Shown here: positions 1 through 64,000 of the stretch, one piece after another | Layout of the letters: each line of letters starts with the position of its first letter | How positions within the stretch are numbered: the stretch's first letter is position 1 | Source of the DNA: Mobula hypostoma | Lineage: Eukaryota | Length of the DNA: 64,000 nucleotides | Direction: 5' to 3' | Assembly (NCBI RefSeq): GCF_963921235.1 | Contig: NC_086097.1 | Span: 131,318,001 to 131,382,000 of the forward strand | Program-made: the position numbers and the translations under genes | Notes under the pieces: generated by a model | Database searches by the model: none | What the model was told of the DNA's origin: nothing | Seen by the model: the letters and a program-made list of their open reading frames with translations, nothing else

Positions 1-239
1 TGACTTTGGACATGGAAGGTGAGCACAACAGGTGACTGAAGCTTGTGCACGTACTTAGAGCTTGGGCTGTATACATTGGCCAGGTCATTGGGATGAACAA
101 CATTGCTTTTCTTCCAAAAAGCACAGTGGGAACTTTTACACCTACAGTATCTAAGAAGATGGGTACTGCCAATTGAAGGAAAACTGTTAAATGTGTCTCA
201 AAGTGCTTTATACACAATTACGTTCTTATGTGGGAGTTA

Positions 240-640
240 TGTTGTAGTGGAAATCGTGCTTAATCTTTGATGGATGGGCCACACCATTCACATGGAGTCC
301 CAGAATGCACTCCTCTTCAGATTCCACTTGACAAGAGGTCTACCCGAAGGACAGTGAAAATACTTCAAAGATGTTCTTAATGTCCTTAGGAATCCTTGGC
401 CTGTGTCTACTCAAAACAAAGAAGGAGCATCTGAAATGGAACTGAGCACTATGTGACTCTCTGGTGGGGTCTCATGATTTAAAATGAACAGAAGGAGTGA
501 GGTATATCTTAAGACAACCAGCTATCGTACACCTCCAGTCCCACAACCAATGGGAGAATCTGAAGGTCCAACTTAAGGATTATCCAGTTACCACAGAACT
601 CACAGAACTGGAGGAGAAAAAAAAAATCCTTGTTCACTAT
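240..640 (+). mobile_element. Degraded RTE-like LINE 3' remnant
   Basis: Resembles the RTE ORF C-terminal region (gatggatgggccacacc...ggacagtgaaaatacttcaaagatgttcttaa); heavily decayed. Confidence 0.35.
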
Positions 641-789
641 GCACTGTCTATGTAGGAAACAGAGACATCCCACAAACAGAAATACAACAATGACTAAGTA
701 ATCTCACGTCATTTGAGGACTTGTGAACACAAAGCACCCTCAAGCAGAAATGAGATTATTTCAGGTTATTGGGTTATTTCAGGTCAGTT

Positions 790-897
790 GAAACATAGAA
801 ACATAGAAACATAGAAAATAGGTGCAGGAGTAGGCCATTCGGCCCTTCGAGCCTGCACCGCCATTCAGTATGATCATGGCAGATCATCCAACTCAGA
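790..897 (-). mobile_element. CR1 LINE 3' tip (young family, extremely 5'-truncated)
   Basis: (GAAACATA)3 followed by gaaaataggtgcaggagtaggccattc..., nearly identical to the 3' ends at 46996, 49870 and 58089. Confidence 0.85.
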
Positions 898-999
898 GGG
901 ATGCATATTGCCTGGAATACTACACCATTTTGTTAAAACACTCTTCTTGGATCCTCAACACCTACCAGTAGATATTACCAGATAGACACAGAATAGATA

Positions 1000-1140
1000 G
1001 TGGCTTTCCTCTACAGTCCTGATGAAGGGTTCCGGCCTGAATCATTGACTGATCATTTCCACGGATGCTGCCCAACCTGCTGAGTTCCTCCAGCGTGTTG
1101 TGAGTGTTGCTTTGACCCCAGCATTTGCAGATTATTTTGT
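1000..1140 (+). mobile_element. Penelope-like element terminus with decayed hammerhead ribozyme motif
   Basis: cagtc-ctgatga-agggttccggcct-gaat-catt-gactg (1014-1051), then the ggatgctgcc..ctgctgagttcctccagc terminal block also found on the GIY-YIG-bearing copy at 15480-16086. Confidence 0.7.
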
Positions 1141-1628
1141 GGTTAAGGTAATGGCTCCGTGTACCCGAAGGGTGGCACCTCTCAGAGTGCGCAACACCTT
1201 CAGTAATTCCAGGCATGCTAGCCTGGAATTTTGAAATGAACACCCTGGATTAAAGACTTTGATCCACAATCTTCTGACCCAAAGCACGTGTAATACCAAC
1301 TGCATTAGAGCTGATGCACTCCATGATAGATTCAGTACATTAAGGCCATTTAAACTGTAATCAAATTTATGAAATTATTTCAAAAAGCACATTTTGAGAT
1401 ATTGGACACAGAGACATATCTCTTCATTGGTCCAGTCTAGTCTGAAGTAGGCTTTACCTTGCTTTGGGCAATTTGTTTTTGATATTTCATTTAACTTCTT
1501 TCTACTTTTTGTTAATTGAACTAAGCTCACTTAAGTGGAAGAAAATGTAGGCTATTTGGCACTGTTGTACTTGGCTGGGAACCAATAAGATTCCGTTCTT
1601 TTACCTGTATCTTGCAATAACTCATATA

Positions 1629-2387
1629 CAGTGGATTCCAGTTAACTGGGACACATTGGGACCAAAATATTTGGCCCACATAAGCAGCTGTCCCAATTAG
1701 CTGAAATTTCATAGAAGTGGTTAAAAAGGTGTAAAAAGACAAACTGAGAAACAAATAATGTCTTTAAATGAAATACAGAACAACTTAGAACACTACCAAT
1801 ATTGCTACAGTACTATAATAATGCGATTTGTTCCTAATAATTATCGAAGGAGGAATTCATCCAGTGTACACAATGAACAAAATCAGCACTGACTCCTTGT
1901 ATGGACTGCCTTCATACAATGCTATCAACGATTGCATTCTCCAGATCTTCATTTTCATTGAAACTTACAAGATGATTGTTAATACCTTGAAATTCTTCAT
2001 AGGTTCAAACTTGTTGAAATAGTATTTTCCCAGCATTTTCTGGCATCTCCAAGCCTGAATGCTTGAAACTGCAGTGAGCAAAACAGTTCTGAATTCTCAT
2101 CAACTATCAGTGATAAAAATCACAGCTTTTCAAACACAAACACACACAACTGTTGCTATTTACTAACTGTTTGCTCTAAGCATGATGTAGTGTCTAATGG
2201 CCACACAAGTGCATGTGACTGATGCTAATTAGAATTTGTTTGGCAGCAATCTCCTGCCCCAATTAAACCGCATAGTATCACAAATAAAGGAAGGGAATCC
2301 CAGCAATTTTCTCAATTAGTTTTTGTTCTTGAAGACTTGTCCCAAATAAGTGGCTGTCCCGATTTCCAAATTAATCAGAATCCAGTG
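1629..2387. mobile_element. Tc1/mariner (Tigger/pogo-like) non-autonomous DNA transposon, copy 1
   Basis: TIRs cagtggattc...gaatccagtg with TA on both sides (1627-28, 2388-89); collinear with the copy at 6224-7059. Confidence 0.8.
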
Positions 2388-3369
2388 TAATTTCATACTT
2401 CTAATATATATAAATATATCTGGTCAGTGACTGAACCTTCACGACTGTCTGGGTAGAGAATTCCAAAAATCATGATCCTCTGATTAATTCCTTTTGTTGT
2501 CCCATCCTGCATGGCTGACCCCTCATTTTAAAATGTGACCCCTGGTTCCTGACACCAAATTCAAGAAAATCATTATCTCTGCATCAACCCAGCCAACATA
2601 ATCAAGGACATCGTCATATTCTGAAGATCCTTTTAACAACAGTGGGAAATATTCCCCGCATTCTGATGTATTTTAATCAAAAATACTGAAGGCATTGCTA
2701 GCTAATGATCTGCGATGGTGAAACTCTTGGGGAAGAGACAGGGATGGGGAAAAAATCTGTGGAACTTGAAGTAACAGTTAATTTAATATTTTACACTCAG
2801 TGCTTTTCTAACCTGGGGTCCCTGATTTTAATTGCTTCTCACCATTAGTGTCTGCCCCAGGACCGAAACCATAGATCTCCCTCCAGATAGCCTTAGACAT
2901 CTGTATTGTTCATCTTAAAGAAACACTTTCAACCTTATCTAGTTATCTGTTCTAGTATCATCAACTGTGTAGTTGGCATGCGGGAGGAAAGCATTTTGAC
3001 TTCATGTGTATAGATGATCTGATTAGTCACGTTCAGATTCAGATTCAGATTAGCTTACTGTCATATACTCTAGGGTACAATGAAATTCCTCACTCATGTG
3101 AAGCTCACAAAATAAACAGTATACATGGAGTAATAAATATAACACTAAATACCACGATGAGTGCAATGCAATGGAATGGTGCAAAGTACAGTAATGTAAA
3201 CGGACATGCTAAAGTGATAGGAATGGAAGAGATAGAATTAAGGATTTGAGAATATGAATGTGATCAGGAAGGGGTGATTGGTTCAGACTTCTGATAGTGT
3301 GGGAAAGATGTTCTGAGTCTTCATAAAGAGTCTTATGGAGCTGTGTGGATGCTTTCCTTTATTAGCTGA

Positions 3370-3665
3370 TGCCTGGGATATGAGATCAGGGTGATTATAC
3401 TAGAACTGTGCTGGAACTGTATAAAACATCTGTAAGGCCACAACCCGAGTACAGCATACTTTTCTGGTCATCACCTTAGAGGAGTGACGTGACTTTACTG
3501 AAAGGGTGCAGGGGAGTTTTAGGAGGATGTCACCAGGAATTGAAAATTGTAGTTATTAGGAAAGGCTGGATAAGCTCAAGTTGTTTTCTTTGGAAGAGAG
3601 GAGGCTGAGAAGAGCCTTAATTACAGTGTATAAAATTATCTGGGCCTAAATAAAAGTAAATAGGA
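3370..3665 (+). mobile_element. Degraded CR1 ORF2 3' fragment
   Basis: Decayed LYKTLVRP-LEY...FWSP-type sequence and ttttctttggaagagaggaggctgaga. Confidence 0.6.
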
Positions 3666-4234
3666 GCGATATACAAAAGGCTGCAGATTGTGGACTCTGA
3701 GAAGAAGGAAGGCAACGAGAAACCAAATAGGGGATGTGGAGTGGTCAGAAAACACAATGGACCTGGTGAGAAGAGGGTATGGGTGATTAGCATATGGAGT
3801 AGATGGGTGAGGAGAAAGAAACTCTGAGATGTTGGACTGGGGTGAAGGGGTTTTTGGGAAAATGGTATGTGTGAAAGGCCTGGGTAGATTATATAGGGAG
3901 AGAAAGTGACAGGGGGAGTAGTTTAACTGAAATTGGAGAGCTCAGTGTTCCTGTCATTGGAATGTGAGGGACTGTTCCTCTACTTTGTGCTTCGCCTCAC
4001 CCTGGCAGTGGAGGAGCCGATGAGTGTAGAACTGCTAGACCATTGCTCTTTTCCACTTAAAATGGAGGTGACATCCTGAATGATACTCTTCTTCCATTAT
4101 GTGATTCAGTGTAAGTTTTGTTGATAGAATCCTTGTGAGCTGTTTTGGGACATTTTGCAACATTTTAATCAGATTTCTGCAGTTGCATCCAGGAGGATCC
4201 TCTGCATGCAAGCCCCAAGGCAGCATCACACTAA

Positions 4235-4440
4235 GGAGGTAACTCAGAAAGTCGAGCAGCATCTATGTCGGAGGGGTGGTGGGGGGAGGAGGAAATGTCG
4301 ACCTTTTGGGTTGAAACCTCTGAATCAGGACATCCAGTTGCAAAATCTGTTCCCCTCCACAGCTGCTGCTTGACCTGCAGTGTTCTCCAGCAGACTGATT
4401 GTTGCTTCAAACTCCAGCATCTGCAGTCTCTTGTGTCTCC
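4235..4440. mobile_element. Palindromic Penelope-terminus-derived element
   Basis: gtcgagcagcatct...gctgctgcttgac inverted arms around a decayed minus-strand hammerhead-like motif; ends ctccagcatctgcagtctcttgtgtctc. Confidence 0.55.
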
Positions 4441-5466
4441 ACAAATTAGAACACATGTTAAGTGGGACAAAGAACACTTTGACAACCTTTGAAATTCCAG
4501 CTCCTCTGGCAGATCCTTTTCCTCTTTAATCTTCATACTCTGATAGAGACATTGATCCATAGCATTATTCTACCTTTTAGTGGAAACAGGATGTCCATGC
4601 CAATAAACTTGCCTACCTGAGCTAGTCCTATTTGTCTGTGTTTGGCCCATATCTCTCTATCTTGAGCAGGCTCCTATCTTCACACTCCTCTTCCACCATC
4701 TTTTTCTATCTTTTTTTCTCTTTTCTTTATTGTCTGCTTAAACCTATTATTCACCTGTTGTCTTCCAATTCTCCCAAATATCACATCCCTAACCTGACAC
4801 TACCAACTTACCATCTTACACACCTCCTCAATCCACCAATAACCTCATAATCCTTTCTCAACTCTACCCTGCTCCTCCTTGTGAAGACCATCTCACCCAC
4901 TTCCCACACAATTCCCAACTCCAACTTTAACCTCTGCCAGCAGGCCTCATCTTCTTTCCAGCAGAGTCATGAAACCTACATTGGTTGTAGCACTGATCAA
5001 AATTTGTCAGTGCTGAATAATTGCTTGGGCCTTGGGATTCTATGTATGGAGACTTGCTCTACCTGTGCACTCACAAGTATATATATATATAACATTTTAT
5101 ACATATAATAATGCAGAAGAAGACAATAGTATCCATGTCAACCATTAGTCTAATTCCTTCCTTTCCTTAACTCCCAGCAACTTATTTCTCTTACATATGG
5201 CCATCAGCTTCCTTTCTTATTCTTTATGCCATTAACTTCACAGAGCTAATTTACAGAGATTTAAATTCACTTATCAGCAAGTCTTTGGGATGTGGGGGAA
5301 AACCTGAGGAAAATCCACTTGCATAGACAGCAGCTGAGGTCAGGATTGAACGGAGGTCTCTCCAGTTTAATACTGGAGCCTAAAGACGAATCTGTTACAG
5401 AATGGTGAGAGTATTCTAATATCTATCAAATAAAATGTGAAATGAAGGCCCTGCCTATTCTTTGAG

Positions 5467-5851
5467 AATCAGAATCAGGTTTATTATCACCGGCATTTGA
5501 CATGAAATTTGTTAACTTAGCAGCAACAGTTCAATGTAATACATAATTTAGCAGAGAGAGAGAAAAATAATAAATAAAATAAAACATAATAATAAATAAA
5601 CAAGTAAATCAATTACGTATCTTGAATACATCATTAAAAAATGAAGAAAAACAGAAATACTCTATATTAAAAAAAAGCGAGGTAGTGTCTAAAGCTTCAA
5701 AGTCCATTCAGGAATCGGACGGCAGAGGGGAAGAAGCTGTTCCTGAATCGCCGAGTGTGTGCCTTCAGGCTTCTCCTACCAGACGGTAACAGTGAGAAGA
5801 GGGCATGCCCTGGGTGCTGGAGGTCTTTAATAATGGACGCTGCCTTTCTGA
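5467..5851 (-). mobile_element. Rex1/Babar-type LINE 3' fragment
   Basis: Encodes LRKAASIIKDLQHPGHALFSLLPSGRR..RFRNSFFPSAVRFLN; (CTGATT)n tail; same family as 44459-45408. Confidence 0.8.
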
Positions 5852-5864
5852 GGCTTTCTGTGGA

Positions 5865-6090
5865 AGATGCCATTTGCCTTTTTGAAGAAGAGGAAGGGAG
5901 TTCTATCTGTGTTTGGCAGCTTTTTCCCTCAACAGAATTAAAATGAGAGTGTCTTTTCAATTTCAGTTCACTGTTTGTGGGAACTTGCCAGTTGCAATGG
6001 TGAATGTACTTGAAGAATAGTTTATTAAGTGTGAATCACTTTGGATTATTCTGAGGATGAAGAAAGCACTACAAAAATGGAGACATCGTC
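5865..6090 (+). mobile_element. DeuSINE (SacSINE1/AmnSINE1-like) remnant
   Basis: gaagaagaggaagggagttct..ttccctcaac..ctgtttgtgggaacttgc..actttgg..ctgaggatgaagaaagcactacaaaaatg resembles the Deu domain plus tail. Confidence 0.55.
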
Positions 6091-6223
6091 ACTTTCATTC
6101 ATAGCCCTGAAGTTCTGGAATTATTGCTTCTGAGTTAAAAAAAAATTAGATCCCTCATTCACTAACTCTACTTTTTCCGCCAGAGATGTTGCAAAACACT
6201 TGAGTGAATCCAATGTTTCATTC

Positions 6224-7059
6224 CAGAGGATTCCACTTAATTGGGACACATTGGGACCAGTACATTTTGACCTAATTAAGTGGCTGCTCCAATTAGCCGA
6301 AGTTTCATGGAAGTAGTTAAAAAGGTATGAAAAAGACAAACTACCATTTAACTGAGTGACAAATTATAGATTAAAATGAAATAAAGAACAAATTAGAACA
6401 TTACCAATACAGCTTCAGTACTATAAAACTGTGTGTTGGTTCCTAATAGTTATTAAAAGAAGAATGCATCCACTGTATGCTGCTGTGTTCTTCTGATTGA
6501 CTGTCAATGAACAAAATCAGCAGAGACACCTAGTGCAAATAATGTACTGCATTCATGCAATGCTTTTGATGATTGCACCTTCCAAATCTTCATTTCCAAG
6601 ATAACATTCAAGATGATTGACAATACTTTCAAATTCTTCATAGTTCCTAAAGTGTTGATATAGTGAAGTCATTTCATTTTCATTCCTGGCCATTTCTAGC
6701 ATCTCCAAGCCTGAATGCTTGAAACTGCAGTGAGCAAAACCATTCTGAATTGTCTTATTGCTTATTGCTTGCTAACTATCAGTGACAAAAATCACTGCTT
6801 TTTAAACACAAACACACAACTGACGCTATCTAGAAACTTTTCACTCAAAGCATGATCCAATAGCCACACAAACCACAAAACTGACATGAGCTAGAAATTT
6901 GTCAGCAACAGTCTGTTGTCCAATTAATTAACATAGTGTTCCAAATAAATGAAAGGAATCCTGGCAATTTTCTCCATTTTCTCGATTTGTTTTTTAAGAG
7001 CTGTCCCAAATAAGTGGCTGCATCAATTAACCAATGGCCCAATTAACTGGAATGTATAG
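6224..7059. mobile_element. Tc1/mariner (Tigger/pogo-like) non-autonomous DNA transposon, copy 2
   Basis: Aligns along its length with 1629-2387 (e.g. gcatctccaagcctgaatgcttgaaactgcagtgagcaaaac is identical); decayed TIRs. Confidence 0.75.
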
Positions 7060-7414
7060 TATATTGTTTATTTTGATCTGGACTTACTTTAAGATCATTT
7101 GATGAAACATTAAATTCAAGGCAGTTTTGAATTTAAGGGGAATGAAGAAAGGCACTGGTTTGTAATCACAGAGTGGGAGAGATGAAATCATTGAAAATGC
7201 CCCCCATGATTGGATCACTTTGGTTCTCCATGGAGAATTGACTCGTTAGCATCAACATGGTGGAAATTGTTCACCTCTTCATTTTCCCAAGCCTTTTTGT
7301 TGGCTAGAAAGCAAAAATTGCACAACTCTCTTCATGCCCAGACAAATGCAATACCAATAGCAGTCGAAAAGCTCAAAACCCAAATATTTTCACCTATTTC
7401 ATTAATGACATTCA

Positions 7415-7830
7415 CAAGAGTAATAGAGTCATACAACACAGAACTGGGCTCTTTGGACAACACATCTAGGCTGACCTTTTACAAATCTACATTAATTCCA
7501 TTGGCCGCATTTGGACCATTCTGTGTATAAAACTAACCCTTCGGATCTCCTTCGAAACTCCTTACTTTCGTCTTACGCCAGTAGCACCTTGTTTTAGATA
7601 CTGTGCCAAGGAATAAAGAAACTGATAATCTACGCTATACATGTGCCTCACATTATTTTATATACCTATATCATGCCAGCCACCGGCTCCTGGGAAAATA
7701 AGTCTGGTCTATCTAATCCCTGCCCATAACTGAAGTCATCCAACCCAGGCAACATCCTAGTGATCTCCTCTGTACTTTCTCCAGTCAAACTCATTTTTTC
7801 TGTAGTGTGGCCACCAGCATTGCACGCTTC
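7415..7830 (-). mobile_element. Degraded CR1 3' fragment
   Basis: agagtcatacaacacagaa tail region; ccaggcaacatcctagtgatctcctctgtactttctcc is the antisense of the ERVQRRFTRMLPG motif. Confidence 0.65.
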
Positions 7831-9909
7831 TATCATGAGATCAGAAGTACACTGATGTTTGGAGGATGTTCATTTCAGTTGCAGCTCCTTGGCAACTGAA
7901 GCAGCCCATGCCTGCATATAGCATCATCTATGCTACATGCTTGCATGGGCTTGCAAGTGGCAAACAACATCGATGCCACAAGAGTATCAAATGATGAATA
8001 TGTCCAACAAGAGGAAGTTTAACCACCTACCCTTGACTTACAATGATATCACTATGTTGGATCCTTCACCGTCAACAAAAGGCTAACATTAACCTGAAAT
8101 CTGAATGAAGCAATCAGATAAACACTATGGTACTATGTGTATACCTATGGTGAGTGACTTAACCCAAAGTTTTTCTGCCATCTATAGATTATCAAAAGAA
8201 GATAACATACCTGTCGAAGATGAGTTCAGTTCCAGCAGCACAAGAAGCAGAAAGCACCAAGATAAACCTCTTCATTGGCACCCTGATCTAGTCACCCTAA
8301 ACACGCCTTCCTTTCACCACCATTTCAAAGTTACTGCTGTGTCTATTTGCTATAAAGTGCCCTGCGGTTTCTCACCCAAACAGGCTCTTAGGCCCATCTA
8401 GTCCATGCTTATTAACCTATTTTGAAAGCACTTTCCAAATCCACCAAGCAGTAGGCTCACAGAAACACCATCATATGCGTATCTCTTTCTGAACCACACA
8501 CTGTTCCATCACGGAAGTATATTGCTGTTCCATCATCATCATTGCATCTCCATCTGGGAACACCATCTCCAACAGCACCGTGAGTGTACCTTCACCAGAA
8601 GGACCACAGCAGAGAAAGCGTCACCTTACCACCATGTTCTTATGGGGAACATGGTGATGGGAAGTAAATACTGATCTTGACCATGAGACTTGCATTGCAA
8701 ATTAACAAGCAACAGATAACCTGGCAACCAGGCTTTCAAGAAAGCAGTGGGATAAAGTTCCACTCCCTTCCTACAAATGTCACGCTCTGCCCAGGCTCTT
8801 TCTTCACTGTCTTACATAATTTATGTATGATTTTTAAAGTTCAAAGCAAATTCACTATTGTATTATGTTTATGTTACACGAGACTACCTTGAGAATCACT
8901 TTCTTGCAGGTATTTACTGGGGGAAAAATACTATAGAATTTTATGGCAAAATAAACAGACAAAGGTTGACAAAGAACCAATGTGCAAACGAAGACAGACT
9001 GCGCAAGTATAAATAATACTGAGGACATGAATTGTAAAGGGTCCTTGAAAGTATCTATGGGTCATAGAGTCATTTCGGAGTAATGGTGAGTGAAGTTATC
9101 CACGCCTGTTCAGGAGCTTGATAGCTGTAGGGTAATAACTGTTCCTAAACCTGATGGTGTGGGACCTAAGGCTTCCATACTTCTGCCACTGGAAGTGGGG
9201 ATCTTTGATGCTGGACCTGTTCTGTGTGTTGTCTGAATCGAGGTGCCATAAACATGTTTTTCATTTTACCTGTATTTGCGAATTTGACAGTAAATGTCTT
9301 GATTTGAAAGTTGGGGAGGGCAAAAGTTACATGTGGAAAACAGTGTGGCACACATAGGGTTAAATTTCTTGTCAATCAATAACATTTTTACACTTTTAAT
9401 TAATGCTTTATATGCCATATGAATAATCATGATAATTTGCACAGTGATTTCTTGCTGTTGGAGACCTAATCCATTACTTGCTTCAATGAACCGTCATGTA
9501 GCTTATGTGCAATTCTTTCAGCCGGAGGTGATGGAAATACCTGAGGCCCTACAAGCCCCCATTAATAATAGTTATCATTAATATGTATAATTCATGAGAA
9601 AATTTGTTTGTCAAACATTCCAGGCAGGTCGGTTAATTCCTAGATCAATTGATAACATTCACACCAGCTTGAATTGAGATACTTCAACTTGAAGCTTTTT
9701 ACCCTTCATCACCATTTTGTTTGAACAAACCAAGCACTGAACTCTCTGCAAAGTGAAATGTTATACAGTATTAACCATGTTCTGGACTTCCAGTAACAGA
9801 TTTTTCTGGAAATGATTACAGCGTGACAGGTGATTAAAATTTATGGCTGGAATTTCTGCAGCCCACTTTAACCATGGATAAGAATCATTTGAGTTTAGCT
9901 GAATACTGA

Positions 9910-10230
9910 GTGGTGTGGTGGTCAAGTTACTGAACTAGCAATCAAAGTTCAGCGGCAATGATCCAGAGATGTTAGCTTGAGTCTCACCATGGCAGCTGGG
10001 GGACTTAAGTTCGAGTAATTAAATAAAATCTGGAATTAAAACAAAGTAATAATGTTAACCGTGACACCAATGGATTGCTGTAAAAATCCATCTGGTTCAC
10101 TTGTGTCCTTCAGAGGAGATCTGTTGTCCTTATCCAGTGCGGCCTGAAGTGTATGAGACTTCAGAGCTGCTAATGTGGCTGACTTTTGACTGCATGATCA
10201 CTCAGAGATAATCAGAGTGTGCAATAAATG
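9910..10230 (+). mobile_element. tRNA-derived SINE (second copy at about 12865-13120)
   Basis: Head gtggtgtggtggtcaagttactgaactag; body ...ctggttcacttgtgtccttcag is shared with the 12865 copy; ends aataaatgc. Confidence 0.55.
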
Positions 10231-11029
10231 CAAGAAACTGCATTGAGTTCTGGTCACAGCTCAGCACATTACAGGAACTAGCCTTCCCTCCAGGGAGTCT
10301 CCACTTCTTGTTGCCTTGGTAAATTAGACAACATAACAAAATCCTACCAAACCTCTCATCACCCCCCTCAAATTGGGCAGAAAATACAAAAGCCTGAAAG
10401 CAAATAGCACCAGGATCAAGGGTAGCTTCTGTTAATCAATGGTTCCCTAGCATGATAAGGTAGGCTCTTGACCTCACAATCTACCTTGTGAGATCAAGAG
10501 TTTACCTTATTGTACACTGGTAGACTTTCCCCGTAGAGTGCACCTGCACTGCACTTTCTCTGTCCTTTAGCACTTTATTCTGCATTCTGTTATTGCTTTA
10601 CCTTGTACAATGTCAATGCACTGTTGTAATGAATTAACCCGAAATGAAGGAAGACATTCCTTGGTATATGTGACAATAATAAATTAATTTACCAATTCAC
10701 TAAACATTTCCAGAGATGTTCATATCTCATCAAAGAATAAAAAAAAACCTTACTGATCATTCTTTCTTTCCCTTGCCATGAGATCTTAACAAACTAAGAG
10801 CAGAAGTCATAGATGCAGGGTAAGGAGAAAACACTTAGAGGGGATATGAGGTGAATCTGCTTCAGTCGGAGAGTGGTGACTACCTGAATCACACTGCCAG
10901 AGTGGTGGAAACTGGTTACAGCAATTAGGAAATGTCCAGATGATCACTTGAATCACCTCATCATAGTAGGTTATGTATCAAGCATTGGAAGAAGGGATTA
11001 ATAAGGATGGGTGCCTTATCAGAAGTTAC

Positions 11030-11545
11030 ACAATTGGTAATTGCTTTATTATTGCCACATGTACTGCGCTATGGTGAAAAGTTTTTACTTGTGTGTCATC
11101 CTGACAGATCATTCCACACAGGTATACAGTGCATTGAGATAGTACAACAGTGTGCAGAATATAGTGTTACAGTTACAGTGAAAATGCAGTGCAGGTAGAC
11201 AAATAAAGACATGAAAGGGTAGACTGGGAAATCAAGTATTCATTATTTTCACAGAAGAGTTTGATAACAGTGGGATACAAGCTGTCCTGGAGCCTGGTGG
11301 TATGTGTTTTCAAACTTTTGAATTTTCTGCCAGATGGAAGGTGGGAGAAGAGAGAATGACCAGGGTGGGAAGGGTGATTGATTATGTCATTGCGTTTCCT
11401 GGGGCAGCAGGAAGTGTAGACAAGCTGGTTTATGTGTTGGACTGTGCTGCATTCCCAATTCGCTACAATTTTTCGCGGTCCCAGGCAGAACAGCTGCCAT
11501 AGCAAGCTATGATGCCTGTAGATAGAATGTTTTCTATGGTACAAG
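11030..11545 (-). mobile_element. Rex1/Babar-type LINE 3' fragment
   Basis: ORF 11173-11571 contains HPGHSLFSHLPSGRKFKSLKTHTTRLQDSLYP. Confidence 0.65.
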
Positions 11546-12092
11546 CTTATCTTTATTTTTCCATTTACCACAGCTCAGAGTACATTCATCTGTTGTTTTA
11601 CTTTTGCTAGGGGAAGACATGTTGATGGAAGCCAGACTAGAATATGAACAAGTTATATCAAATTATGACAGGTCAGGCCCCATGAGCCAGTTGGCATTTC
11701 TTCATCTTTTATCTCAAGTTACAACATAAATTGATTTGATCTCCTGATCTCCATACTTTCCTGAGCAAGGTTAGAGTTTGGGTTAAGGAAACAAGTACAA
11801 ACCTTTTGAGCTGAAATTCAGTACAGGAATAGCAAAATCAACACCCATATAATCAGAGGCATTTACTTGGCAGGAAAGGGTCTGTTTTCCAAGGATCACC
11901 CCATAATGAAAGCTTGGCTCTGGATTCTTTGTCACTTACCAAGCACAACTTATTTTACATCAAACCTAGTCAGATACAGAAGCCACAACATGTCAAAGGT
12001 TGTCATGCCCCTCTTACGATGAACCAGATCCTTCAGCTTTCTCTGCTATGATCCTACCCAAACTAGGTGTGAGCATGACTCAGTCAAACCAG

Positions 12093-12297
12093 CGGAGACA
12101 CATGAGACTGCAGATGCTGAAATCTGGAACAACAATCTGGAGGAACTCAGCGGATTGGGCAATATCTGCGGGCAGAAAAAAATTGTCGATGATTTGTGTC
12201 CTGATGCAGGGTTTTGACCTGAAAGTTAAACAATTTGTTTCCTTGCACAGGAGATGCTTGACCTGCTGTGTTCCTCCAGCAGATTGTTGCTTCAGTC
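12093..12297. mobile_element. Palindromic Penelope-terminus-derived element with central hammerhead-like motif
   Basis: Arms caacaatctggaggaactcagc / gctgtgttcctccagcagattgttg; centre gtcctgatgcagggttttgacctgaaa (12198-12234). Confidence 0.65.
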
Positions 12298-12659
12298 TAG
12301 ACCAAACTTTACAAAATTCTCTCGTGGTGCATTGTTTGCCCAGAGTCCCTCCCACCTCCAAATCAATCTCATTCCATAGAACTCCAGGGGAAAATATCAT
12401 ACTTGTAACGCGTGTAACATCGGTTGACATCACCTTAAGAACTGTAACATGTAATTGAAGTGTTGTGGATACCTTGTGACACTGCAAAGCTTACTGGACA
12501 GCCTGTCACTGCAGGAAAGCCCACTGAAGAAATGGCTGCTTTGCAGAGTGCAAGTTCTTCAACAAACAAAATAATGTACCTTTTTGGTCATTCTTAAATT
12601 ATCAGCCATCCTCTGGCATCTCAAACAGTGAATGAGGAAGAATACTGTGATGGTTTTGA

Positions 12660-13215
12660 GGGAACACTAATAGAAGTATCTGGTTTCTATGGGACATTAA
12701 ACAACTCCTCCTTCTGCACTCTTTCAGCCAGATTCAAAAGATCTCATGGCATAGTGTTGTAGAAGAGCAAAAGCTCCGTCTGTTGTCGTAGCCAATACTT
12801 GTTCCTCAATGAACACCACTAAACAAATAAATCATCTGGTAATTATAGGATACAATGTAATTTTGTGGTTAAGTTACTGACTAGTAAGATGGTGGCTTGG
12901 ATGGCTGATTTGGAGCCAAAAGTTCAAATCTAGCCACAGTGCCTGGGAAATTTCATTTAATGTAATTTAATTAAAATGCAGGATTAAAATTCCAGTACCA
13001 GCGAGGGTAACCACAAAACTAGTGTATTGTAAGGCATGTAAAATTATTTTTTGGCTCACAATTGTCCTTCAGGAAAGTAGATCAGGCATACTTACCTAGC
13101 ATGGCTCATGTGGCAACCAGCCTGCCATGTTTTCTGCATTATAAAAGTGGCTGAACCTCATGTAGAGCTATTGAAACATCCTGAAAGGAAAGCACAACAT
13201 AAATGCAAGTATTTC
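12660..13215 (+). mobile_element. DeuSINE remnant interrupted by a tRNA-SINE (about 12865-13120)
   Basis: aaaagatctcatggca..gaagagca..gccaatacttgttcctcaa..ctggtaattat resumes after the insert as gctgccatgtttt..ataaatgcaagtatttct. Confidence 0.55.
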
Positions 13216-13869
13216 TGACAAGTTATGCATCAGATTCCGTCTATATATAATTCATGGAGTTTCTGTCATTCTCTTCATCCAATATAAATGCCCATCCCTT
13301 GAGCACATGGGTACACACACTACCAGGCTCACGGGCAGCTTTTATCCTGCAGTTTTCAGAGTCTCGAATGGAGCTCTTGTATGGTAAAGAAATCTTGATT
13401 TCTCAATCTACCTCGTCATGGCTGCTGCACCTTATTTGCCTACCTGCACTGCACTTTTTATGAAATGTACTGCTTTATTGTGTGTTCTGTTATTGGTTTT
13501 CTTTTTGATCTTCCTCGATGCAATTACAGTATGTATAGAAAGACCTGTTTGGATGGCACACAAACAAAAGCTTTTCACTGCATCTCAGCATACTTATATG
13601 ACAATAATAAACAAATTGCCAATTACTTCTTTAGTCTGTGTTTAATTTGTTTTGCATATGTTTGTTTTTGCATTGAATTGTTGGGTGCAGATGGAGAACA
13701 GAGAATTGGTGCTGAGGGAGGGACCAGCATTTGCTTAGTTAAGTATTATTGGTCCTAAACTCTGCAAAGCATCAGACAGCTTGGAAGTATAATGCCTTGA
13801 ATCCATATGCTCCAAGACACTGCAGAAACTAATCTCTTGGTATAAGAACAGGACAAATGGAATTAACGA

Positions 13870-14000
13870 GAACATAAGAAATAGGAGCAAGAGTAGGCCA
13901 TCTGGGCCATCAAGCATGCTTCGCCAATTAATAAGATCATGACTGATCTGGCCATGGACTCATCTCCACCTGCCTGCCTTTTCCCCATAACCCATAATGT
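13870..14000 (-). mobile_element. CR1 3' end fragment
   Basis: aacataagaaataggagcaagagtaggccat... CR1 3' UTR. Confidence 0.7.
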
Positions 14001-14171
14001 CAAGCCTGCTCCACCAGTTAGCTGATCAGATGTTTGGCCTCAGTGCTCTTTATGAGATACCCTAAAACTGTGGTTCACGACAGAGCATGTCAGAATTGCA
14101 ATGCCTTGGGATGACGAATTACAGAGATTCAAAACTCTCTGAGGGAAAGAGTTCCCTCTCACCTTGTCATA

Positions 14172-14797
14172 ATGAGAAGAGAAGATGGCGGTGCGACGCA
14201 GTGCACAGCGGCCACTCCGGAATGAATATCTGTGATCTCTCAAGTAGGATGCCGTGCACAATCCTGATTTGATGGAGACGGACGTGCGAAGCATGGAGGA
14301 GCGTCTGTTGAAACTTCTGAAATGCCTGTTTCACTGCCGCTGCTACTGTACGATCCAGAATCTCCAGAGGGGAATGCCCCGAATCCTCGGCTTTGCCTGT
14401 TACTTGGCAGCCGGGGCCAGGGTCGAAGCGCTCGGTGCTCGGTGTCGGAGGGCTGGTCGGAGGCTGAAAGTTTTTGGACGGACTCAGAGTCGGCTGCTGC
14501 ATCGGCAAGTTTGTGGCGTTGGAGGTTCATGGCAGGAAGAGTTTTTCTTCCTTCTACCATCTGTGTGAGATGATGGGGCTATCGGGACTTTGAGACTTTT
14601 TTTTACCGTGCCCATGGTCTGCTGTTTATCAAATTATGGTATTGCTTTGCACTGTTGTAACTATATGTTATAATTATGTGTTTTTTGTCAGTTTTAGTCT
14701 TGGTCTGTCTTGTGTTTCTGTGATATCATACTGGAGGAACATAGTATCATTTCTTAAAGCATGCATTACTAAACGACAATAAACGAGGACTGAGTGT
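14172..14797 (+). mobile_element. Non-autonomous LINE-derived element (about 630 bp, CpG-rich), copy 1
   Basis: Starts gaagatggcgg, ends aataaacgaggactgagtgt; reverse-complement homolog of 43076-43739; no conserved coding frame. Confidence 0.8.
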
Positions 14798-14979
14798 AAT
14801 AGAGTGAGGTAGTGTTGGGATTTTTCTGGTTGGTTGAAGAGGTTATTGGTTTAGTATTGTCACATATAAAAGCTTTTGTTTGCCACCCAGACAGATCATT
14901 CCATCTTTAAGTATGCGGAGGAAGTATAGAAGGATAAACAATAAAAGGATGCACATGAAAGTGTTTCATTTACAGAGGA

Positions 14980-15280
14980 AGATGGTAGTGGCGAAGAAGC
15001 TGCTGTTGGATCTTGAGCAGTGGTCTTCAGGCTCCTGCACCTCCTGCCCGATGGCACCATCTAGAAAGGACTTGGCCCGGATGGTGGAGGTCGCTTTCCT
15101 GAGACATTGCCTCTTGTAGATGCCTTCAGTGGTAGGGAGGGCTGTAGCCATGATTAAAATGGCTAAATCCACTGCTCTCTGTAGCCTCTTGGAGTCCTGT
15201 GCATCGGAATTTCCATACCAGGCCAAAATGCGACCAGTAGAATGCTTTCCACTGTACAGCTGCAGAAGTTTGTTAGACTC
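14980..15280 (-). mobile_element. Rex1/Babar-type LINE fragment
   Basis: AWYGNSDAQDSKRLQRAV..EGIYKRQCLRKATS. Confidence 0.65.
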
Positions 15281-15479
15281 CATGAAACAGAGGCTAAAGG
15301 TTTCCCAAGCTGACTGAAGTCCATAGGATTAAGGGGATGCCAGAAGAGGAGCCAGTAGGTACACTGGACAGACTTGACAGGCTGAATAGCCTTTGCCCCT
15401 TACTGGTTAATAGGCAGAGCTGATTTAAAGATTATTACAGTAATTACATGCAGAGCCTCTTTTGAACAATTTAAAAATG

Positions 15480-16086
15480 AGCAACACAAACAAAATACAG
15501 GAACTCAGCAGGTCAGGCAGCATCTACAGAAATTAATAAACAGTCAATGTTTTGGGCCGAGACCCTTCATCAGGACTGAAAAGGAAGGGGAAATTGTCAG
15601 ATAAGAAGTTTGGGGGAGGGGAAGGAGGACAAGCTAGAAGGTGATAGGAGAAGCCAGGTGGGTGTTGAAGGAAGAAGCTGGGAAGTGATAGGTGGAAAAG
15701 GTAAAGGCGAGAAGTGGGAATCTGATAGGAGAGAAGAGTGGACTATGGGAGAAATGGAAGGAGGTGGGGCTCTAGGGTGAGGTGATAGGCAGGGGTGGAA
15801 GAGAGGTAAGAGGCCAGAGTGGGCAATTGAAAAGAGGGAGAGGGGGTAATTACTGGAATTTGGAGAAATTTATGTTCATGCCATCAGGTTGGAGACCACC
15901 TAGATGGAACATGAGGAGTTGCTCCTCCAATCTGAGAGTGGTCTCATCGCGGCAGGAGAGGAGGCCATGTATTGACATGTCAGAATTGGAATGGGGATAG
16001 GAGTTAAAATTGGGGCCACCGGGAATTTTGTGGATGGAGTAGAAGTACTCAACAATGCAGTCCCCCATTCTATGCTGGGTCTCACT
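15480..16086 (-). mobile_element. Penelope-like element 3' part: GIY-YIG endonuclease C-terminus plus pseudo-LTR with hammerhead motif
   Basis: ORF 15850-16068 FNSYPHSNSDMSIHGLLSCRDETTLRLEEQLLMFHLGGLQPDGMNINFS is typical of the PLE GIY-YIG tail; pyrimidine-rich UTR; hammerhead-like motif at 15541-15578. Confidence 0.85.
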
Positions 16087-16584
16087 AAAAATGAATAGGA
16101 CTTATTAATGGTGCAATTGATAAAGAATAATAAACAGCAAATATGCCATTAACTTTTTGGGCATATGTTTAAAATTTTAGAAATAGAAATCACATTATAA
16201 TGTTTCTTTTTTTGGAAACGAATAAAAGGGATCATTTTGTCTGTGGATGTTATGTATGTGACAATTTTCCTTCCATGATGAGGTCAGATAAGATATCAAT
16301 ATTGATTACCATAACCAAACATGATTCCATTCGTTGGTGCCTCATTTCAATATGATGACTTTTTCACTAATTTCTGGGCATCTTCCCTTCTTGATTTTTT
16401 TGCGTGAGGGTTTAACCTTTTCCTAGAGGGTAGAAGATATGGATATTGTTGGGGAACGCTGGGGGCATGGGGAAAGGGACGATGTTAAGGATGGGGATAG
16501 TTTAGGGGATTATGTATAGGGACAGCAATGTGATTTGCTATGGGGTAGAAAATAAGGACAGGAATCACAAGAGAGAGGCTGCAG

Positions 16585-16885
16585 AAACAAGAGAAAATCT
16601 GCAGATGCTGGAAATCTGAACAACATACATAAAATGTTGAAGGAACTCAACAGGCCAGGCAGCATCTATGGAAAAAAGTCCAGTCGATGTTACAGGCCAA
16701 AACCCTTCGGCAGGACGGGAGAAAAAAAAAACTGAGGGGTAGATTTGAAAGGTGGGAGGAGGGGCAGATGCTGGAAGCAGCAGTAACACACGAAATGCTG
16801 GAGCAACTCAGTGGATTGAGCAGCATCTGTGGTGGGACTTGGGCAATTAGCCATTCAATCCTCCAGTATTTTTTGTGTTGCTAGG
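16585..16885 (-). mobile_element. Penelope-like termini
   Basis: gaaaatctgcagatgctggaaatc..ggaactcaacaggccaggcagcatc and a decayed hammerhead motif at 16681-16718. Confidence 0.7.
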
Positions 16886-17856
16886 AATTGAAATAGTGGG
16901 AATGGGATAAGGATAGAATTATGTTCACCATTAGGGATCATGGCGATGAGAGTTGAGGGAGTCATTCTCTCCAGGAGGAACACACGTGTCTTGGGGTTTG
17001 AAGGTGCTCATTTAAACTCTGGCTATTGTAGAAGAGGCAACATTAGAAATGAAGATGGGAATTGTATAGCAAACACTGACCCAGTATTGCTTGTTTGACA
17101 CTAACGAGTATTGCCAAAGCATTGACGGAAAACTATGAGAAACTGTGAGAGCTAATACAGCTTTAAAGATACAGTTTTATCTCCAATGTGTAGATGAAAA
17201 GCAGCCTGACTATTTCCATTGTATGGTACAGACACACAGGAAGCATATTGAGTCTTTACTGGCTGGTCTAAGTGAACACTGAATGCACTGCACTTCCTCT
17301 GCAGCTTTTAAAATTATGTAAATACTGTATATCCACTTATGTAACTTTGGGCAAAAATAGTCTCATTGAACTGTAAAATGCTGTATATTTTAAAACGAAA
17401 ATAAACAGAGAGGTGCAGAAACATTTGTAGTCGGCTGAGCGTTTAGATTTAACATCCAGCAAAGAACTAAAGAAACATTATTGCCTGGAAATCTGTTCAG
17501 CTTAAACAGACTAATATTAAGAACTGGGACGAATTTCAGAGGGAGAGGCAACTTGTTGACACAGCTACGTAATGCATTTCATTTTGCCATCTCAGATGAA
17601 TCTCCGGACAGATTTGTTTTTGGGTGTATTTGTTTCCCTTTAGCCATTTTGCTCAATGTGTTGGGTTACTAAATAAGTTATTTATGTTCAAACTCATAAC
17701 TATGTTTTCCTTGGGGTTATTTCTGTTTAATGTTACTTCTATTTTATAAAGCGTGAATTTGTAATGTAATGAGATTATTAAATTGAATTCATGAACTATA
17801 AATTACAAATATTCCATTTAAAAAATGTTCTCTTTTATCTCTTTCATCTGTCTTAG

Positions 17857-17895
17857 ACAATGTGGCATTGTAGTTGACTACAAGGCAAAGAGTAT
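17857..17895 (+). CDS. Candidate 39-nt internal micro-exon of an unidentified host gene (xQCGIVVDYKAKS)
   Basis: Strong acceptor ttctcttttatctctttcatctgtcttag; donor AT|gtaagg (alternative GA|gtatgt at 17891); only one open frame; lies in about 1 kb of apparently repeat-free DNA. Confidence 0.35.
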
Positions 17896-18124
17896 GTAAG
17901 GTTTTGGGTATCTTTAGTTTCCTTCTTCTATGGCAGGCTCTGTGGTTTTGCACTCATTGCCTTCGCGTGCCACTGTGTTTTTAAGAGAATTTTATGCACT
18001 AGTAGATTTTGAGTGAGTGCCCACAAGTCTGTTTTAAACTGTGAGCAAATACCAAATTTTTCTATTCATAACTAATTCAGAACAAACTCATAATTTAAAA
18101 TAACATTAGCGACAGCTCTAGCTA

Positions 18125-19030
18125 CTGAATTTGTACTTCACATTGGTATTTACCAAGGAGGAAACATGGAGGATAGTGAAATCAGGGAGGGTTATGTTGG
18201 TACATGTGGAGATCAAGAAGGAGGAGGTGTTGGGTCTCTTGAAGGATATTAAATTAGATGTCCCCAGGGCCTCATAGGATCTACCCCAGGTTATTGAGGG
18301 AGGCAAGAGCAGAGATTCTTTACAGAGATCTTTGTATCCTGTTTAGCCACGTGCGAAATCTCTGAGGACTGGAGAATAGCCAGTTTTGTTCTTTTGTTTA
18401 AGAAAGGCAATTGGGATTTTCCAGCTAATTATAAGACTGTGAGTCTTTCATCAGAGATGGGAAAATTATTGGAGAAGGTTCTAAAGGACAGTATTTTAAA
18501 TAAAACATGGACTAATTAAGGATCGTCAGCACAGTTTTGTGATTAGTGCATGGTCACCACATTACATGAAGTTTATGCAGGCTTTGGAGGGGGTCACCAG
18601 GATGTTGCTGGGTTGGAAAGTATTAGCTATAAGGAGAGATTGGACAAATTTGGAATGCTTTCTTTGGCATGTCAAAGGCTGAGGGCTGATTTCATGGAAG
18701 TATATTTATAGATAATGAGAGACATAGATGGCCAGGCTCTTTAACATAGGATAGAAATGTCAAATATCAGAGGGCATAGCCTGAAGGTGAGAGGGGAAAG
18801 TTTAATGTGGATTTGTGAGGAAAGTTTTTTTCTTACACTGAGTGTGGTAGAGCCTGGAACATGCTGTAAGAGGAAGTGGAGGAAGCATATACAACAACAA
18901 TGTTTTAGAGGCATTTAGACAGATCCAAGAGCAGGTGAAAAATGGATGGATATACAATGTAGATGGGATTGTTTTTATCTGGCATCAAGTTTGGTCAGCA
19001 TTGGTGTCATGGGTGCAAAGGCCGGTTCCT
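18125..19030 (+). mobile_element. Degraded, internally deleted CR1 ORF2 and 3' UTR
   Basis: gaggactggagaatagcc..tttaagaaaggc..aattataagactgtgagtct (EDWR-A..FKKG..NYRPVSL-like) followed by the 3' region. Confidence 0.75.
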
Positions 19031-19921
19031 GAAAGGTTTGTCTCCTGTGCAACAAGTTGGCTGTCTTAACGTTCAGTTATGCCTTAGGACACCTTGTTAA
19101 TATAATCCACAGTTAGAGCTGAAGTTAGACATGTACAGTCGCAGAAGATTGGTTATCACCACAAGAATTTATCCTACAAATGAACAGTTGGTTGTCTATC
19201 ATATCCAACAATCACAGGTGACTTGTGTGGGAGTTTTTAAAGTGGGAAAAAGCCACTGTACTGGGGTAGTTCCACTCTCTTGACCTCAGCAATTCAGCTC
19301 CAGTGGTATGAATAGTCATCACGAACTGGGGTCTTTCTTGATTACAGTGAATGACCCTGACTTCTTCTGTGCCTTGTAGAACCCTTCATTCTCCACCAAG
19401 TGTTGCAGAACCACCCTCCTGGCCATTGGATCTCACTGTTGATCTCATTCGCTCAGTCCACCAGAGCTGAATTCACATGCTAGGACAGGCAAGTTCCTAC
19501 CTCACTGGGGTATGAGGTCTGCCAGCTACCCGTACCAGGTTTAGCCCGCCAGTCGAAGTGGTGTACCCAGATTTGGCTGCTGTCTCATGCAAACATCTAC
19601 TTGGAGCTGCAGGTAAGAGCTTTTGGGTGGGGCCCAAAAATGAGTGAATTGCCCCAGAATGGACATGACAAGCCCTTTCACCTGAGGTGCTACTGCCCCC
19701 TGGACGCCCCATATGCCTGACAAATAAATAAACATTTATTATCCCTCTCTTTCTACTTATTTCCTTTAAGCTGCCTAAAGGCTGGAAGTGTTACTTCACT
19801 TCAGAATAAGGTGGGTTGGAATGTGGATTTTAGAATGGGTGGGTCAAGTACTATGGATGCTTTCAAGAAGTTGCTGGGTACCTGAGGGAGGAAGGACTAG
19901 GAAGATATACTGAGTTAGTTA

Positions 19922-20235
19922 TAAGACCATAAGACAATAAGATATTGGAGCAGAAGTAGGCCATTTGGCCCATTGAGTCTGCTCTGCCATTCAATCATGG
20001 CTGATCCAATTCTTCCAGTCATTCCAACTCCCCTGCCTTCTCCCCATACCCTTTGATGCCCTGGTTAATCAGAAACCTACCTATCTCTGCCTTAAATGCA
20101 CCCAATGACTTGGCCTCCACAGCCGCTCATGGCAACAAATTCCACAGATTTACCACCCCCTGACTAAAGTAATTTCTCTGCAACTCTGTTCTAAATGGAT
20201 GTCCTTCAATCCTGAAGTCGTGCCCTCTTGTCCTA
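19922..20235 (-). mobile_element. CR1 3' fragment
   Basis: taagaccataagac tail; 3' UTR and antisense of RGHDFRIEGHPFRTE. Confidence 0.8.
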
Positions 20236-21489
20236 GTTGGATGAGCCAGTGATGAAAAAAGGCCCAGGAATGCTGGAGATGACTGGTATGAAAATTCTGT
20301 CACTTTGCTTCAAAATTCTATATAATATGCTTGCTTCTCTAACATCCAAGTATAATTAAAATTCATGGCATTTGTACTGAATTTTATCATTTTGGCCATG
20401 TACTGAGCTTTGTTGTATATGCTTTCAGTAATTTCCATAACTAACCATGGCAGAAAATGAAAATTCCACTGGAGGTGGGGTAAGGGGAACTGATGTTAAA
20501 TTAACTTGAAGAAACAAAACCTAAAGAGCACAGAATTTGGATGGGTTATGACATTTTACAGTGTTTTACGACAATCTTCATTCATAGAGTTTACTGATAA
20601 ATTGGTTAAATGTGGAGTACTTAATGTCAGCCATGTATTTCAAAATTAAATTTGTAAGTATTCAAAAATTTGCATGGGTTACGCAAGAATAGTTCAACTG
20701 AATTTGTTAAAGGCAAATTGTGCTTGCAAATCTAATGAGTGTGTGAAAATTGCATTTGAATGTGTATTGGCATTTGGGCACTACATTGCAATTGGTATGT
20801 ATGATTGGTACTGGACTGAAACTATGCAGAGAGGGAAATTGCAATGTCAATTGATACACTGTACTGATTCAATATGGGAGTAGGTGGTGTTCTTTTCAGA
20901 GTTCTTTGCTGTTGCTAAAATCTCACCCAAACTCTTCTGCTCTCTATTCATGAACTTAACATTTGGACGACCACAGAACTGCTTAAGCTTGGAGAGCTTC
21001 TGACAAACCTCTCTGAAATACATGAGCATTTTGAAATTACATGTATTGAACTCACTTTCTACTTCTCTTCCAGAAAATTAGGATTCTTCTGCAGCAACTC
21101 CACTAAATTTGTCAAACACAACTTGCCCTTAACTAGTTCACCTCAGCTGTTCTTGATTAAGCTTTGCAAATTTTAAATGTTTACTAAAATATTCTTGAAA
21201 TAGACAGCTCCAAGAGTTTATCTTAAGTTGACAGTAGAGAAACTCCAAAAAAAAATCCCCTGGGTGAATACAGCCAATTTGCCCATTCTAGTTAATCCAT
21301 CGAGAAAGAGTTGAAAGGCATATAATTACTTCTTAAATGATTCCATATTATTTTCACCTTGATTGTTAGCAGTCGTTCAGTGTATATCATCCTTCCCTTT
21401 GAGCTTGAATGTTGTGTGTTCATGATCCACTTCAGAAACCTAAGCACAACTATCTAGACTGATGCCAAATTGTGTTACCGAGGGAGCCC

Positions 21490-22200
21490 TTGAGTCCTAG
21501 CATCGGTTGTGGTTGACTGCGGCTGCTGCGTCCCAGCTGCTTATGTGATATGCAAGTTAGGGCACAACGATGTGGAGAGCAAGCTGATGCCCGCGTGTTT
21601 GGCTCCCCCGCTCCATGCAGCTGGTGAATCCAAATGAATGGCAGTGACCAATAGAGTTTGGCACCACCAACATTGTAGGAGTTACCACTCAGTATTGAAC
21701 TTAACGTAGTATTGAACTTAATGCTTTCAAGAAAGAGATGGATAGAGCTCTTAAAGATAGCGGAATCAGGGGATAAGGCAGGAACTGGATACTGATTGTG
21801 GATGATCAGCCATGATCACAGTGAATGGCGGTGCTGGCTCAAAGGGCCGAATGGCCTACTCCTGCACCTATTGTCTATAGTACTGCCCTAGGGACTCCAG
21901 CTCCAGATTTTTCCTTGGGGTTTACTTATTAAGCCTTGACCATAAGTGGATATAGCTGCAAACCAGCAGAGGTTTGAGATCAGAGTTTTCCTTCTCCTGG
22001 GAGATCTCCTTCTTCCCAAAGCGACTAGTTTTAAGGCACCAGTAACCCACCTTAGGCCCTTCTTCTGTCAGTAGAAACAGTTCTGCCAGGCTTAATAGCT
22101 AAGCCACACATGAAGGCCAGGAGTTGGACTTGGTTGTCAGAGATTATTTGAGATGCACGCCTTTGGGAGCATTTAATATGTGGTCAAACTCTTTTCCCTG
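21490..22200. mobile_element. Probable RTE-related non-autonomous repeat, interrupted by a CR1 3' tip
   Basis: Non-coding repeat-like block; the sequence resumes cleanly across the CR1 insert (cttaacgtagta|ctgccctagg). Family assignment is by recollection only. Confidence 0.4.
21722..21877 (+). mobile_element. Short 5'-truncated CR1 insertion
   Basis: CR1 3' UTR ending ctcctgcacctattgtcta; 5-bp TSD tagta (21707-11 and 21878-82). Confidence 0.8.
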
Positions 22201-22419
22201 CTATAACAACTTTAAGGAAACTGAGTAGTGCACTGTCAGCAATGTTGATGAAGATGTGTAAGAACATATTTCTATACAAGGTATGACAATTTCTTCAAGA
22301 TTGATTTGTCCTGGCTGACACTTACTCCTCAGCCAACAGTAATTAAAATAGGTTGCAGGCTGCCATTTTTGGGAACTTCCTCTGAACAACTTGACTGCAG
22401 TAATAATTATAACCTGCAA

Positions 22420-22730
22420 GCCCACTATGGGGTAAATTGAGAAATCAAGAATGTATCTTGAAATAACCCAGTCAAGAGTCTTATAAAAGCAGGATAGAAT
22501 TTGGCCTTGAGCTTGTTGAACGTGTCCTGATGCTTTTGTGTTTTCTGCCCGATGAAACGAAGGAGAAGAGAGAATGTCATGGTGGGAGGGGTCTTTGATT
22601 ATGTTGGTTGCAAGGCAGTGAGAAGGCATAGAGTCAAAGGAGGGGTGGCTGCTTTTCATGATAGACTGAGCTGTGTCCATAACTCTACAATTTCTTTCGT
22701 GCATACTTGGGCAGAGCAGTTGCCAGACCG
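22420..22730 (-). mobile_element. Rex1/Babar-type LINE remnant
   Basis: RVMDTAQSIMKSS..NIIKDPSH in ORF 22201-22704. Confidence 0.55.
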
Positions 22731-23069
22731 TACATGTGACATTGATAAGTTAGTACCAATTATCAGTATGTCAAAGATGTATCATATTGGTTATAACAGA
22801 AGAAGAAAAACTGCATATTTTGGAGTTTGCTGGGTGTCTCCAGTATTATCTTCTGCTTCAATTTTCAGCATCTGCAAGCTACATTCCAACTGTTGTCATA
22901 CAGTCAAGCACAGCAAGATCCCACATTAAGGTAATGAAGTATTGACTGATTAGTTAGGTTTTCAGTAACACAGAGGGAGGGATAAATTTGGACAAAAGGT
23001 TGGGAGGAACCTTGCAATTCATAATTGTTCCATGGGATTTTTTTATTGTGTGGGTGTTCAGTCAGATAG

Positions 23070-23430
23070 TAATCATCATTATCAGCCGTGTCATTATGAT
23101 GTAAGGAATCATGGTGACCATGATAGTTCTTGGCAAATTTTTCTACAGAAGTGGTTTGCCATTGCCTTCTTCTGGGCAGTGTCTCTGTAAGACGGGTGAC
23201 CCCAGCCATTATCAATGCTCTTAAGAAATTGTCTGCCTGTTGTCAGTGGTCCCATAACCAGGGACTTGTGATATACATCATCTGCTCATACGACCTGCTC
23301 CCATGGCTTTATGTTACCCTGACTGGGGTCTAAGCAGGTGCTACACCTTGCCCAAGGATGATCTGCAGTCTAATGGAGGGAAGGAGCATCTTACACCTCT
23401 TTTGGTAGAGACATATCTCTATCCCACCAC
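23070..23430 (-). mobile_element. SINE with RTE/BovB-like tail
   Basis: Contains gaagtggtttgccattgccttct, resembling the RTE-BovB/Sauria-SINE 3' motif, next to a (TCA)n-like end. Confidence 0.5.
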
Positions 23431-23949
23431 ATATAGTTTAATGTCTCATAAAAAAAGAGGACAGTACAGCACTCCCTTGTTACTACTGAGTTATGGAGTC
23501 ATAGATTTGTATAGCACAGAAACTGGGCTCTTTGGCCTCATGCCAAACTTTTTGTCCATCTATACTAATCTTCTGGTGTTGTTCTCTTGTGTTTATCAGG
23601 AAGGGTATTTTTTCCCCAATCTTTGTTGATCCTAGGTGAGTGTAGTGATGGAAAAAGGACAATTGGGCCACATGATCTCTTGGCTATAATGCCCAAGGTC
23701 ATATTCAACATGTCAAAATTCTTGGTAATAGCTAAAATACATGAGGGGAGGGTTCTCTGATGAAGTCTCATGCGGCACAGCAGCAGGTTGAGGTAAAATT
23801 TGATAACTCTTTCTCAGCCTCAACACTTCTTATTAAATTCTATTGGCATCTAGAGGAATAGGAGGAGGCAGCCCAGACAGTCATATCTGTTTGGTTTGAT
23901 CTGGGCTGAACTAAACTGTAACTCCATCTGACTGCCTTGGTCCCATCAT

Positions 23950-24720
23950 CATAGAACCATAGAACACTACAGCACAGAAAACAGGCCATTTGGCCCTTCT
24001 AGTCTGTGCCAAAACATTATTCCACTAGTCCCATTATTCCGCAGCCCGTCCATAACCCTCTAGACCTCTCCCATCCATATACTTATCCAATTTATTCTTA
24101 AAACTTAAGAGTGAGCCCGCATTTACCACGTCAGGTGGCAGCTCGTTCCACACTCCCACCACTCTGAGTGAAGAAGTTTCCCCCAATGTTCCCCGTAAAC
24201 CCATGTCCTCTCATATTTATCTCTCCTAATCTAAGTGGAAAGAGCCTATTCACATTTACTCTGTCTATACCCCTCATAATTTTGTAAACCTCTAACAAAT
24301 CTCCCCTTATTCTTCTACACTCCAAGGAATTAAGTTCTAACCTGTTCAATCTTTCCCTGTAACTCAACTCCTGAAGACCCGGCAACATCCGAATAAATCT
24401 CTGCACTCTTTCAATCTTACTGATATCCTTCCTATAGTTAGGTAACCAGAACTGTACATAATACTCCAAATTTGGCCTCACCAGTGTCTCATATAACCTC
24501 CTCACAACATCCTAACTCTATACTCAGTACTTTGATTTATGAATGCCAGGATACCAGAAGCTTTCTTTACAACCCTGTCTACCTGTGACGCCACTTTCAG
24601 GGAATTATGTATCAGAACTCCCAGACCTCTTTGTTCCTCCGCACGCCTCAGTGCCCTACCATTTACTGTGTATGTCCTACCTTGATTTGTCCTTCCAAAA
24701 TGTAACACCTCACACTTGTA
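23950..24720 (-). mobile_element. 5'-truncated CR1 LINE
   Basis: KCEVLHFGRTN..LYETLVRPNLEYYVQFW..ELSYRERLNRLEL; catagaaccatagaa tail. Confidence 0.88.
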
Positions 24721-24834
24721 CCTCATCGTTCATATCCTTGCCTGACACCAATCTGTCAAATGATGCCCAGCCTTTGAGCAAGTACTTTGGATTTTGTGAG
24801 AAGAATTGCTTCCTCTTATCACCCACAACTCTAG

Positions 24835-25120
24835 TGGCCCAGGTTCAATCCTGATGAGGGTACAGCCTGTATGTAGTTTACATACTCTTCCTGTCACCGG
24901 ATGAAATTCCTTTTTTTACTCCGGTTTCCTCTCACATCCCAAAGGCATGTGGGTTGGTAGGTAAATTGGGCAGTGTAAATTGTCCCTAGCATGTAGGTGA
25001 GTGGTAGAATCTGGGGGATAGTTGAGGGGAATGTGGGGAGATTAAATTGAGATTAGTTTACATAGCTGTTTGATGTTCTGAGCTGCAGAACTTGTCTCCA
25101 TGCTGAACGTCTCTGTACCT
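24835..25120 (+). mobile_element. HE1/V-SINE-like element (further copies at about 27710-28005, 30445-30810, 32445-32740, 33750-33980)
   Basis: B-box ggttcaatcc; core ccggtttcctctcacatcccaaagg..ggttggtaggtaaattggg..tgtaaattgtcc. Confidence 0.7.
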
Positions 25121-25159
25121 CTAATACTTTACAAGGGGATTGTGCAATAAGTCAACTCG

Positions 25160-25740
25160 AATACATGGAGTGCTGCACTTCTTCCAGTTTTATACACTAC
25201 ATTGATTGTTCACAATACAGAACACTTCACTATGGAGAGACCAAAAGCAGATTGAGTGACCACTTTGAAGAACCCCGTCACTCAGTACACAAGGGAGACC
25301 CTAAGCTTCTCCTCACACATTGTTTTAGCTTTCCAACCCAATTTGGGTCTGTACTCTATGTCCTCAAACTCCTCCACTGTTCTAATGAAGCCGAAGATAA
25401 ATTATTCCAGCTAAACACATTGTATTTTTCTGGATTTAACACTGTTCAAAAATGCTAGAAAATATTCCCATTTATTGCTGTTCCAGCTTTTGATATATGC
25501 CTTCATTGCCTTTTGCCATTACACCTTCGTTCAGTTCCATCTCTGCTGATTTCCAATTACAAACCTTTCCTTTTTTCTCCACTCTTCCCCCATCTCTCTC
25601 TCTGCACTGTAAAGCTCCTTTCAGGTCTGACTCTTCCCAGTTCTGACAGAGAGTGTATCGACTGTCTATCTCTTCACAGAAGCTGCCTGACCTTCAGCAC
25701 TTCCAGCGTTTCTGGACTTGTGCTGGATTCTCGGCAGAAT
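25160..25740 (+). mobile_element. Degraded Penelope-like element (GIY-YIG remnant plus terminus)
   Basis: YIDCSQ..HYGETKSRLSDHFEE.RHSV resembles the GIY-YIG IYCI.C..YIGET.R.L..RF.EH motif. Confidence 0.65.
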
Positions 25741-26961
25741 GTCACCTCTGCAGTAACCCGAGGTAGGTGATAGAAGTGAAAAGTGTCTGAAAATGGGATC
25801 CTCCTTTACTTTTTGAACAACTGTGTTGCATCATTTAAAGCCAAAACCTGCTTTACACTCTATGCACACATGGGAAATTTGCCAAGCGTAACATTTATTA
25901 TTCTATAGATAGATATGTTATATACCCAGAGGAAATGATGTCACTGGATAGTGTTTTGTTCAGAAGGATTATTGTTTATTTGCTTGCTGTAAAGCCATTT
26001 TTTCTGACTCAGCCTGTTGGCACAGTGCTAGTGGGAATACTGGAGGACAAACATCTCAGGAGTTTTACTGACAATCAATGCATCATTCTTTGACAGACTA
26101 TTAACAATCTGTTGACCCAGTGAAAAGCATGTTTCAAAAAAAAAGACCAACTTGTGCTTCTTATCAATAAGATGCTCACACGGCATAGATGCATACACAT
26201 ATTGAATTGTCAGATTTGCAGTTAGCACACTTGAGAGCCTGTTTATTGTCAATATCTGACCTAAAAATAATGATTTGCGTTCCAAGTAAAATGCTGCTTT
26301 TATATTTTCCATTAGCTGGAGAATTCAGCCTCTGCTATTATGGCAGTTCCCCAGTTATTCCTCACACTGCTCTACATCTGGGTGACATGAAAGATAATCA
26401 CAGTGCAGTTACAGTCTTGATAAAGCATGGTTTCCTTTCTCTGCAGCCCTTTGAAGTTGCAGACAGTTTCATGATACTTGATAATCTAATCTCTGTCCGC
26501 TTTATTCCTTGCATTGCCCTGCAACGACAGAGTGGAAATGCTACAGTGTGAGTATTGATTGCCATATACATTGGTTATGTTGTGCAGTGACTTTCTAGAT
26601 CCAAAGGTGTCCACAAAAGGCTAAGGGATTCCTGGCCGTAATATCAGAATGTTAGTTTAATTTAGAGAGCGTTCGGGTCAGTGAGTGGAATGGGGGTGGG
26701 GTGGGCTGGATGATTTCTGGTCTTGAGCAGCTGCTGGCTATACACAGCAATTACCAATGGGGGAGCAATAAAGAAGTTGTTAATTATGGGCTTTATATCC
26801 TTGCGGCTCAAGAGAGGGGAAAAACAGGACTAAAGGTTAAAATGCTTGTCTTGCTAACTCTTAAGGCATGAGAAGCCAGAACCGCAAACTTAGCATCTCA
26901 TTCAGGAAATAAAATGCCCTAATGAATGGGACTAGAGCAGGAAATATTTGAAGACAGGAAG

Positions 26962-26963
<2 letters not shown>

Positions 26964-27004
<41 letters not shown>

Positions 27005-27019
27005 TGTGAGAGAGAGAGA
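26964..27019. repeat. Compound (GT)n(GA)n microsatellite
   Basis: Seen directly in the sequence. Confidence 0.95.
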
Positions 27020-28374
27020 AAAATAAAAATTATGTGCATTCTGGAACAAAAGTAGCCAAGGAAATCAAGTGCTCAATTAGATGTTAGAATCTTAATCCTT
27101 TCCCCATTGCTAAAATGTTCAAGCTTAGCTTTACCAATTGTCTGGTTATGCACCAGGTACTAATTCAGTGGGATTTATTTGAACCCAATGTGGCTTCAAT
27201 ACAAGATGTCATTGTTCAAAGTTCTCTCCACTTCATCCCTTCATGTGCAAAATCAAACACAAAAAGAGGTCAACTTGAATCAATTTTCTCCCGAATTAGA
27301 TTTTTAAAAGTTTATAAATGGAAGTTATTACGCTGAGTAGCACAACAAGCATAGTGCTTGGTATCCGCATTTTACTGATAAAGCACTTAAAGTCAAAGAA
27401 AAAGTCTGCTGATTTTTGTTGATCCTATATTTGGCGTTCCCTGTGTGACAGGGTATCGACCTAATAGGTGAGGCATTGAGAGATTGTTTCGTCATCGCAT
27501 AGCATCTTTTTTTTATGATTGCGACAGTAGTATAAATACCAGCATTAGTGTGATATCCTGGTTGGCAAATAATTGATAACATGGAATAACGTCAGCAGTG
27601 ATGCTCCTGATAACGAATTTTTCACAATGGACTAGATTGCCTTTTTTGTTGATAATATGTTTAAAGTTAAATTAAGACCTTGGGTTTTAGAGTCAAATTT
27701 AGACCCTGAGCCATCATGGTAGTGTAGCAGTTATTGCGATCCTTACAAAGCTTGGGTCATTCCGGTGTTTGGAGTTTAATTCTGGCAGCCTCTGTAAGGA
27801 GTTCGTACGCTTTACCAGTGACCTCATGGGTTTCCTTTGGGTGCTCTGGTTTTCTCCCACAGTCCAAGGATGTACCAGTTAGTAGGTTAACTAGTCTTTG
27901 TAAGTTGTCCTTTGACGAGGCTAGTGTTAAATAGGTGGGCTGCTGGGCTGTGCAGCTTGTTGGGCGGGAAGGTCCTGATCTGTGCTATATCTCCAGATAA
28001 ATAAAAAACAATCGTACATTTCTTCTCCCAATTCATTTGTTGTTGGAGTAATGATGCCAAAATCCAGTTGCAAAATGCCTGCTGACTGGTTGCATTTGGA
28101 GACGATTTGTTTTCAGTTTAGTATCGCATGCATGCATGCACAGTTGCAGCTGCAGTCATGCTGCTTGCCATTCTGGTAAAGTCAAAACCCTTGAAACGCT
28201 CGTGCCATCTGAAAATTTGCAGAACGGTTGCATAACTGGTACTCAGTATGGGTCACAACATGCATTCTGCAACAGGAGCAAATCCAGCACCTGCACAATG
28301 TAAAGCAGGTGTTTCCCATGATGGGAGCATGATCTAGGACAATACTGGTCCCAATCAAGTGAGTTATTGCTGGC

Positions 28375-28560
28375 TGGTGGTGTGGTGGCATTAGCACAGG
28401 ACTTTGAGGCGAGTGGTCCAGGGTTCAAATCCGGCTGACTCCTTACACGCTCTCCATCTGTGCTGAACTGAGCATCAAGTTACCAACTTGGCCTCATTAA
28501 AAACAATACAATGCTAAAGAAACAGCAACTTCACTGCCACAAGGCGCAGAAAGAAATAAC
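28375..28560 (+). mobile_element. tRNA-headed SINE
   Basis: A-box tggtgtggtgg, B-box ggttcaaatcc; not a canonical tRNA cloverleaf. Confidence 0.5.
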
Positions 28561-29629
28561 AAGTTAATCACAGTATGAATAATCATGTTACTTGTAATTT
28601 GAAGGGGACCTTTAGTCAAGGTAGGATTTTGGTGAATGACCTTTTTAATGAAACTATCATTGCATTAGCACAGGAATATTCCTGGTGCTGAAGGCTGATA
28701 TTTTAAATTTTTAAAAGAGTGATAGGCCTTTGATTGAACGAAAGGACATTAGGTATGAATATTAAGGAAAAGATTGAAGTTAGCACTCATAACAACAATG
28801 ATATTAATTCTGGTGATAAATAGAAATTTGCTGTAAGGAAAAGTGATTTCAAGAAATTAATTAATAAAGCTTATGATAATGTTTCATTCCTGGATGCAGC
28901 CATCAATGGTAAGGCAGCTTTAATGCCCATGAGAAAGTGGTGGTGTGCCACCTACTTGAGCGGCAACAGTCCATCAGCAATGTGTTTGGTAGGGTGTTCA
29001 GGGATGTAGATTTAGCAATGTTAAATGGCTGCTGACACAGTTCCAAGGCAGGATCGATTTGGGGTGGGATGGGGAAACTTTCAGATGGTAGCATTTTTAT
29101 CTGCCTGCAACCATTGGGTGCAAAAGGCATTGTTGGAATACCCAAGGTGAGAACAGTTTGTAGATGGTGCACACCATGGCGGATGGAATGGTGGATATGA
29201 AGTCAGTCCATTGGGCTGCTTTGTCCTAGGTAGTATTGAACATCTTGAGGAGCTCAGACTGCACTCACTCACATAAGCAGTGTCCGTATCATTACATTTC
29301 TGACTTGTACTTTGTTAATGGTGGAAAGGCGTTGAGTGTCAGAAGGTGAGGTACTCAACACAGGTTGTTGACCTGCTTGTATAGCCAAAGTATTTACAAG
29401 GTGAAGCCTGAGGAACTGCATTGATCTCAATGGCTCTGTAGAAGTGGCAATTATTCAGGGTAGTGGAGAATTGTGTGTAATGGCTTCTTTGTAATGTTTC
29501 ACTGCTGAGGTAACAGTTTCTCTGTAGCAGCGATGTTTGGGTTATGGCTGGAGATAACAGGACTATGGTTATGCATGTTAGCCAATTGGAGATTGTAGCC
29601 TTTGTCTTGTGTATCTGGAAGGATGCTTT

Positions 29630-30167
29630 TTCGCGGTCTTTCATCGAGGAGAGATGAAGAAGGAAGACGCATGTGGAGAGAGCTGGTAGACTACCGGAAG
29701 GAGTAGACTGGGATCTGAGCGTCCGTAGGTCGGCAACGTTCAGAGGAGATCGGTGGAAGAATGACTATTGAGTGAACTCCAACGTGAATTTTTGACTTTT
29801 CCTTGAATTGGACCCTTTTCAAAATTTTCATTACTAACCCTATATTCAGATTAAGATTCATAAAGTTCAATCATTTAATTGCATATGGTGGACTGCCTGA
29901 TATTTTGCATTGTGGGTTTGTAACTGGGCAGTACATTACACAGCATCCACACAAACGTGATTTCTCAGTTTGGCGGGGCCAAAGGCTGTTTCCCCTGGAC
30001 AAACACGAGCTGGGCGAGCCTGAGGGTTACAATTGTGGGGGCTTGTCCGGGATTGAATCCATTGGATGCTGTGCTATTGTAACCCTCAGACTCGCCCAGC
30101 TTGTGTTCATCCAGGGGAAACAGCCTTTAGTCCCGCCAAACTGAGAAATCACGTTTGTGTAGATGCT
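29630..30167 (+). mobile_element. LTR retroelement fragment: LTR 3' part, tRNA-Pro primer-binding site and an inverted LTR-end copy
   Basis: LTR ends ...gagggttaca (30031); tgggggcttgtccgggat (30036-30053) is 17/18 to the tRNA-Pro PBS TGGGGGCTCGTCCGGGAT; 30076-30167 is an inverted copy of 29942-30033. Confidence 0.75.
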
Positions 30168-31874
30168 ACCTGAATTAATGAGAAATAATCTGAAGATGGA
30201 ATATTGAACCATAATTCAGAGACCGAGCAACCCCAAAGGTCAAATGGCTTAGTTCCGCTCCCACATCTTATGCTCTTGGAGAACATGACAAGGTAAAAAC
30301 TTGAAGGACCTCACCCCTGGTGGGGAAGTCTAGAATCAATTTAGGATAAAACTCATTTAAGATGATGATGATGAATGTCATCTTTCTAGGAGTACAACAA
30401 CAGGAATTCTTTATCCTGGCAATCAGTGGGGACTGAATCTCTGAAGTGCAGATGGTAGAGTTGCTCCTCACATTGCCAGTGGCCTTGGCTCAATCTACAC
30501 CTTTGGTGCTCTCTGTGCAGAGTTTGCATTTTCTCCCTGTGACTGCATGGGTTTTATCTGGATGTTCCAGTTTCTTCCTACATTCCAAAGATACGCTAGT
30601 TTCTAGGTTAATTGGCAGTGGCAAATTATCCTTAGTGTGTAGCTGAGTAGTAGAATTTGGGGGGGGGGGCGGGTGTGAGCAGCGTTGCCAGGAATGTAGG
30701 GAGAATGAAGAATCGGATTAAGATGGAATTTTTGTAAATAAGTAATTGATGGTGAGCATGGACTTGATGGGCTGAAGGGTCTGGTTTTGATAATGTATCT
30801 TTCTATCACTTATGTTGTAAGCTTGATTGGATTTTGAGAATTGGAACTGAAGCCAAGATCAGATTACCAATGGCATGCTTGAGAGGCTGCGAGGCCTACT
30901 CTTCATCCAATTTCTTATGTACTTATTTCTTAATGTGTTGTTCAATTGCTGAGCTGGTAATTGACAGTGGTGGAACATATCAAATGTAACTGGGAGCATA
31001 CAGATGACATTAATACTGCCTGGACATCACACTGACGAGCTTAGGGAGGATTTGGTGTTTGTTGAATCCAGTTCCCTGAAAGTTCACCCATAGAATCCCG
31101 AAACATCAATAACAACGGATTCACGTCACCATAAACTAATGACCCTTATTGATGCAGCTATTACTTCAGATTGAGCTTTGCACGGAAGTTTAATGTTGGC
31201 TGTGTGGCATCAATAGAGAATGTGTTCAATTCCTCAGCCCTGACCTGGAATAGCAACGCGTGGCTGGGGGTCATTTGGTTCATCATGTCTGTGTAACCTC
31301 CGTGAAAAAGCGATTCCCTTCCTAAAAAAATGAGCCTCTTCTTCATTTCTGCTCTATTTTGGCACGCTGTCTAATATTTGTTTGCTGAGAACTGACTTTT
31401 AATGAGATCAGTACCTAAAATATTTAATAAACTATCAGCTGGTGCATATCAAGGGCTTGTTACGGAAATATTGACACTGCGAGTCAACACCAGTGGCTAG
31501 CATTAATCAAAAAAGATTAAGGTTTTCAATAATGTTGCTTTGATTCATATTTTAAGTCCCTGTCAAAAACACGCAGTGGTTAGGATGCATTGTTCCAGGA
31601 GAAAACCCTGAGCAAGCACCATTACATTGGACGTAAATGATTAGCTGGGGAAGGATTTATCGAACTAGTAATAATTCTTGTGTGAAGAAGCTAAAAGCAG
31701 AGCATTAAGGGTGTCATTGTTGAATTAAATATTATTTGTTGTGACAATTACAGGGAATTCCAGAGGGAAAAAGTGAACAGAGGATGAATGAAATAAAATG
31801 ATGTTTTTGGGACTTCAGCCATGCAGACTGAAATAAAAAGCGCCGTCACTGTCACATTCACGTTGATATTTGTG

Positions 31875-32390
31875 ACTTTATAAAGCATTGGTAGGCTGCA
31901 CTTGAAGTCTGTGTACAATTCTGGTATAGGAAGAATGTAGGGGCTTTGGAAAGGTAGAGGTTCACCAAGATGTAGCTTGGATTAGAGGGTATGAGATATA
32001 AGAAGGGGTTCTCCAAACTTGGGTTGTTGTCTCTGGAGCATTGGAGGCTAACTGGAGACCTGATAGAAGTTTATAACACTATGAGACTAGTCAGTCAGAA
32101 TGTTTTCCCTAGGATAGGAATGTCAGGAGGACACGAACTTAAGGTGGGAGTGGGAAAGATTGACAGAAATGTGCAGGGCATGTTTTTTTCACACAGACAG
32201 TCCACAGGTACCTGGAATGTGCTACTGCAAGTAGTTGTAGAAATACGTATGAGGCTTTCAGACGGACACATGAAGATGCTGAGTCTGGTGAGATGTGGAT
32301 CATATGCAGAAGAGGTTTCGTTTAATTTGGCATTTTGTTTGACGCAGACATTGCGGTCGAAGGGCCTGTTGTGTGCTGCACTGTCTATCT
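31875..32390 (+). mobile_element. Degraded CR1 3' fragment
   Basis: KLGLLSLEHWRLTGDLIEVYNTM. Confidence 0.75.
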
Positions 32391-32871
32391 GCTACTTAGC
32401 CAATCTCCAAACGTTTGTCCAGTGATGAAGCCTAATAAGGATGTCATGGCGGCGTAGTAGGTAGTGGCATTATCTTGTAGCTCGAGCATCCCGCTGTCTT
32501 TATGAAGTTTGCTGGTTCTGACTGTGACTGGCAAGTTTCCCCTGGGGCTCTGGTTTCTTCCACACATCAAAGGCATGAAGGTCTGTAGATTAACTTGCTA
32601 CTGGAAATGATCTCTCATGTGGATGACTGGAGGAGTTAATAGGCATATGAGAGAATGAGTTAGGGGAGTATGAGGATGAGTGAGATTGATACAATTGCTC
32701 TGAGAGCTAATATAGACCTGAAGGACCAACTGGTACCTCATACATCATAATAAAATTTAAGAACAGCAAAAACTTCAAGGTGAACTCACTATCTTTCCAT
32801 AATTCCCAATTTAACACATAAAAGGTCATAACCAGGCAGACAGTCAAAAGCTTGGTAAAATAGTTCAGTTA

Positions 32872-33725
32872 AGACCATAAGACTTGGGAGCAGAATTAGA
32901 CTATTCAGCCCATCGAGTCTGCTCTACCATTCCATCATGACTGATCCGAAATCCCACTCAACCCCATACACCTGCCTTCTCACCATATCCTTTGATGCCC
33001 TGGCTGATCAGGAAACGATCAACTTCCAGCTTAAGTATATCCACGGACTTGGCCTCCACAGCAGTCTGTGGCAGAACATTCAACAGATTCACTACTCTCA
33101 GGCTAAAAAAAAATTCCTCTTTACCTCCGTTCTAAAAGGTCACCCCTTAGTTATGAGGCTGTTCCCTCTAGTTCTGGATACCCCCACCATAGGGAACATC
33201 TTCTCCACATCCACCCTATCTAGCCCTTTCAGCATTTGGTAGGTTTCAATGAGATCCCCCTGCATTCTTCTAAATTCTAGTGAGTACAGGCCCAAAGCTG
33301 CCAAATGCTCCTCATATGTTTACCCCACAATTCCTGGAATCATCCTTGTGCACCTCCTCTGGACTCTTTCCAATGACAACTCATCCTTTCTGAGATATGG
33401 GGCCCAAAACTGTTGACAATACTCCAAGTGCAGCCGGACAAGCGTCTTTTGAAGGCTCAGTTTTATCTCCTTGTTTTATATTCTACTCCCCTTGAAATGC
33501 ATAACAACATTGCGTTTGCCTTCTTTACCACTGACTCGACCTGTAAATTAACGTTCTGGGAATCTTGCACGAGGACTCCTAAGTCCCTCTGCACCTCTGA
33601 TGCTTGAACCTTCTCCCCATTTAGATAATAGTCCGCACTATTGTTTCTTTTACCAAAATCCATTATCATACATTTCCCACACTGTATTCCATCTGCCACT
33701 TTTCTTGCCCATTCTTCCAATTTGT
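32872..33725 (-). mobile_element. 5'-truncated CR1 LINE
   Basis: DKLEEWARK..DYYLNGEKVQASEVQRDLGVLVQDS..VKKANAML; aagaccataagac tail. Confidence 0.88.
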
Positions 33726-34759
33726 CGAAGGAGGCTCTTAGCTGGAGAGGTTGGTGGCAGAGTAGTACAGCTAGGAGTAGAGCCACTGCCTCATAGCAGC
33801 AGGGACCTGAATTCAATCCTGATCTCGGGCACTGTCTGTGTGGAGTTTGCACATGCTCCTTGCAGTGGCTTGGATTTCCTCACACATACCAAAGACATGT
33901 TGTTTGGTAGCTGTGAATTGCTGCCAGCCGAGGTGTGAGGAATCTGCGGGGAAGCTGTTGAGAAGCTGGGGAGAATGACAACAGGAGTAATATAGGATAA
34001 ATGTAAAATGCATGAACTCTTTCCGTTTGTACTACAGTGCATCTAGCATTCACTGAAACATGATGAAGGAGCTGTGTGTGATCAAGATAATAAACTGACT
34101 GTAGAAATGACATGTTTGCTTTTGAGTCACTTTATTTGAAAAATAGACATTCAGTGATAGCATGCATTTTGTTTTGGTTTCGGTACTGTATGAATATCTT
34201 TTGTAAGTAGAGATGCTTTATCAAGATTAGTTTTATCTTATCTTCTGAATATTGAAAGGCCCATGTAGAGTGGACATGGTAAGGATACTGTATTTCCAAA
34301 AGGGGGAGAGTCTAAGACCTCAGAATAGAAGGATATTCCTTTAGAACAGAGATGAGGAGGAAGTTCTTTAGCCAGAGGATGGTGAATCTGTGGAGACCAA
34401 GTCATTGGGTATATTTAAAGTGGAGGTTGATAGGTTCTTGATTCGTAAGGGCATCAAAGGTTATGGGAGAGTGCAGGGGAATGAGGTTGAGAGGGGTAAT
34501 AAATCAACTATGATGGAGCAGGCTCAAGGGGCTAAATAGCCTAATTCTACTCCTGTATCTTATTGTCCAAAGAGGTGCATGATGGTCGACATGGATTCAG
34601 TGGGCAGAAGGCCCTGTTTCTTGCTGTATTTTTCCTATATCTCTATGAGACTTGCGAGAGAATTCCAGAGCATTTGAGTAGCTTAAGTCATGACTGCTGA
34701 TTCCAGAATAAAGAAAAGCAGAGAGGCCAAAAATAGAGGTGAACTGAAACCCTAAGTAC

Positions 34760-35635
34760 AAAGTACATTTATCGCGGTATGTATACTAGATATGATCTTG
34801 AGATTCATCTCCTTACAGACAACCACAAAGCAAAGAAACCCAATAGAACCCATTAAAAAAAGACAATCTAACACCCAATGTGCAGAAAAAAATCGTGCAA
34901 GCAATAGAAGTTAGCAACTAACATTCAGAACTGAAGTTCACAAAAAATGAGTGCATAGCCGTGAAGCCAGTCATCACTGCAGCTGACTCAGAAGCCTATT
35001 AGTTGCAGGCCATAGCCTCAGTTCAGTGCAGAGATGAGTAAACCTCAGAAAACAGTGAGCTGAACTGGCTCATCCCTGGCCTCCAACCCTACCACCCCGA
35101 TCTTTTCAATCTGGCCCAGTGCTTAAATCGTCCAGACCTTAGGTCATTTCTTGCTGTCGGGGCCCTGGCACTCCTGCTTCAATACACTCTCGGGCTCGGG
35201 CCGTGCCATCTCAATTCAGCATGTTCCTGACCTTTCCAATTCGGCCTGTGCTTAAATCTTATGTCTTTCCTTGCTCCTGGGCTCAGGCTTGACCCTGCTG
35301 CCTCAACTCAGTCCTGCTGTATTGATTGCCTCCAAGTCCTCCAGCAGTGGCTAAACATTGGCTTGTTCCCCTGCTCTCAGGCCTGGGACCCACCCACTTG
35401 ATTCGGCCTGTACATGCCACGCCACGACCGTCCTGCACCTTTGAGACTTCAGTTCACAGCACAAAAATGCCAGGCCGTGCAGGCCGTTCAAAAGCTCAGT
35501 TCCAAAAGGGAAGTTAGAGACTACTGATTGCAGAGGTCATTTACCAGAAAAAGTGTGATTGATAAAGTAGTTAGTAATTGTCTGTTTTGTTTGCTTCCAA
35601 CAAGTAGTCCCTGTGCTTTACCAGCACCATCTTAA
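34760..35635 (-). mobile_element. Non-autonomous LINE-derived element (related element at about 61290-62140)
   Basis: Both start with aagatggtgc/aaaatggcac on the minus strand and share the 3' block caaagtacatttat..gtatgtat..cttgagattcatct. Confidence 0.5.
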
Positions 35636-36214
35636 ATTTTTGATAATCAATTTTTAGAACAAAATAAGAAATAATAGGAACAGATCACACAACCATTCAA
35701 GCTGCTTATCATAAGACAAGTTTATCACAGGCTGAGCTTGGCTTTAATTTCATTTTTCTTTTTTCACTCCATTCAATAATACAGCCTGCTGTGCTCTCCA
35801 GGATAGAGAAATCTAAAGATTCATCATGCCCAATGAAGAAATTCCTTTTCATTCCTTCAACAAGTGACCCTTTACTTTGAGGATGCTCCCCCAGCTCTAG
35901 ATTTCCCCAAAAGGTGAAACATCTTTTCCTTTCTCATCGTGTCTAGCGGTCTCAGGACCTTATGGAGCCTCACTAATGTGCCGTAAGTAGTGACAACAAT
36001 ACTATTGCTTGGAGTGCCTCGGTGAATATTTCGTTTCAATAGGACCATATAGCCTATGTTAAAAGCTACCCAGGTAGATTTGGTTTCTGGCATCATGCTG
36101 TTTGACACATTCCATCCCATATTTTCCAACAAAAACCACATGCAACCTATTTTTTTTACAAAAAAATGTGGTTTATAAAATCAGGGAAGGCATTCTAGAC
36201 CTTTACACAAAGTA

Positions 36215-36725
36215 TTGTGCTCAGTTTTGGTCACCCTGTGAGAGAGGAGTATGTGATTAAAATGGAAAGAGTACAAAAAGGATTTACAAAGATGTTGCCA
36301 AGGCTTGAAGGACTGAGTTATAAGGGGAGGTTAGACAGACTGGGCCTTTGCTCCATGGAGCGTATGAGAGTGAGGGGTGATCCCCCTTGATGGGTGTAGA
36401 TAGGGTGAGCAATCTTTTTATCAGAGTTGGGGAATCAAAAACTAGAGGACATAGTTTGAAGGTTAGAGGGGAAAGATTTAGTAATAACTTTCGGACAACT
36501 GTTTTACACAATAAGTGGTATATTCTTGGAATCAGCTACTGCAGGAAGCGTTGAGGCAGGTACATTGGGTACATTTAAAGTGTATGTGGACAGGTACATG
36601 GATGAGGAGTTTAGAGGGATATGGGCCAAGTGTTGTGAAATGAGATTAGCTTGAATATACATTTTGTTCGGCATGGACAGGTATGAGTCAAAGGACATCT
36701 CTCAGTACTGTATAGCCTTATGACT
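36215..36725 (+). mobile_element. Degraded CR1 3' fragment
   Basis: agtattgtgctcagttttggtcacc..gatgttgccaaggcttgaaggactgagttataagg; ends tatgactct. Confidence 0.75.
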
Positions 36726-38309
36726 CTGACTCACTTGGTGGTTAGATCTCAGCTAAAATTTTACATTAATTTCTGGGTGCTATACAAGGAAGTTGCCAGG
36801 GTTGGGAGAGGGAGGGGGTGCAGAGTTCATCTACAGTACAGGAATGAGGGACTTAATTTACACTGAGGATCCTTCAAAGCTTTGCTTGCTATTACACAAA
36901 GAAACACAAGGTGAGATTTAATCATGAAGTTACACAATAGGAGAAGTTTGGATGGACTATTGGTGAAGATGCTTTTCTGATGGCAGGTGTATTGTGTACC
37001 TGAGGAGCTGGATTTTGTGTTAATTGGGAAAAGAATCAGTGGGGAGGTGAGAAGACTGATTTCATATTGCAACTTGTTCTATTCTGGAATATGTTGTCTG
37101 ATGGGGAAACAAAAGAAGATCTAAAAGTATCTTACAAAAGAATAATGGATCAGTACTTGATACATAAATATTATGAGTTATGATGGAAGAATATGAAAAT
37201 GGCATTAGCTGGAAAACTTTTTCAAATGTCCAGGAAAGGTACTACTGGCTGAAAGGCTTCTTTCTCTGCTCTTAAATTCTATAAAGATGAAATGGGCTAA
37301 AGGGCAGATTGGCAAAAGAAGATATGAAATATTTAAAAAGGGAAGTGCAGAAACAGACAATTGGGTCTTTCCCAATTTATTAATAATTCAGCAGTTCCAG
37401 AATTGGGCAGTATTTTTGACACTCACTGCAGCTAAAAGCTGCTCGTGACATTAACTGTGTGTTGAGAGAAGTTGAGGGGGAAATGGTAGGACATCAGAGA
37501 AATGAAATGGTCCCTCCAAAAATGTTAAAATATTCATGTTTGCCCTCCAGGTTTTACCTCTTGCAAACTCTGCAATCACCTTTATCAACTGCAACCCTCC
37601 GAGATCTTTTCTGATATCATATGGTCTGATGGTTTACAGATCCCTGTGCTCCTCTAATCCTGGCCTTTTAATCATTTGTAACTTTAATTACTTACCATCG
37701 GCAGATTTCCAAGCACTGGAATTCCCTCTTTAAACTTCTCCAGTTCTTTCTCCCTGCAAGGCATTCCTTAAAACTGACCTCCTTTACCAAGATACTTAAA
37801 TATCTCCTTATGGGAAATGGTGTAAGGGTTTTTTTAAATGCAAAAAAGCTTTAAAAACTAAAGCATTCTTTATTATGTTGGTTGGCTATTTAAATGCCAA
37901 TGCAAATGATCTCCTATTGCTGTTATCCTTTCTGTGGTAGCTCTTCTGGTGCTGTCTACTCAATATGCAAGAACTTCTGGTGGGATTTACCTGTGCTAAT
38001 AAATGGAACATTCAGGAGAGGGCTGGATCTACCTCCTTCTTTGTAGAGGGAACTATGGCCTTTGACTCAGGCAGAACTGGGGTCAAAAAGATCAAAGCCG
38101 GCCATCAACACAGTCAAGGAAGCACATTGGCCTGTCTAAATCTTGTTGGCCATCCAGTGTAAGGAGATCTTAGCAAGTGAATGATGCTGAGAGGCATATT
38201 CCAAAGTGCAGGGCATTGAGCATGGGAGTGGGGACATTATGATGCAGACGTACAAGACGTTGGCGAGGCTGCACCTGGAGTTGTCAAGTTTCATCAATTT
38301 TTATCTGCT

Positions 38310-39158
38310 GAGGGAGTTTCCTGCCACCTCAAACCAAAATCAGGCAGGCCCTGGAGGAGCTGAGCACCGTGATCTGTAGCCACGAAATAATACACCCTGA
38401 TACGTTCTCTATCATTGTGGGGGATTTCAACCAGGCCAGCTTGAAGAAGTCTCTGAACAACTATCACCAACATATCACCTGTGGAACCAGAGGAGCCAAC
38501 ACACTTGGCCACTGGTATACCACCATCAAGAGCACTTACCATGTCATCCCATGGTTTGGAAATGCTGATCACCTGGCTGTAGTTCTTCTCCCGGTGTATA
38601 GGCAGAGACTTGGTATGTCACCAAGGACTCTCACAACTTTTATATATGTACCTGGAGAGCATTCTAACTGGTTGAATCACCATCTGGTATGGAGGGGCTG
38701 CTGCACAGGATCGGAAAAAGCTGCAGAAAGTTGCAGCCTCCGCCAGCTCCATCATGGGCACTAGCCTCCTCAATAGCGAGGACATCTTTAAAAAGACAAT
38801 GCCTCAAAAAGACGGCATCTGTCATTATAAGACCACTTATTACCCAGGACATGCCCCCTTCTCATTGCTACATCAAAGAGAAGGTGCAGGAGCTGGAAGA
38901 CACACATTCAACAGCTTCTTTCCCACCACCATCAGATTTCTGAATGGACAATGAACATTACTACCTTACCATTTTTAAAATTTTTTCCTCTCTTTTTGCA
39001 TTACTTATAATTTAATATTATATATGTACATAAATATATATATATATGTCTTATAATTTATAGTTTTTAATATTATGTATTGCAATGTACTGCAGCTGAA
39101 AAACAACAAATCTCATGGCATATGCCAGTGATTTAAACCTGATTCTCATTCTGATTCT
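38310..39158 (+). mobile_element. Rex1/Babar-type LINE with large internal deletion, inserted in a CR1
   Basis: APE-domain part (IIVGDFNQASLKK..TRGANTL..DHLAV) is fused directly to the C-terminal part; ctgattctcattctgattct tail; host CR1 at about 38215-38280 resumes at about 39160. Confidence 0.8.
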
Positions 39159-39429
39159 GGATATTATGTACAGGTTTGGTTGCTTCTTCATAAGACAGAC
39201 ATCATTAAACTGAAAATAATGCAAAGGAAATGTACAGGAATGTAACCCAGCATCAACGTCCTCAGTGAGAGGGAGAGTTTTGATAGAATAGCACTTCATT
39301 CATTGAAGACTGAGGGGTAAATGTACACAATCTTTTTCCCAGGAAAAATGAATCAAACTAGAGAGCATAGGTTTAAGTTTAGAGAAGAAAGTTTTAATAG
39401 GAGCTTGAGTGGCAACTTCTGAATGATCT

Positions 39430-41790
39430 TATCGTGGGGAACCTTGTCAAACACCTTACTGAAATTAATATCACTACATCCACTGCTTTACCTTCATCAA
39501 CTTGTTTTGTCACTTCCTTGAAGAATTCAGTCAGGCCTCTGAAGCATGAACTGCCCCTCACAAAGCCATGCTGACTATCCCTAATCAGACTATGCTTCTC
39601 CAAAGTCTTACAATTCTAGTCTTTAAGAATCGACTTCAATAGTTCGTTCATCACAGATGTACGATTCACTGGCCTATAATTCCCATGTTTATCTCTAATA
39701 CCTTTCTTGAACAAAGGAACAACATTTGCCACCCTTTAATTTCCTGATATTACTCCCATGCCAGTAAAACATAAAGATCATTGCCAAAGGTACAGCAATC
39801 TCTACTCTCGCTTCCTGTAGTAACCAGGGGTATATCCTGTCCAGCCCTGGGGACTTCACAATCCTAATGTTTAGCAAAAAATCCAGCCCATTCTCTTTCC
39901 TAATGTTGGCATGTTCTAGCATACCAGTCTACTTTATACTTGTTTTTGTCAAGGTGCCTCTTACTAGAGAATACTAAAGCAAAGTATTCATTAAAAATTT
40001 CCCCTACCTCCTCCGACTCAAGGCAAATTTCCACTCTTATCCCTGATTGGTCCTACCTTCATACTAATCATCCTCCTGTTCTTCATGTATGTGTAGAGCA
40101 CCTTGGAGTTTTCCTTAATCCTACTCATCAAAGCCTTATCATGCCCCTTTCTAGCTCTCCAATGTCCCTTCTTAACCTCCTTCCAGGCTACCTTATAACT
40201 CTCAAGAGCCCTGTCTGATCCTTGCTTTCTAATCCTTAAGTTTGCTTCCTTCTTCCTCTTGACTGGATGTTGCACTCCTCTTCTCAACAATGGCTCCTTC
40301 ATCCTGTCATCCTTTCCCTGCCTCAGTGGGACAAACCTATCCTGAACCTTATGCAAATACTCCCTAAACAACCTCCAAATTTTTGCTGTTTATTTTTCTG
40401 TGTATATCTGTTCCCAATTTACTCTCCCAAGTTCCTGCTAAATACTATCATAATTCACCCTCCCACAATTAAAAACTTACCCATGCTGTCTGCTCTTATC
40501 CTTGTTCAAGGCTAAGGCAAATGTCAGTGAACTGTGGTCACTGCATCCTAAATGTTCACCTACAGAGAGACCTGTTACATGACCAGGTTCATTGCCGGGA
40601 ACCAGATCCAGTGGCCTCTCCTCCAGTTGGGCTATCTGCATGTTGTGTCAGAATTCTTTTCTGGACGCGACTAATGAATTTTGCCCCATATGAACCTTTT
40701 GCACAAAGGAAGTGCCAATCAATTTTAGGGAAGTTGAAATCAGCCACAACAGCACTTTTATTTTTACAACTTTCCAAAATTTGTCTCCTGATTTGTTCCT
40801 CAGTGTCCCTGTTGCTATTTGTAGGTCTGTTGAATACTCTCAATAGATGGTTGCTCCCTTCCTGTTTCTGACTTCTGCTCACACTGATTCAGCAAGTCAT
40901 CCCTTCACAACATCCTCCTTTCCTGCAGCTGTGTTACTATCCCTTGTTAGCAATGCCATTCATCACCTCTTTTACCTTCCTGCCCGTTCTTTTTGATACA
41001 TCTAAGTCCCGAATTTATGCAGCAGCCATTCCTGCCCTTGTGACAGCCAAGTCTCTGTAACTGCCACGGTAACTGTCATAGTCCCATGTTTTTATCAATG
41101 CTCTTGGTTCATCATCCTTATTCATGATACTTCTTAACTAAAATAGACAGATTTCAAACCATCCAACTGACGGCTATTATACTCTGTCCACTGTCAGTGC
41201 TTCCTCTCACAGTCTATCTACACACTGCATCATTACACCTATTACACCAACGGCTCCATCCTCTGACTTATCACTCTGGTTCCCATTCCTCTGCCAAACA
41301 AGATTTACCCCCCCTCCCACCAACAGCCCTAGCAAACCTGCCCAGAAGGATGCTGGTACCCCTTGAGTTCAGGTGTAACCCATCTCTTCTGTGCAGGTCA
41401 TACATTCCACAGGAGAGATCCCAATAAACCACAATTCTGAAACCCTGAACCCAGAACCAATTCTTCAGTCACCCATTTAACTGCCGTGTCATCCTACTCT
41501 TAACCTCACTGGCGTATGGCACAGGCAGCAATCTAGAGCTTACTACCCTTGAGGTGTGGCTTTTCACCTTCCTATTTTGCTGTCTATATTCTGCCACCCA
41601 GTCCTCATCCCTATTCCTCCCTGTATCATTACCATGACTTCCGTCTGCTCACCCTTCCCTTTAGAATGCTGTGGACCCAATCTAAGACATCCGTGATCCT
41701 GGCACCTGGGACGCAACATCTGGGAGTATCTTTCATGTCCACAAGATCTCCTGTCTGTTCCCCTAACTATTCAACCACCTGTCACCAAGG
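39430..41790 (-). mobile_element. Old CR1 LINE, 5'/central part (ORF1 remnant, APE, RT N-half), many frameshifts
   Basis: VVADFNFPKIDW, SPGLDRIYP, IRDSQHGFVRGSSC..VDEGKAVDV. Confidence 0.85.
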
Positions 41791-41821
41791 ACTTTAAGGA
41801 TAAAATAGGAGTGGCTTCACA

Positions 41822-42390
41822 TATACTCAGTTCCTACTTTATTAGTTACCTCTTGTACCTAATAAAGTGGCCACAGAGTGTATATTCATGGTCTTCTGCT
41901 GTTGCAGACCATCCTCTTCAAGGTTTAAGGTGTTGAGCAAATACATTTCTGCACACCACTGTTGTAACGCGTGACCATTTGATTTACTGTCGCCTTCCTG
42001 TCAGCTTGAACCAGTCTAGTTATTCTTCTCAGACTTCTCCCATAAACAAGACATTTTGCCCACAGAACTGCCACTCACTGGACTTTTTTTTTGTTTTTTG
42101 TACCATTCTCTGTAAACTCAAGAGGCTGTTATGATGACATTCCCAGGAGATCAGTGGTGTCTGAGATACTCAAACCACCCCGTCTGGCACCAACAATCAT
42201 TCCACAGGCATAAGTCACTTAGGTCACATTTCCTCTCCATTCTGACATTTGGTCTGAGCAACAACTGAACCTCTTGACCATGTCTGTATGCTTTTATGCA
42301 TTGAGTTGATGCCACCACATGATTGGATGATTAGATATTTGCATTAATGTGCAGGGGTACCGGTGTTCCTAATCTAGTAGCCACTGAGTG
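41822..42390. mobile_element. Tc1-like non-autonomous DNA transposon
   Basis: Decayed TIR cactcagtggccactttattagg at both ends, plus an internal inverted copy (cctaataaagtggccacagagtgta). Confidence 0.65.
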
Positions 42391-42627
42391 GGCTGTGGAA
42401 CATACTGAATTGATGGTGTAATGAATGCAGAGAAGCATGTATACCAGTATGTATATCATGAATAAAGTATATTTTGGAAATTAAAAAAATAGTTGCTCAC
42501 AAAGGAAATGAAAGTGTGGACACTTTTTCTTGCTGCTATCAACATAATCCTTTCAGACATTTTCATTTTGTGTTGCATGGAGCTGGTAACTTCATTAGAG
42601 AATGGGTTCTTTCTAACATCCCCTCAG

Positions 42628-42749
42628 CGGTGTCCATTTTAATTATGTGTGAGAAGTGAAGCACTGGTTGAGAATTCATTCTGATGTCAGCCCGGAACTG
42701 CAGGAGCAACAGAATGGATATGACTGTTTGATGGCTCACCCAAAGCACG
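42628..42749 (+). other. Candidate 122-nt exon (5' UTR, alternative start or non-coding)
   Basis: ctaac branch-like motif plus atcccctcag acceptor; consensus donor ACG|gtaagt; stops in all three frames from the acceptor, but ATG GCT CAC CCA AAG CAC G runs into the donor. Confidence 0.3.
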
Positions 42750-43075
42750 GTAAGTTAGGTTAGAATGGATTTTTTTCTTTAATTTATTTATTTTCTTGAT
42801 TCAAGAGGCATTTGATTTTCAGAAGTGATTGTTGCTAACATACAATGAAACTGAAAATAAGAAGATGCTGGAAACTCTTCCTATGTCACTGACATTATTC
42901 TTGCACCATTTTATCTCCATCATTTAATTATTTTTTACCAATTGCTCTTTGAAATCCAACCACATTCTCTTCATTAGTTCTACTTGACTATTTCCCTGTC
43001 TTGAGGACTTAGAATGTAATACAGTATTTGACCAAAACCTTCGGCCCACAATGTTGAATTGAACTAATTATTTAG

Positions 43076-43739
43076 ATTATTTAGATTACGAGGACACTCA
43101 GTCCTCGTTTATTGTCATTTAGAAATGCATGCATTAAGAAATGATACAATGTTCCTCCAGAGTGATATCACAGAAAAACAGGACAAACCAAAGACTAACA
43201 CTGACAGAACCACATAATTATAATATATAGTTACAGCAGTGCAAAGCAATACCATAATTTGATAAAGAGCAGACCATGGGCACAGTAAAAAAAACTCCCG
43301 ATAGTCCCCGATAGCAGGCGGCAAAAGGGAGAAACTCCCTGCCATAAATCTCCAGGCACCGACAACTGCTGATGCATTGGAAGCACCCGACCACAGCCGA
43401 CTCTGAGTCCGTCCGTCCGAAAACTTTGAGTCTCCGACCAGCCCCTCTGATACAGCCTCCCGAGCGCCATCCTCTGCCGAGCGCCTTCGACCTTGCCCCG
43501 GCTGCCAAAACAAGCAAAGTTGAGGATTCGGGGCCTTCTGCTCCGGAGATTCCGGACTACGCAGTAGCAGTGGCAGCAAAGCGGGCATTTCAGAAGTTTC
43601 TCCAGATGTTCCTCCGTACTCTCACGTCTGTCTCCATCAAATCAGAATTGTGCACAGTACCCTACTTGACAGATTACAGATATAATTCACCTGAGTGGCC
43701 GTGTGTGCTGTGTGACGCCGCCATCTTCTCCTCCTCCTC
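43076..43739 (-). mobile_element. Non-autonomous LINE-derived element, copy 2 (complete, with TSD)
   Basis: 8-bp TSD ttatttag (43068-75 and 43740-47); YY1-like aagatggcggc head; 3' hairpin acgaggac-N5-gtcctcgt and (TAATCTAAA) tail; inserted in an older minus-strand CR1 (about 43010-44190). Confidence 0.85.
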
Positions 43740-44239
43740 TTATTTAGGTCAATGATGCTGATTTAAAAAAAACCTTCCTGTCTGCACATGGTTTGCATTT
43801 CATGCGCTTACCTAAGAGCATCTTAAGTGCCTCTGTTCTATCTGCCTCCACCACCACCCCTGGCAGTGCGTTCCAACAACCCACTATTCTGTGTGTAAAT
43901 AATTTGCCCTGCACATCTCTTTTGATCTTACCCTCTGTCATCTAAATGCAAAACTTTAGTATTATACATTTCAACCCTGGTGAAAAGGTACTGTCTGTCT
44001 ACTCTACCTAGGCCTCTCATAATCTTATAAATTTATATCTGGCCTCCCCACAGCAACTGCCACTCCAGAGGAAACAACCATAATTTGTCCGGCATTTTGT
44101 TATAGCACCTGCCTCTAATCCAGGCACATCCCGGTAAACCTCTTCTGCACCCTTTCCAAAGCCTTCACATCCTTCCTGTAATGGGGTGACCACCCTTAAA
44201 TTCTAATCATTAAATACTTCCACAAATTCTCTGGTGGTA

Positions 44240-44443
44240 AGAACTGACAGTGCTGGAAATACTCAGCTGGTCAGTCAGTGTCAAAGGAGGGAGAAAAAGA
44301 GCAGATGTTTCAGGTTTCTAAACTTTCATCAGAGCACCACTGAGCTGAAACATTGACTTGGCTTCTCTCGCTATAGTTGTTGCCTGACTGCTGAGTGTTT
44401 CTAGTATTGGCAATCCTTGCTTCTGATTTCCAGTGTCTGCAGG
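44240..44443. mobile_element. Palindromic Penelope-terminus-derived remnant
   Basis: Arms gtgctggaaatactcagc / ctgagtgtttctagtat; central ttcatcag and ctgaaacattgac. Confidence 0.5.
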
Positions 44444-44458
44444 TTATAGAAACATAGA

Positions 44459-45408
44459 CTGTGTGGCTAGGCATAGCTCAAATACCATCTATAAATTTGC
44501 TGACGATACAACCATTGTTGGTAGAATTCAGGTGGTGACGAAAGGGCGTACAGGAGTGAGATATGCCAACTAGTGGAGTGGTGTTGCAGCAACAACCTGG
44601 CACTCAACGTCAGTAAGACAAAAGAGCTGATTGTGGACTTCAGGAAGGGTAAGACAAAGGAACACATGCCAATTCTCATAGAGGGATCAGAAGTGGAGAG
44701 AGTGAGCAGCTTCAAGTTCCTGGGTGTCAAGATATCAGAGGATCTAACCTGGTCCCAACATATCAATGTAGTTAAAAACAAGGCAATTCAGCAGCTATAC
44801 TTTATTAGGAGTTTGAAGAGATTTAGCATGTAAACAAATACACTCAAAAACTTCTATAGTTGTACCGTGGAGAGCATTCTGACAGGTTGCATCACTGTCT
44901 GGTACGGAGAGGCTTCTGTACAGGACCGAAAGAAGCTGCAGAAGGTTGTAAATCTAGTCAGCTCCATCTTGGGTGCTAGTCTACAAAGTACCCAGAACAT
45001 CTTTAGGCAGCGGTGTCTCAGAAAGGCAGCATCCGTTACTAAGGACCTCCAGCACCCACGGCATGCCCTTTTCTCACCGTTACCCTCAGGTAGGAGATAC
45101 AGAAGCCTGAAGGCACACACTCAGCGATTCAGGAACAACTTCTTCCCCTCTGCCATCCGATTCCTAAATGGACATTGAAGCTTTGGACACTACCTCACAT
45201 TTTTTTAATATACAGTATTTCTGTTTTTGCACTTTTTAAAATCTATTCAATATATGTAATTGATTTACTTGTTTATTTATTATTATTTTTATTTTATTTA
45301 TTATTACTATTTTTTCTCTGCCAGATTATGTATTGCATTGAACTGCTGCTGCTAAGTTAACAAATTTCATGTCACATGCCGGTGATAATAAACCTGATTC
45401 TGATTCTG
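44459..45408 (+). mobile_element. 5'-truncated Rex1/Babar-type LINE
   Basis: KFADDT, NNLALNVSKTKELIVDFRK, ESILTGCITVWYG, LPSGRRYRSL..FFPSAIRFLN; (CTGATT)n tail; 7-bp TSD acataga (44452-58 and 45409-15). Confidence 0.92.
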
Positions 45409-45880
45409 ACATAGAAAAACCTGCAGCACAATATAGACCCTTCGGCCCATAATACTGTACCGAACATGTACTTACTTCAGAAATTACCTAGGGTTACCCA
45501 TAGCCCTCTATTTTTCTAAGCTCCATGTACCTATCCAGGAGTCTCTTAAAAGACCCTATCATATCCATCTCCACCACCGCTGCCGGCAACCTATTCCACG
45601 CACTCACCACTTTCTGCGTAAAAATCTTATCCCTGACATCTCCTCTGTACCTACTTTCAAGCACCTTAAAACTGTGCCCTCTCCTGTTAGCTATTTCAGC
45701 CCTGGGAAAAAGCCTCTGACTATCCTCACAATCAATGCCTCTCGTCATCTTATACACCTCTATCAGGTCACCTCTCATCCTCCGCTGCTCCAAGGAGAAA
45801 AGGCTGAGTTCACTCAACCTATTCTCATAAGGCATGCTCCTCAATCCAGGCAACATCCTTGCAAGCCTCCTCTGCACTCA
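45409..45880 (-). mobile_element. CR1 3' fragment whose tail was the target of the Rex-type insertion
   Basis: QRRLARMLPGL..FSLEQRRMRGDLIEVYK; the tail continues at 44446-44458. Confidence 0.88.
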
Positions 45881-48640
45881 GTGTCTTGACCTAGATTTAT
45901 CTCTTAGCCAACCCTGATCCAGTTGCTCGTTGTGGAAGGTTGTTGTGCACATATTTGATACTATATTTCCTACATAAGTGTGTGGACGCATTTCAAAAAC
46001 GTACGGGCAGTCCCTGGGTTACAAGGTTCTTCCATTCCTCAGAGGTGTCCAGAAGCTAATTTCTCTGTAAGTCAGGAACATCGATTTCTACCTGTATCTT
46101 ATTGCTCTACATACTTGGGTGTATTTCTTTCATTTCATTGATTACCCACCCTAACACCATCTATAATCAAACCAATTGAATTTATAATGCATCCCATTAT
46201 CAATTAATTCCACAAAACATTATTGTTATAATCATCATTATTATTATTATTACCATAAGAAGAATGCTTTAAATACATGGGAGAATTTGCATAAAGTTGG
46301 ACTTCTTTAACTGAGGCCATTTGTAATTGTGAACCCCTGCTGTTCATTGCTGACAATGCAATTGGGCATATCCTGACAGTCACTACATACAATGTAAGTT
46401 TTTCTCTTTGTTAATGATGTTATTCTCCCCATGGATGCTGCCTGACCTGCTGAGCCTTACCAGCACTTTTTTGGTCTTAATTATGCCTTAGGCTCAACCA
46501 CCTGCTGATGTCCACCACATGAAAAACTGATGCTTGGATGAGTGTCTCAACAGTAATGGGCATTACCAAACACGGAGCCAAGCTTTCATGAGAGAAGGAG
46601 AGAACAGGGAAGGATGTTGAAAGAAAAATTGCATTAAGTTAAATCATGAAACACAGAAAAGAATAGCACAGAAGAATGTCTTCCGGCCTAAGACATTGTT
46701 GCAAACTAACTAAACCAATGATGCCTAATTAAACTAATCCCTTCTACCTGTACATGATCCACATCCATATTAGGGATGTGATGTTAAGGCTCTATAAGGC
46801 TACACTTGGAGTATTGTGTGCAGTTTTGAGCTTCATATTTTAGAAAAGATATACTGACATTGGAGAGGGTTCAGAGAAGATTCATGAGAATGATTCCAGG
46901 AATGAAAGGGTTACTGTATGAGGAATGTCTGGTAGCTCTTGGGCTGTATTCCCTGGAACTCAGGAGAATGAGGGGGGATCTCACAGAAACATTAAACATA
47001 GAAACATAGAAACATAGAAAATAGGTGCAGGAGTAGGCCATTCAGCCCTTCGAGCCTGCACCGCCATTTATTATGATCATGGCTGATCATCCAACTCAGA
47101 ACCCTGACCCAGCCTTCCCTCCATACCCCCTCATCCCTGTAGCCACAAGGGCCATATCTAACTCCCTCTTAAATATAGCCAATGAACTGGCCTCAACTGT
47201 TTCCTGTGGCAGAGAATTCCACAGATTCACCACTCTCTGTGTGAAGAAGTTTTTCCTAATCTCGGTCCTAAAAGGCTTCCCCTTTATCCTCAAACTGTGA
47301 CCCCTCGTTCTGGACTTCCCCAACATCGGGAACAATCTTCCTGCATCTAACCTGTCCAATCCCTTTAGGATTTTATACGTTACAATCAGATCCCCCCTCA
47401 ATCTTCTAAATTCCAACGAGTACAAGCCCAGTTCATCCAGTCTTTCTTCATATGAAAGTCCTGCCATCCCAGGAATCAATCTGGTGAACCTTCTTTGTAC
47501 TCCCTCTATGGCAAGGATTGTCTTTCCTCAGATTAGGGGACCAAAACTGCACACAATACTCCAGGTGTGGTCTCACCAAGGCCTTGTACAACTGCAGTAG
47601 TAGGTCCCTGCTCCTGTACTCGAATCCTCTTGCTATAAATGCCAGCATACCATTCGCCTTTTTCACCGCCTGCTGTAACTGCATGCCCACTTTCAATGAC
47701 TGGTGTATAATGACACCCAGGTCTCGTTGCACCTCCCCTTTTCCTAATCGGCCACCATTCAGATAATAATCTGTTTTCCTATTTTTGCCACCAAAGTGGA
47801 TAACTTCACATTTATCCACATTAAATTGCATCTGCCATGAATTTGCCCACTCACCCAACCTATCCAAGTCACCCTTCATCCTCTTAGCATCCTCCTCACT
47901 GCTACCACAGCCACCCAGCTTCGTGTCATCCGCAAACTTGGAGATGCTGCATTTAATTCCCTCATCCAAGTCATTAATATATATTGTAAACAACTGGGGT
48001 CCCAGCACTGAGCCTTGCGGTACCCCACTAGTCACCGCCTGCCATTCTGAAAAGGTCCCGTTTATTCCCACTCTTTGCTTCCTGTCTGCTAACCAATTCT
48101 CTATCCACATTTATACCTTACCCCCAATACTGTGTGCTTTAAGTTTGCACACTAATCTCCTGTGTGGGACCTTGTCAAAAGCCTTTTGAAAACCCAAATA
48201 TACCACATCCACTGGTTCTCCCTTATCCACTCTACTAGTTACATCCTCAAAAAATTCTATGAGATTCGTCAGACATGATTTTCCTTTCACAAATCCATGC
48301 TGACTTTGTCCGACGATTTCACCGCTTTCCAAATGTGCTGTTATCACATCTTTGATAACTAACTCCAGCAGTTTCCCCACCATCGACGTTAGGCTAACCG
48401 GTCTATAATTCCCCGGTTTCTCTCTCCCTCCTTTTTTAAAAAGTGGGGTTACATTAGCGACCCTCCAATCCTCAGGAACTAGTCCAGAATCTAACGAGTT
48501 TTGAAAAATTATCACTAATGCATCCACTATTTCTTGGGCTACTTCCTTAAGCACTCTGGGATGCAGACCATCTGGCCCTGGGGATTTATCTGCCTTCAAT
48601 CCCTTCAATTTACCTAACACCACTTCCCTACTAACATGTA

Positions 48641-49870
48641 GTAGAGTGGATAGGGGAGAACCAGTGGATGTGGTATATTTGGATTTTCAAAAGGCTTTTG
48701 ACAAGGTCCCACACAGGAGATTAGTGTGCAAACTTAAAGCACACGGTATTGGGGGTAAGGTATTGGTGTGGGTGGAGAATTGGTTAGCAGACAGGAAGCA
48801 AAGAGTGGGAATAAACGGGACCTTTTCAGAATGGCAGGCGGTGATTAGTGGGGTACCGCAACGCTCAGTGCTGTGACCCCAGTTGTTTACAATACATATT
48901 AATGACTTGGATGAGGGAATTAAATGCAGCATCTCCAAGTTTGCGGATGACACGAAGCTGGGTGGCAGTGTTAGCTGTGAGGAGGATGCTAAGAGGATGC
49001 AGGGTGACTTGGATAGGTTGGGTGAGTGGGCAAATTCATGGCAGATGCAATTTAATGTGGATAAATGTGAAGTTATCCACTTTGGTGGCAAAAATAGGAA
49101 AACAGATTATTACCTGAATGGTGGCCGATTGGGAAAAGGGGAGGTGCAACGAGACCTGGGTGTCATTATACACCAGTCATTGAAAGTGGGCATGCAGGTA
49201 CAGCAGGCGGTGAAAAAGGCGAATGGTATGCTGGCATTTATAGCGAGAGGATTCGAGTACAGGAACAGGGAGGTACTACTGCAGTTGTACAAGGCCTTGG
49301 TGAGACCACACCTGGAGTATTGTGTGCAGTTTTGGTCCCCTAATCTGAGGAAAGACATCCTTGCCATAGAGGGAGTACAAAGAAGGTTCACCAGATTGAT
49401 TCCTGGGATGGCAGGACTTTCATATGAAGAAAGACTGGATGAACTGGGCTTGTACTCGTTGGAATTTAGAAGATTGAGGGGGGATCTGATTGAAACGTAT
49501 AAGATCCTAAAGAGATTGGACAGGCTAGATGCAGGAAGATTGTTCCCGATGTTGGGGAAGTCCAAAACGAGGGGCCACAGTTCGAGGATAGAGGGGAAGC
49601 CTTTTAGGACCGAGATTAGGAAAAACTTCTTCACACAGAGAGTGGTGAATCTGTGGAATTCTCTGCCACAGGAAACAGTTGAGGAAAGTTCATTGGCTAT
49701 ATTTAAGAGGGAGTTAGATATGGCCCTTGTGGCTACAGGGGTCAGGGGGTATGGAGGGAAGGCTGGGGCGGGGTTCTGAGTTGGATGATCAGCCATGATC
49801 ATAATAAATGGCGGTGCAGGCTCGAAGGGCCGAATGGCCTACTCCTGCACCTATTTTCTATGTTTCTATG
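48641..49870 (+). mobile_element. 5'-truncated CR1 of the same family, nested antisense in the minus-strand copy
   Basis: RT YLDFQKAFD..FADD through to the 3' tail; host sequence resumes exactly (ctaacatgta|tttcgctcag); atgta duplicated at 48636-40 and 49868-72. Confidence 0.95.
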
Positions 49871-51666
49871 TATTTCGCTCAGTTCCTCCATCTCACTGGA
49901 CCCTCTGTCCCCTAATATTTCTGGAAAATTATTTATGTCCTCCTTAGTGAAGACAGAACCAAAGTAAATATTCAATTGGTCTGCCATGTCCTTGCTCCCC
50001 ATAATCAATTCACCTGTTTCTGTCTGTAGGGGACCTACATTTGTCTTTACCAGTCTTTTCCTTTTTACATATCTATAAAAGCTTTTACAGTCAGTTTTTA
50101 TGTTCCCTGCAAGTTTTCTCTCATAATCTTTTTCCCCTTCCTAATTAAGCCCTTTGTCCTCCTCTGCTGTACTCTGAATTTCTCCCAGTCCTCAGGTGAG
50201 CCACTTTCTCTGGCTAATTTGTATGCTTCTTCTTTGGATTTGATACTATCCCTAATTTCTCTTGTCAGCCACGGGTGCACTACCTTCCTTGATTTATTCT
50301 TTTGCCAAACTGGGATGAACAATTGTTGTTGTTCATCCATGCAACCTTTAAATGCTTGCCATTGCATATCCACCGTCAATCCTTTAAGTGTCATTTGCCA
50401 GTCTATCTTAGCTAATTCACGTCTCATACCTTCAAAGTTACCCCTCTAAGTTCAGAACCTTTGTTTCTGAATTAACTATGTCACTCTCCATCTTAATGAA
50501 GAATTCCACCATATTATGGTCACTCTTACCCAAGGGGCCTCTCACGACAAGATTGCTAATTAACCCTTCCTCATTGCTCAAAACCCAGTCCAGAATAGCC
50601 TGCTCTCTAGTTGGTTCCTCGACATGTTGGTTCAAAAAACCATCCCGCATACATTCCAAGAAATCCTCTTCCTCAGCACCTTTACCAATTTGGTTCACCC
50701 AGTCTACATGTGATTGAAGTCACCCATTATAACTGCTGTTCCTTTATTGCACACATTTCTAATTTCCTGTTTAATACCATCTCTGACCTCACTACTACTG
50801 TTAGGTGGCCTGTACACAACTCCCACCAGCGTCTTCTGCCCCTTGGTGTTACACAGCTCTACCCATATCGATTCCACATCTTCCCGGCTTATGCCCTTCC
50901 TTTCTATTGCGTTAATCTCTTCTTTAACCAGCAACACCACCCCACCTCCCCTTCCTTCATGTCTATCGCTCCTGAATATTGAATATCCCTGAACGTTGAG
51001 CTCCCATCCCTGGTCACCCTGGAGCCATGTCTCTGTGATCCCAACTATATCATAATCATTAATAACAATCTGCACTTTCAATTCATCCCACCATTCCACC
51101 CAAACCTCCCTAGTATTTATTTTCTCCTTAACCTCTGGTTCTATGAGTTCTGACTTATGCCTGGGCAAGTCCCAGCAAGATAGCCCTCTACAGGCAAATA
51201 GGTGCTTCCAGGGGTGTGAACGTGGATCGTGAATTTTGTCTTATGTGCTGGGACCAGGAGAGAACCTCTGAGATGATAGCGCCCAGGAAGTTGTGGGTTG
51301 CTGGAACAGTGAGGCAGCAGCACTGCTTGTTATGCCACCATTCCACCCAAACCTCACTAGTATTTATTTTCTCCTTAACCATTAATTCATCCACCTTATT
51401 ACGAATGCTCCTTGCATTGACACACAAAGCCTTCAGGCGCTCTTTTACAACTCTCTTAGCCCTTATACAATTATGTTGAAAAGTGGCCCTTTTTAATGCT
51501 TGCCCTGGATTTGTCGGCCTGCCACTTTTACTTTTCACCTTCGTACTTTTTGCTTCTACCCTCACTTTACACCCCTCTGTCTCTCTGCACTCGTTCCCAT
51601 CCCCCTGTTGTGAACTAACCTCCTCTCGCCTAGCCTCTTTAATTTGATTCCCACCCCCAAACCATT

Positions 51667-52602
51667 CTAGTTTAAAGTCACCTCAGTAGCCCTCGCTAAT
51701 CTCCCTGCCAGGATATTGGTCCCCCTAGGATTCAAGTGTAACCCGTCCTTTTTGTACAGGTCACGCCTGCGCCAAAAGAGGTCCCAATGATCCAAAAACT
51801 TGAATACCTGCCCCCTGCTCCAATCCCTCAGCCACGCATTTATCCTCCAGCTCATCGCATTCCTACTCTCACTGTCGCGTGGCATAGGCAGTAATCCCGA
51901 GATTACTACCTTTGCGGTCCTTTTTCTCAACTCCCTTCCTAGCTCCCTATATTCTCCTTTCAGGACCTCATCCCTTTTCCTACCTATGTCATTGGTACCT
52001 ATATGTACCACGACCTCTGGCTCCTCACCCTCCCACTTCAGGATATCTTGGACACGATCAGAAATATCCCGGACCCTGGCACCAGGGAGGCAAACTACCA
52101 TCCGGGTCTCTGGACTGCGTCCACAGAATTGCCTATCTGACCCCCTTAGTATTGAGTCCCCTATCACAACTGCCCTCCTCTTCCTTGCCCTACCCTTCTG
52201 AGCTACAGGGCCAGACTCTGTGCTGGAGGCACGGCCACTGTCGCTTCCCCCAGGTAAGCTGTCCCCCCCAACAGTACTCAAACAGGAGTACCTATTGTTA
52301 AGGGGCACAACCACCGGGGTACTCTCTATTACCTGACTCTTCCCCTTCCCCCTCCTAACCGTGACCCACTTGTCTGCCTCCCGTGGCCCCGGTGTGACCA
52401 CCTGCCTGCAACTCCTCTCTATCAACTCCTCACTCTCCCTGACCAGACGAAGGTCATCGAGCTGCAGCTCCAGTTCCGTAACGCGGTCCCTTAGGAGCTG
52501 CATCTCGATGCACTTGGCGCAGATGTAGACGTCTGGGAGGCTTGGAGACTCCAGGGCCTCCCACATCCGACACCGAGAACAACAAACTGCCCTCACACTC
52601 AT
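51667..52602 (-). CDS. CR1 ORF1p: CxxC..CxxC zinc finger, coiled coil, SGNH/GDSL esterase domain (311 aa from first ATG)
   Basis: Uninterrupted ORF; CSRC..CAKC, LRDRVTELELQLDDL heptads, VIGDS, CLPGA, HIGTND, DGLHLN. Confidence 0.9.
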   Translation of the reverse strand: MSVRAVCCSRCRMWEALESPSLPDVYICAKCIEMQLLRDRVTELELQLDDLRLVRESEELIERSCRQVVTPGPREADKWVTVRRGKGKSQVIESTPVVVPLNNRYSCLSTVGGDSLPGGSDSGRASSTESGPVAQKGRARKRRAVVIGDSILRGSDRQFCGRSPETRMVVCLPGARVRDISDRVQDILKWEGEEPEVVVHIGTNDIGRKRDEVLKGEYRELGRELRKRTAKVVISGLLPMPRDSESRNAMSWRINAWLRDWSRGQVFKFLDHWDLFWRRRDLYKKDGLHLNPRGTNILAGRLARATEVTLN

Positions 52603-54699
52603 ACAGCCCCTCTCCTCAAATAACAACAGAAAATGAATGCCAAACCTTCCTCGCCATTAAGAATGTTAAAAGGCCTGAACAGAATAGATATGGCAAAGTT
52701 ATTTCCCATGGTAGGGGATTCTAGGACAAGAGGGCATAACTTTGGGATTGAAGGACATCCTTTTAGAACTGACATGTACTTTAGTCAGTCAGATGGTAAA
52801 TCTGTGGAATTTGTTGCCACAAGTGGCTGTAGAGGCCAATTCATTGGGTGTATTTAAGGCAGAGACAGATAGGTTCTTGATTAGACAGGGCATCAAAGGG
52901 TATAGGGTGAAAGCAGGGGAGTGGGGATGACTGGAAGAATTGGATTAGTCCATGATTGAATGGCGGAGGCTGTTTGTGTGTAATTAGAGATTTGCTCTTG
53001 CTGATGCTGGCTTGGCAGACCATACGGTATGGCGTGCTTCACTTATCCTGCCAATGGATTTCAAGGATTTTGCAGAGAAACTGTAGGTGGTATTTTTCCA
53101 TTGCCTTGAGATACCTGTTGTAGGAAATCATGTCTCTGAAGCAAGAAGAATGGCAGGATTCACTGCTGCCTTGTCGACCGTGAGTTTGGTACAGTACTGG
53201 AGTTGAAATCCAGGTTTTTAAGTAGTCTTTTTCCTTGGACAACAATTCCAGCACGCTAGACGCGGTGGTGAAATTCATTCCTGATGTCTAACTTCATGAC
53301 GATAAAGGATATGGTTTGTGTTTTCCAAGATTGTAGGAAGATGATGGTATGTAGCAAGAGCATGTTGTTAGATGACATTTCCTTTGTGGATATTAATTGT
53401 TTTACCATTCTTTTGTCTTTGGTGAATGAGCCAATGCGATTTGGACTCTAAGCATCTGCATGACAAACAGGAGAAAATCTGCAGATGCCGAAAATTTAAA
53501 GTAACACACACAAAATGCTGGAGGAACTTGGCTGAACTTGCTTTGCCTATGTATTACAACTCATTGACTGACATTGATGTGATGTCATATCTGGAGTGGA
53601 GTTGGGCAGTTTCCCATTTGTCCTGTAGATTCTGTCCGGGGGAAACTCGTTGGATGTGAATTGCAATATTGCAGCAAAATAAACTGTAAAGTGTTGAAGC
53701 CACACCACAGTCTTTACTTGATGCCAGTCTTCACTGGATTGGGCATATAGTAGGCCTGAGGGTTAGAAACGTGACTGGTGTGTCATCATGTGGTTGAGGA
53801 AGAATGGAGATGAATTTCTAAGTGCAGCCACACTTGGGCCCTGACAGGGGTAGTTGTCTTTCAAAGAAGAAGTAAAATGAGCAAAATGTTTGGAAGGATC
53901 AAGGTAAATAATATCATGACAGGATTAGGGAGTGAAGAACCGCAGTTCACTCGTGCGAGAACACAGAAGAGGGCAATGCATTTAAAAGTTGAAAAAGAAT
54001 TTGACTCCCCAGGAAGAGAAAGGATTTTTATTTTCAAATTTCCGGTAACCTAGGATTATTCTATTTTTAAAAATTTCTTCCTTGGCAAGTCAAGATCACG
54101 GTCTGTGGCATCTTTAAAGAACGAGTTTAATCTGCAGTGCTGAGGTATGCTAAGCCTCTTTGGTTTTCTTTGTTGGAGTCCCTACTAATACCGCTCTGTA
54201 AAGCAAAGATGATCGCGAAGCGCTGGGCAAGAAGAGAGAACAATTAGGTGCGGTGATATTAGGCAGTGTTGTGAAAAGTAGGCTGATGAAATAATTCCTT
54301 GATCAGTCCTGTGGAAGAATTGCTCTGGGAAAACTGTGTCTGTGAGTTGCGGTATCTTCCTTTGTTGTAATGCAAGCTTATACAGTGGACCTTGCTTAGC
54401 ATGGCTATTATTCAGTTACTGTAAAATCTGCTACAAGTCCGCCTTCTGGGAAGATTTGGAAAGGGCTGCGGGCAATTTGTACATAGGTATGACTAACGCA
54501 CCGACATGGTTATCTGATAAAATCAGGCCTGGTAGATGGAGATTTTGTTTTAAATACTTCTGTGTTTGTACTATTTTACAAAACTGTGCTTTCAACAAGG
54601 AAACTTTTCAGCAAAGCATTCCTATTTACATGGAACAAATAGGGTTTCAAACTGCAAATGGATACTCTTTCCATTTAGTTTGAATTGGCAACAACATCC

Positions 54700-55085
54700 C
54701 TTCTACAATCTCAATCAGCACAGGCGCTCCACAACTCTGTGTGTTTATCCCCTGTTCTACTCACTTTACACTTATGACTGTGTGGCTAAGCACAGCCCCA
54801 ACGCCATACTTAAGTTTACTGATGACACCACTGTCGTTGGCTGAATCAAATGATGATGATGAATCAGCATACAGGAGGGAGGTTGAAAATCTGTCTGAGT
54901 GGTGCCACAACAACAACCTCTCACTCAATGTCAGTAAGATCAAGGAGATGAGTATTGACTTCAGGAGGAGGGAGCCAGAGGTCTATGAGCCAGTCCTTGT
55001 TGGGGGATCAGAGGGAGAGAAGGTCAGCAATTCTAACTTCCTGGGCGCTATCATCTCAGAGGTCCTCTCCTGGTCCCAGCACGTA
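54700..55085 (+). mobile_element. Rex1/Babar-type LINE RT fragment
   Basis: LFYSLYTYDCVA..KFTDDTTVVG and WCHNNNLSLNVSK.KEM.IDFRR. Confidence 0.85.
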
Positions 55086-55239
55086 AGACAAAATTCACGA
55101 TCCACGTTCACACACCTGGAAGCACCTATTTGCCTGTAGAGGGCTATCTTGCTGGGACTTGCCCAGGCATAAGTCAGAACTCATAGAACCAGAGGTTAAG
55201 GAGAAAATAAATACTAGGGAGGTTTGGGTGGAATGGTGG

Positions 55240-57991
55240 GATGAATTGAAAGTGCAGATTGTTATTAATGATTATGATATAGTTGGGATCACAGAGACAT
55301 GGCTCCAGGGTGACCAGGGATGGGAGCTCAACGTTCAGGGATATTCAATATTCAGGAGGGATAGACATGAAGGAAGGGGAGGTGGGGTGGCGTTGCTGGT
55401 TAAAGAAGAGATTAACGCAATAGAAAGGAAGGACATAAGCCGGGAAGATGTGGAATCGATATGGGTAGAGCTGTGTAACACCAAGGGGCAGAAGACGCTG
55501 GTGGGAGTTGTGTACAGGCCATCTAACAGTAGTAGTGAGGTCGGAGATGGTATTAAACAGGAAATTAGAAATGTGTGCAATAAAGGAACAGCAGTTATAA
55601 TGGGTGACTTCAATCTACATGTAGACTGGGTGAACCAAATTGGTAAAGGTGCTGAGGAAGAGGATTTCTTGGAATGTATGCGGGATGGTTTTTTGAACCA
55701 ACATGTCGAGGAACCAACTAGAGAGCAGGCTATTCTGGACTGGGTTTTGAGCAATGAGGAAGGGTTAATTAGCAATCTTGTCGTGAGAGGCCCCTTGGGT
55801 AAGAGTGACCATAATATGGTGGAATTCTTCATTAAGATGGAGAGTGACATAGTTAATTCAGAAACAAAGGTTCTGAACTTAAAGAGGAGTAACTTTGAAG
55901 GTATGAGACGTGAATTAGCTAAGATAGACTGGCAAATGACACTTAAAGGATTGACGGTGGATATGCAATGGCAAGCATTTAAAGGTTGCATGGATGAACA
56001 ACAACAATTGTTCATCCCAGTTTGGCAAAAGAATAAATCAAGGAAGGTAGTGCACCCGTGGCTGACAAGAGAAATTAGGGATAGTATCAAATCCAAAGAA
56101 GAAGCATACAAATTAGCCAGAGAAAGTGGCTCACCTGAGGACTGGGAGAAATTCAGAGTTCAGCAGAGGAGGACAAAGGGCTTAATTAGGAAGGGGAAAA
56201 AAGATTATGAGAGAAAACTGGCAGGGAACATAAAAACTGACTGTAAAAGCTTTTATAGATATGTAAAAAGGAAAAGACTGGTAAAGACAAATGTAGGTCC
56301 CCTACAGACAGAAACAGGTGAATTGATTATGGGGAGCAAGGACATGGCAGACCAATTGAATAATTACTTTGGTTCTGTCTTCACTAAGGAGGACATAAAT
56401 AACCTTCCAGAAATAGTAGGGGACAGAGGGTCCAGTGAGATGGAGGAACTGAGCGAAATACATGTTAGTAGGGAAGTGGTGTTAGGTAAGTTGAAGGGAT
56501 TGAAGGCAGATAAATCCCCAGGGCCAGATGGTCTGCATCCTAGAGTGCTTAAAGAAGTAGCCCAAGAAATAGTGGATGCATTAGTGATAATTTTTCAAAA
56601 CTCGTTAGATTCTGGACTAGTTCCTGAGGATTGGAGGGTGGCTAATGTAATCCCACTTTTTAAAAAAGGAGGGAGAGAGAAACCGGGGAATTATAGACCG
56701 GTTAGCCTAACGTCGGTGGTGGGGAAACTGCTGGAGTCAGTTATCAAGGATGTGATAACAGCACATTTGGAAAGCGGTGAAATGATCGGACAAAGTCAGC
56801 ATGGATTTGTGAAAGGAAAATCATGTCTGACGAATCTCATAGAATTTTTTGAGGATGTAACTAGTAGAGTGGATAGGGGAGAACCAGTGGATGTGGTATA
56901 TTTGGGTTTTCAAAAGGCTTTTGACAAGGTCCCACACAGGAGATTAGTGTGCAAACTTAAAGCACACGGTATTGGGGGTAAGGTATTGGTGTGGGTGGAG
57001 AATTGGTTAGCAGACAGGAAGCAAAGAGTGGGAATAAACGGGACCTTTTCAGAATGGCAGGCGGTGACTAGCAAGGCTCAGTGCTGGGACCCCAGTTGTT
57101 TACAATATATATTAATGACTTGGATGAGGGAATTAAATGCAGCATCTCCAAGTTTGCGGATGACACGAAGCTGGGTGGCTGTGGTAGCAGTGAGGAGGAT
57201 GCTAAGAGGATGAAGGGTGACTTGGATAGGTTGGGTGAGTGGGCAAATTCATGGCAGATGCAATTTAATGTGGATAAATGTGAAGTTATCCACTTTGGGG
57301 GCAAAAATAGGAAAACAGATTATTATCTGAATGGTGGCCGATTAGGAAAAGGGGAGGTGCAACGAGACCTGGGTGTCATTATACACCAGTCATTGAAAGT
57401 GGGCATGCAGTTACAGCAGGCGGTGAAAAAGGCGAATGGTATGCTGGCATTTATAGCAAGAGGATTCGAGTACAGGAGCAGGGACCTACTACTGCAGTTG
57501 TACAAGGCCTTGGTGAGACCACACCTGGAGTATTGTGTGCAGTTTTGGTCCCCTAATCTGAGGAAAGACATCCTTGCCATAGAGGGAGTACAAAGAAGGT
57601 TCACCAGATTGATTCCTGGGATGGCGGGACTTTCATATGAAGAAAGACTGGATGAATTGGGCTTGTACTCATGGAATTTAGAAGATTGAGGGGGGATCTG
57701 ATTGAAACGTATAAGATCCTAAAGGGATTGGACAGGCTAGATGCAGGAAGATTGTCCCCGATGTTGGGGAAGTCCAGAACGAGGGGTCACAGTTTGAGGA
57801 TAGAGGGGAAGCCTTTTAGGACCGAGATTAGGAAAAACTTCTTCGCACAGAGAGTTGTGAATCTGTGGAATTCTCTGCCACAGGAAACTGTTGAGGCCAG
57901 TTCATTGGCTATATTTAAGAGGGAGTTAGATATGGCCCTTGTGGCTACGGGGGTCAGGGGGTATGGAGGGAAGGCTGGGGCGGGGTTCTGA
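55240..57991 (+). pseudogene. CR1 ORF2 (APE-RT) pseudogene
   Basis: Long open frame to about 57070 lacks the N-terminal NARS motif, has YLGFQKAFD instead of YLDFQKAFD, a 10-bp deletion at about 57071 and another frameshift at about 57670. Confidence 0.9.
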
Positions 57992-58089
57992 GTTGGATGA
58001 TCAGCCATGAGCATAATAAATGGCGGTGCAGGCTCGAAGGGCCGAATGCCCTACTCCTGCACCTATTTTCTATGTTTCTATGTTTCTAT
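55240..58089 (+). mobile_element. Young 5'-truncated CR1 LINE, sister of 46996-52654
   Basis: APE plus RT plus 3' UTR and tail; begins at ggatgaatt; lies inside a SINE whose head is at about 55226-55239 and whose body follows at 58090. Confidence 0.95.
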
Positions 58090-58330
58090 TCCATCCCTGG
58101 AAGCTGCCTGATGGACCTTGCACATTCCTCCTGTAATGATGTGGGTGTCCTGAAGATGCCCTGGTCTTCAGCCATGTCCTAAAAGTGTATGAGTTGCTAA
58201 GGTTAACTAGCTATCCAAAATACTTCAAGCATGAAGTGGGATGTTGATAGGAGTAAAGGGAAAATACTTTAAAGGAAAAGGAGTGGGGGATTGAGACTGA
58301 TCTGTGAGCTGGCCTAGACACAGTACGCTA
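58090..58330 (+). mobile_element. Body of a degraded HE1/V-SINE-like element split by the CR1
   Basis: tccatccc..ttgcacattcctcctgtaatgatgtgggtgtcc..aggttaactagcta matches the other SINE copies in the window. Confidence 0.6.
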
Positions 58331-58519
58331 GCGGCCTCCTTCTGTTGTTTAAGGAAACAAGGAACAGATCTTAGAAATGAAAAGTTCTGGAACTTTTTTT
58401 TAGCCGATTTGCACACATCATGCTCCCTCAAATGATATTGATTGGCTGGTTCAGTGTGGGGGGTTCTGCCGAACTGTGTCATGGAACTTTTTATGAGGCG
58501 GGAGTGGATATTGGACTGC

Positions 58520-60280
58520 TGGAAAACAGTGCTGGAGTGGTAGGAATGGGGGACAAGGTAATGGTGGTTGAACTAAATAAGTATTTTGCATCAGTCTTCG
58601 CTGTAGAAGACACAAGCAGAATGGTGGCAGTTCCAGGTATCAGATGTCATGAAGTGTGTGAAGTTACCTTTACTAGGGAGAAGGTTCTTGGGAAACTGAA
58701 AGGTCTGAAGGTAGATATGTCACCTGGACCAGATAGTGTACACCCTAGGGTTCTGAAAGAGCTGGCTGAAGAGATTGTGGAGGCATTAGCAATGATCTTT
58801 CAAGAACCGTTAGATTCTGGAATGGTTCCAGAAGACTGGAAAATTTGCAAATGTCTCTCCACTCTTCAAGAAGGAAGAGAGGCAGAAGAAGGGAAACTAT
58901 AGGTCAGTTAGTCTGACCTCAGTGGCTGGGAAGATGTTGGAGATGATTATTAGGAATGAGGTGTCAGGGAACTTGGAGTCACATGTTAAAATGGACCGTA
59001 GTCAGCATGGTTTCCTCAAGGGAAAATCTTGCCTGAAAAATCTGTTGGAATTCTTTGTAGAACTAACAAGCCAGATAGACAAAGGAGAATCGGTTGATGT
59101 TGTGTATTTGGATTTTCAGAAGGCATTCAACAAGGTGCCACAGATAAGGCTGCTTAACAAGCTATGAGCACATGGTATTACAGGAAAGATTCTAGCATGG
59201 ATAAAGCAGTGGCTGACTGAAAGGACACAAAGAGTGGGAATAAAGGGAGACCTTTTCTGATTGGCTGTCGATGACTAGTGGTGGTCCACAGGGGTTTGTG
59301 TTGGGACCTATTCTTTTTACATTTTATGTTAATGATTTGGATGATGGAATTGACAGCTTTGTTACGAAGTTTGTAGATGATACGAAGATAGGTGGAGGGG
59401 CATGTAGTTTTGCGTAAGTAGAGAGGCTACAGAGGGACGGATTAGGAGAAGGGGCAAAGAAGTGGCTGATGGAATACAGTGTCGGGAAGTGTATGGTCTT
59501 GCACTTTGGTAGGGGTTGTCTATTTTCTAAATGGAGAAAAAATACAAAAAAATGAGGCGCAAAGGGACACAGGACTGCTTGTACAGGATTCCATAAAGGT
59601 TAAGTTGCAGGTTGAGTCTGTGGTGAGCAAGGCAAATGCAATGTTCATATTCATTTCAAGAGGACTAGAATATAAAAGCAAGGATGTAATGTTGAGACTT
59701 TATAAAGCACTACTGAGGCCTCACTTGGAGTACTGTGAGCAGTTTTGGGCCCCTTATCTTAGAAAGGACGTCCTGAAACTGGAGAGGGTTCAAAGGAGGT
59801 TCATGAAAATGATTCCAGGTTTGAACGGCTTGTCATATGAAGAGAGTTTGACGGCTCTGGGCCTGTATTCTCTGGAATTCAGAAGAATGAGGAGTGACTT
59901 CATTGGAACCTATTGAATGGTGAAAGGCCTTGATAGAGTGGATGTGGAGGGGATGTTTCCTGTTGTGGGAGAGTCGAAGACCAGAGGACACAGCTTCAGA
60001 ATAGAGGGACATCCTTTTAGAATGGAGATGAGGAGCAATTCCTTTAGCCAGAGATTGGTGAATCTGGGGAAATTTTTGCCACGGGCAGCTGTGGAGGCCA
60101 AGTCTTTATGTATATTTAAGGCAGAGGTTGATAGATTCTTGATTGGTCAGGACATGAAGGGATACAGAGAGAAGGCAGGAGGCTGGGGCTGAGAGGAAAA
60201 TTGGATCAGCCGTGGTGAAATGGCAGAGCAGACTCGGTGGGGCAAATGGCCCAACTCTGTTCCTACTTCTTTTGGTCTAT
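58520..60280 (+). mobile_element. Older CR1 LINE (different subfamily), 5'-truncated, multiple stops
   Basis: SPGPDSVHPRVLKE, SQHGFLKGKSC, YLDFQKAF, LYKALLRPHLEYC; CR1 3' UTR. Confidence 0.92.
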
Positions 60281-61647
60281 ATCACACCTTGCTTTAGTAC
60301 CTCACCAGTACTTGAATGTGAAACCATCTGTTAGAGATGAGAGTGTACCCCATTGAGTCACACCTGACCTCACTAACTGGGATGTTTACTGAGGTTTAGT
60401 CCAATTTGCATGTGCTCCAAAAGATACACTTTGGTTAATGGGAATGGTTCAGACCAGGGTCACTCTTTTATCAGCTCAATTTTTAGACAGCACTGATAGG
60501 ATATAAATAACTTTAACAGCATAAACAGTGAGACTATTATTTTTGATGCTTGCATGCAAATACAGGGGCTGGAGTTGCAATGAAACAAACAGTGCACACA
60601 TAATTAGCATCACTGAATTCTGTCCTGAATTCAAGATTCAAGATTCAAGATTGTTTAGTGTCATTTTCAGTACTCACGTGTAAAAGGGAACAAAATAATT
60701 GTTACTCTGGATCCGATGTAACACAAAATAACACAATAAAGTAAAGAACACAATAATAAAAAGCAATAAATATTCTATGAATACATATGATAAGTTATAT
60801 ACATAAACTGACTGCACGTCTATATAGTGACGCTAGGCACAGGAGTGTCTGTACATGAGGTGACTGACAGGAAATGGTAAAGTGCTGGTGGATGGGTGGG
60901 TTAGTGGGTGTAGGTGTCGATCAGCCTTATTGCTTGTGGAAAGCAAGGGTTTTTGAGTCTGGTGGTCTTGGTGTGGATGCAAAATAGCCTCCTCCCTGGT
61001 CGGGGAGCCTTACTCCTCCTAACACAGATTAATATTCAGATATGCCTTTTATGCCTTTTATTATACTGGTTAGAAGTTTTAAGAACTGCATTAGATTTTA
61101 CATGGTCCAAGTATCTTGTATTAAGGACTGTCAACTGGCCAAATGAAATAAAAAATATTGAGCAGAATGAGGCTTTGCATGTCATTTCTTAAGTTTTTCT
61201 AGCCATGTGAAAACTGGACTGAAATATCTGGCAAATTAAGGTGACAGGCAATTTAAAAAAATATAGACACTGGGGCTCGTTGCAATTGATTCAAGGTACA
61301 TTTATTATCAAAGTATGTATGCCATATACAAGCCTGAGATTCATCTTCCCACAGACAGCTATGAAACAAAGACCATGGAATCCGTTCAAAGAACTTCAAC
61401 TCCCACCAAACGCAACTAAAAGTTGTGCAGACAACAACAAGAAAGAACGTGTGAAAACGCGGAACATAAAAACACAAAACTGAAAGAGTCCATATTCATT
61501 GGAGCTCATTGTTCATTATCTGCCGTCTGCCCTGAATCAAAGTGGCGGAAAATAGCAAAATTAAAACAGAAAAGAGAGTGATCAGGAACTTCAGTCCAAT
61601 CCACAAACCGCAGACCCAAAACTTCAGTAGCATCCTCTAAAAGTATC

Positions 61648-61659
61648 GAGGGAGGGAGG

Positions 61660-61692
<33 letters not shown>
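61648..61692. repeat. (GAGG)n(GA)n microsatellite
   Basis: Seen directly in the sequence. Confidence 0.9.
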
Positions 61693-61694
<2 letters not shown>

Positions 61695-64000
61695 TTCGAA
61701 TGCAATGACCTTCCAACAGGAGCAGCGAGCGAGAGGGAGAGAGAGGGACTATCACACGCAGACACCTTCCTCCGGCAACAGCGAGCAAGAGGCTGATAGA
61801 CCATGCTGAACACTTTCTCACCTTGACGTTTTCAATGTTCCTTGATGCTTTAATCAGTGAGATCAGTGAGAAATGGAGTTGATCATGGGCTCACCCCCCC
61901 CCCCACATCTAATCTTCCTGGCCTCAAGACCGCTTGCCTCCTGGAACCTTCTCAGAGGCAAAGCACCAAGTCGCTCAATAAGCCCGAAAATGCACCATTA
62001 AACTGTAGATCTCAGGTGCCAACAGTACCAGAACCATGCTTAAAAGAAAAAGGAAGCGTAAAAGAAATGAAGTAAGCAGTTTTGTGACCACTTGGAGGAT
62101 GTCGCCCATGGCAGCATTGTTCGCTAGTGCCATTTTAACCCAACCTAATTTTCAGTTCTATTGACTTTAGTTGGAGACTAAATTGGCAAGGTGCAAAGCA
62201 AGATCCCAGTTCAGTAACTCCCTATACCTGTCTGCCTGGTTATTAATGCTGAACTGATCCTCCCCTAAGGGGGTATTGTTCAAAGAGAACATGATTTGTA
62301 AATAGCATTGATTAGTTTGATGACACAATGAATGCATTGACTTGATGACACAATGAATGTAAAGAAAGTCATATACAGATTATATTGTAATAATTGGTAC
62401 TTGATTTACTATGGTCACATGTACCAAGGTACACTGAAGAGCTATTGTTTGCACATCACCCAGACAGATCATGAGTACATTGGAGTAGTGCAAAAGGAAA
62501 AGAAAACAGAAAGCAGAATATTGTGTTACAGTTATAGCTAAAGTGTATGCATGTTGATAAATTAAGTCTATAGGCCTCGAAGAAGTAGATTGAATTCATC
62601 TTTAATGTATAAGAAGTCTATTCAAGAGACTTATAATAGCACAATAGAATCTGCCTTTGAGACTGGTGGTGCTTGTTCTCAAACTTTTGCATCTTCTGCC
62701 TGATAGGAGGGAGGAGATGAGAAAGTAGGTCCTTGTTTCCCAAATACGTATTTTAAAAACAAAGTTTGTTTTTGAATTAAAGAAAATTCTCCTTATTTCG
62801 CCATCCACCTGCAACATTCTTCATTCCCTAAAGCAACTGATAGTACTGAAGCAATCAAATATCACTTCAGTTCAAATAACCGTAGATACTTCTGTGATAA
62901 CAAGTTTTGGAACTATAGTTCCAAACTCCAGATCGATGTTTCCCAGTCATTTCTGGTTTGATCAGCTACAGATTTAAGGGGAATTCATTTCCTCTAAGTT
63001 TCCTCCTATTAGATAGCAGGTTGCTTCTCTATAGCAAAAAGCTTTGATTTCTATGCTGTCATACCAATCATTTCAGCAAACCACTACTTTGAGGAAGGAC
63101 AAAGGAAAAGCTATAGCAGAAGGTAGAATATACGGAGCAGACTGACAATAAAGTGCAAAGACATGGTGTGATAGATTGTGAGTTCCTGGGATTTACTTAA
63201 TCAACGTAAAAAAGGCCAATAATTTCCTCCAGGAACTTTGTATGCAGAACTAATTTTAAATTGCTTGTGTATGTATTTATGGCAAAAAGTATTCTTTAAT
63301 CTACTGACAAAATCTAAAATTGTTTCGATTTCCCAGCGTGACTAAATGCAACTAAATACACTCCACTATAAGAAAGGTGCCATTAAGCTAGAATGAGTGC
63401 AGAGGGGCTCTATGTGGCTGTTGTCAGAACTCAGGGGACCAAGTTATGGGGAGAGGTTGAGCAGGTTAGGACTTTTTTCAGTGGTTAATGTGAGGTGATC
63501 TCAATCTTCTGTTGAGTATTTTATTTTTTTAGTGCCAAATAGGCACTTCTGGCCTTTCAAGCCACATCACCCAGCAGCTACTGATTTAAGCCCAGCTTAG
63601 TCAAGGGACAATTTACAATGAACAATTAACCTACTAACCGGTACATCTTTGGACAATGGGAAGAAACCAGAGGACCCAGAGAAAGCCCACTTATTTCATG
63701 GGGAGGATGTACTTATTATATAGAGGTGTATAAAATTATAAGGGTCATGATATAGCATCTGAAACAATTAAACCCTCCATGAACATCACCAAAGAACAGT
63801 TGATAGTAAGACAGTTGACTAAAGGAGAAAGTTTTAAGAACAGTCTTAAAAGAGGAGAGAAACAGATAAGGGAACGATTTAGGGGATTGGGAGATGGGGT
63901 CATTCCATAGCAACTCAATTTATGGATATTGGTGATGGAGCAATTATGCTTAGGGAAGCAAAGGAGGCCAGAATTAGAAGAATGCAGAGATTATTTGGCT

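Follow-up and report, generated by a model that had tools for sequence, protein, structure and literature searches.

How two neighbouring CR1 LINE copies in opposite orientation came to share a junction with non-CR1 flanking DNA, a disabled reverse transcriptase (RT) and a set of rare variants was the question raised by this locus. The window, the whole stretch of 64,000 nucleotides analysed here, is vertebrate DNA rich in repeats. It carries a near-full-length CR1 at 46996-52654 on the minus strand, with CATTAA as target site duplication (TSD), and a 5'-truncated copy at 55240-58089 on the plus strand; the distance from the minus copy to the plus copy is 3.9 kb, and together with a nested copy they make three family members inside the same 11 kb. 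BLAST of the window against itself aligned 46998-48640 with 58089-56459 at 97.0% identity and 49868-51292 with 56463-55035 at 98.7% identity. An earlier note had described 55035-58089 as an inverted, near-identical copy of 46996-51292. The inverted pair was borne out by self-BLAST, but "near-identical" was too strong, as 52 unevenly placed substitutions separate the copies over 3053 bp; the minus element, moreover, extends to 52654 and includes an intact ORF1. We recovered the 205 bp of common non-CR1 flank, consisting of segments A (159 bp) and B (46 bp), and the identical B|CR1 junction that the note had reported. To account for them, it had proposed a chimeric donor at 55 kb, copied nearby either by trans-retrotransposition or by a DNA-level event and later collapsed between its A-B repeats. 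We consider the retrotransposition form of this proposal, to which older-type patches acquired later from third parties now have to be added, unlikely.

The elements presumably belong to CR1, a name taken from the matched proteins, the clade having been assigned from matches and domains. ORF2 encodes an apurinic-type endonuclease and an RT (PF03372, PF14529, PF00078) with protein matches in birds and rays, ORF1 of the minus copy contains a GDSL/SGNH esterase domain (PF13472, E=4e-15), TTTCTATG repeats form a 3' microsatellite tail, and the TSDs measure 6 bp in the minus copy and 5 bp in the nested copy; the traits of the CR1 clade, namely an endonuclease-RT ORF2, an esterase ORF1, a 3' microsatellite tail and a short TSD, were thus all found. 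The nearest named proteins were from Mobula hypostoma (92%), Leucoraja erinacea (85-88%) and Hypanus sabinus (74-85%), which points to a batoid as host, and a search restricted to longer proteins returned only distant CR1-type matches, mostly from a bird. A 28-letter pattern of the family had no match in metagenome and viral contigs, and Rfam gave three matches on 44000-60000, each far below the gathering score. For L2 and CR1, PMC4245944 gives a TSD length peak of 3-5 bp.

The host of the minus copy is an older CR1 fragment that belongs to another family and reads through continuously once the element is taken out. The left part of this fragment (X, 46785-46995, plus strand, 5' edge approximate) was the target, and X rejoined with the right part (Y1, 52661-52968, plus strand) aligned continuously to 59703-60228 and to CR1 proteins. 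As stated previously, the minus copy ends at the tail and has a 6-bp TSD, CATTAA being present at 46990-46995 and 52655-52660. Along the window, the 3' part of the element (46996-48640, minus strand) comes first, with the RT region, the 3' end and the TTTCTATG tail, and is a mosaic of older-type and shared stretches. It is followed by the nested 5'-truncated CR1 of the same family (48641-49867, plus strand; TSD ATGTA at 48636-48640 and 49868-49872), which retains the catalytic Asp and spans only the equivalent of 56863 onward in plus-copy numbering, and by the endonuclease-to-linker part of ORF2 (49868-51087, minus strand), which has three small deletions relative to the plus copy. Then come, all on the minus strand, an inner copy of B (51088-51133, 46 bp), identical to 55194-55239 and joined to CR1 as in the plus copy; a copy of A (51134-51292, 159 bp) with three differences from 55035-55193; segment C (51293-51334, 42 bp), which the 55-kb site no longer has and which is probably the 5' part of an old SINE-like repeat, D being its 3' part; and B' (46 bp, one difference from B) with three extra letters (51335-51383), after which the CR1 sequence continues, overlapping by 9 bp. 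The 5' part of the element (51384-52654, minus strand) contains a short leader, the intact ORF1 (ORF 51667-52656) and the start of ORF2. In the 5' to 3' sense of the element itself, the order in the minus copy is CR1 5' part, three extra letters, B', C, A, B and CR1 3' part, so that the net insert is 304 bp, and 9 bp of CR1 are repeated across it. ORF1 is intact and the endonuclease-RT ORF2 broken, with a stop near 48111 and a +1 frameshift at 47519.

The plus copy (55240-58089, plus strand) is 5'-truncated in the endonuclease domain, has no TSD and is associated with a 45-bp target-site deletion; its lesions are 10-bp and 1-bp deletions and a D>G change at 56906. The order at this site is A, B, CR1 3' part, D. 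An old LINE fragment (54776-55081, plus strand, 69% to 44457-44760), which we take to be Rex1/Babar-like, runs through the start of A, indicating that A is native here; the whole A-B flank of 205 bp (55035-55239, plus strand) was also found in the empty alleles of two other organisms described below. On the other side lies D (58086-58214, plus strand), the first four letters of which overlap the CR1 tail, since the alignment of the relatives begins at 58086. A profile of the repeat containing C and D, presumably a SINE, matched D with E=3e-6, and placing C before D moved the start of the match from model position 65 to 16 and raised the score from 21.5 to 27.2 bits, a score that 3 of 200 random spacers and 2 of 200 shuffled ones also reached. 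This test is slightly circular, as the profile was built from six window copies, of which five were found via D alone and one only via the C+D query. The data nevertheless support, at the level of sequence comparison, that C and D would be adjacent parts of one old SINE-like repeat, and C ends at most 3 nt from the insertion point of the plus copy. A net inversion of the spacer was rejected, as neither the host CR1 nor the order LINE-A-B-D has been turned round.

The state of the 55-kb site before insertion was read from sequencing runs of three organisms. Four of the 24 listed runs were aligned to 51285-58400 (one from organism A, two from organism B representing one sample, and one from organism C), whereas runs X10-X20, with a share under 0.2, were left out; the flank contigs differ from the window by 1.6-2.0% in organism B and by 3.7% in organism C. 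In both related species (2/2), organisms B and C, a single contig joined A-B to D across 45 nt, a spacer that matches segment C (42 nt) plus 3 nt by length. These empty alleles, together with the C/D adjacency in one repeat, support the ancestral order A-B-C-D that the earlier note had deduced and point to the 55-kb site as the source of A, B and C. They also imply that the plus insertion removed 45 bp and that the plus copy is younger than the split from organism B or was polymorphic at that time. The proposed local hop gains from this ancestral order, as it does from the clean tail and TSD of the minus copy and from the junction and about ten rare variants common to both copies; an intermediate allele, however, was not seen at the 55-kb site (51285-58400) in the two related species. 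A second junction exists at 52968|52969, where Y1 stops without a 3' tail and which is not common to the relatives: in contigs of organisms B and C the match to the window begins at 52969, and to the left of it stand 285 and 32 different letters, respectively, so the 47-kb and 55-kb sites may once have been farther apart.

The contigs also bear on whether the pair could be an assembly artefact, with two haplotypes joined in inverted order, which the earlier note had named as a possible refutation. In favour of an artefact, none of them spans the whole stretch, and in organism A the junction contigs extend into CR1 by 19-29 letters, fewer than the 31 required for bridging. Each copy's own flanks, however, restore an ancestral repeat, and there are 52 substitutions between the copies, besides a 5' half and a 1.2-kb nested element that only one of them has. 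In addition, the A-B contig had a depth of 10.7 compared with 5.7-7.0 for single-copy contigs, which fits two copies rather than many, depth being a weak measure and run X3 possibly the source sample. Mis-joined haplotypes are thus very improbable.

We then asked what the shared variants mean. All five amino-acid contrasts on which the earlier reading relied were present, at 56906 (D>G), 57180/57184/57189, 57213, 57411 and 57485-6. The changed Asp probably occupies the catalytic position of the RT: it aligns with the Asp of the R2 motif VFVDIAKAFD, is Asp in 15 of 15 outgroup proteins, and by motif position is the counterpart of L1 D600, a residue named as catalytic in PMC10830420. Both copies also contain disabling lesions other than D>G. 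Concerning frequency, the shared variants at 55474, 56000 and 57411 accounted for at most 0.1% of the depth in organism A (6.3 of 371711 depth units, 10.4 of 721164 depth units and 0.1%, respectively) and at most 0.5% in organism B, frequencies that come from three sites among the rows listed and from contigs that drop rare variants. A widespread subfamily as their source is thus ruled out for these three sites, in line with the earlier expectation, and a small subfamily may carry them. Neither of the refuting conditions set by the earlier note overturned the observation.

Sister copies derived from one another should diverge evenly and follow a single tree along their whole length, whereas gene conversion should leave a patchwork of near-identical and divergent stretches with incompatible informative sites. 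It was the patchwork that was found. The minus and plus copies differ by 52 substitutions and 6 indels in 3053 bp, and along the alignment the substitutions number 3/206 (A-B), 5/303, 3/819, 21/635, 1/628 and 19/462, ranging from 0.16% to 4.1% by segment. The 21/635 segment (56363-56997, 3.3%) surrounds the nested insertion site and the 19/462 segment (57626-58087, 4.1%) is the 3' end; 3.3-4.1% is the distance between unrelated family members. The low-divergence part comprises two stretches at 0.2-0.8%, with the 1/628 segment (56998-57625) at 0.16%. Clustering of substitutions alone gave P=0.002-0.009 in four statistics (20000 shuffles), and P=0.05-0.08 once adjacent changes were merged and indels added; a Fisher test (P=1e-9) rested on post hoc segments and was not relied on. 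Comparison with the nested copy revealed conflicting relationships. In 56863-56997, plus and nested differ at one site, while minus differs from them at 7 (plus) and 8 (nested); in 56998-57625, plus and minus differ at one site, and each differs from nested, at 16 (plus) and 15 (minus); in 57626-58075 there are 19 plus-minus, 16 plus-nested and 15 minus-nested differences. The two incompatible classes of informative sites indicate recombination; the scan for gene-conversion tracts that the earlier note had suggested returned a patchwork.

Where the pair diverges, the minus copy has variants of an older type that neither the plus nor the nested copy shows. Among 11 codons with a minus-only difference, 3 encode the outgroup-majority residue (K 9/15, M 10/14, I 14/14), compared with 31 of 3087 possible single changes (1.0%) that would do so, an excess with a binomial P of about 2e-4, or 5e-3 at a threefold rate (computed with n=12 and n=9). 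The outgroup comprised 40 of 43 proteins, partly redundant; P0071, P0078 and P0082 (about 50% identity) were left out, as were the 62 proteins of the longer-protein search. At 57803, the letter of the minus copy is a family variant making up 53%, 61% and 100% of the depth in organisms A, B and C, respectively. Taken at face value, the sequences suggest that the minus copy derives in part from an older-type source other than that of the plus copy; the two sub-lineages are defined by the 40 outgroup proteins, some of them redundant, and by a single read-depth row, that of 57803.

This pattern does not support duplication of the whole element or a local hop, as the copies are sisters only in patches, and the 3.3% and 4.1% stretches conflict with a single tree. 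The chimeric-donor reading predicts even divergence, needs at least two outside conversions, both of older type, and still requires a late conversion between the pair for 56998-57625; once there is conversion between the two, variants that they have in common cease to be evidence of descent. The shared D>G would then say nothing on mobility either, and its origin may postdate insertion. The reading further requires a landing close by in a vertebrate genome, and a literature search on local LINE hopping, covering titles and the starts of abstracts, found none. A true local hop, in which the defective chimeric LINE transcript was reverse-transcribed in trans near its donor and became mosaic afterwards, is a little less likely still. 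Alternatively, the pair could have begun as one older-type sequence, with the plus copy later converted by the nested copy, which lies in direct orientation to it, or by other young copies. The single plus-nested difference in 56863-56997 and the younger states common to both at 57803, 57953 and 57980-82 would fit such an event, but plus and nested differ at 16 sites in 57626-58075, the divergent stretch reaches 56363, beyond the span of the nested copy (56863 onward), and the younger 57803 state is common in the family (47% in organism A), so that no local donor is needed for it. We regard this conversion of the plus copy as improbable.

The reading that we favour, with a probability of roughly 0.6, is that two independent CR1 insertions of slightly different sub-lineages were followed by ectopic exchange without crossover between the neighbours; on this reading no dead-RT element had to move. 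The minus copy would have been inserted by ordinary target-primed reverse transcription, as its tail, TSD and continuous host suggest, and its own origin is suggested by the older-type variants. The plus copy would have been primed at 58086 inside the old SINE, the site and the 45-bp loss being shown by the relatives. The order of the pieces suggests that the plus cDNA then came off its RNA within the endonuclease region and went on along the left end of the target, copying B and A. From there it would have switched to the DNA next to the nick (C, B'), gained three letters and entered CR1 again 9 bp back. C breaks off at the nick, and the point where CR1 begins again lies 9 bp from the truncation point of the plus copy; B'-C-A-B was therefore probably made while the plus site was open. 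Both templates could have come from a staggered break, with A-B at the tip of the left end and a B-C flap on the right end. As B-A would have been copied from the left end, direct closure as A-B-CR1 3' part-D is possible. A full-length chimera may instead have stood at 55 kb for a while and collapsed later; the stable donor followed by A-B collapse that the earlier note had envisaged is therefore possible yet not needed, direct closure being equally open.

In the favoured sequence of two insertions and exchange, the chimera, in which CR1 homology flanks the 304-bp insert on either side, would next have been written into the neighbour by ectopic gene conversion or, equally, the neighbour's own cDNA would have switched onto the chimeric sequence; the TSD, the tail and the older-type patches of the acceptor would have stayed in place. 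A more tentative version of this step, which we think could be true but would not expect, is that the neighbour was rewritten directly by the still open cDNA intermediate of the other insertion, which carried target-site DNA into it. Finally, conversion tracts postdating the nested copy would have evened out 56998-57625 and similar stretches and passed on D>G together with other private changes; such a step is suggested by the divergence pattern, and a later tract is needed for the 0.16% stretch. Several points weigh against this reading. The clustering is weaker once adjacent changes are merged and indels added, D>G lies between the minus-only sites 56876 and 56968, which calls for a tract of less than 92 bp, patchy repair or parallel mutation, and the older-type patches could possibly derive from conversion by a third copy elsewhere, a source that would rescue the chimeric-donor hop.

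The junctions could also have been made at the DNA level. Replication template switching (FoSTeS/MMBIR or fold-back) might have produced both the inverted copy and B'-C-A-B without RT, and the inverted orientation, the short distance, the junctions with 0-1 bp of in-register microhomology, the clustered transversions at 57180-57213 and 57485-6 and the additional lineage-specific junction at 52968|52969 are in keeping with it. Both copies, however, end in a tail repeat overlapping the target, the TSD of the minus copy and the C|D site of the plus copy would have to be reproduced by chance, and the older-type variants would be left unexplained, making template switching no more credible than conversion of the plus copy.

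The locus is single and non-functional and shows no sign of function, and its weight is modest for that reason. It is a readable fossil of aberrant LINE integration in the cartilaginous-fish germline, in which the record of break geometry (C, B', the three added letters and the 9-bp overlap) survives only in the neighbouring copy. Private mutations common to nearby LINE copies prove neither descent nor that a dead element was mobile, a caution that bears on dating and on the inference of source elements wherever genomes are rich in LINEs. Should neighbours often pass flanking DNA to each other, such transfer would be a countable route for local duplication of unique DNA.

Each proposed step has a described precedent in the literature searched, in the parts available, and the combination was not found there; in particular, that search, mostly of papers free of subscription, did not find target-site-templated DNA ending inside a neighbouring LINE copy. 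Compared with batoid CR1-clade LINEs, the elements here have the same esterase ORF1, endonuclease-RT ORF2, 8-bp tail repeat, 5-6 bp TSDs and 5' truncation, and they differ in the 304-bp target-site insert of one copy and the junction common with its neighbour. According to PMC6598467 and PMC8230782, gene conversion between Alu elements rises within 10 kb and often yields subfamily hybrids; copies less than 10 kb apart, partial replacement and trees that conflict along the element are seen here as well, whereas the present case concerns a LINE with kilobase-long homology, and the heterology transferred is 304 bp of non-repeat DNA. For ZfL2-2 (PMC4245944) and L1 (PMC11702581, including Fig. S10), insertions with extra sequence derived from the flank and with truncation of the target site are reported, and the L1 RT shows template jumping and non-templated addition (PMC10830420). 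Like those ZfL2-2 and L1 insertions, the present one joins local genomic pieces to the 5' junction of the cDNA and deletes target DNA; unlike them, it is a germline event rather than one in cell culture, and its templated pieces lie inside a second element 3.9 kb away. Synchronous L1 insertions that bridge reciprocal inversions (10.1101/2024.08.27.596794) likewise involve two nearby insertions interacting via their cDNAs, but at the present locus there is no net inversion, and the host repeats keep their orientation on both sides.

Both members of the CR1 LINE pair, the minus copy (46996-52654, minus strand) and the 5'-truncated plus copy (55240-58089, plus strand), carry the same transversions in clusters, with four of them lying within 34 bp (57180-57213) and a double change in addition at 57485-57486. 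This clustering suggests that the shared changes represent a patch of error-prone synthesis. At position 51542, the letter carried by the minus copy accounted for approximately 39% of the family depth in the sequencing runs of organism A but for almost none in those of organisms B and C, the related species with an empty 55-kb allele. Thus, this letter marks a CR1 sub-lineage that expanded later than the split.

The junction between the CR1 element and its 205-bp non-CR1 flank (55035-55239), common to the pair, is in frame, and 55087-57213 comprises 708 stop-free codons. This predicted frame begins in the flank, crosses the endonuclease and reaches into the RT; the in-frame state of the junction is probably due to chance.

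To the right of the minus copy, 314 bp away from its 5' end, the older CR1 fragment of another family that was its target breaks off without a 3' tail at 52968|52969. In alignments of run contigs to 51285-58400, those of organisms B and C matched the window only from 52969 onward, being preceded by 285 and 32 non-window letters, respectively. This junction is specific to the lineage of the Mobula hypostoma window. Compared with the same two organisms, the window is missing sequence at three points within 58111-58274: one base close to 58111, 15 bp following 58235, and one base close to 58273. Besides C (51293-51334, minus strand) and D (58086-58214, plus strand), which are parts of an old SINE-like repeat, seven further old copies of this repeat occur in the window (5224-5366, 24789-25028, 27713-27938, 30442-30663, 32441-32653, 33766-33960 and 63579-63789).

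Self-BLAST of the window also detected older CR1 copies and short 3'-end fragments (58670-60251, 32872-33721, 791-897 and 21775-21878); the older copies shared 66-73% identity with the young CR1 family or among themselves, and the fragments were akin to that family at 96% and 85%. The same search found a direct repeat pair of approximately 750 bp with 71% identity (1629-2356 and 6224-7020). An imperfect palindrome of 226 bp with 83% self-complementarity occupies 29942-30167, which we take to be MITE-like.

Follow-up and report, generated by a model that had tools for sequence, protein, structure and literature searches.

Somatic L1 insertions provide a described case in which DNA of non-LINE origin becomes part of a new LINE copy. 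The templates are typically <250 bp long and lie within 15 bp of the insertion site (Zumalave et al., 10.1101/2024.08.27.596794). L1 ORF2p is capable of template jumping and of non-templated addition (PMC10830420). The Mobula hypostoma locus described here is similar in that a non-LINE template, comprising 205 and 88 bp, is found within a LINE, and the end of one segment (C) is located 2–3 bp from an insertion site. Pairing of cDNA with nearby DNA, the route preferred below, is also that proposed for L1 (10.1101/2024.08.27.596794). In the L1 examples described, the copy stays in the inserting element, whereas here it lies in a copy of a different subfamily, 4 kb off, that has its own target duplication. 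The present case further differs from these examples in having two permuted templates and loss of C from the donor, and in concerning a germline CR1 rather than a somatic L1.

Exchange between neighbouring repeats is a second precedent. Alu elements within ~10 kb of one another undergo conversion, which yields hybrid elements (PMC8230782, citing Aleshin and Zhi 2010). The CR1 copies studied here have likewise swapped subfamily-diagnostic alleles over a distance of <10 kb to form hybrids. Unlike the Alu case as described, exchange is two-way, continues past the end of homology for 292 bp of unique flank and ends in a non-homologous closing junction. Later intrachromosomal conversion has been invoked to explain an internal segment of an L1 (PMC1920257). 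Break repair supplies further parallels: long-tract gene conversion, MMBIR and multiple template switching are described, and the locus shares with them a homologous end, an end-joined end with filler and short duplication, and switches at 1-nt overlaps (PMC4888836). Break repair alone does not predict that the inner breakpoints should each fall at an end of a retrotransposition event, as they do here. One-sided invasion was reportedly described by Belmaaza and Chartrand in 1994 and by Tremblay et al. in 2000.

How the 5' end of a LINE is joined to its target is still poorly understood (PMC6895275, PMC2666801). During L1 integration by TPRT the upstream (reciprocal) target end is remodelled, and adjacent deletions and duplications result (Mendez-Dorantes et al., 10.1101/2024.12.14.628481). 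Remodelling of the upstream end is common to that system and to this locus; the rearrangements reported for L1 are deletions, inversions and inverted duplications, whereas here a direct, permuted copy is found in a resident element. A fish LINE shows target truncations and extra nucleotides at the 5' end (PMC2666801). Transductions at 5' or 3' ends and chimeras of LINEs with other RNAs also move host sequence with a LINE; these originate at the RNA level and lie at element ends (PMC13174262). Here the sequence moved is internal, local and not propagated. Chimeric L1 elements are said to arise when cDNA recombines with an endogenous L1, the intervening DNA being deleted or duplicated (reportedly Gilbert et al. 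in 2002 and 2005). In the reading preferred below, nascent cDNA similarly pairs with a resident copy near the target; at this locus, unlike those cases, the interval has stayed intact, and sequence was gained by the resident copy. L1 templated insertion and neighbour-repeat conversion are each already known, and their combination appears to be new: capture together with neighbour conversion was not found in the literature searched, which consisted mostly of sources other than subscription journals. The core shared by the preferred reading and one of its rivals, that the insertion-site flank of a younger copy was written into a resident older copy, is likely to be correct.

CR1 copies and the insert

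Self-comparison of the window (the whole stretch of DNA analysed, 64,000 nucleotides) shows one LINE family to be represented by three young copies inside an 11-kb interval. The name CR1 is based on an earlier reading, protein domains and a microsatellite tail. Vertebrate CR1 elements encode an esterase-type ORF1 and an APE-RT ORF2 (PMC13343379). In domain searches ORF1 matches Lipase_GDSL_2 (E 4.5e-15, above the cut-off), and ORF2 of the right copy matches Exo_endo_phos (E 9e-12) and RVT_1 (E 1e-13). The left copy and the element nested in it have the following parts.

46990–46995, plus strand: first copy of the left CR1 target-site duplication, CATTAA, within an older CR1 fragment
46998–52655, minus strand: left CR1, near full-length, with esterase ORF1 and broken ORF2; 'left-type' (beta); recipient of the insert
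48640–49871, plus strand: third CR1, 5'-truncated, nested in the left copy in opposite orientation, with a 4-bp duplication
49872–51088, minus strand: tract of the left CR1 that has been homogenised; alleles are right-type by the insert and left-type farther on
51384–52655, minus strand: x, the 5' part of the left CR1 (ORF1 and start of ORF2); left-type at 11 of 12 diagnostic sites, private at the twelfth
52655–52660, plus strand: second copy of the target-site duplication, its first base common to the element

The left CR1 is without most of the 5' UTR present in other copies. Its target duplication measures 5–6 bp, and with one copy counted the host fragment is collinear with window positions 59800–60030. 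Elsewhere in the family, three loci (L098 at 2865–3297, L076 and L084) contain tandem subunits of ~170 bp in the 5' UTR, which resemble the repeating CR1 5' subunits mentioned in PMC13343379. The right copy alone carries a ~10-bp deletion at 57070, by which its ORF2 is broken. The window also contains an inverted pair of sequences (5465–5852 and 45017–45407; 395 bp, 88.6%) that resemble each other more than either resembles a third copy at 38.6–39.2 kb.

ORF2 of the dead left CR1 is interrupted by a 295-bp insert (51089–51383) whose origin lies ~4 kb away. In element sense the order is 3-nt filler, B, C and A-B, between two copies of a 9-bp CR1 repeat.

51384–51392, minus strand: x-side copy of the 9-bp CR1 repeat
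51381–51383, minus strand: 3-nt filler joining x to B, AAT in element sense; a contig of run X5 matches B up to 51380
51335–51380, minus strand: B1, the first copy of B, 46 bp, distinguished from the two others by a single difference at 51356
51293–51334, minus strand: C, 42 bp of SINE head, gone from the donor site and contiguous with B in relatives
51089–51292, minus strand: A-B2, inverted copy of the right CR1 5' flank 55035–55238, with 3 differences
51080–51088, minus strand: y-side copy of the 9-bp repeat, equal to the first 9 bp of the right CR1 (55239–55247)

The first-pass annotation had placed the insert at these coordinates, between repeats at 51080–88 and 51384–92, and had read it as B-C-A-B; this description holds, with the filler added. 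It had also taken A-B to be the DNA directly upstream of the right CR1, and the insert indeed carries 55035–55239 inverted, with 3 differences in 205 bp. In the self-comparison, 49868–51292 and 55035–56463 are 98.7% identical in inverted orientation, so that similarity extends 205 bp beyond the truncation point of the right copy, into A-B. The microhomologies proposed at two junctions are shorter than first thought. At the C-to-A junction the true overlap is 1 nt, the common CAGCAA being shifted by one base. GGTGG is present on both sides of the B-to-CR1 junction, though the true overlap there is also 1 nt (G). The motif ATTAATG, 16 nt into y, is a possible template for the filler; a 7-mer this near is not beyond chance, and it was not counted.

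The insert consists of local host DNA and does not normally belong to this CR1. C has no second match in the 64-kb window, even with up to 14 mismatches allowed, in keeping with the earlier remark that it occurs nowhere else. A genome search with the insert (3.48 Gb, very common words being skipped) gives 26 matches. Those longer than 65 bp fall at two places only, both at this locus, and the remaining 24 are 30–65 bp of old repeats. The insert is absent from all 116 mapped family loci, and the dispersed copies elsewhere in the genome that a nested mobile element would be expected to have were not found. A common CR1 variant or an independent mobile element was rejected on these grounds. By a crude proxy, target duplications are 0–8 bp in 52 of 52 family loci, mostly 4–6 bp; the repeat flanking the insert is 9 bp. 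The insert is internal and permuted, neither at an element end nor collinear with its source flank, which bears out the annotators' distinction between internal capture and 5' or 3' transduction. It breaks ORF2, has no sign of function or of daughters, and is probably neutral.

The donor site and its empty allele

The source of the insert lies around the right CR1.

55035–55239, plus strand: donor A-B, native here; A prolongs an old LINE fragment upstream, and B enters a SINE head
55240–58089, plus strand: right CR1, 5'-truncated, 'right-type' (alpha) subfamily; missing in relatives, with 45 bp of target lost at the 5' junction
58086–58089, plus strand: CTAT, 4-nt microhomology between CR1 tail and target
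58090–58260, plus strand: D, SINE continuation and flank beyond the right CR1

Sequencing runs of relatives were found using unique DNA between the two CR1 copies; one organism differs from the window at 35 of 2069 letters (1.7%). B and C are contiguous in a single contig in all four runs from other species (X5, X16, X17 and X18), with 2–5 mismatches over 86–89 letters. The end of A adjoins B-C in each of the four, and D does so in X5, X17 and X18. In X16 the D-side consensus blends two contigs, and the same 623-letter contig aligns to D separately. A-B and D are linked without a CR1 by one contig each of X5 and X16, 45 letters separating 55239 from 58086. C is followed by three letters (ATC in X5 and X18, GTC in X17) and then by CTAT. 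The empty site is therefore A-B-C-(3 nt)-D, and C has been lost from the donor; the order A-B-C-D proposed from the window is confirmed, with three extra letters after C. The 5' junction of the right CR1 lacks 45 bp of target, namely C plus 3 nt, and the end of C sits 2–3 nt from the 3' junction. Because CTAT also ends the CR1 tail, unambiguous D begins at 58090, and the presence of CTAT in both tail and empty site suggests that the right CR1 was primed with 4-nt microhomology. Among the contigs listed for a further run, X9, none runs across the donor site.

C had also been taken for the part of a SINE head that joins B to D. Direct alignment to locus L009, in which B-C and D are in register, supports the view that B-C-D derive from one old SINE; for D the support is weak (score 62.5 against a shuffled maximum of 60). 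An earlier automated SINE test found no pair for B-C-D, Rfam gave no match over B-C, and a search with D gave one weak match besides the donor site. The difference of B1 at 51356 was considered as an ancestral allele and left unused: the comparison with relatives shows none there, but it omits differences near the ends of pieces. Two small features of the neighbourhood emerged from the same runs. Contigs of X5 and X16 cease to match at 52969 (boundary 52968|52969), the X5 contig continuing for 285 letters; the stop coincides with an older CR1 fragment that has no 3' end, and is probably a deletion in the lineage of this genome. At 58235, X5 and X16 have 15 extra letters, a small deletion in the Mobula hypostoma assembly.

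An assembly chimera or polishing artefact between neighbouring repeats is highly improbable. Contigs of the same-species run X1, possibly the assembly's own sample, do extend only 29 letters over B|CR1 and 24 over CR1|D, below the 31-letter rule for bridging. Depth in X1 is nevertheless 20.6 over A-B and 10.1 on unique flanks, a doubling that supports two real copies. The copies differ by 1.3–3%, C is unique in the assembly yet matches the empty site of relatives, and shared rare variants fall in discrete tracts with no drift to the family majority.

Subfamily alleles and timing

Family loci numbered 196, of which 116 came from a similarity search and 80 were the first of 389 motif matches (L095 and L145 are the same locus). 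Groups were set by 3' sites outside the shared tracts only, giving 40 right-type and 26 left-type loci, and the two subfamilies separate clearly. The 3' ends are left-type in the left copy and right-type in the right copy, and x, too, is left-type. In the regions between, the copies share alleles. Directly downstream of the insert the left copy is right-type at three of three diagnostic sites (both copies are right-type at 55317, 55482 and 55626), and farther on both are left-type at 55774, 56238, 56304 and 56419. Each keeps its own type at 56553–56995 and again at 57657–57982. A second shared tract lies between these.

57180–57573, plus strand: second shared tract, equivalent to ~47500–47910 of the left copy

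In this tract the two copies agree in a right-type allele at 57189 and a left-type allele at 57573, and they share five rare variants. Site 57485 was rejected as a right-type marker, being found in both subfamilies, so that the direction of this tract rests on 57189 and 57573 only.

The left and right copies have eight rare variants in common, against a maximum of three in 1378 unrelated pairs; with all 196 loci as background the number is nine. No single locus of 116 checked has more than one of the eight. None of the 97 loci that cover the relevant sites has a 5' mosaic like that of the left and right copies. The nested CR1 has a mix of alleles from both subfamilies and none of those of the eight shared rare variants that it covers. 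Tracts of shared diagnostic and rare alleles bordered by tracts of own alleles are as in non-allelic gene conversion; unlike such conversion, the transfer was not confined to homologous sequence, since 292 bp of unique flank were moved. Judged from these alleles, the left and right CR1 are independent insertions of different subfamilies that exchanged sequence both ways, a point missed in the first-pass annotation. Homogenisation of the 1.2 kb adjoining the insert went both ways. The end of the main tract falls between 56419 and 56553, the interval that holds the site of the nested element (equivalent to 56459–63). Changes at 56968–56997 of the left copy were considered as a G-to-A hypermutation cluster; three of the six are left-type alleles found in 9–19% of copies and three are rare, which makes no case for editing.

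Left-type sequence gives way to right-type sequence at the insert, which also coincides with the truncation point of the right copy. This position bears on the mechanism first proposed, in which reverse transcriptase jumped from RNA to target DNA, to target DNA again and back to RNA. The two jumps onto target DNA, by a cDNA and then once more, remain the simplest source of the permuted order. A single reverse transcriptase using a single RNA to build the whole left element, whether directly or as the daughter of an element at C|D that was once full-length, would account for that order, the filler and the 9-bp slip, and later conversions could have overwritten the subfamily markers. The subfamily switch at the insert nevertheless disfavours one pass on one RNA: x and the 3' end are left-type, but the sequence beside the insert is right-type. 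The left copy's own target duplication also lies at a different site, no other daughter with the insert is found, and a lone daughter 4 kb from its source is improbable; this reading is very unlikely. A short return to RNA is a separate matter. The 41 bp of x adjoining the insert contain no diagnostic site, and at 51425, 41 bp from the insert, the left copy has G (right-type A in 11 of 12, left-type G in 8 of 8). A return for less than ~40 nt is compatible with the data and one of up to ~240 nt is disfavoured. The longer return is kept as possible because the left copy's alleles at 51604 and 51425 occur together in 2 of 27 right-type-like copies; its 51626 allele occurs in 0 of 27.

Divergence gives an approximate chronology. 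In the motif-picked sample the median divergence from the own-group majority is 1.95% for left-type copies (n=14), a group that may be heterogeneous, and 0.99% for right-type copies (n=33). From subfamily age, the left CR1 is likely to be the older insertion and the right CR1 the younger. Rare-variant loads in the unshared parts are 6 in 1080 bp (right), 9 in 1080 bp (left) and 12 in 1220 bp (nested), and the left load is not clearly above the right. Over A-B and the right-type tract the left and right copies differ at 9 of 666 bp (1.35%), and the left-type tract is similar. As 1.35% is about twice the rare-variant load of the right copy (0.56%), the capture would be about as old as the right insertion, and transfers in both directions appear to be of about that age. 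Within the homogenised tract, changes are left-only in 11 cases and right-only in three (P about 0.06), an excess that could reflect error-prone copying, patchy repair or chance and is not predicted by the preferred model.

These dates weigh on the idea that the two elements were inserted synchronously, a left-type RNA at the left site and a right-type RNA at C|D, the left cDNA switching onto the right intermediate and running along B-A and C-B before re-pairing with its own RNA 9 nt back. The return to RNA of the first-pass annotation is retained in this scheme, with two elements involved. The 3-nt filler and 9-nt slip would suit non-templated addition and re-priming by reverse transcriptase (PMC10830420), synchronous L1 insertions with exchange of cDNA are described (10.1101/2024.08.27.596794), and the rare-variant loads of the left and right copies are not significantly different. 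Left-type copies are, however, about twice as diverged as right-type ones. Shared rare variants at 56000 and 56091, in the left-type tract, look like mutations of the left copy that precede the exchange, and the tract ends at the nested element, which is necessarily later than the left insertion. Synchronous insertion is accordingly held to be unlikely.

Proposed transfer of the insertion-site flank into a neighbouring copy

The reading we prefer, tentatively and at somewhat less than even confidence, is that an integration intermediate of the right element wrote host DNA from its landing site into the older, inverted, resident CR1. The proposed course of events is as follows. (i) TPRT would initiate at C|D via the 4-nt microhomology. 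(ii) Synthesis of cDNA would halt at GGATGAATT and jump to the end of B on the upstream target strand, with copying of B and A (205 nt). A second jump, onto C at this strand's free end, would lead to copying of C and B (88 nt). The enzyme could be reverse transcriptase or a host end-joining polymerase; the two leave similar junctions. (iii) The cDNA would pair with the 97–98% identical inverted copy 4 kb off, over 1.2 kb from the truncation point to the nested element. Mismatch repair would run in one direction beside the insert and in the opposite direction farther on. (iv) The left copy would be cut 9 nt within the paired region, the x end and the cDNA tail would be joined with a 3-nt filler, and the tail would be copied in. 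(v) At the right site, A-B of the cDNA would anneal to native A-B, flaps would be trimmed and C would be deleted. This strand-level order is our inference from a single locus.

One event of this kind would account for four coincidences: the position of the insert at the truncation point, of C at the nick, the loss of C and the end of the tract. It would likewise account for the adjoining two-way tract of similar age. Rough uniform models put chance at ~0.5% for an insert at the truncation point, ~3% for C ending at the nick and ~5% for a tract ending at the nested element. A stop in pairing at that element would fit the end of the main tract. That the capture was tied to the insertion event is supported by the end of C lying 2–3 nt from the 3' junction of the right CR1. 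Inverted CR1 neighbours also undergo conversion well after insertion, so the two-way tract need not belong to the insertion event, and the second tract (57180–57573) may postdate it.

The same core can be reached in three steps. The right CR1 would integrate as A-B-C-A-B-CR1-D, a break in the left copy would be repaired by one-sided conversion that ran 292 bp into this flank before end-joining, and the A-B repeats would later collapse, with loss of C. A single contiguous template then suffices for the insert, every sequence fact fits, and each step is of a known type: templated insertion, long-tract conversion with template switching (PMC4888836) and conversion over up to ~10 kb (PMC8230782). 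Three rare events would have to fall on one haplotype, all near the time of insertion, and the equally old left-to-right tract is unexplained by this scheme alone. A-B and the right-type tract have no shared variant that is rare in the first 116 loci, and one, a CpG-type site (55474), in the larger set. The intermediate junction type is found in 0 of 156 other 5' junctions. We consider the three-step course possible and rather unlikely.

Alternatively, the right insertion may simply have deleted 45 bp of target, and a later MMBIR-like repair of a break in the left copy, at a time when the right insertion was still heterozygous, may have used two templates, first the filled allele (CR1, B and A) and then the empty homologue (C and B). 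Target-site truncations are known for CR1-group LINEs (PMC2666801), as are multiple template switches in repair (PMC4888836), and the single difference between B1 and the other B copies would suit this reading. The second switch would have to strike within 2–3 nt of the insertion nick at an overlap of only 1 nt, and the points at which contigs of relatives split suggest that the other B allele is common to them, which would make the B1 difference private. Later two-template repair is thus distinctly improbable. A rolling-circle copy of an A-B-C circle was rejected by reasoning, as the identical B|CR1 junction in both copies would be unexplained.

The case is a single, probably neutral event, and its weight is limited: the locus is one, and its ingredients are each already described. 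Its value is that subfamily markers reveal the copy of origin of each stretch and relatives supply the empty site, so that a second location records both ends of one integration. That one event, the integration of a LINE cDNA with a target-copied tail, both edited a germ-line neighbour and swapped subfamily alleles in two directions is conceivable, falling short of an even chance. If true, new insertions could rewrite nearby older copies at the time of integration; this would create mosaic LINEs, and subfamily dating would be misled where young inverted copies lie a few kilobases apart. The locus would then preserve the 5'-joining intermediate in fossil form, the neighbour keeping the bases removed by 'target-site deletion', and what look like target-site deletions would in some cases be templated duplications that had collapsed. 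The pattern can be searched for: an insert inside one copy that corresponds to sequence flanking the 5' end of a neighbouring copy.

Within this family, duplication of local flank was sought at other 5' junctions, the count being limited to loci with a junction and ≥250 bp of flank, which excluded 34 and 6 loci. None was found at 82 and 74 loci, the sole match being a palindrome at L130; zero in 156 indicates that step (ii) is rare in the family. A truncation hot spot at GGATGAATT was rejected: 3 of 196 loci start ≤15 nt off without a long match to x, where ~2 are expected, and one of the three, L056, does continue into x. Two interruptions of other copies were tried as look-alikes of the insert and rejected, neither being local flank. 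One is the 268-bp palindromic SINE-like insert in the CR1 at L130 (2891–3158), with arms 96% alike over 221 bp and a 14-bp repeat. The other is a 1.1-kb insert of a different element in the CR1 5' UTR at L086 (270–1403), with an 11-bp repeat. The CR1 at L116 (2206–2209) has a 5' inversion resembling the product of twin priming. Two further loci, L108 and L109, lie 152 kb apart on contig C21 and are identical across the 500 bp compared, a possible segmental duplication.
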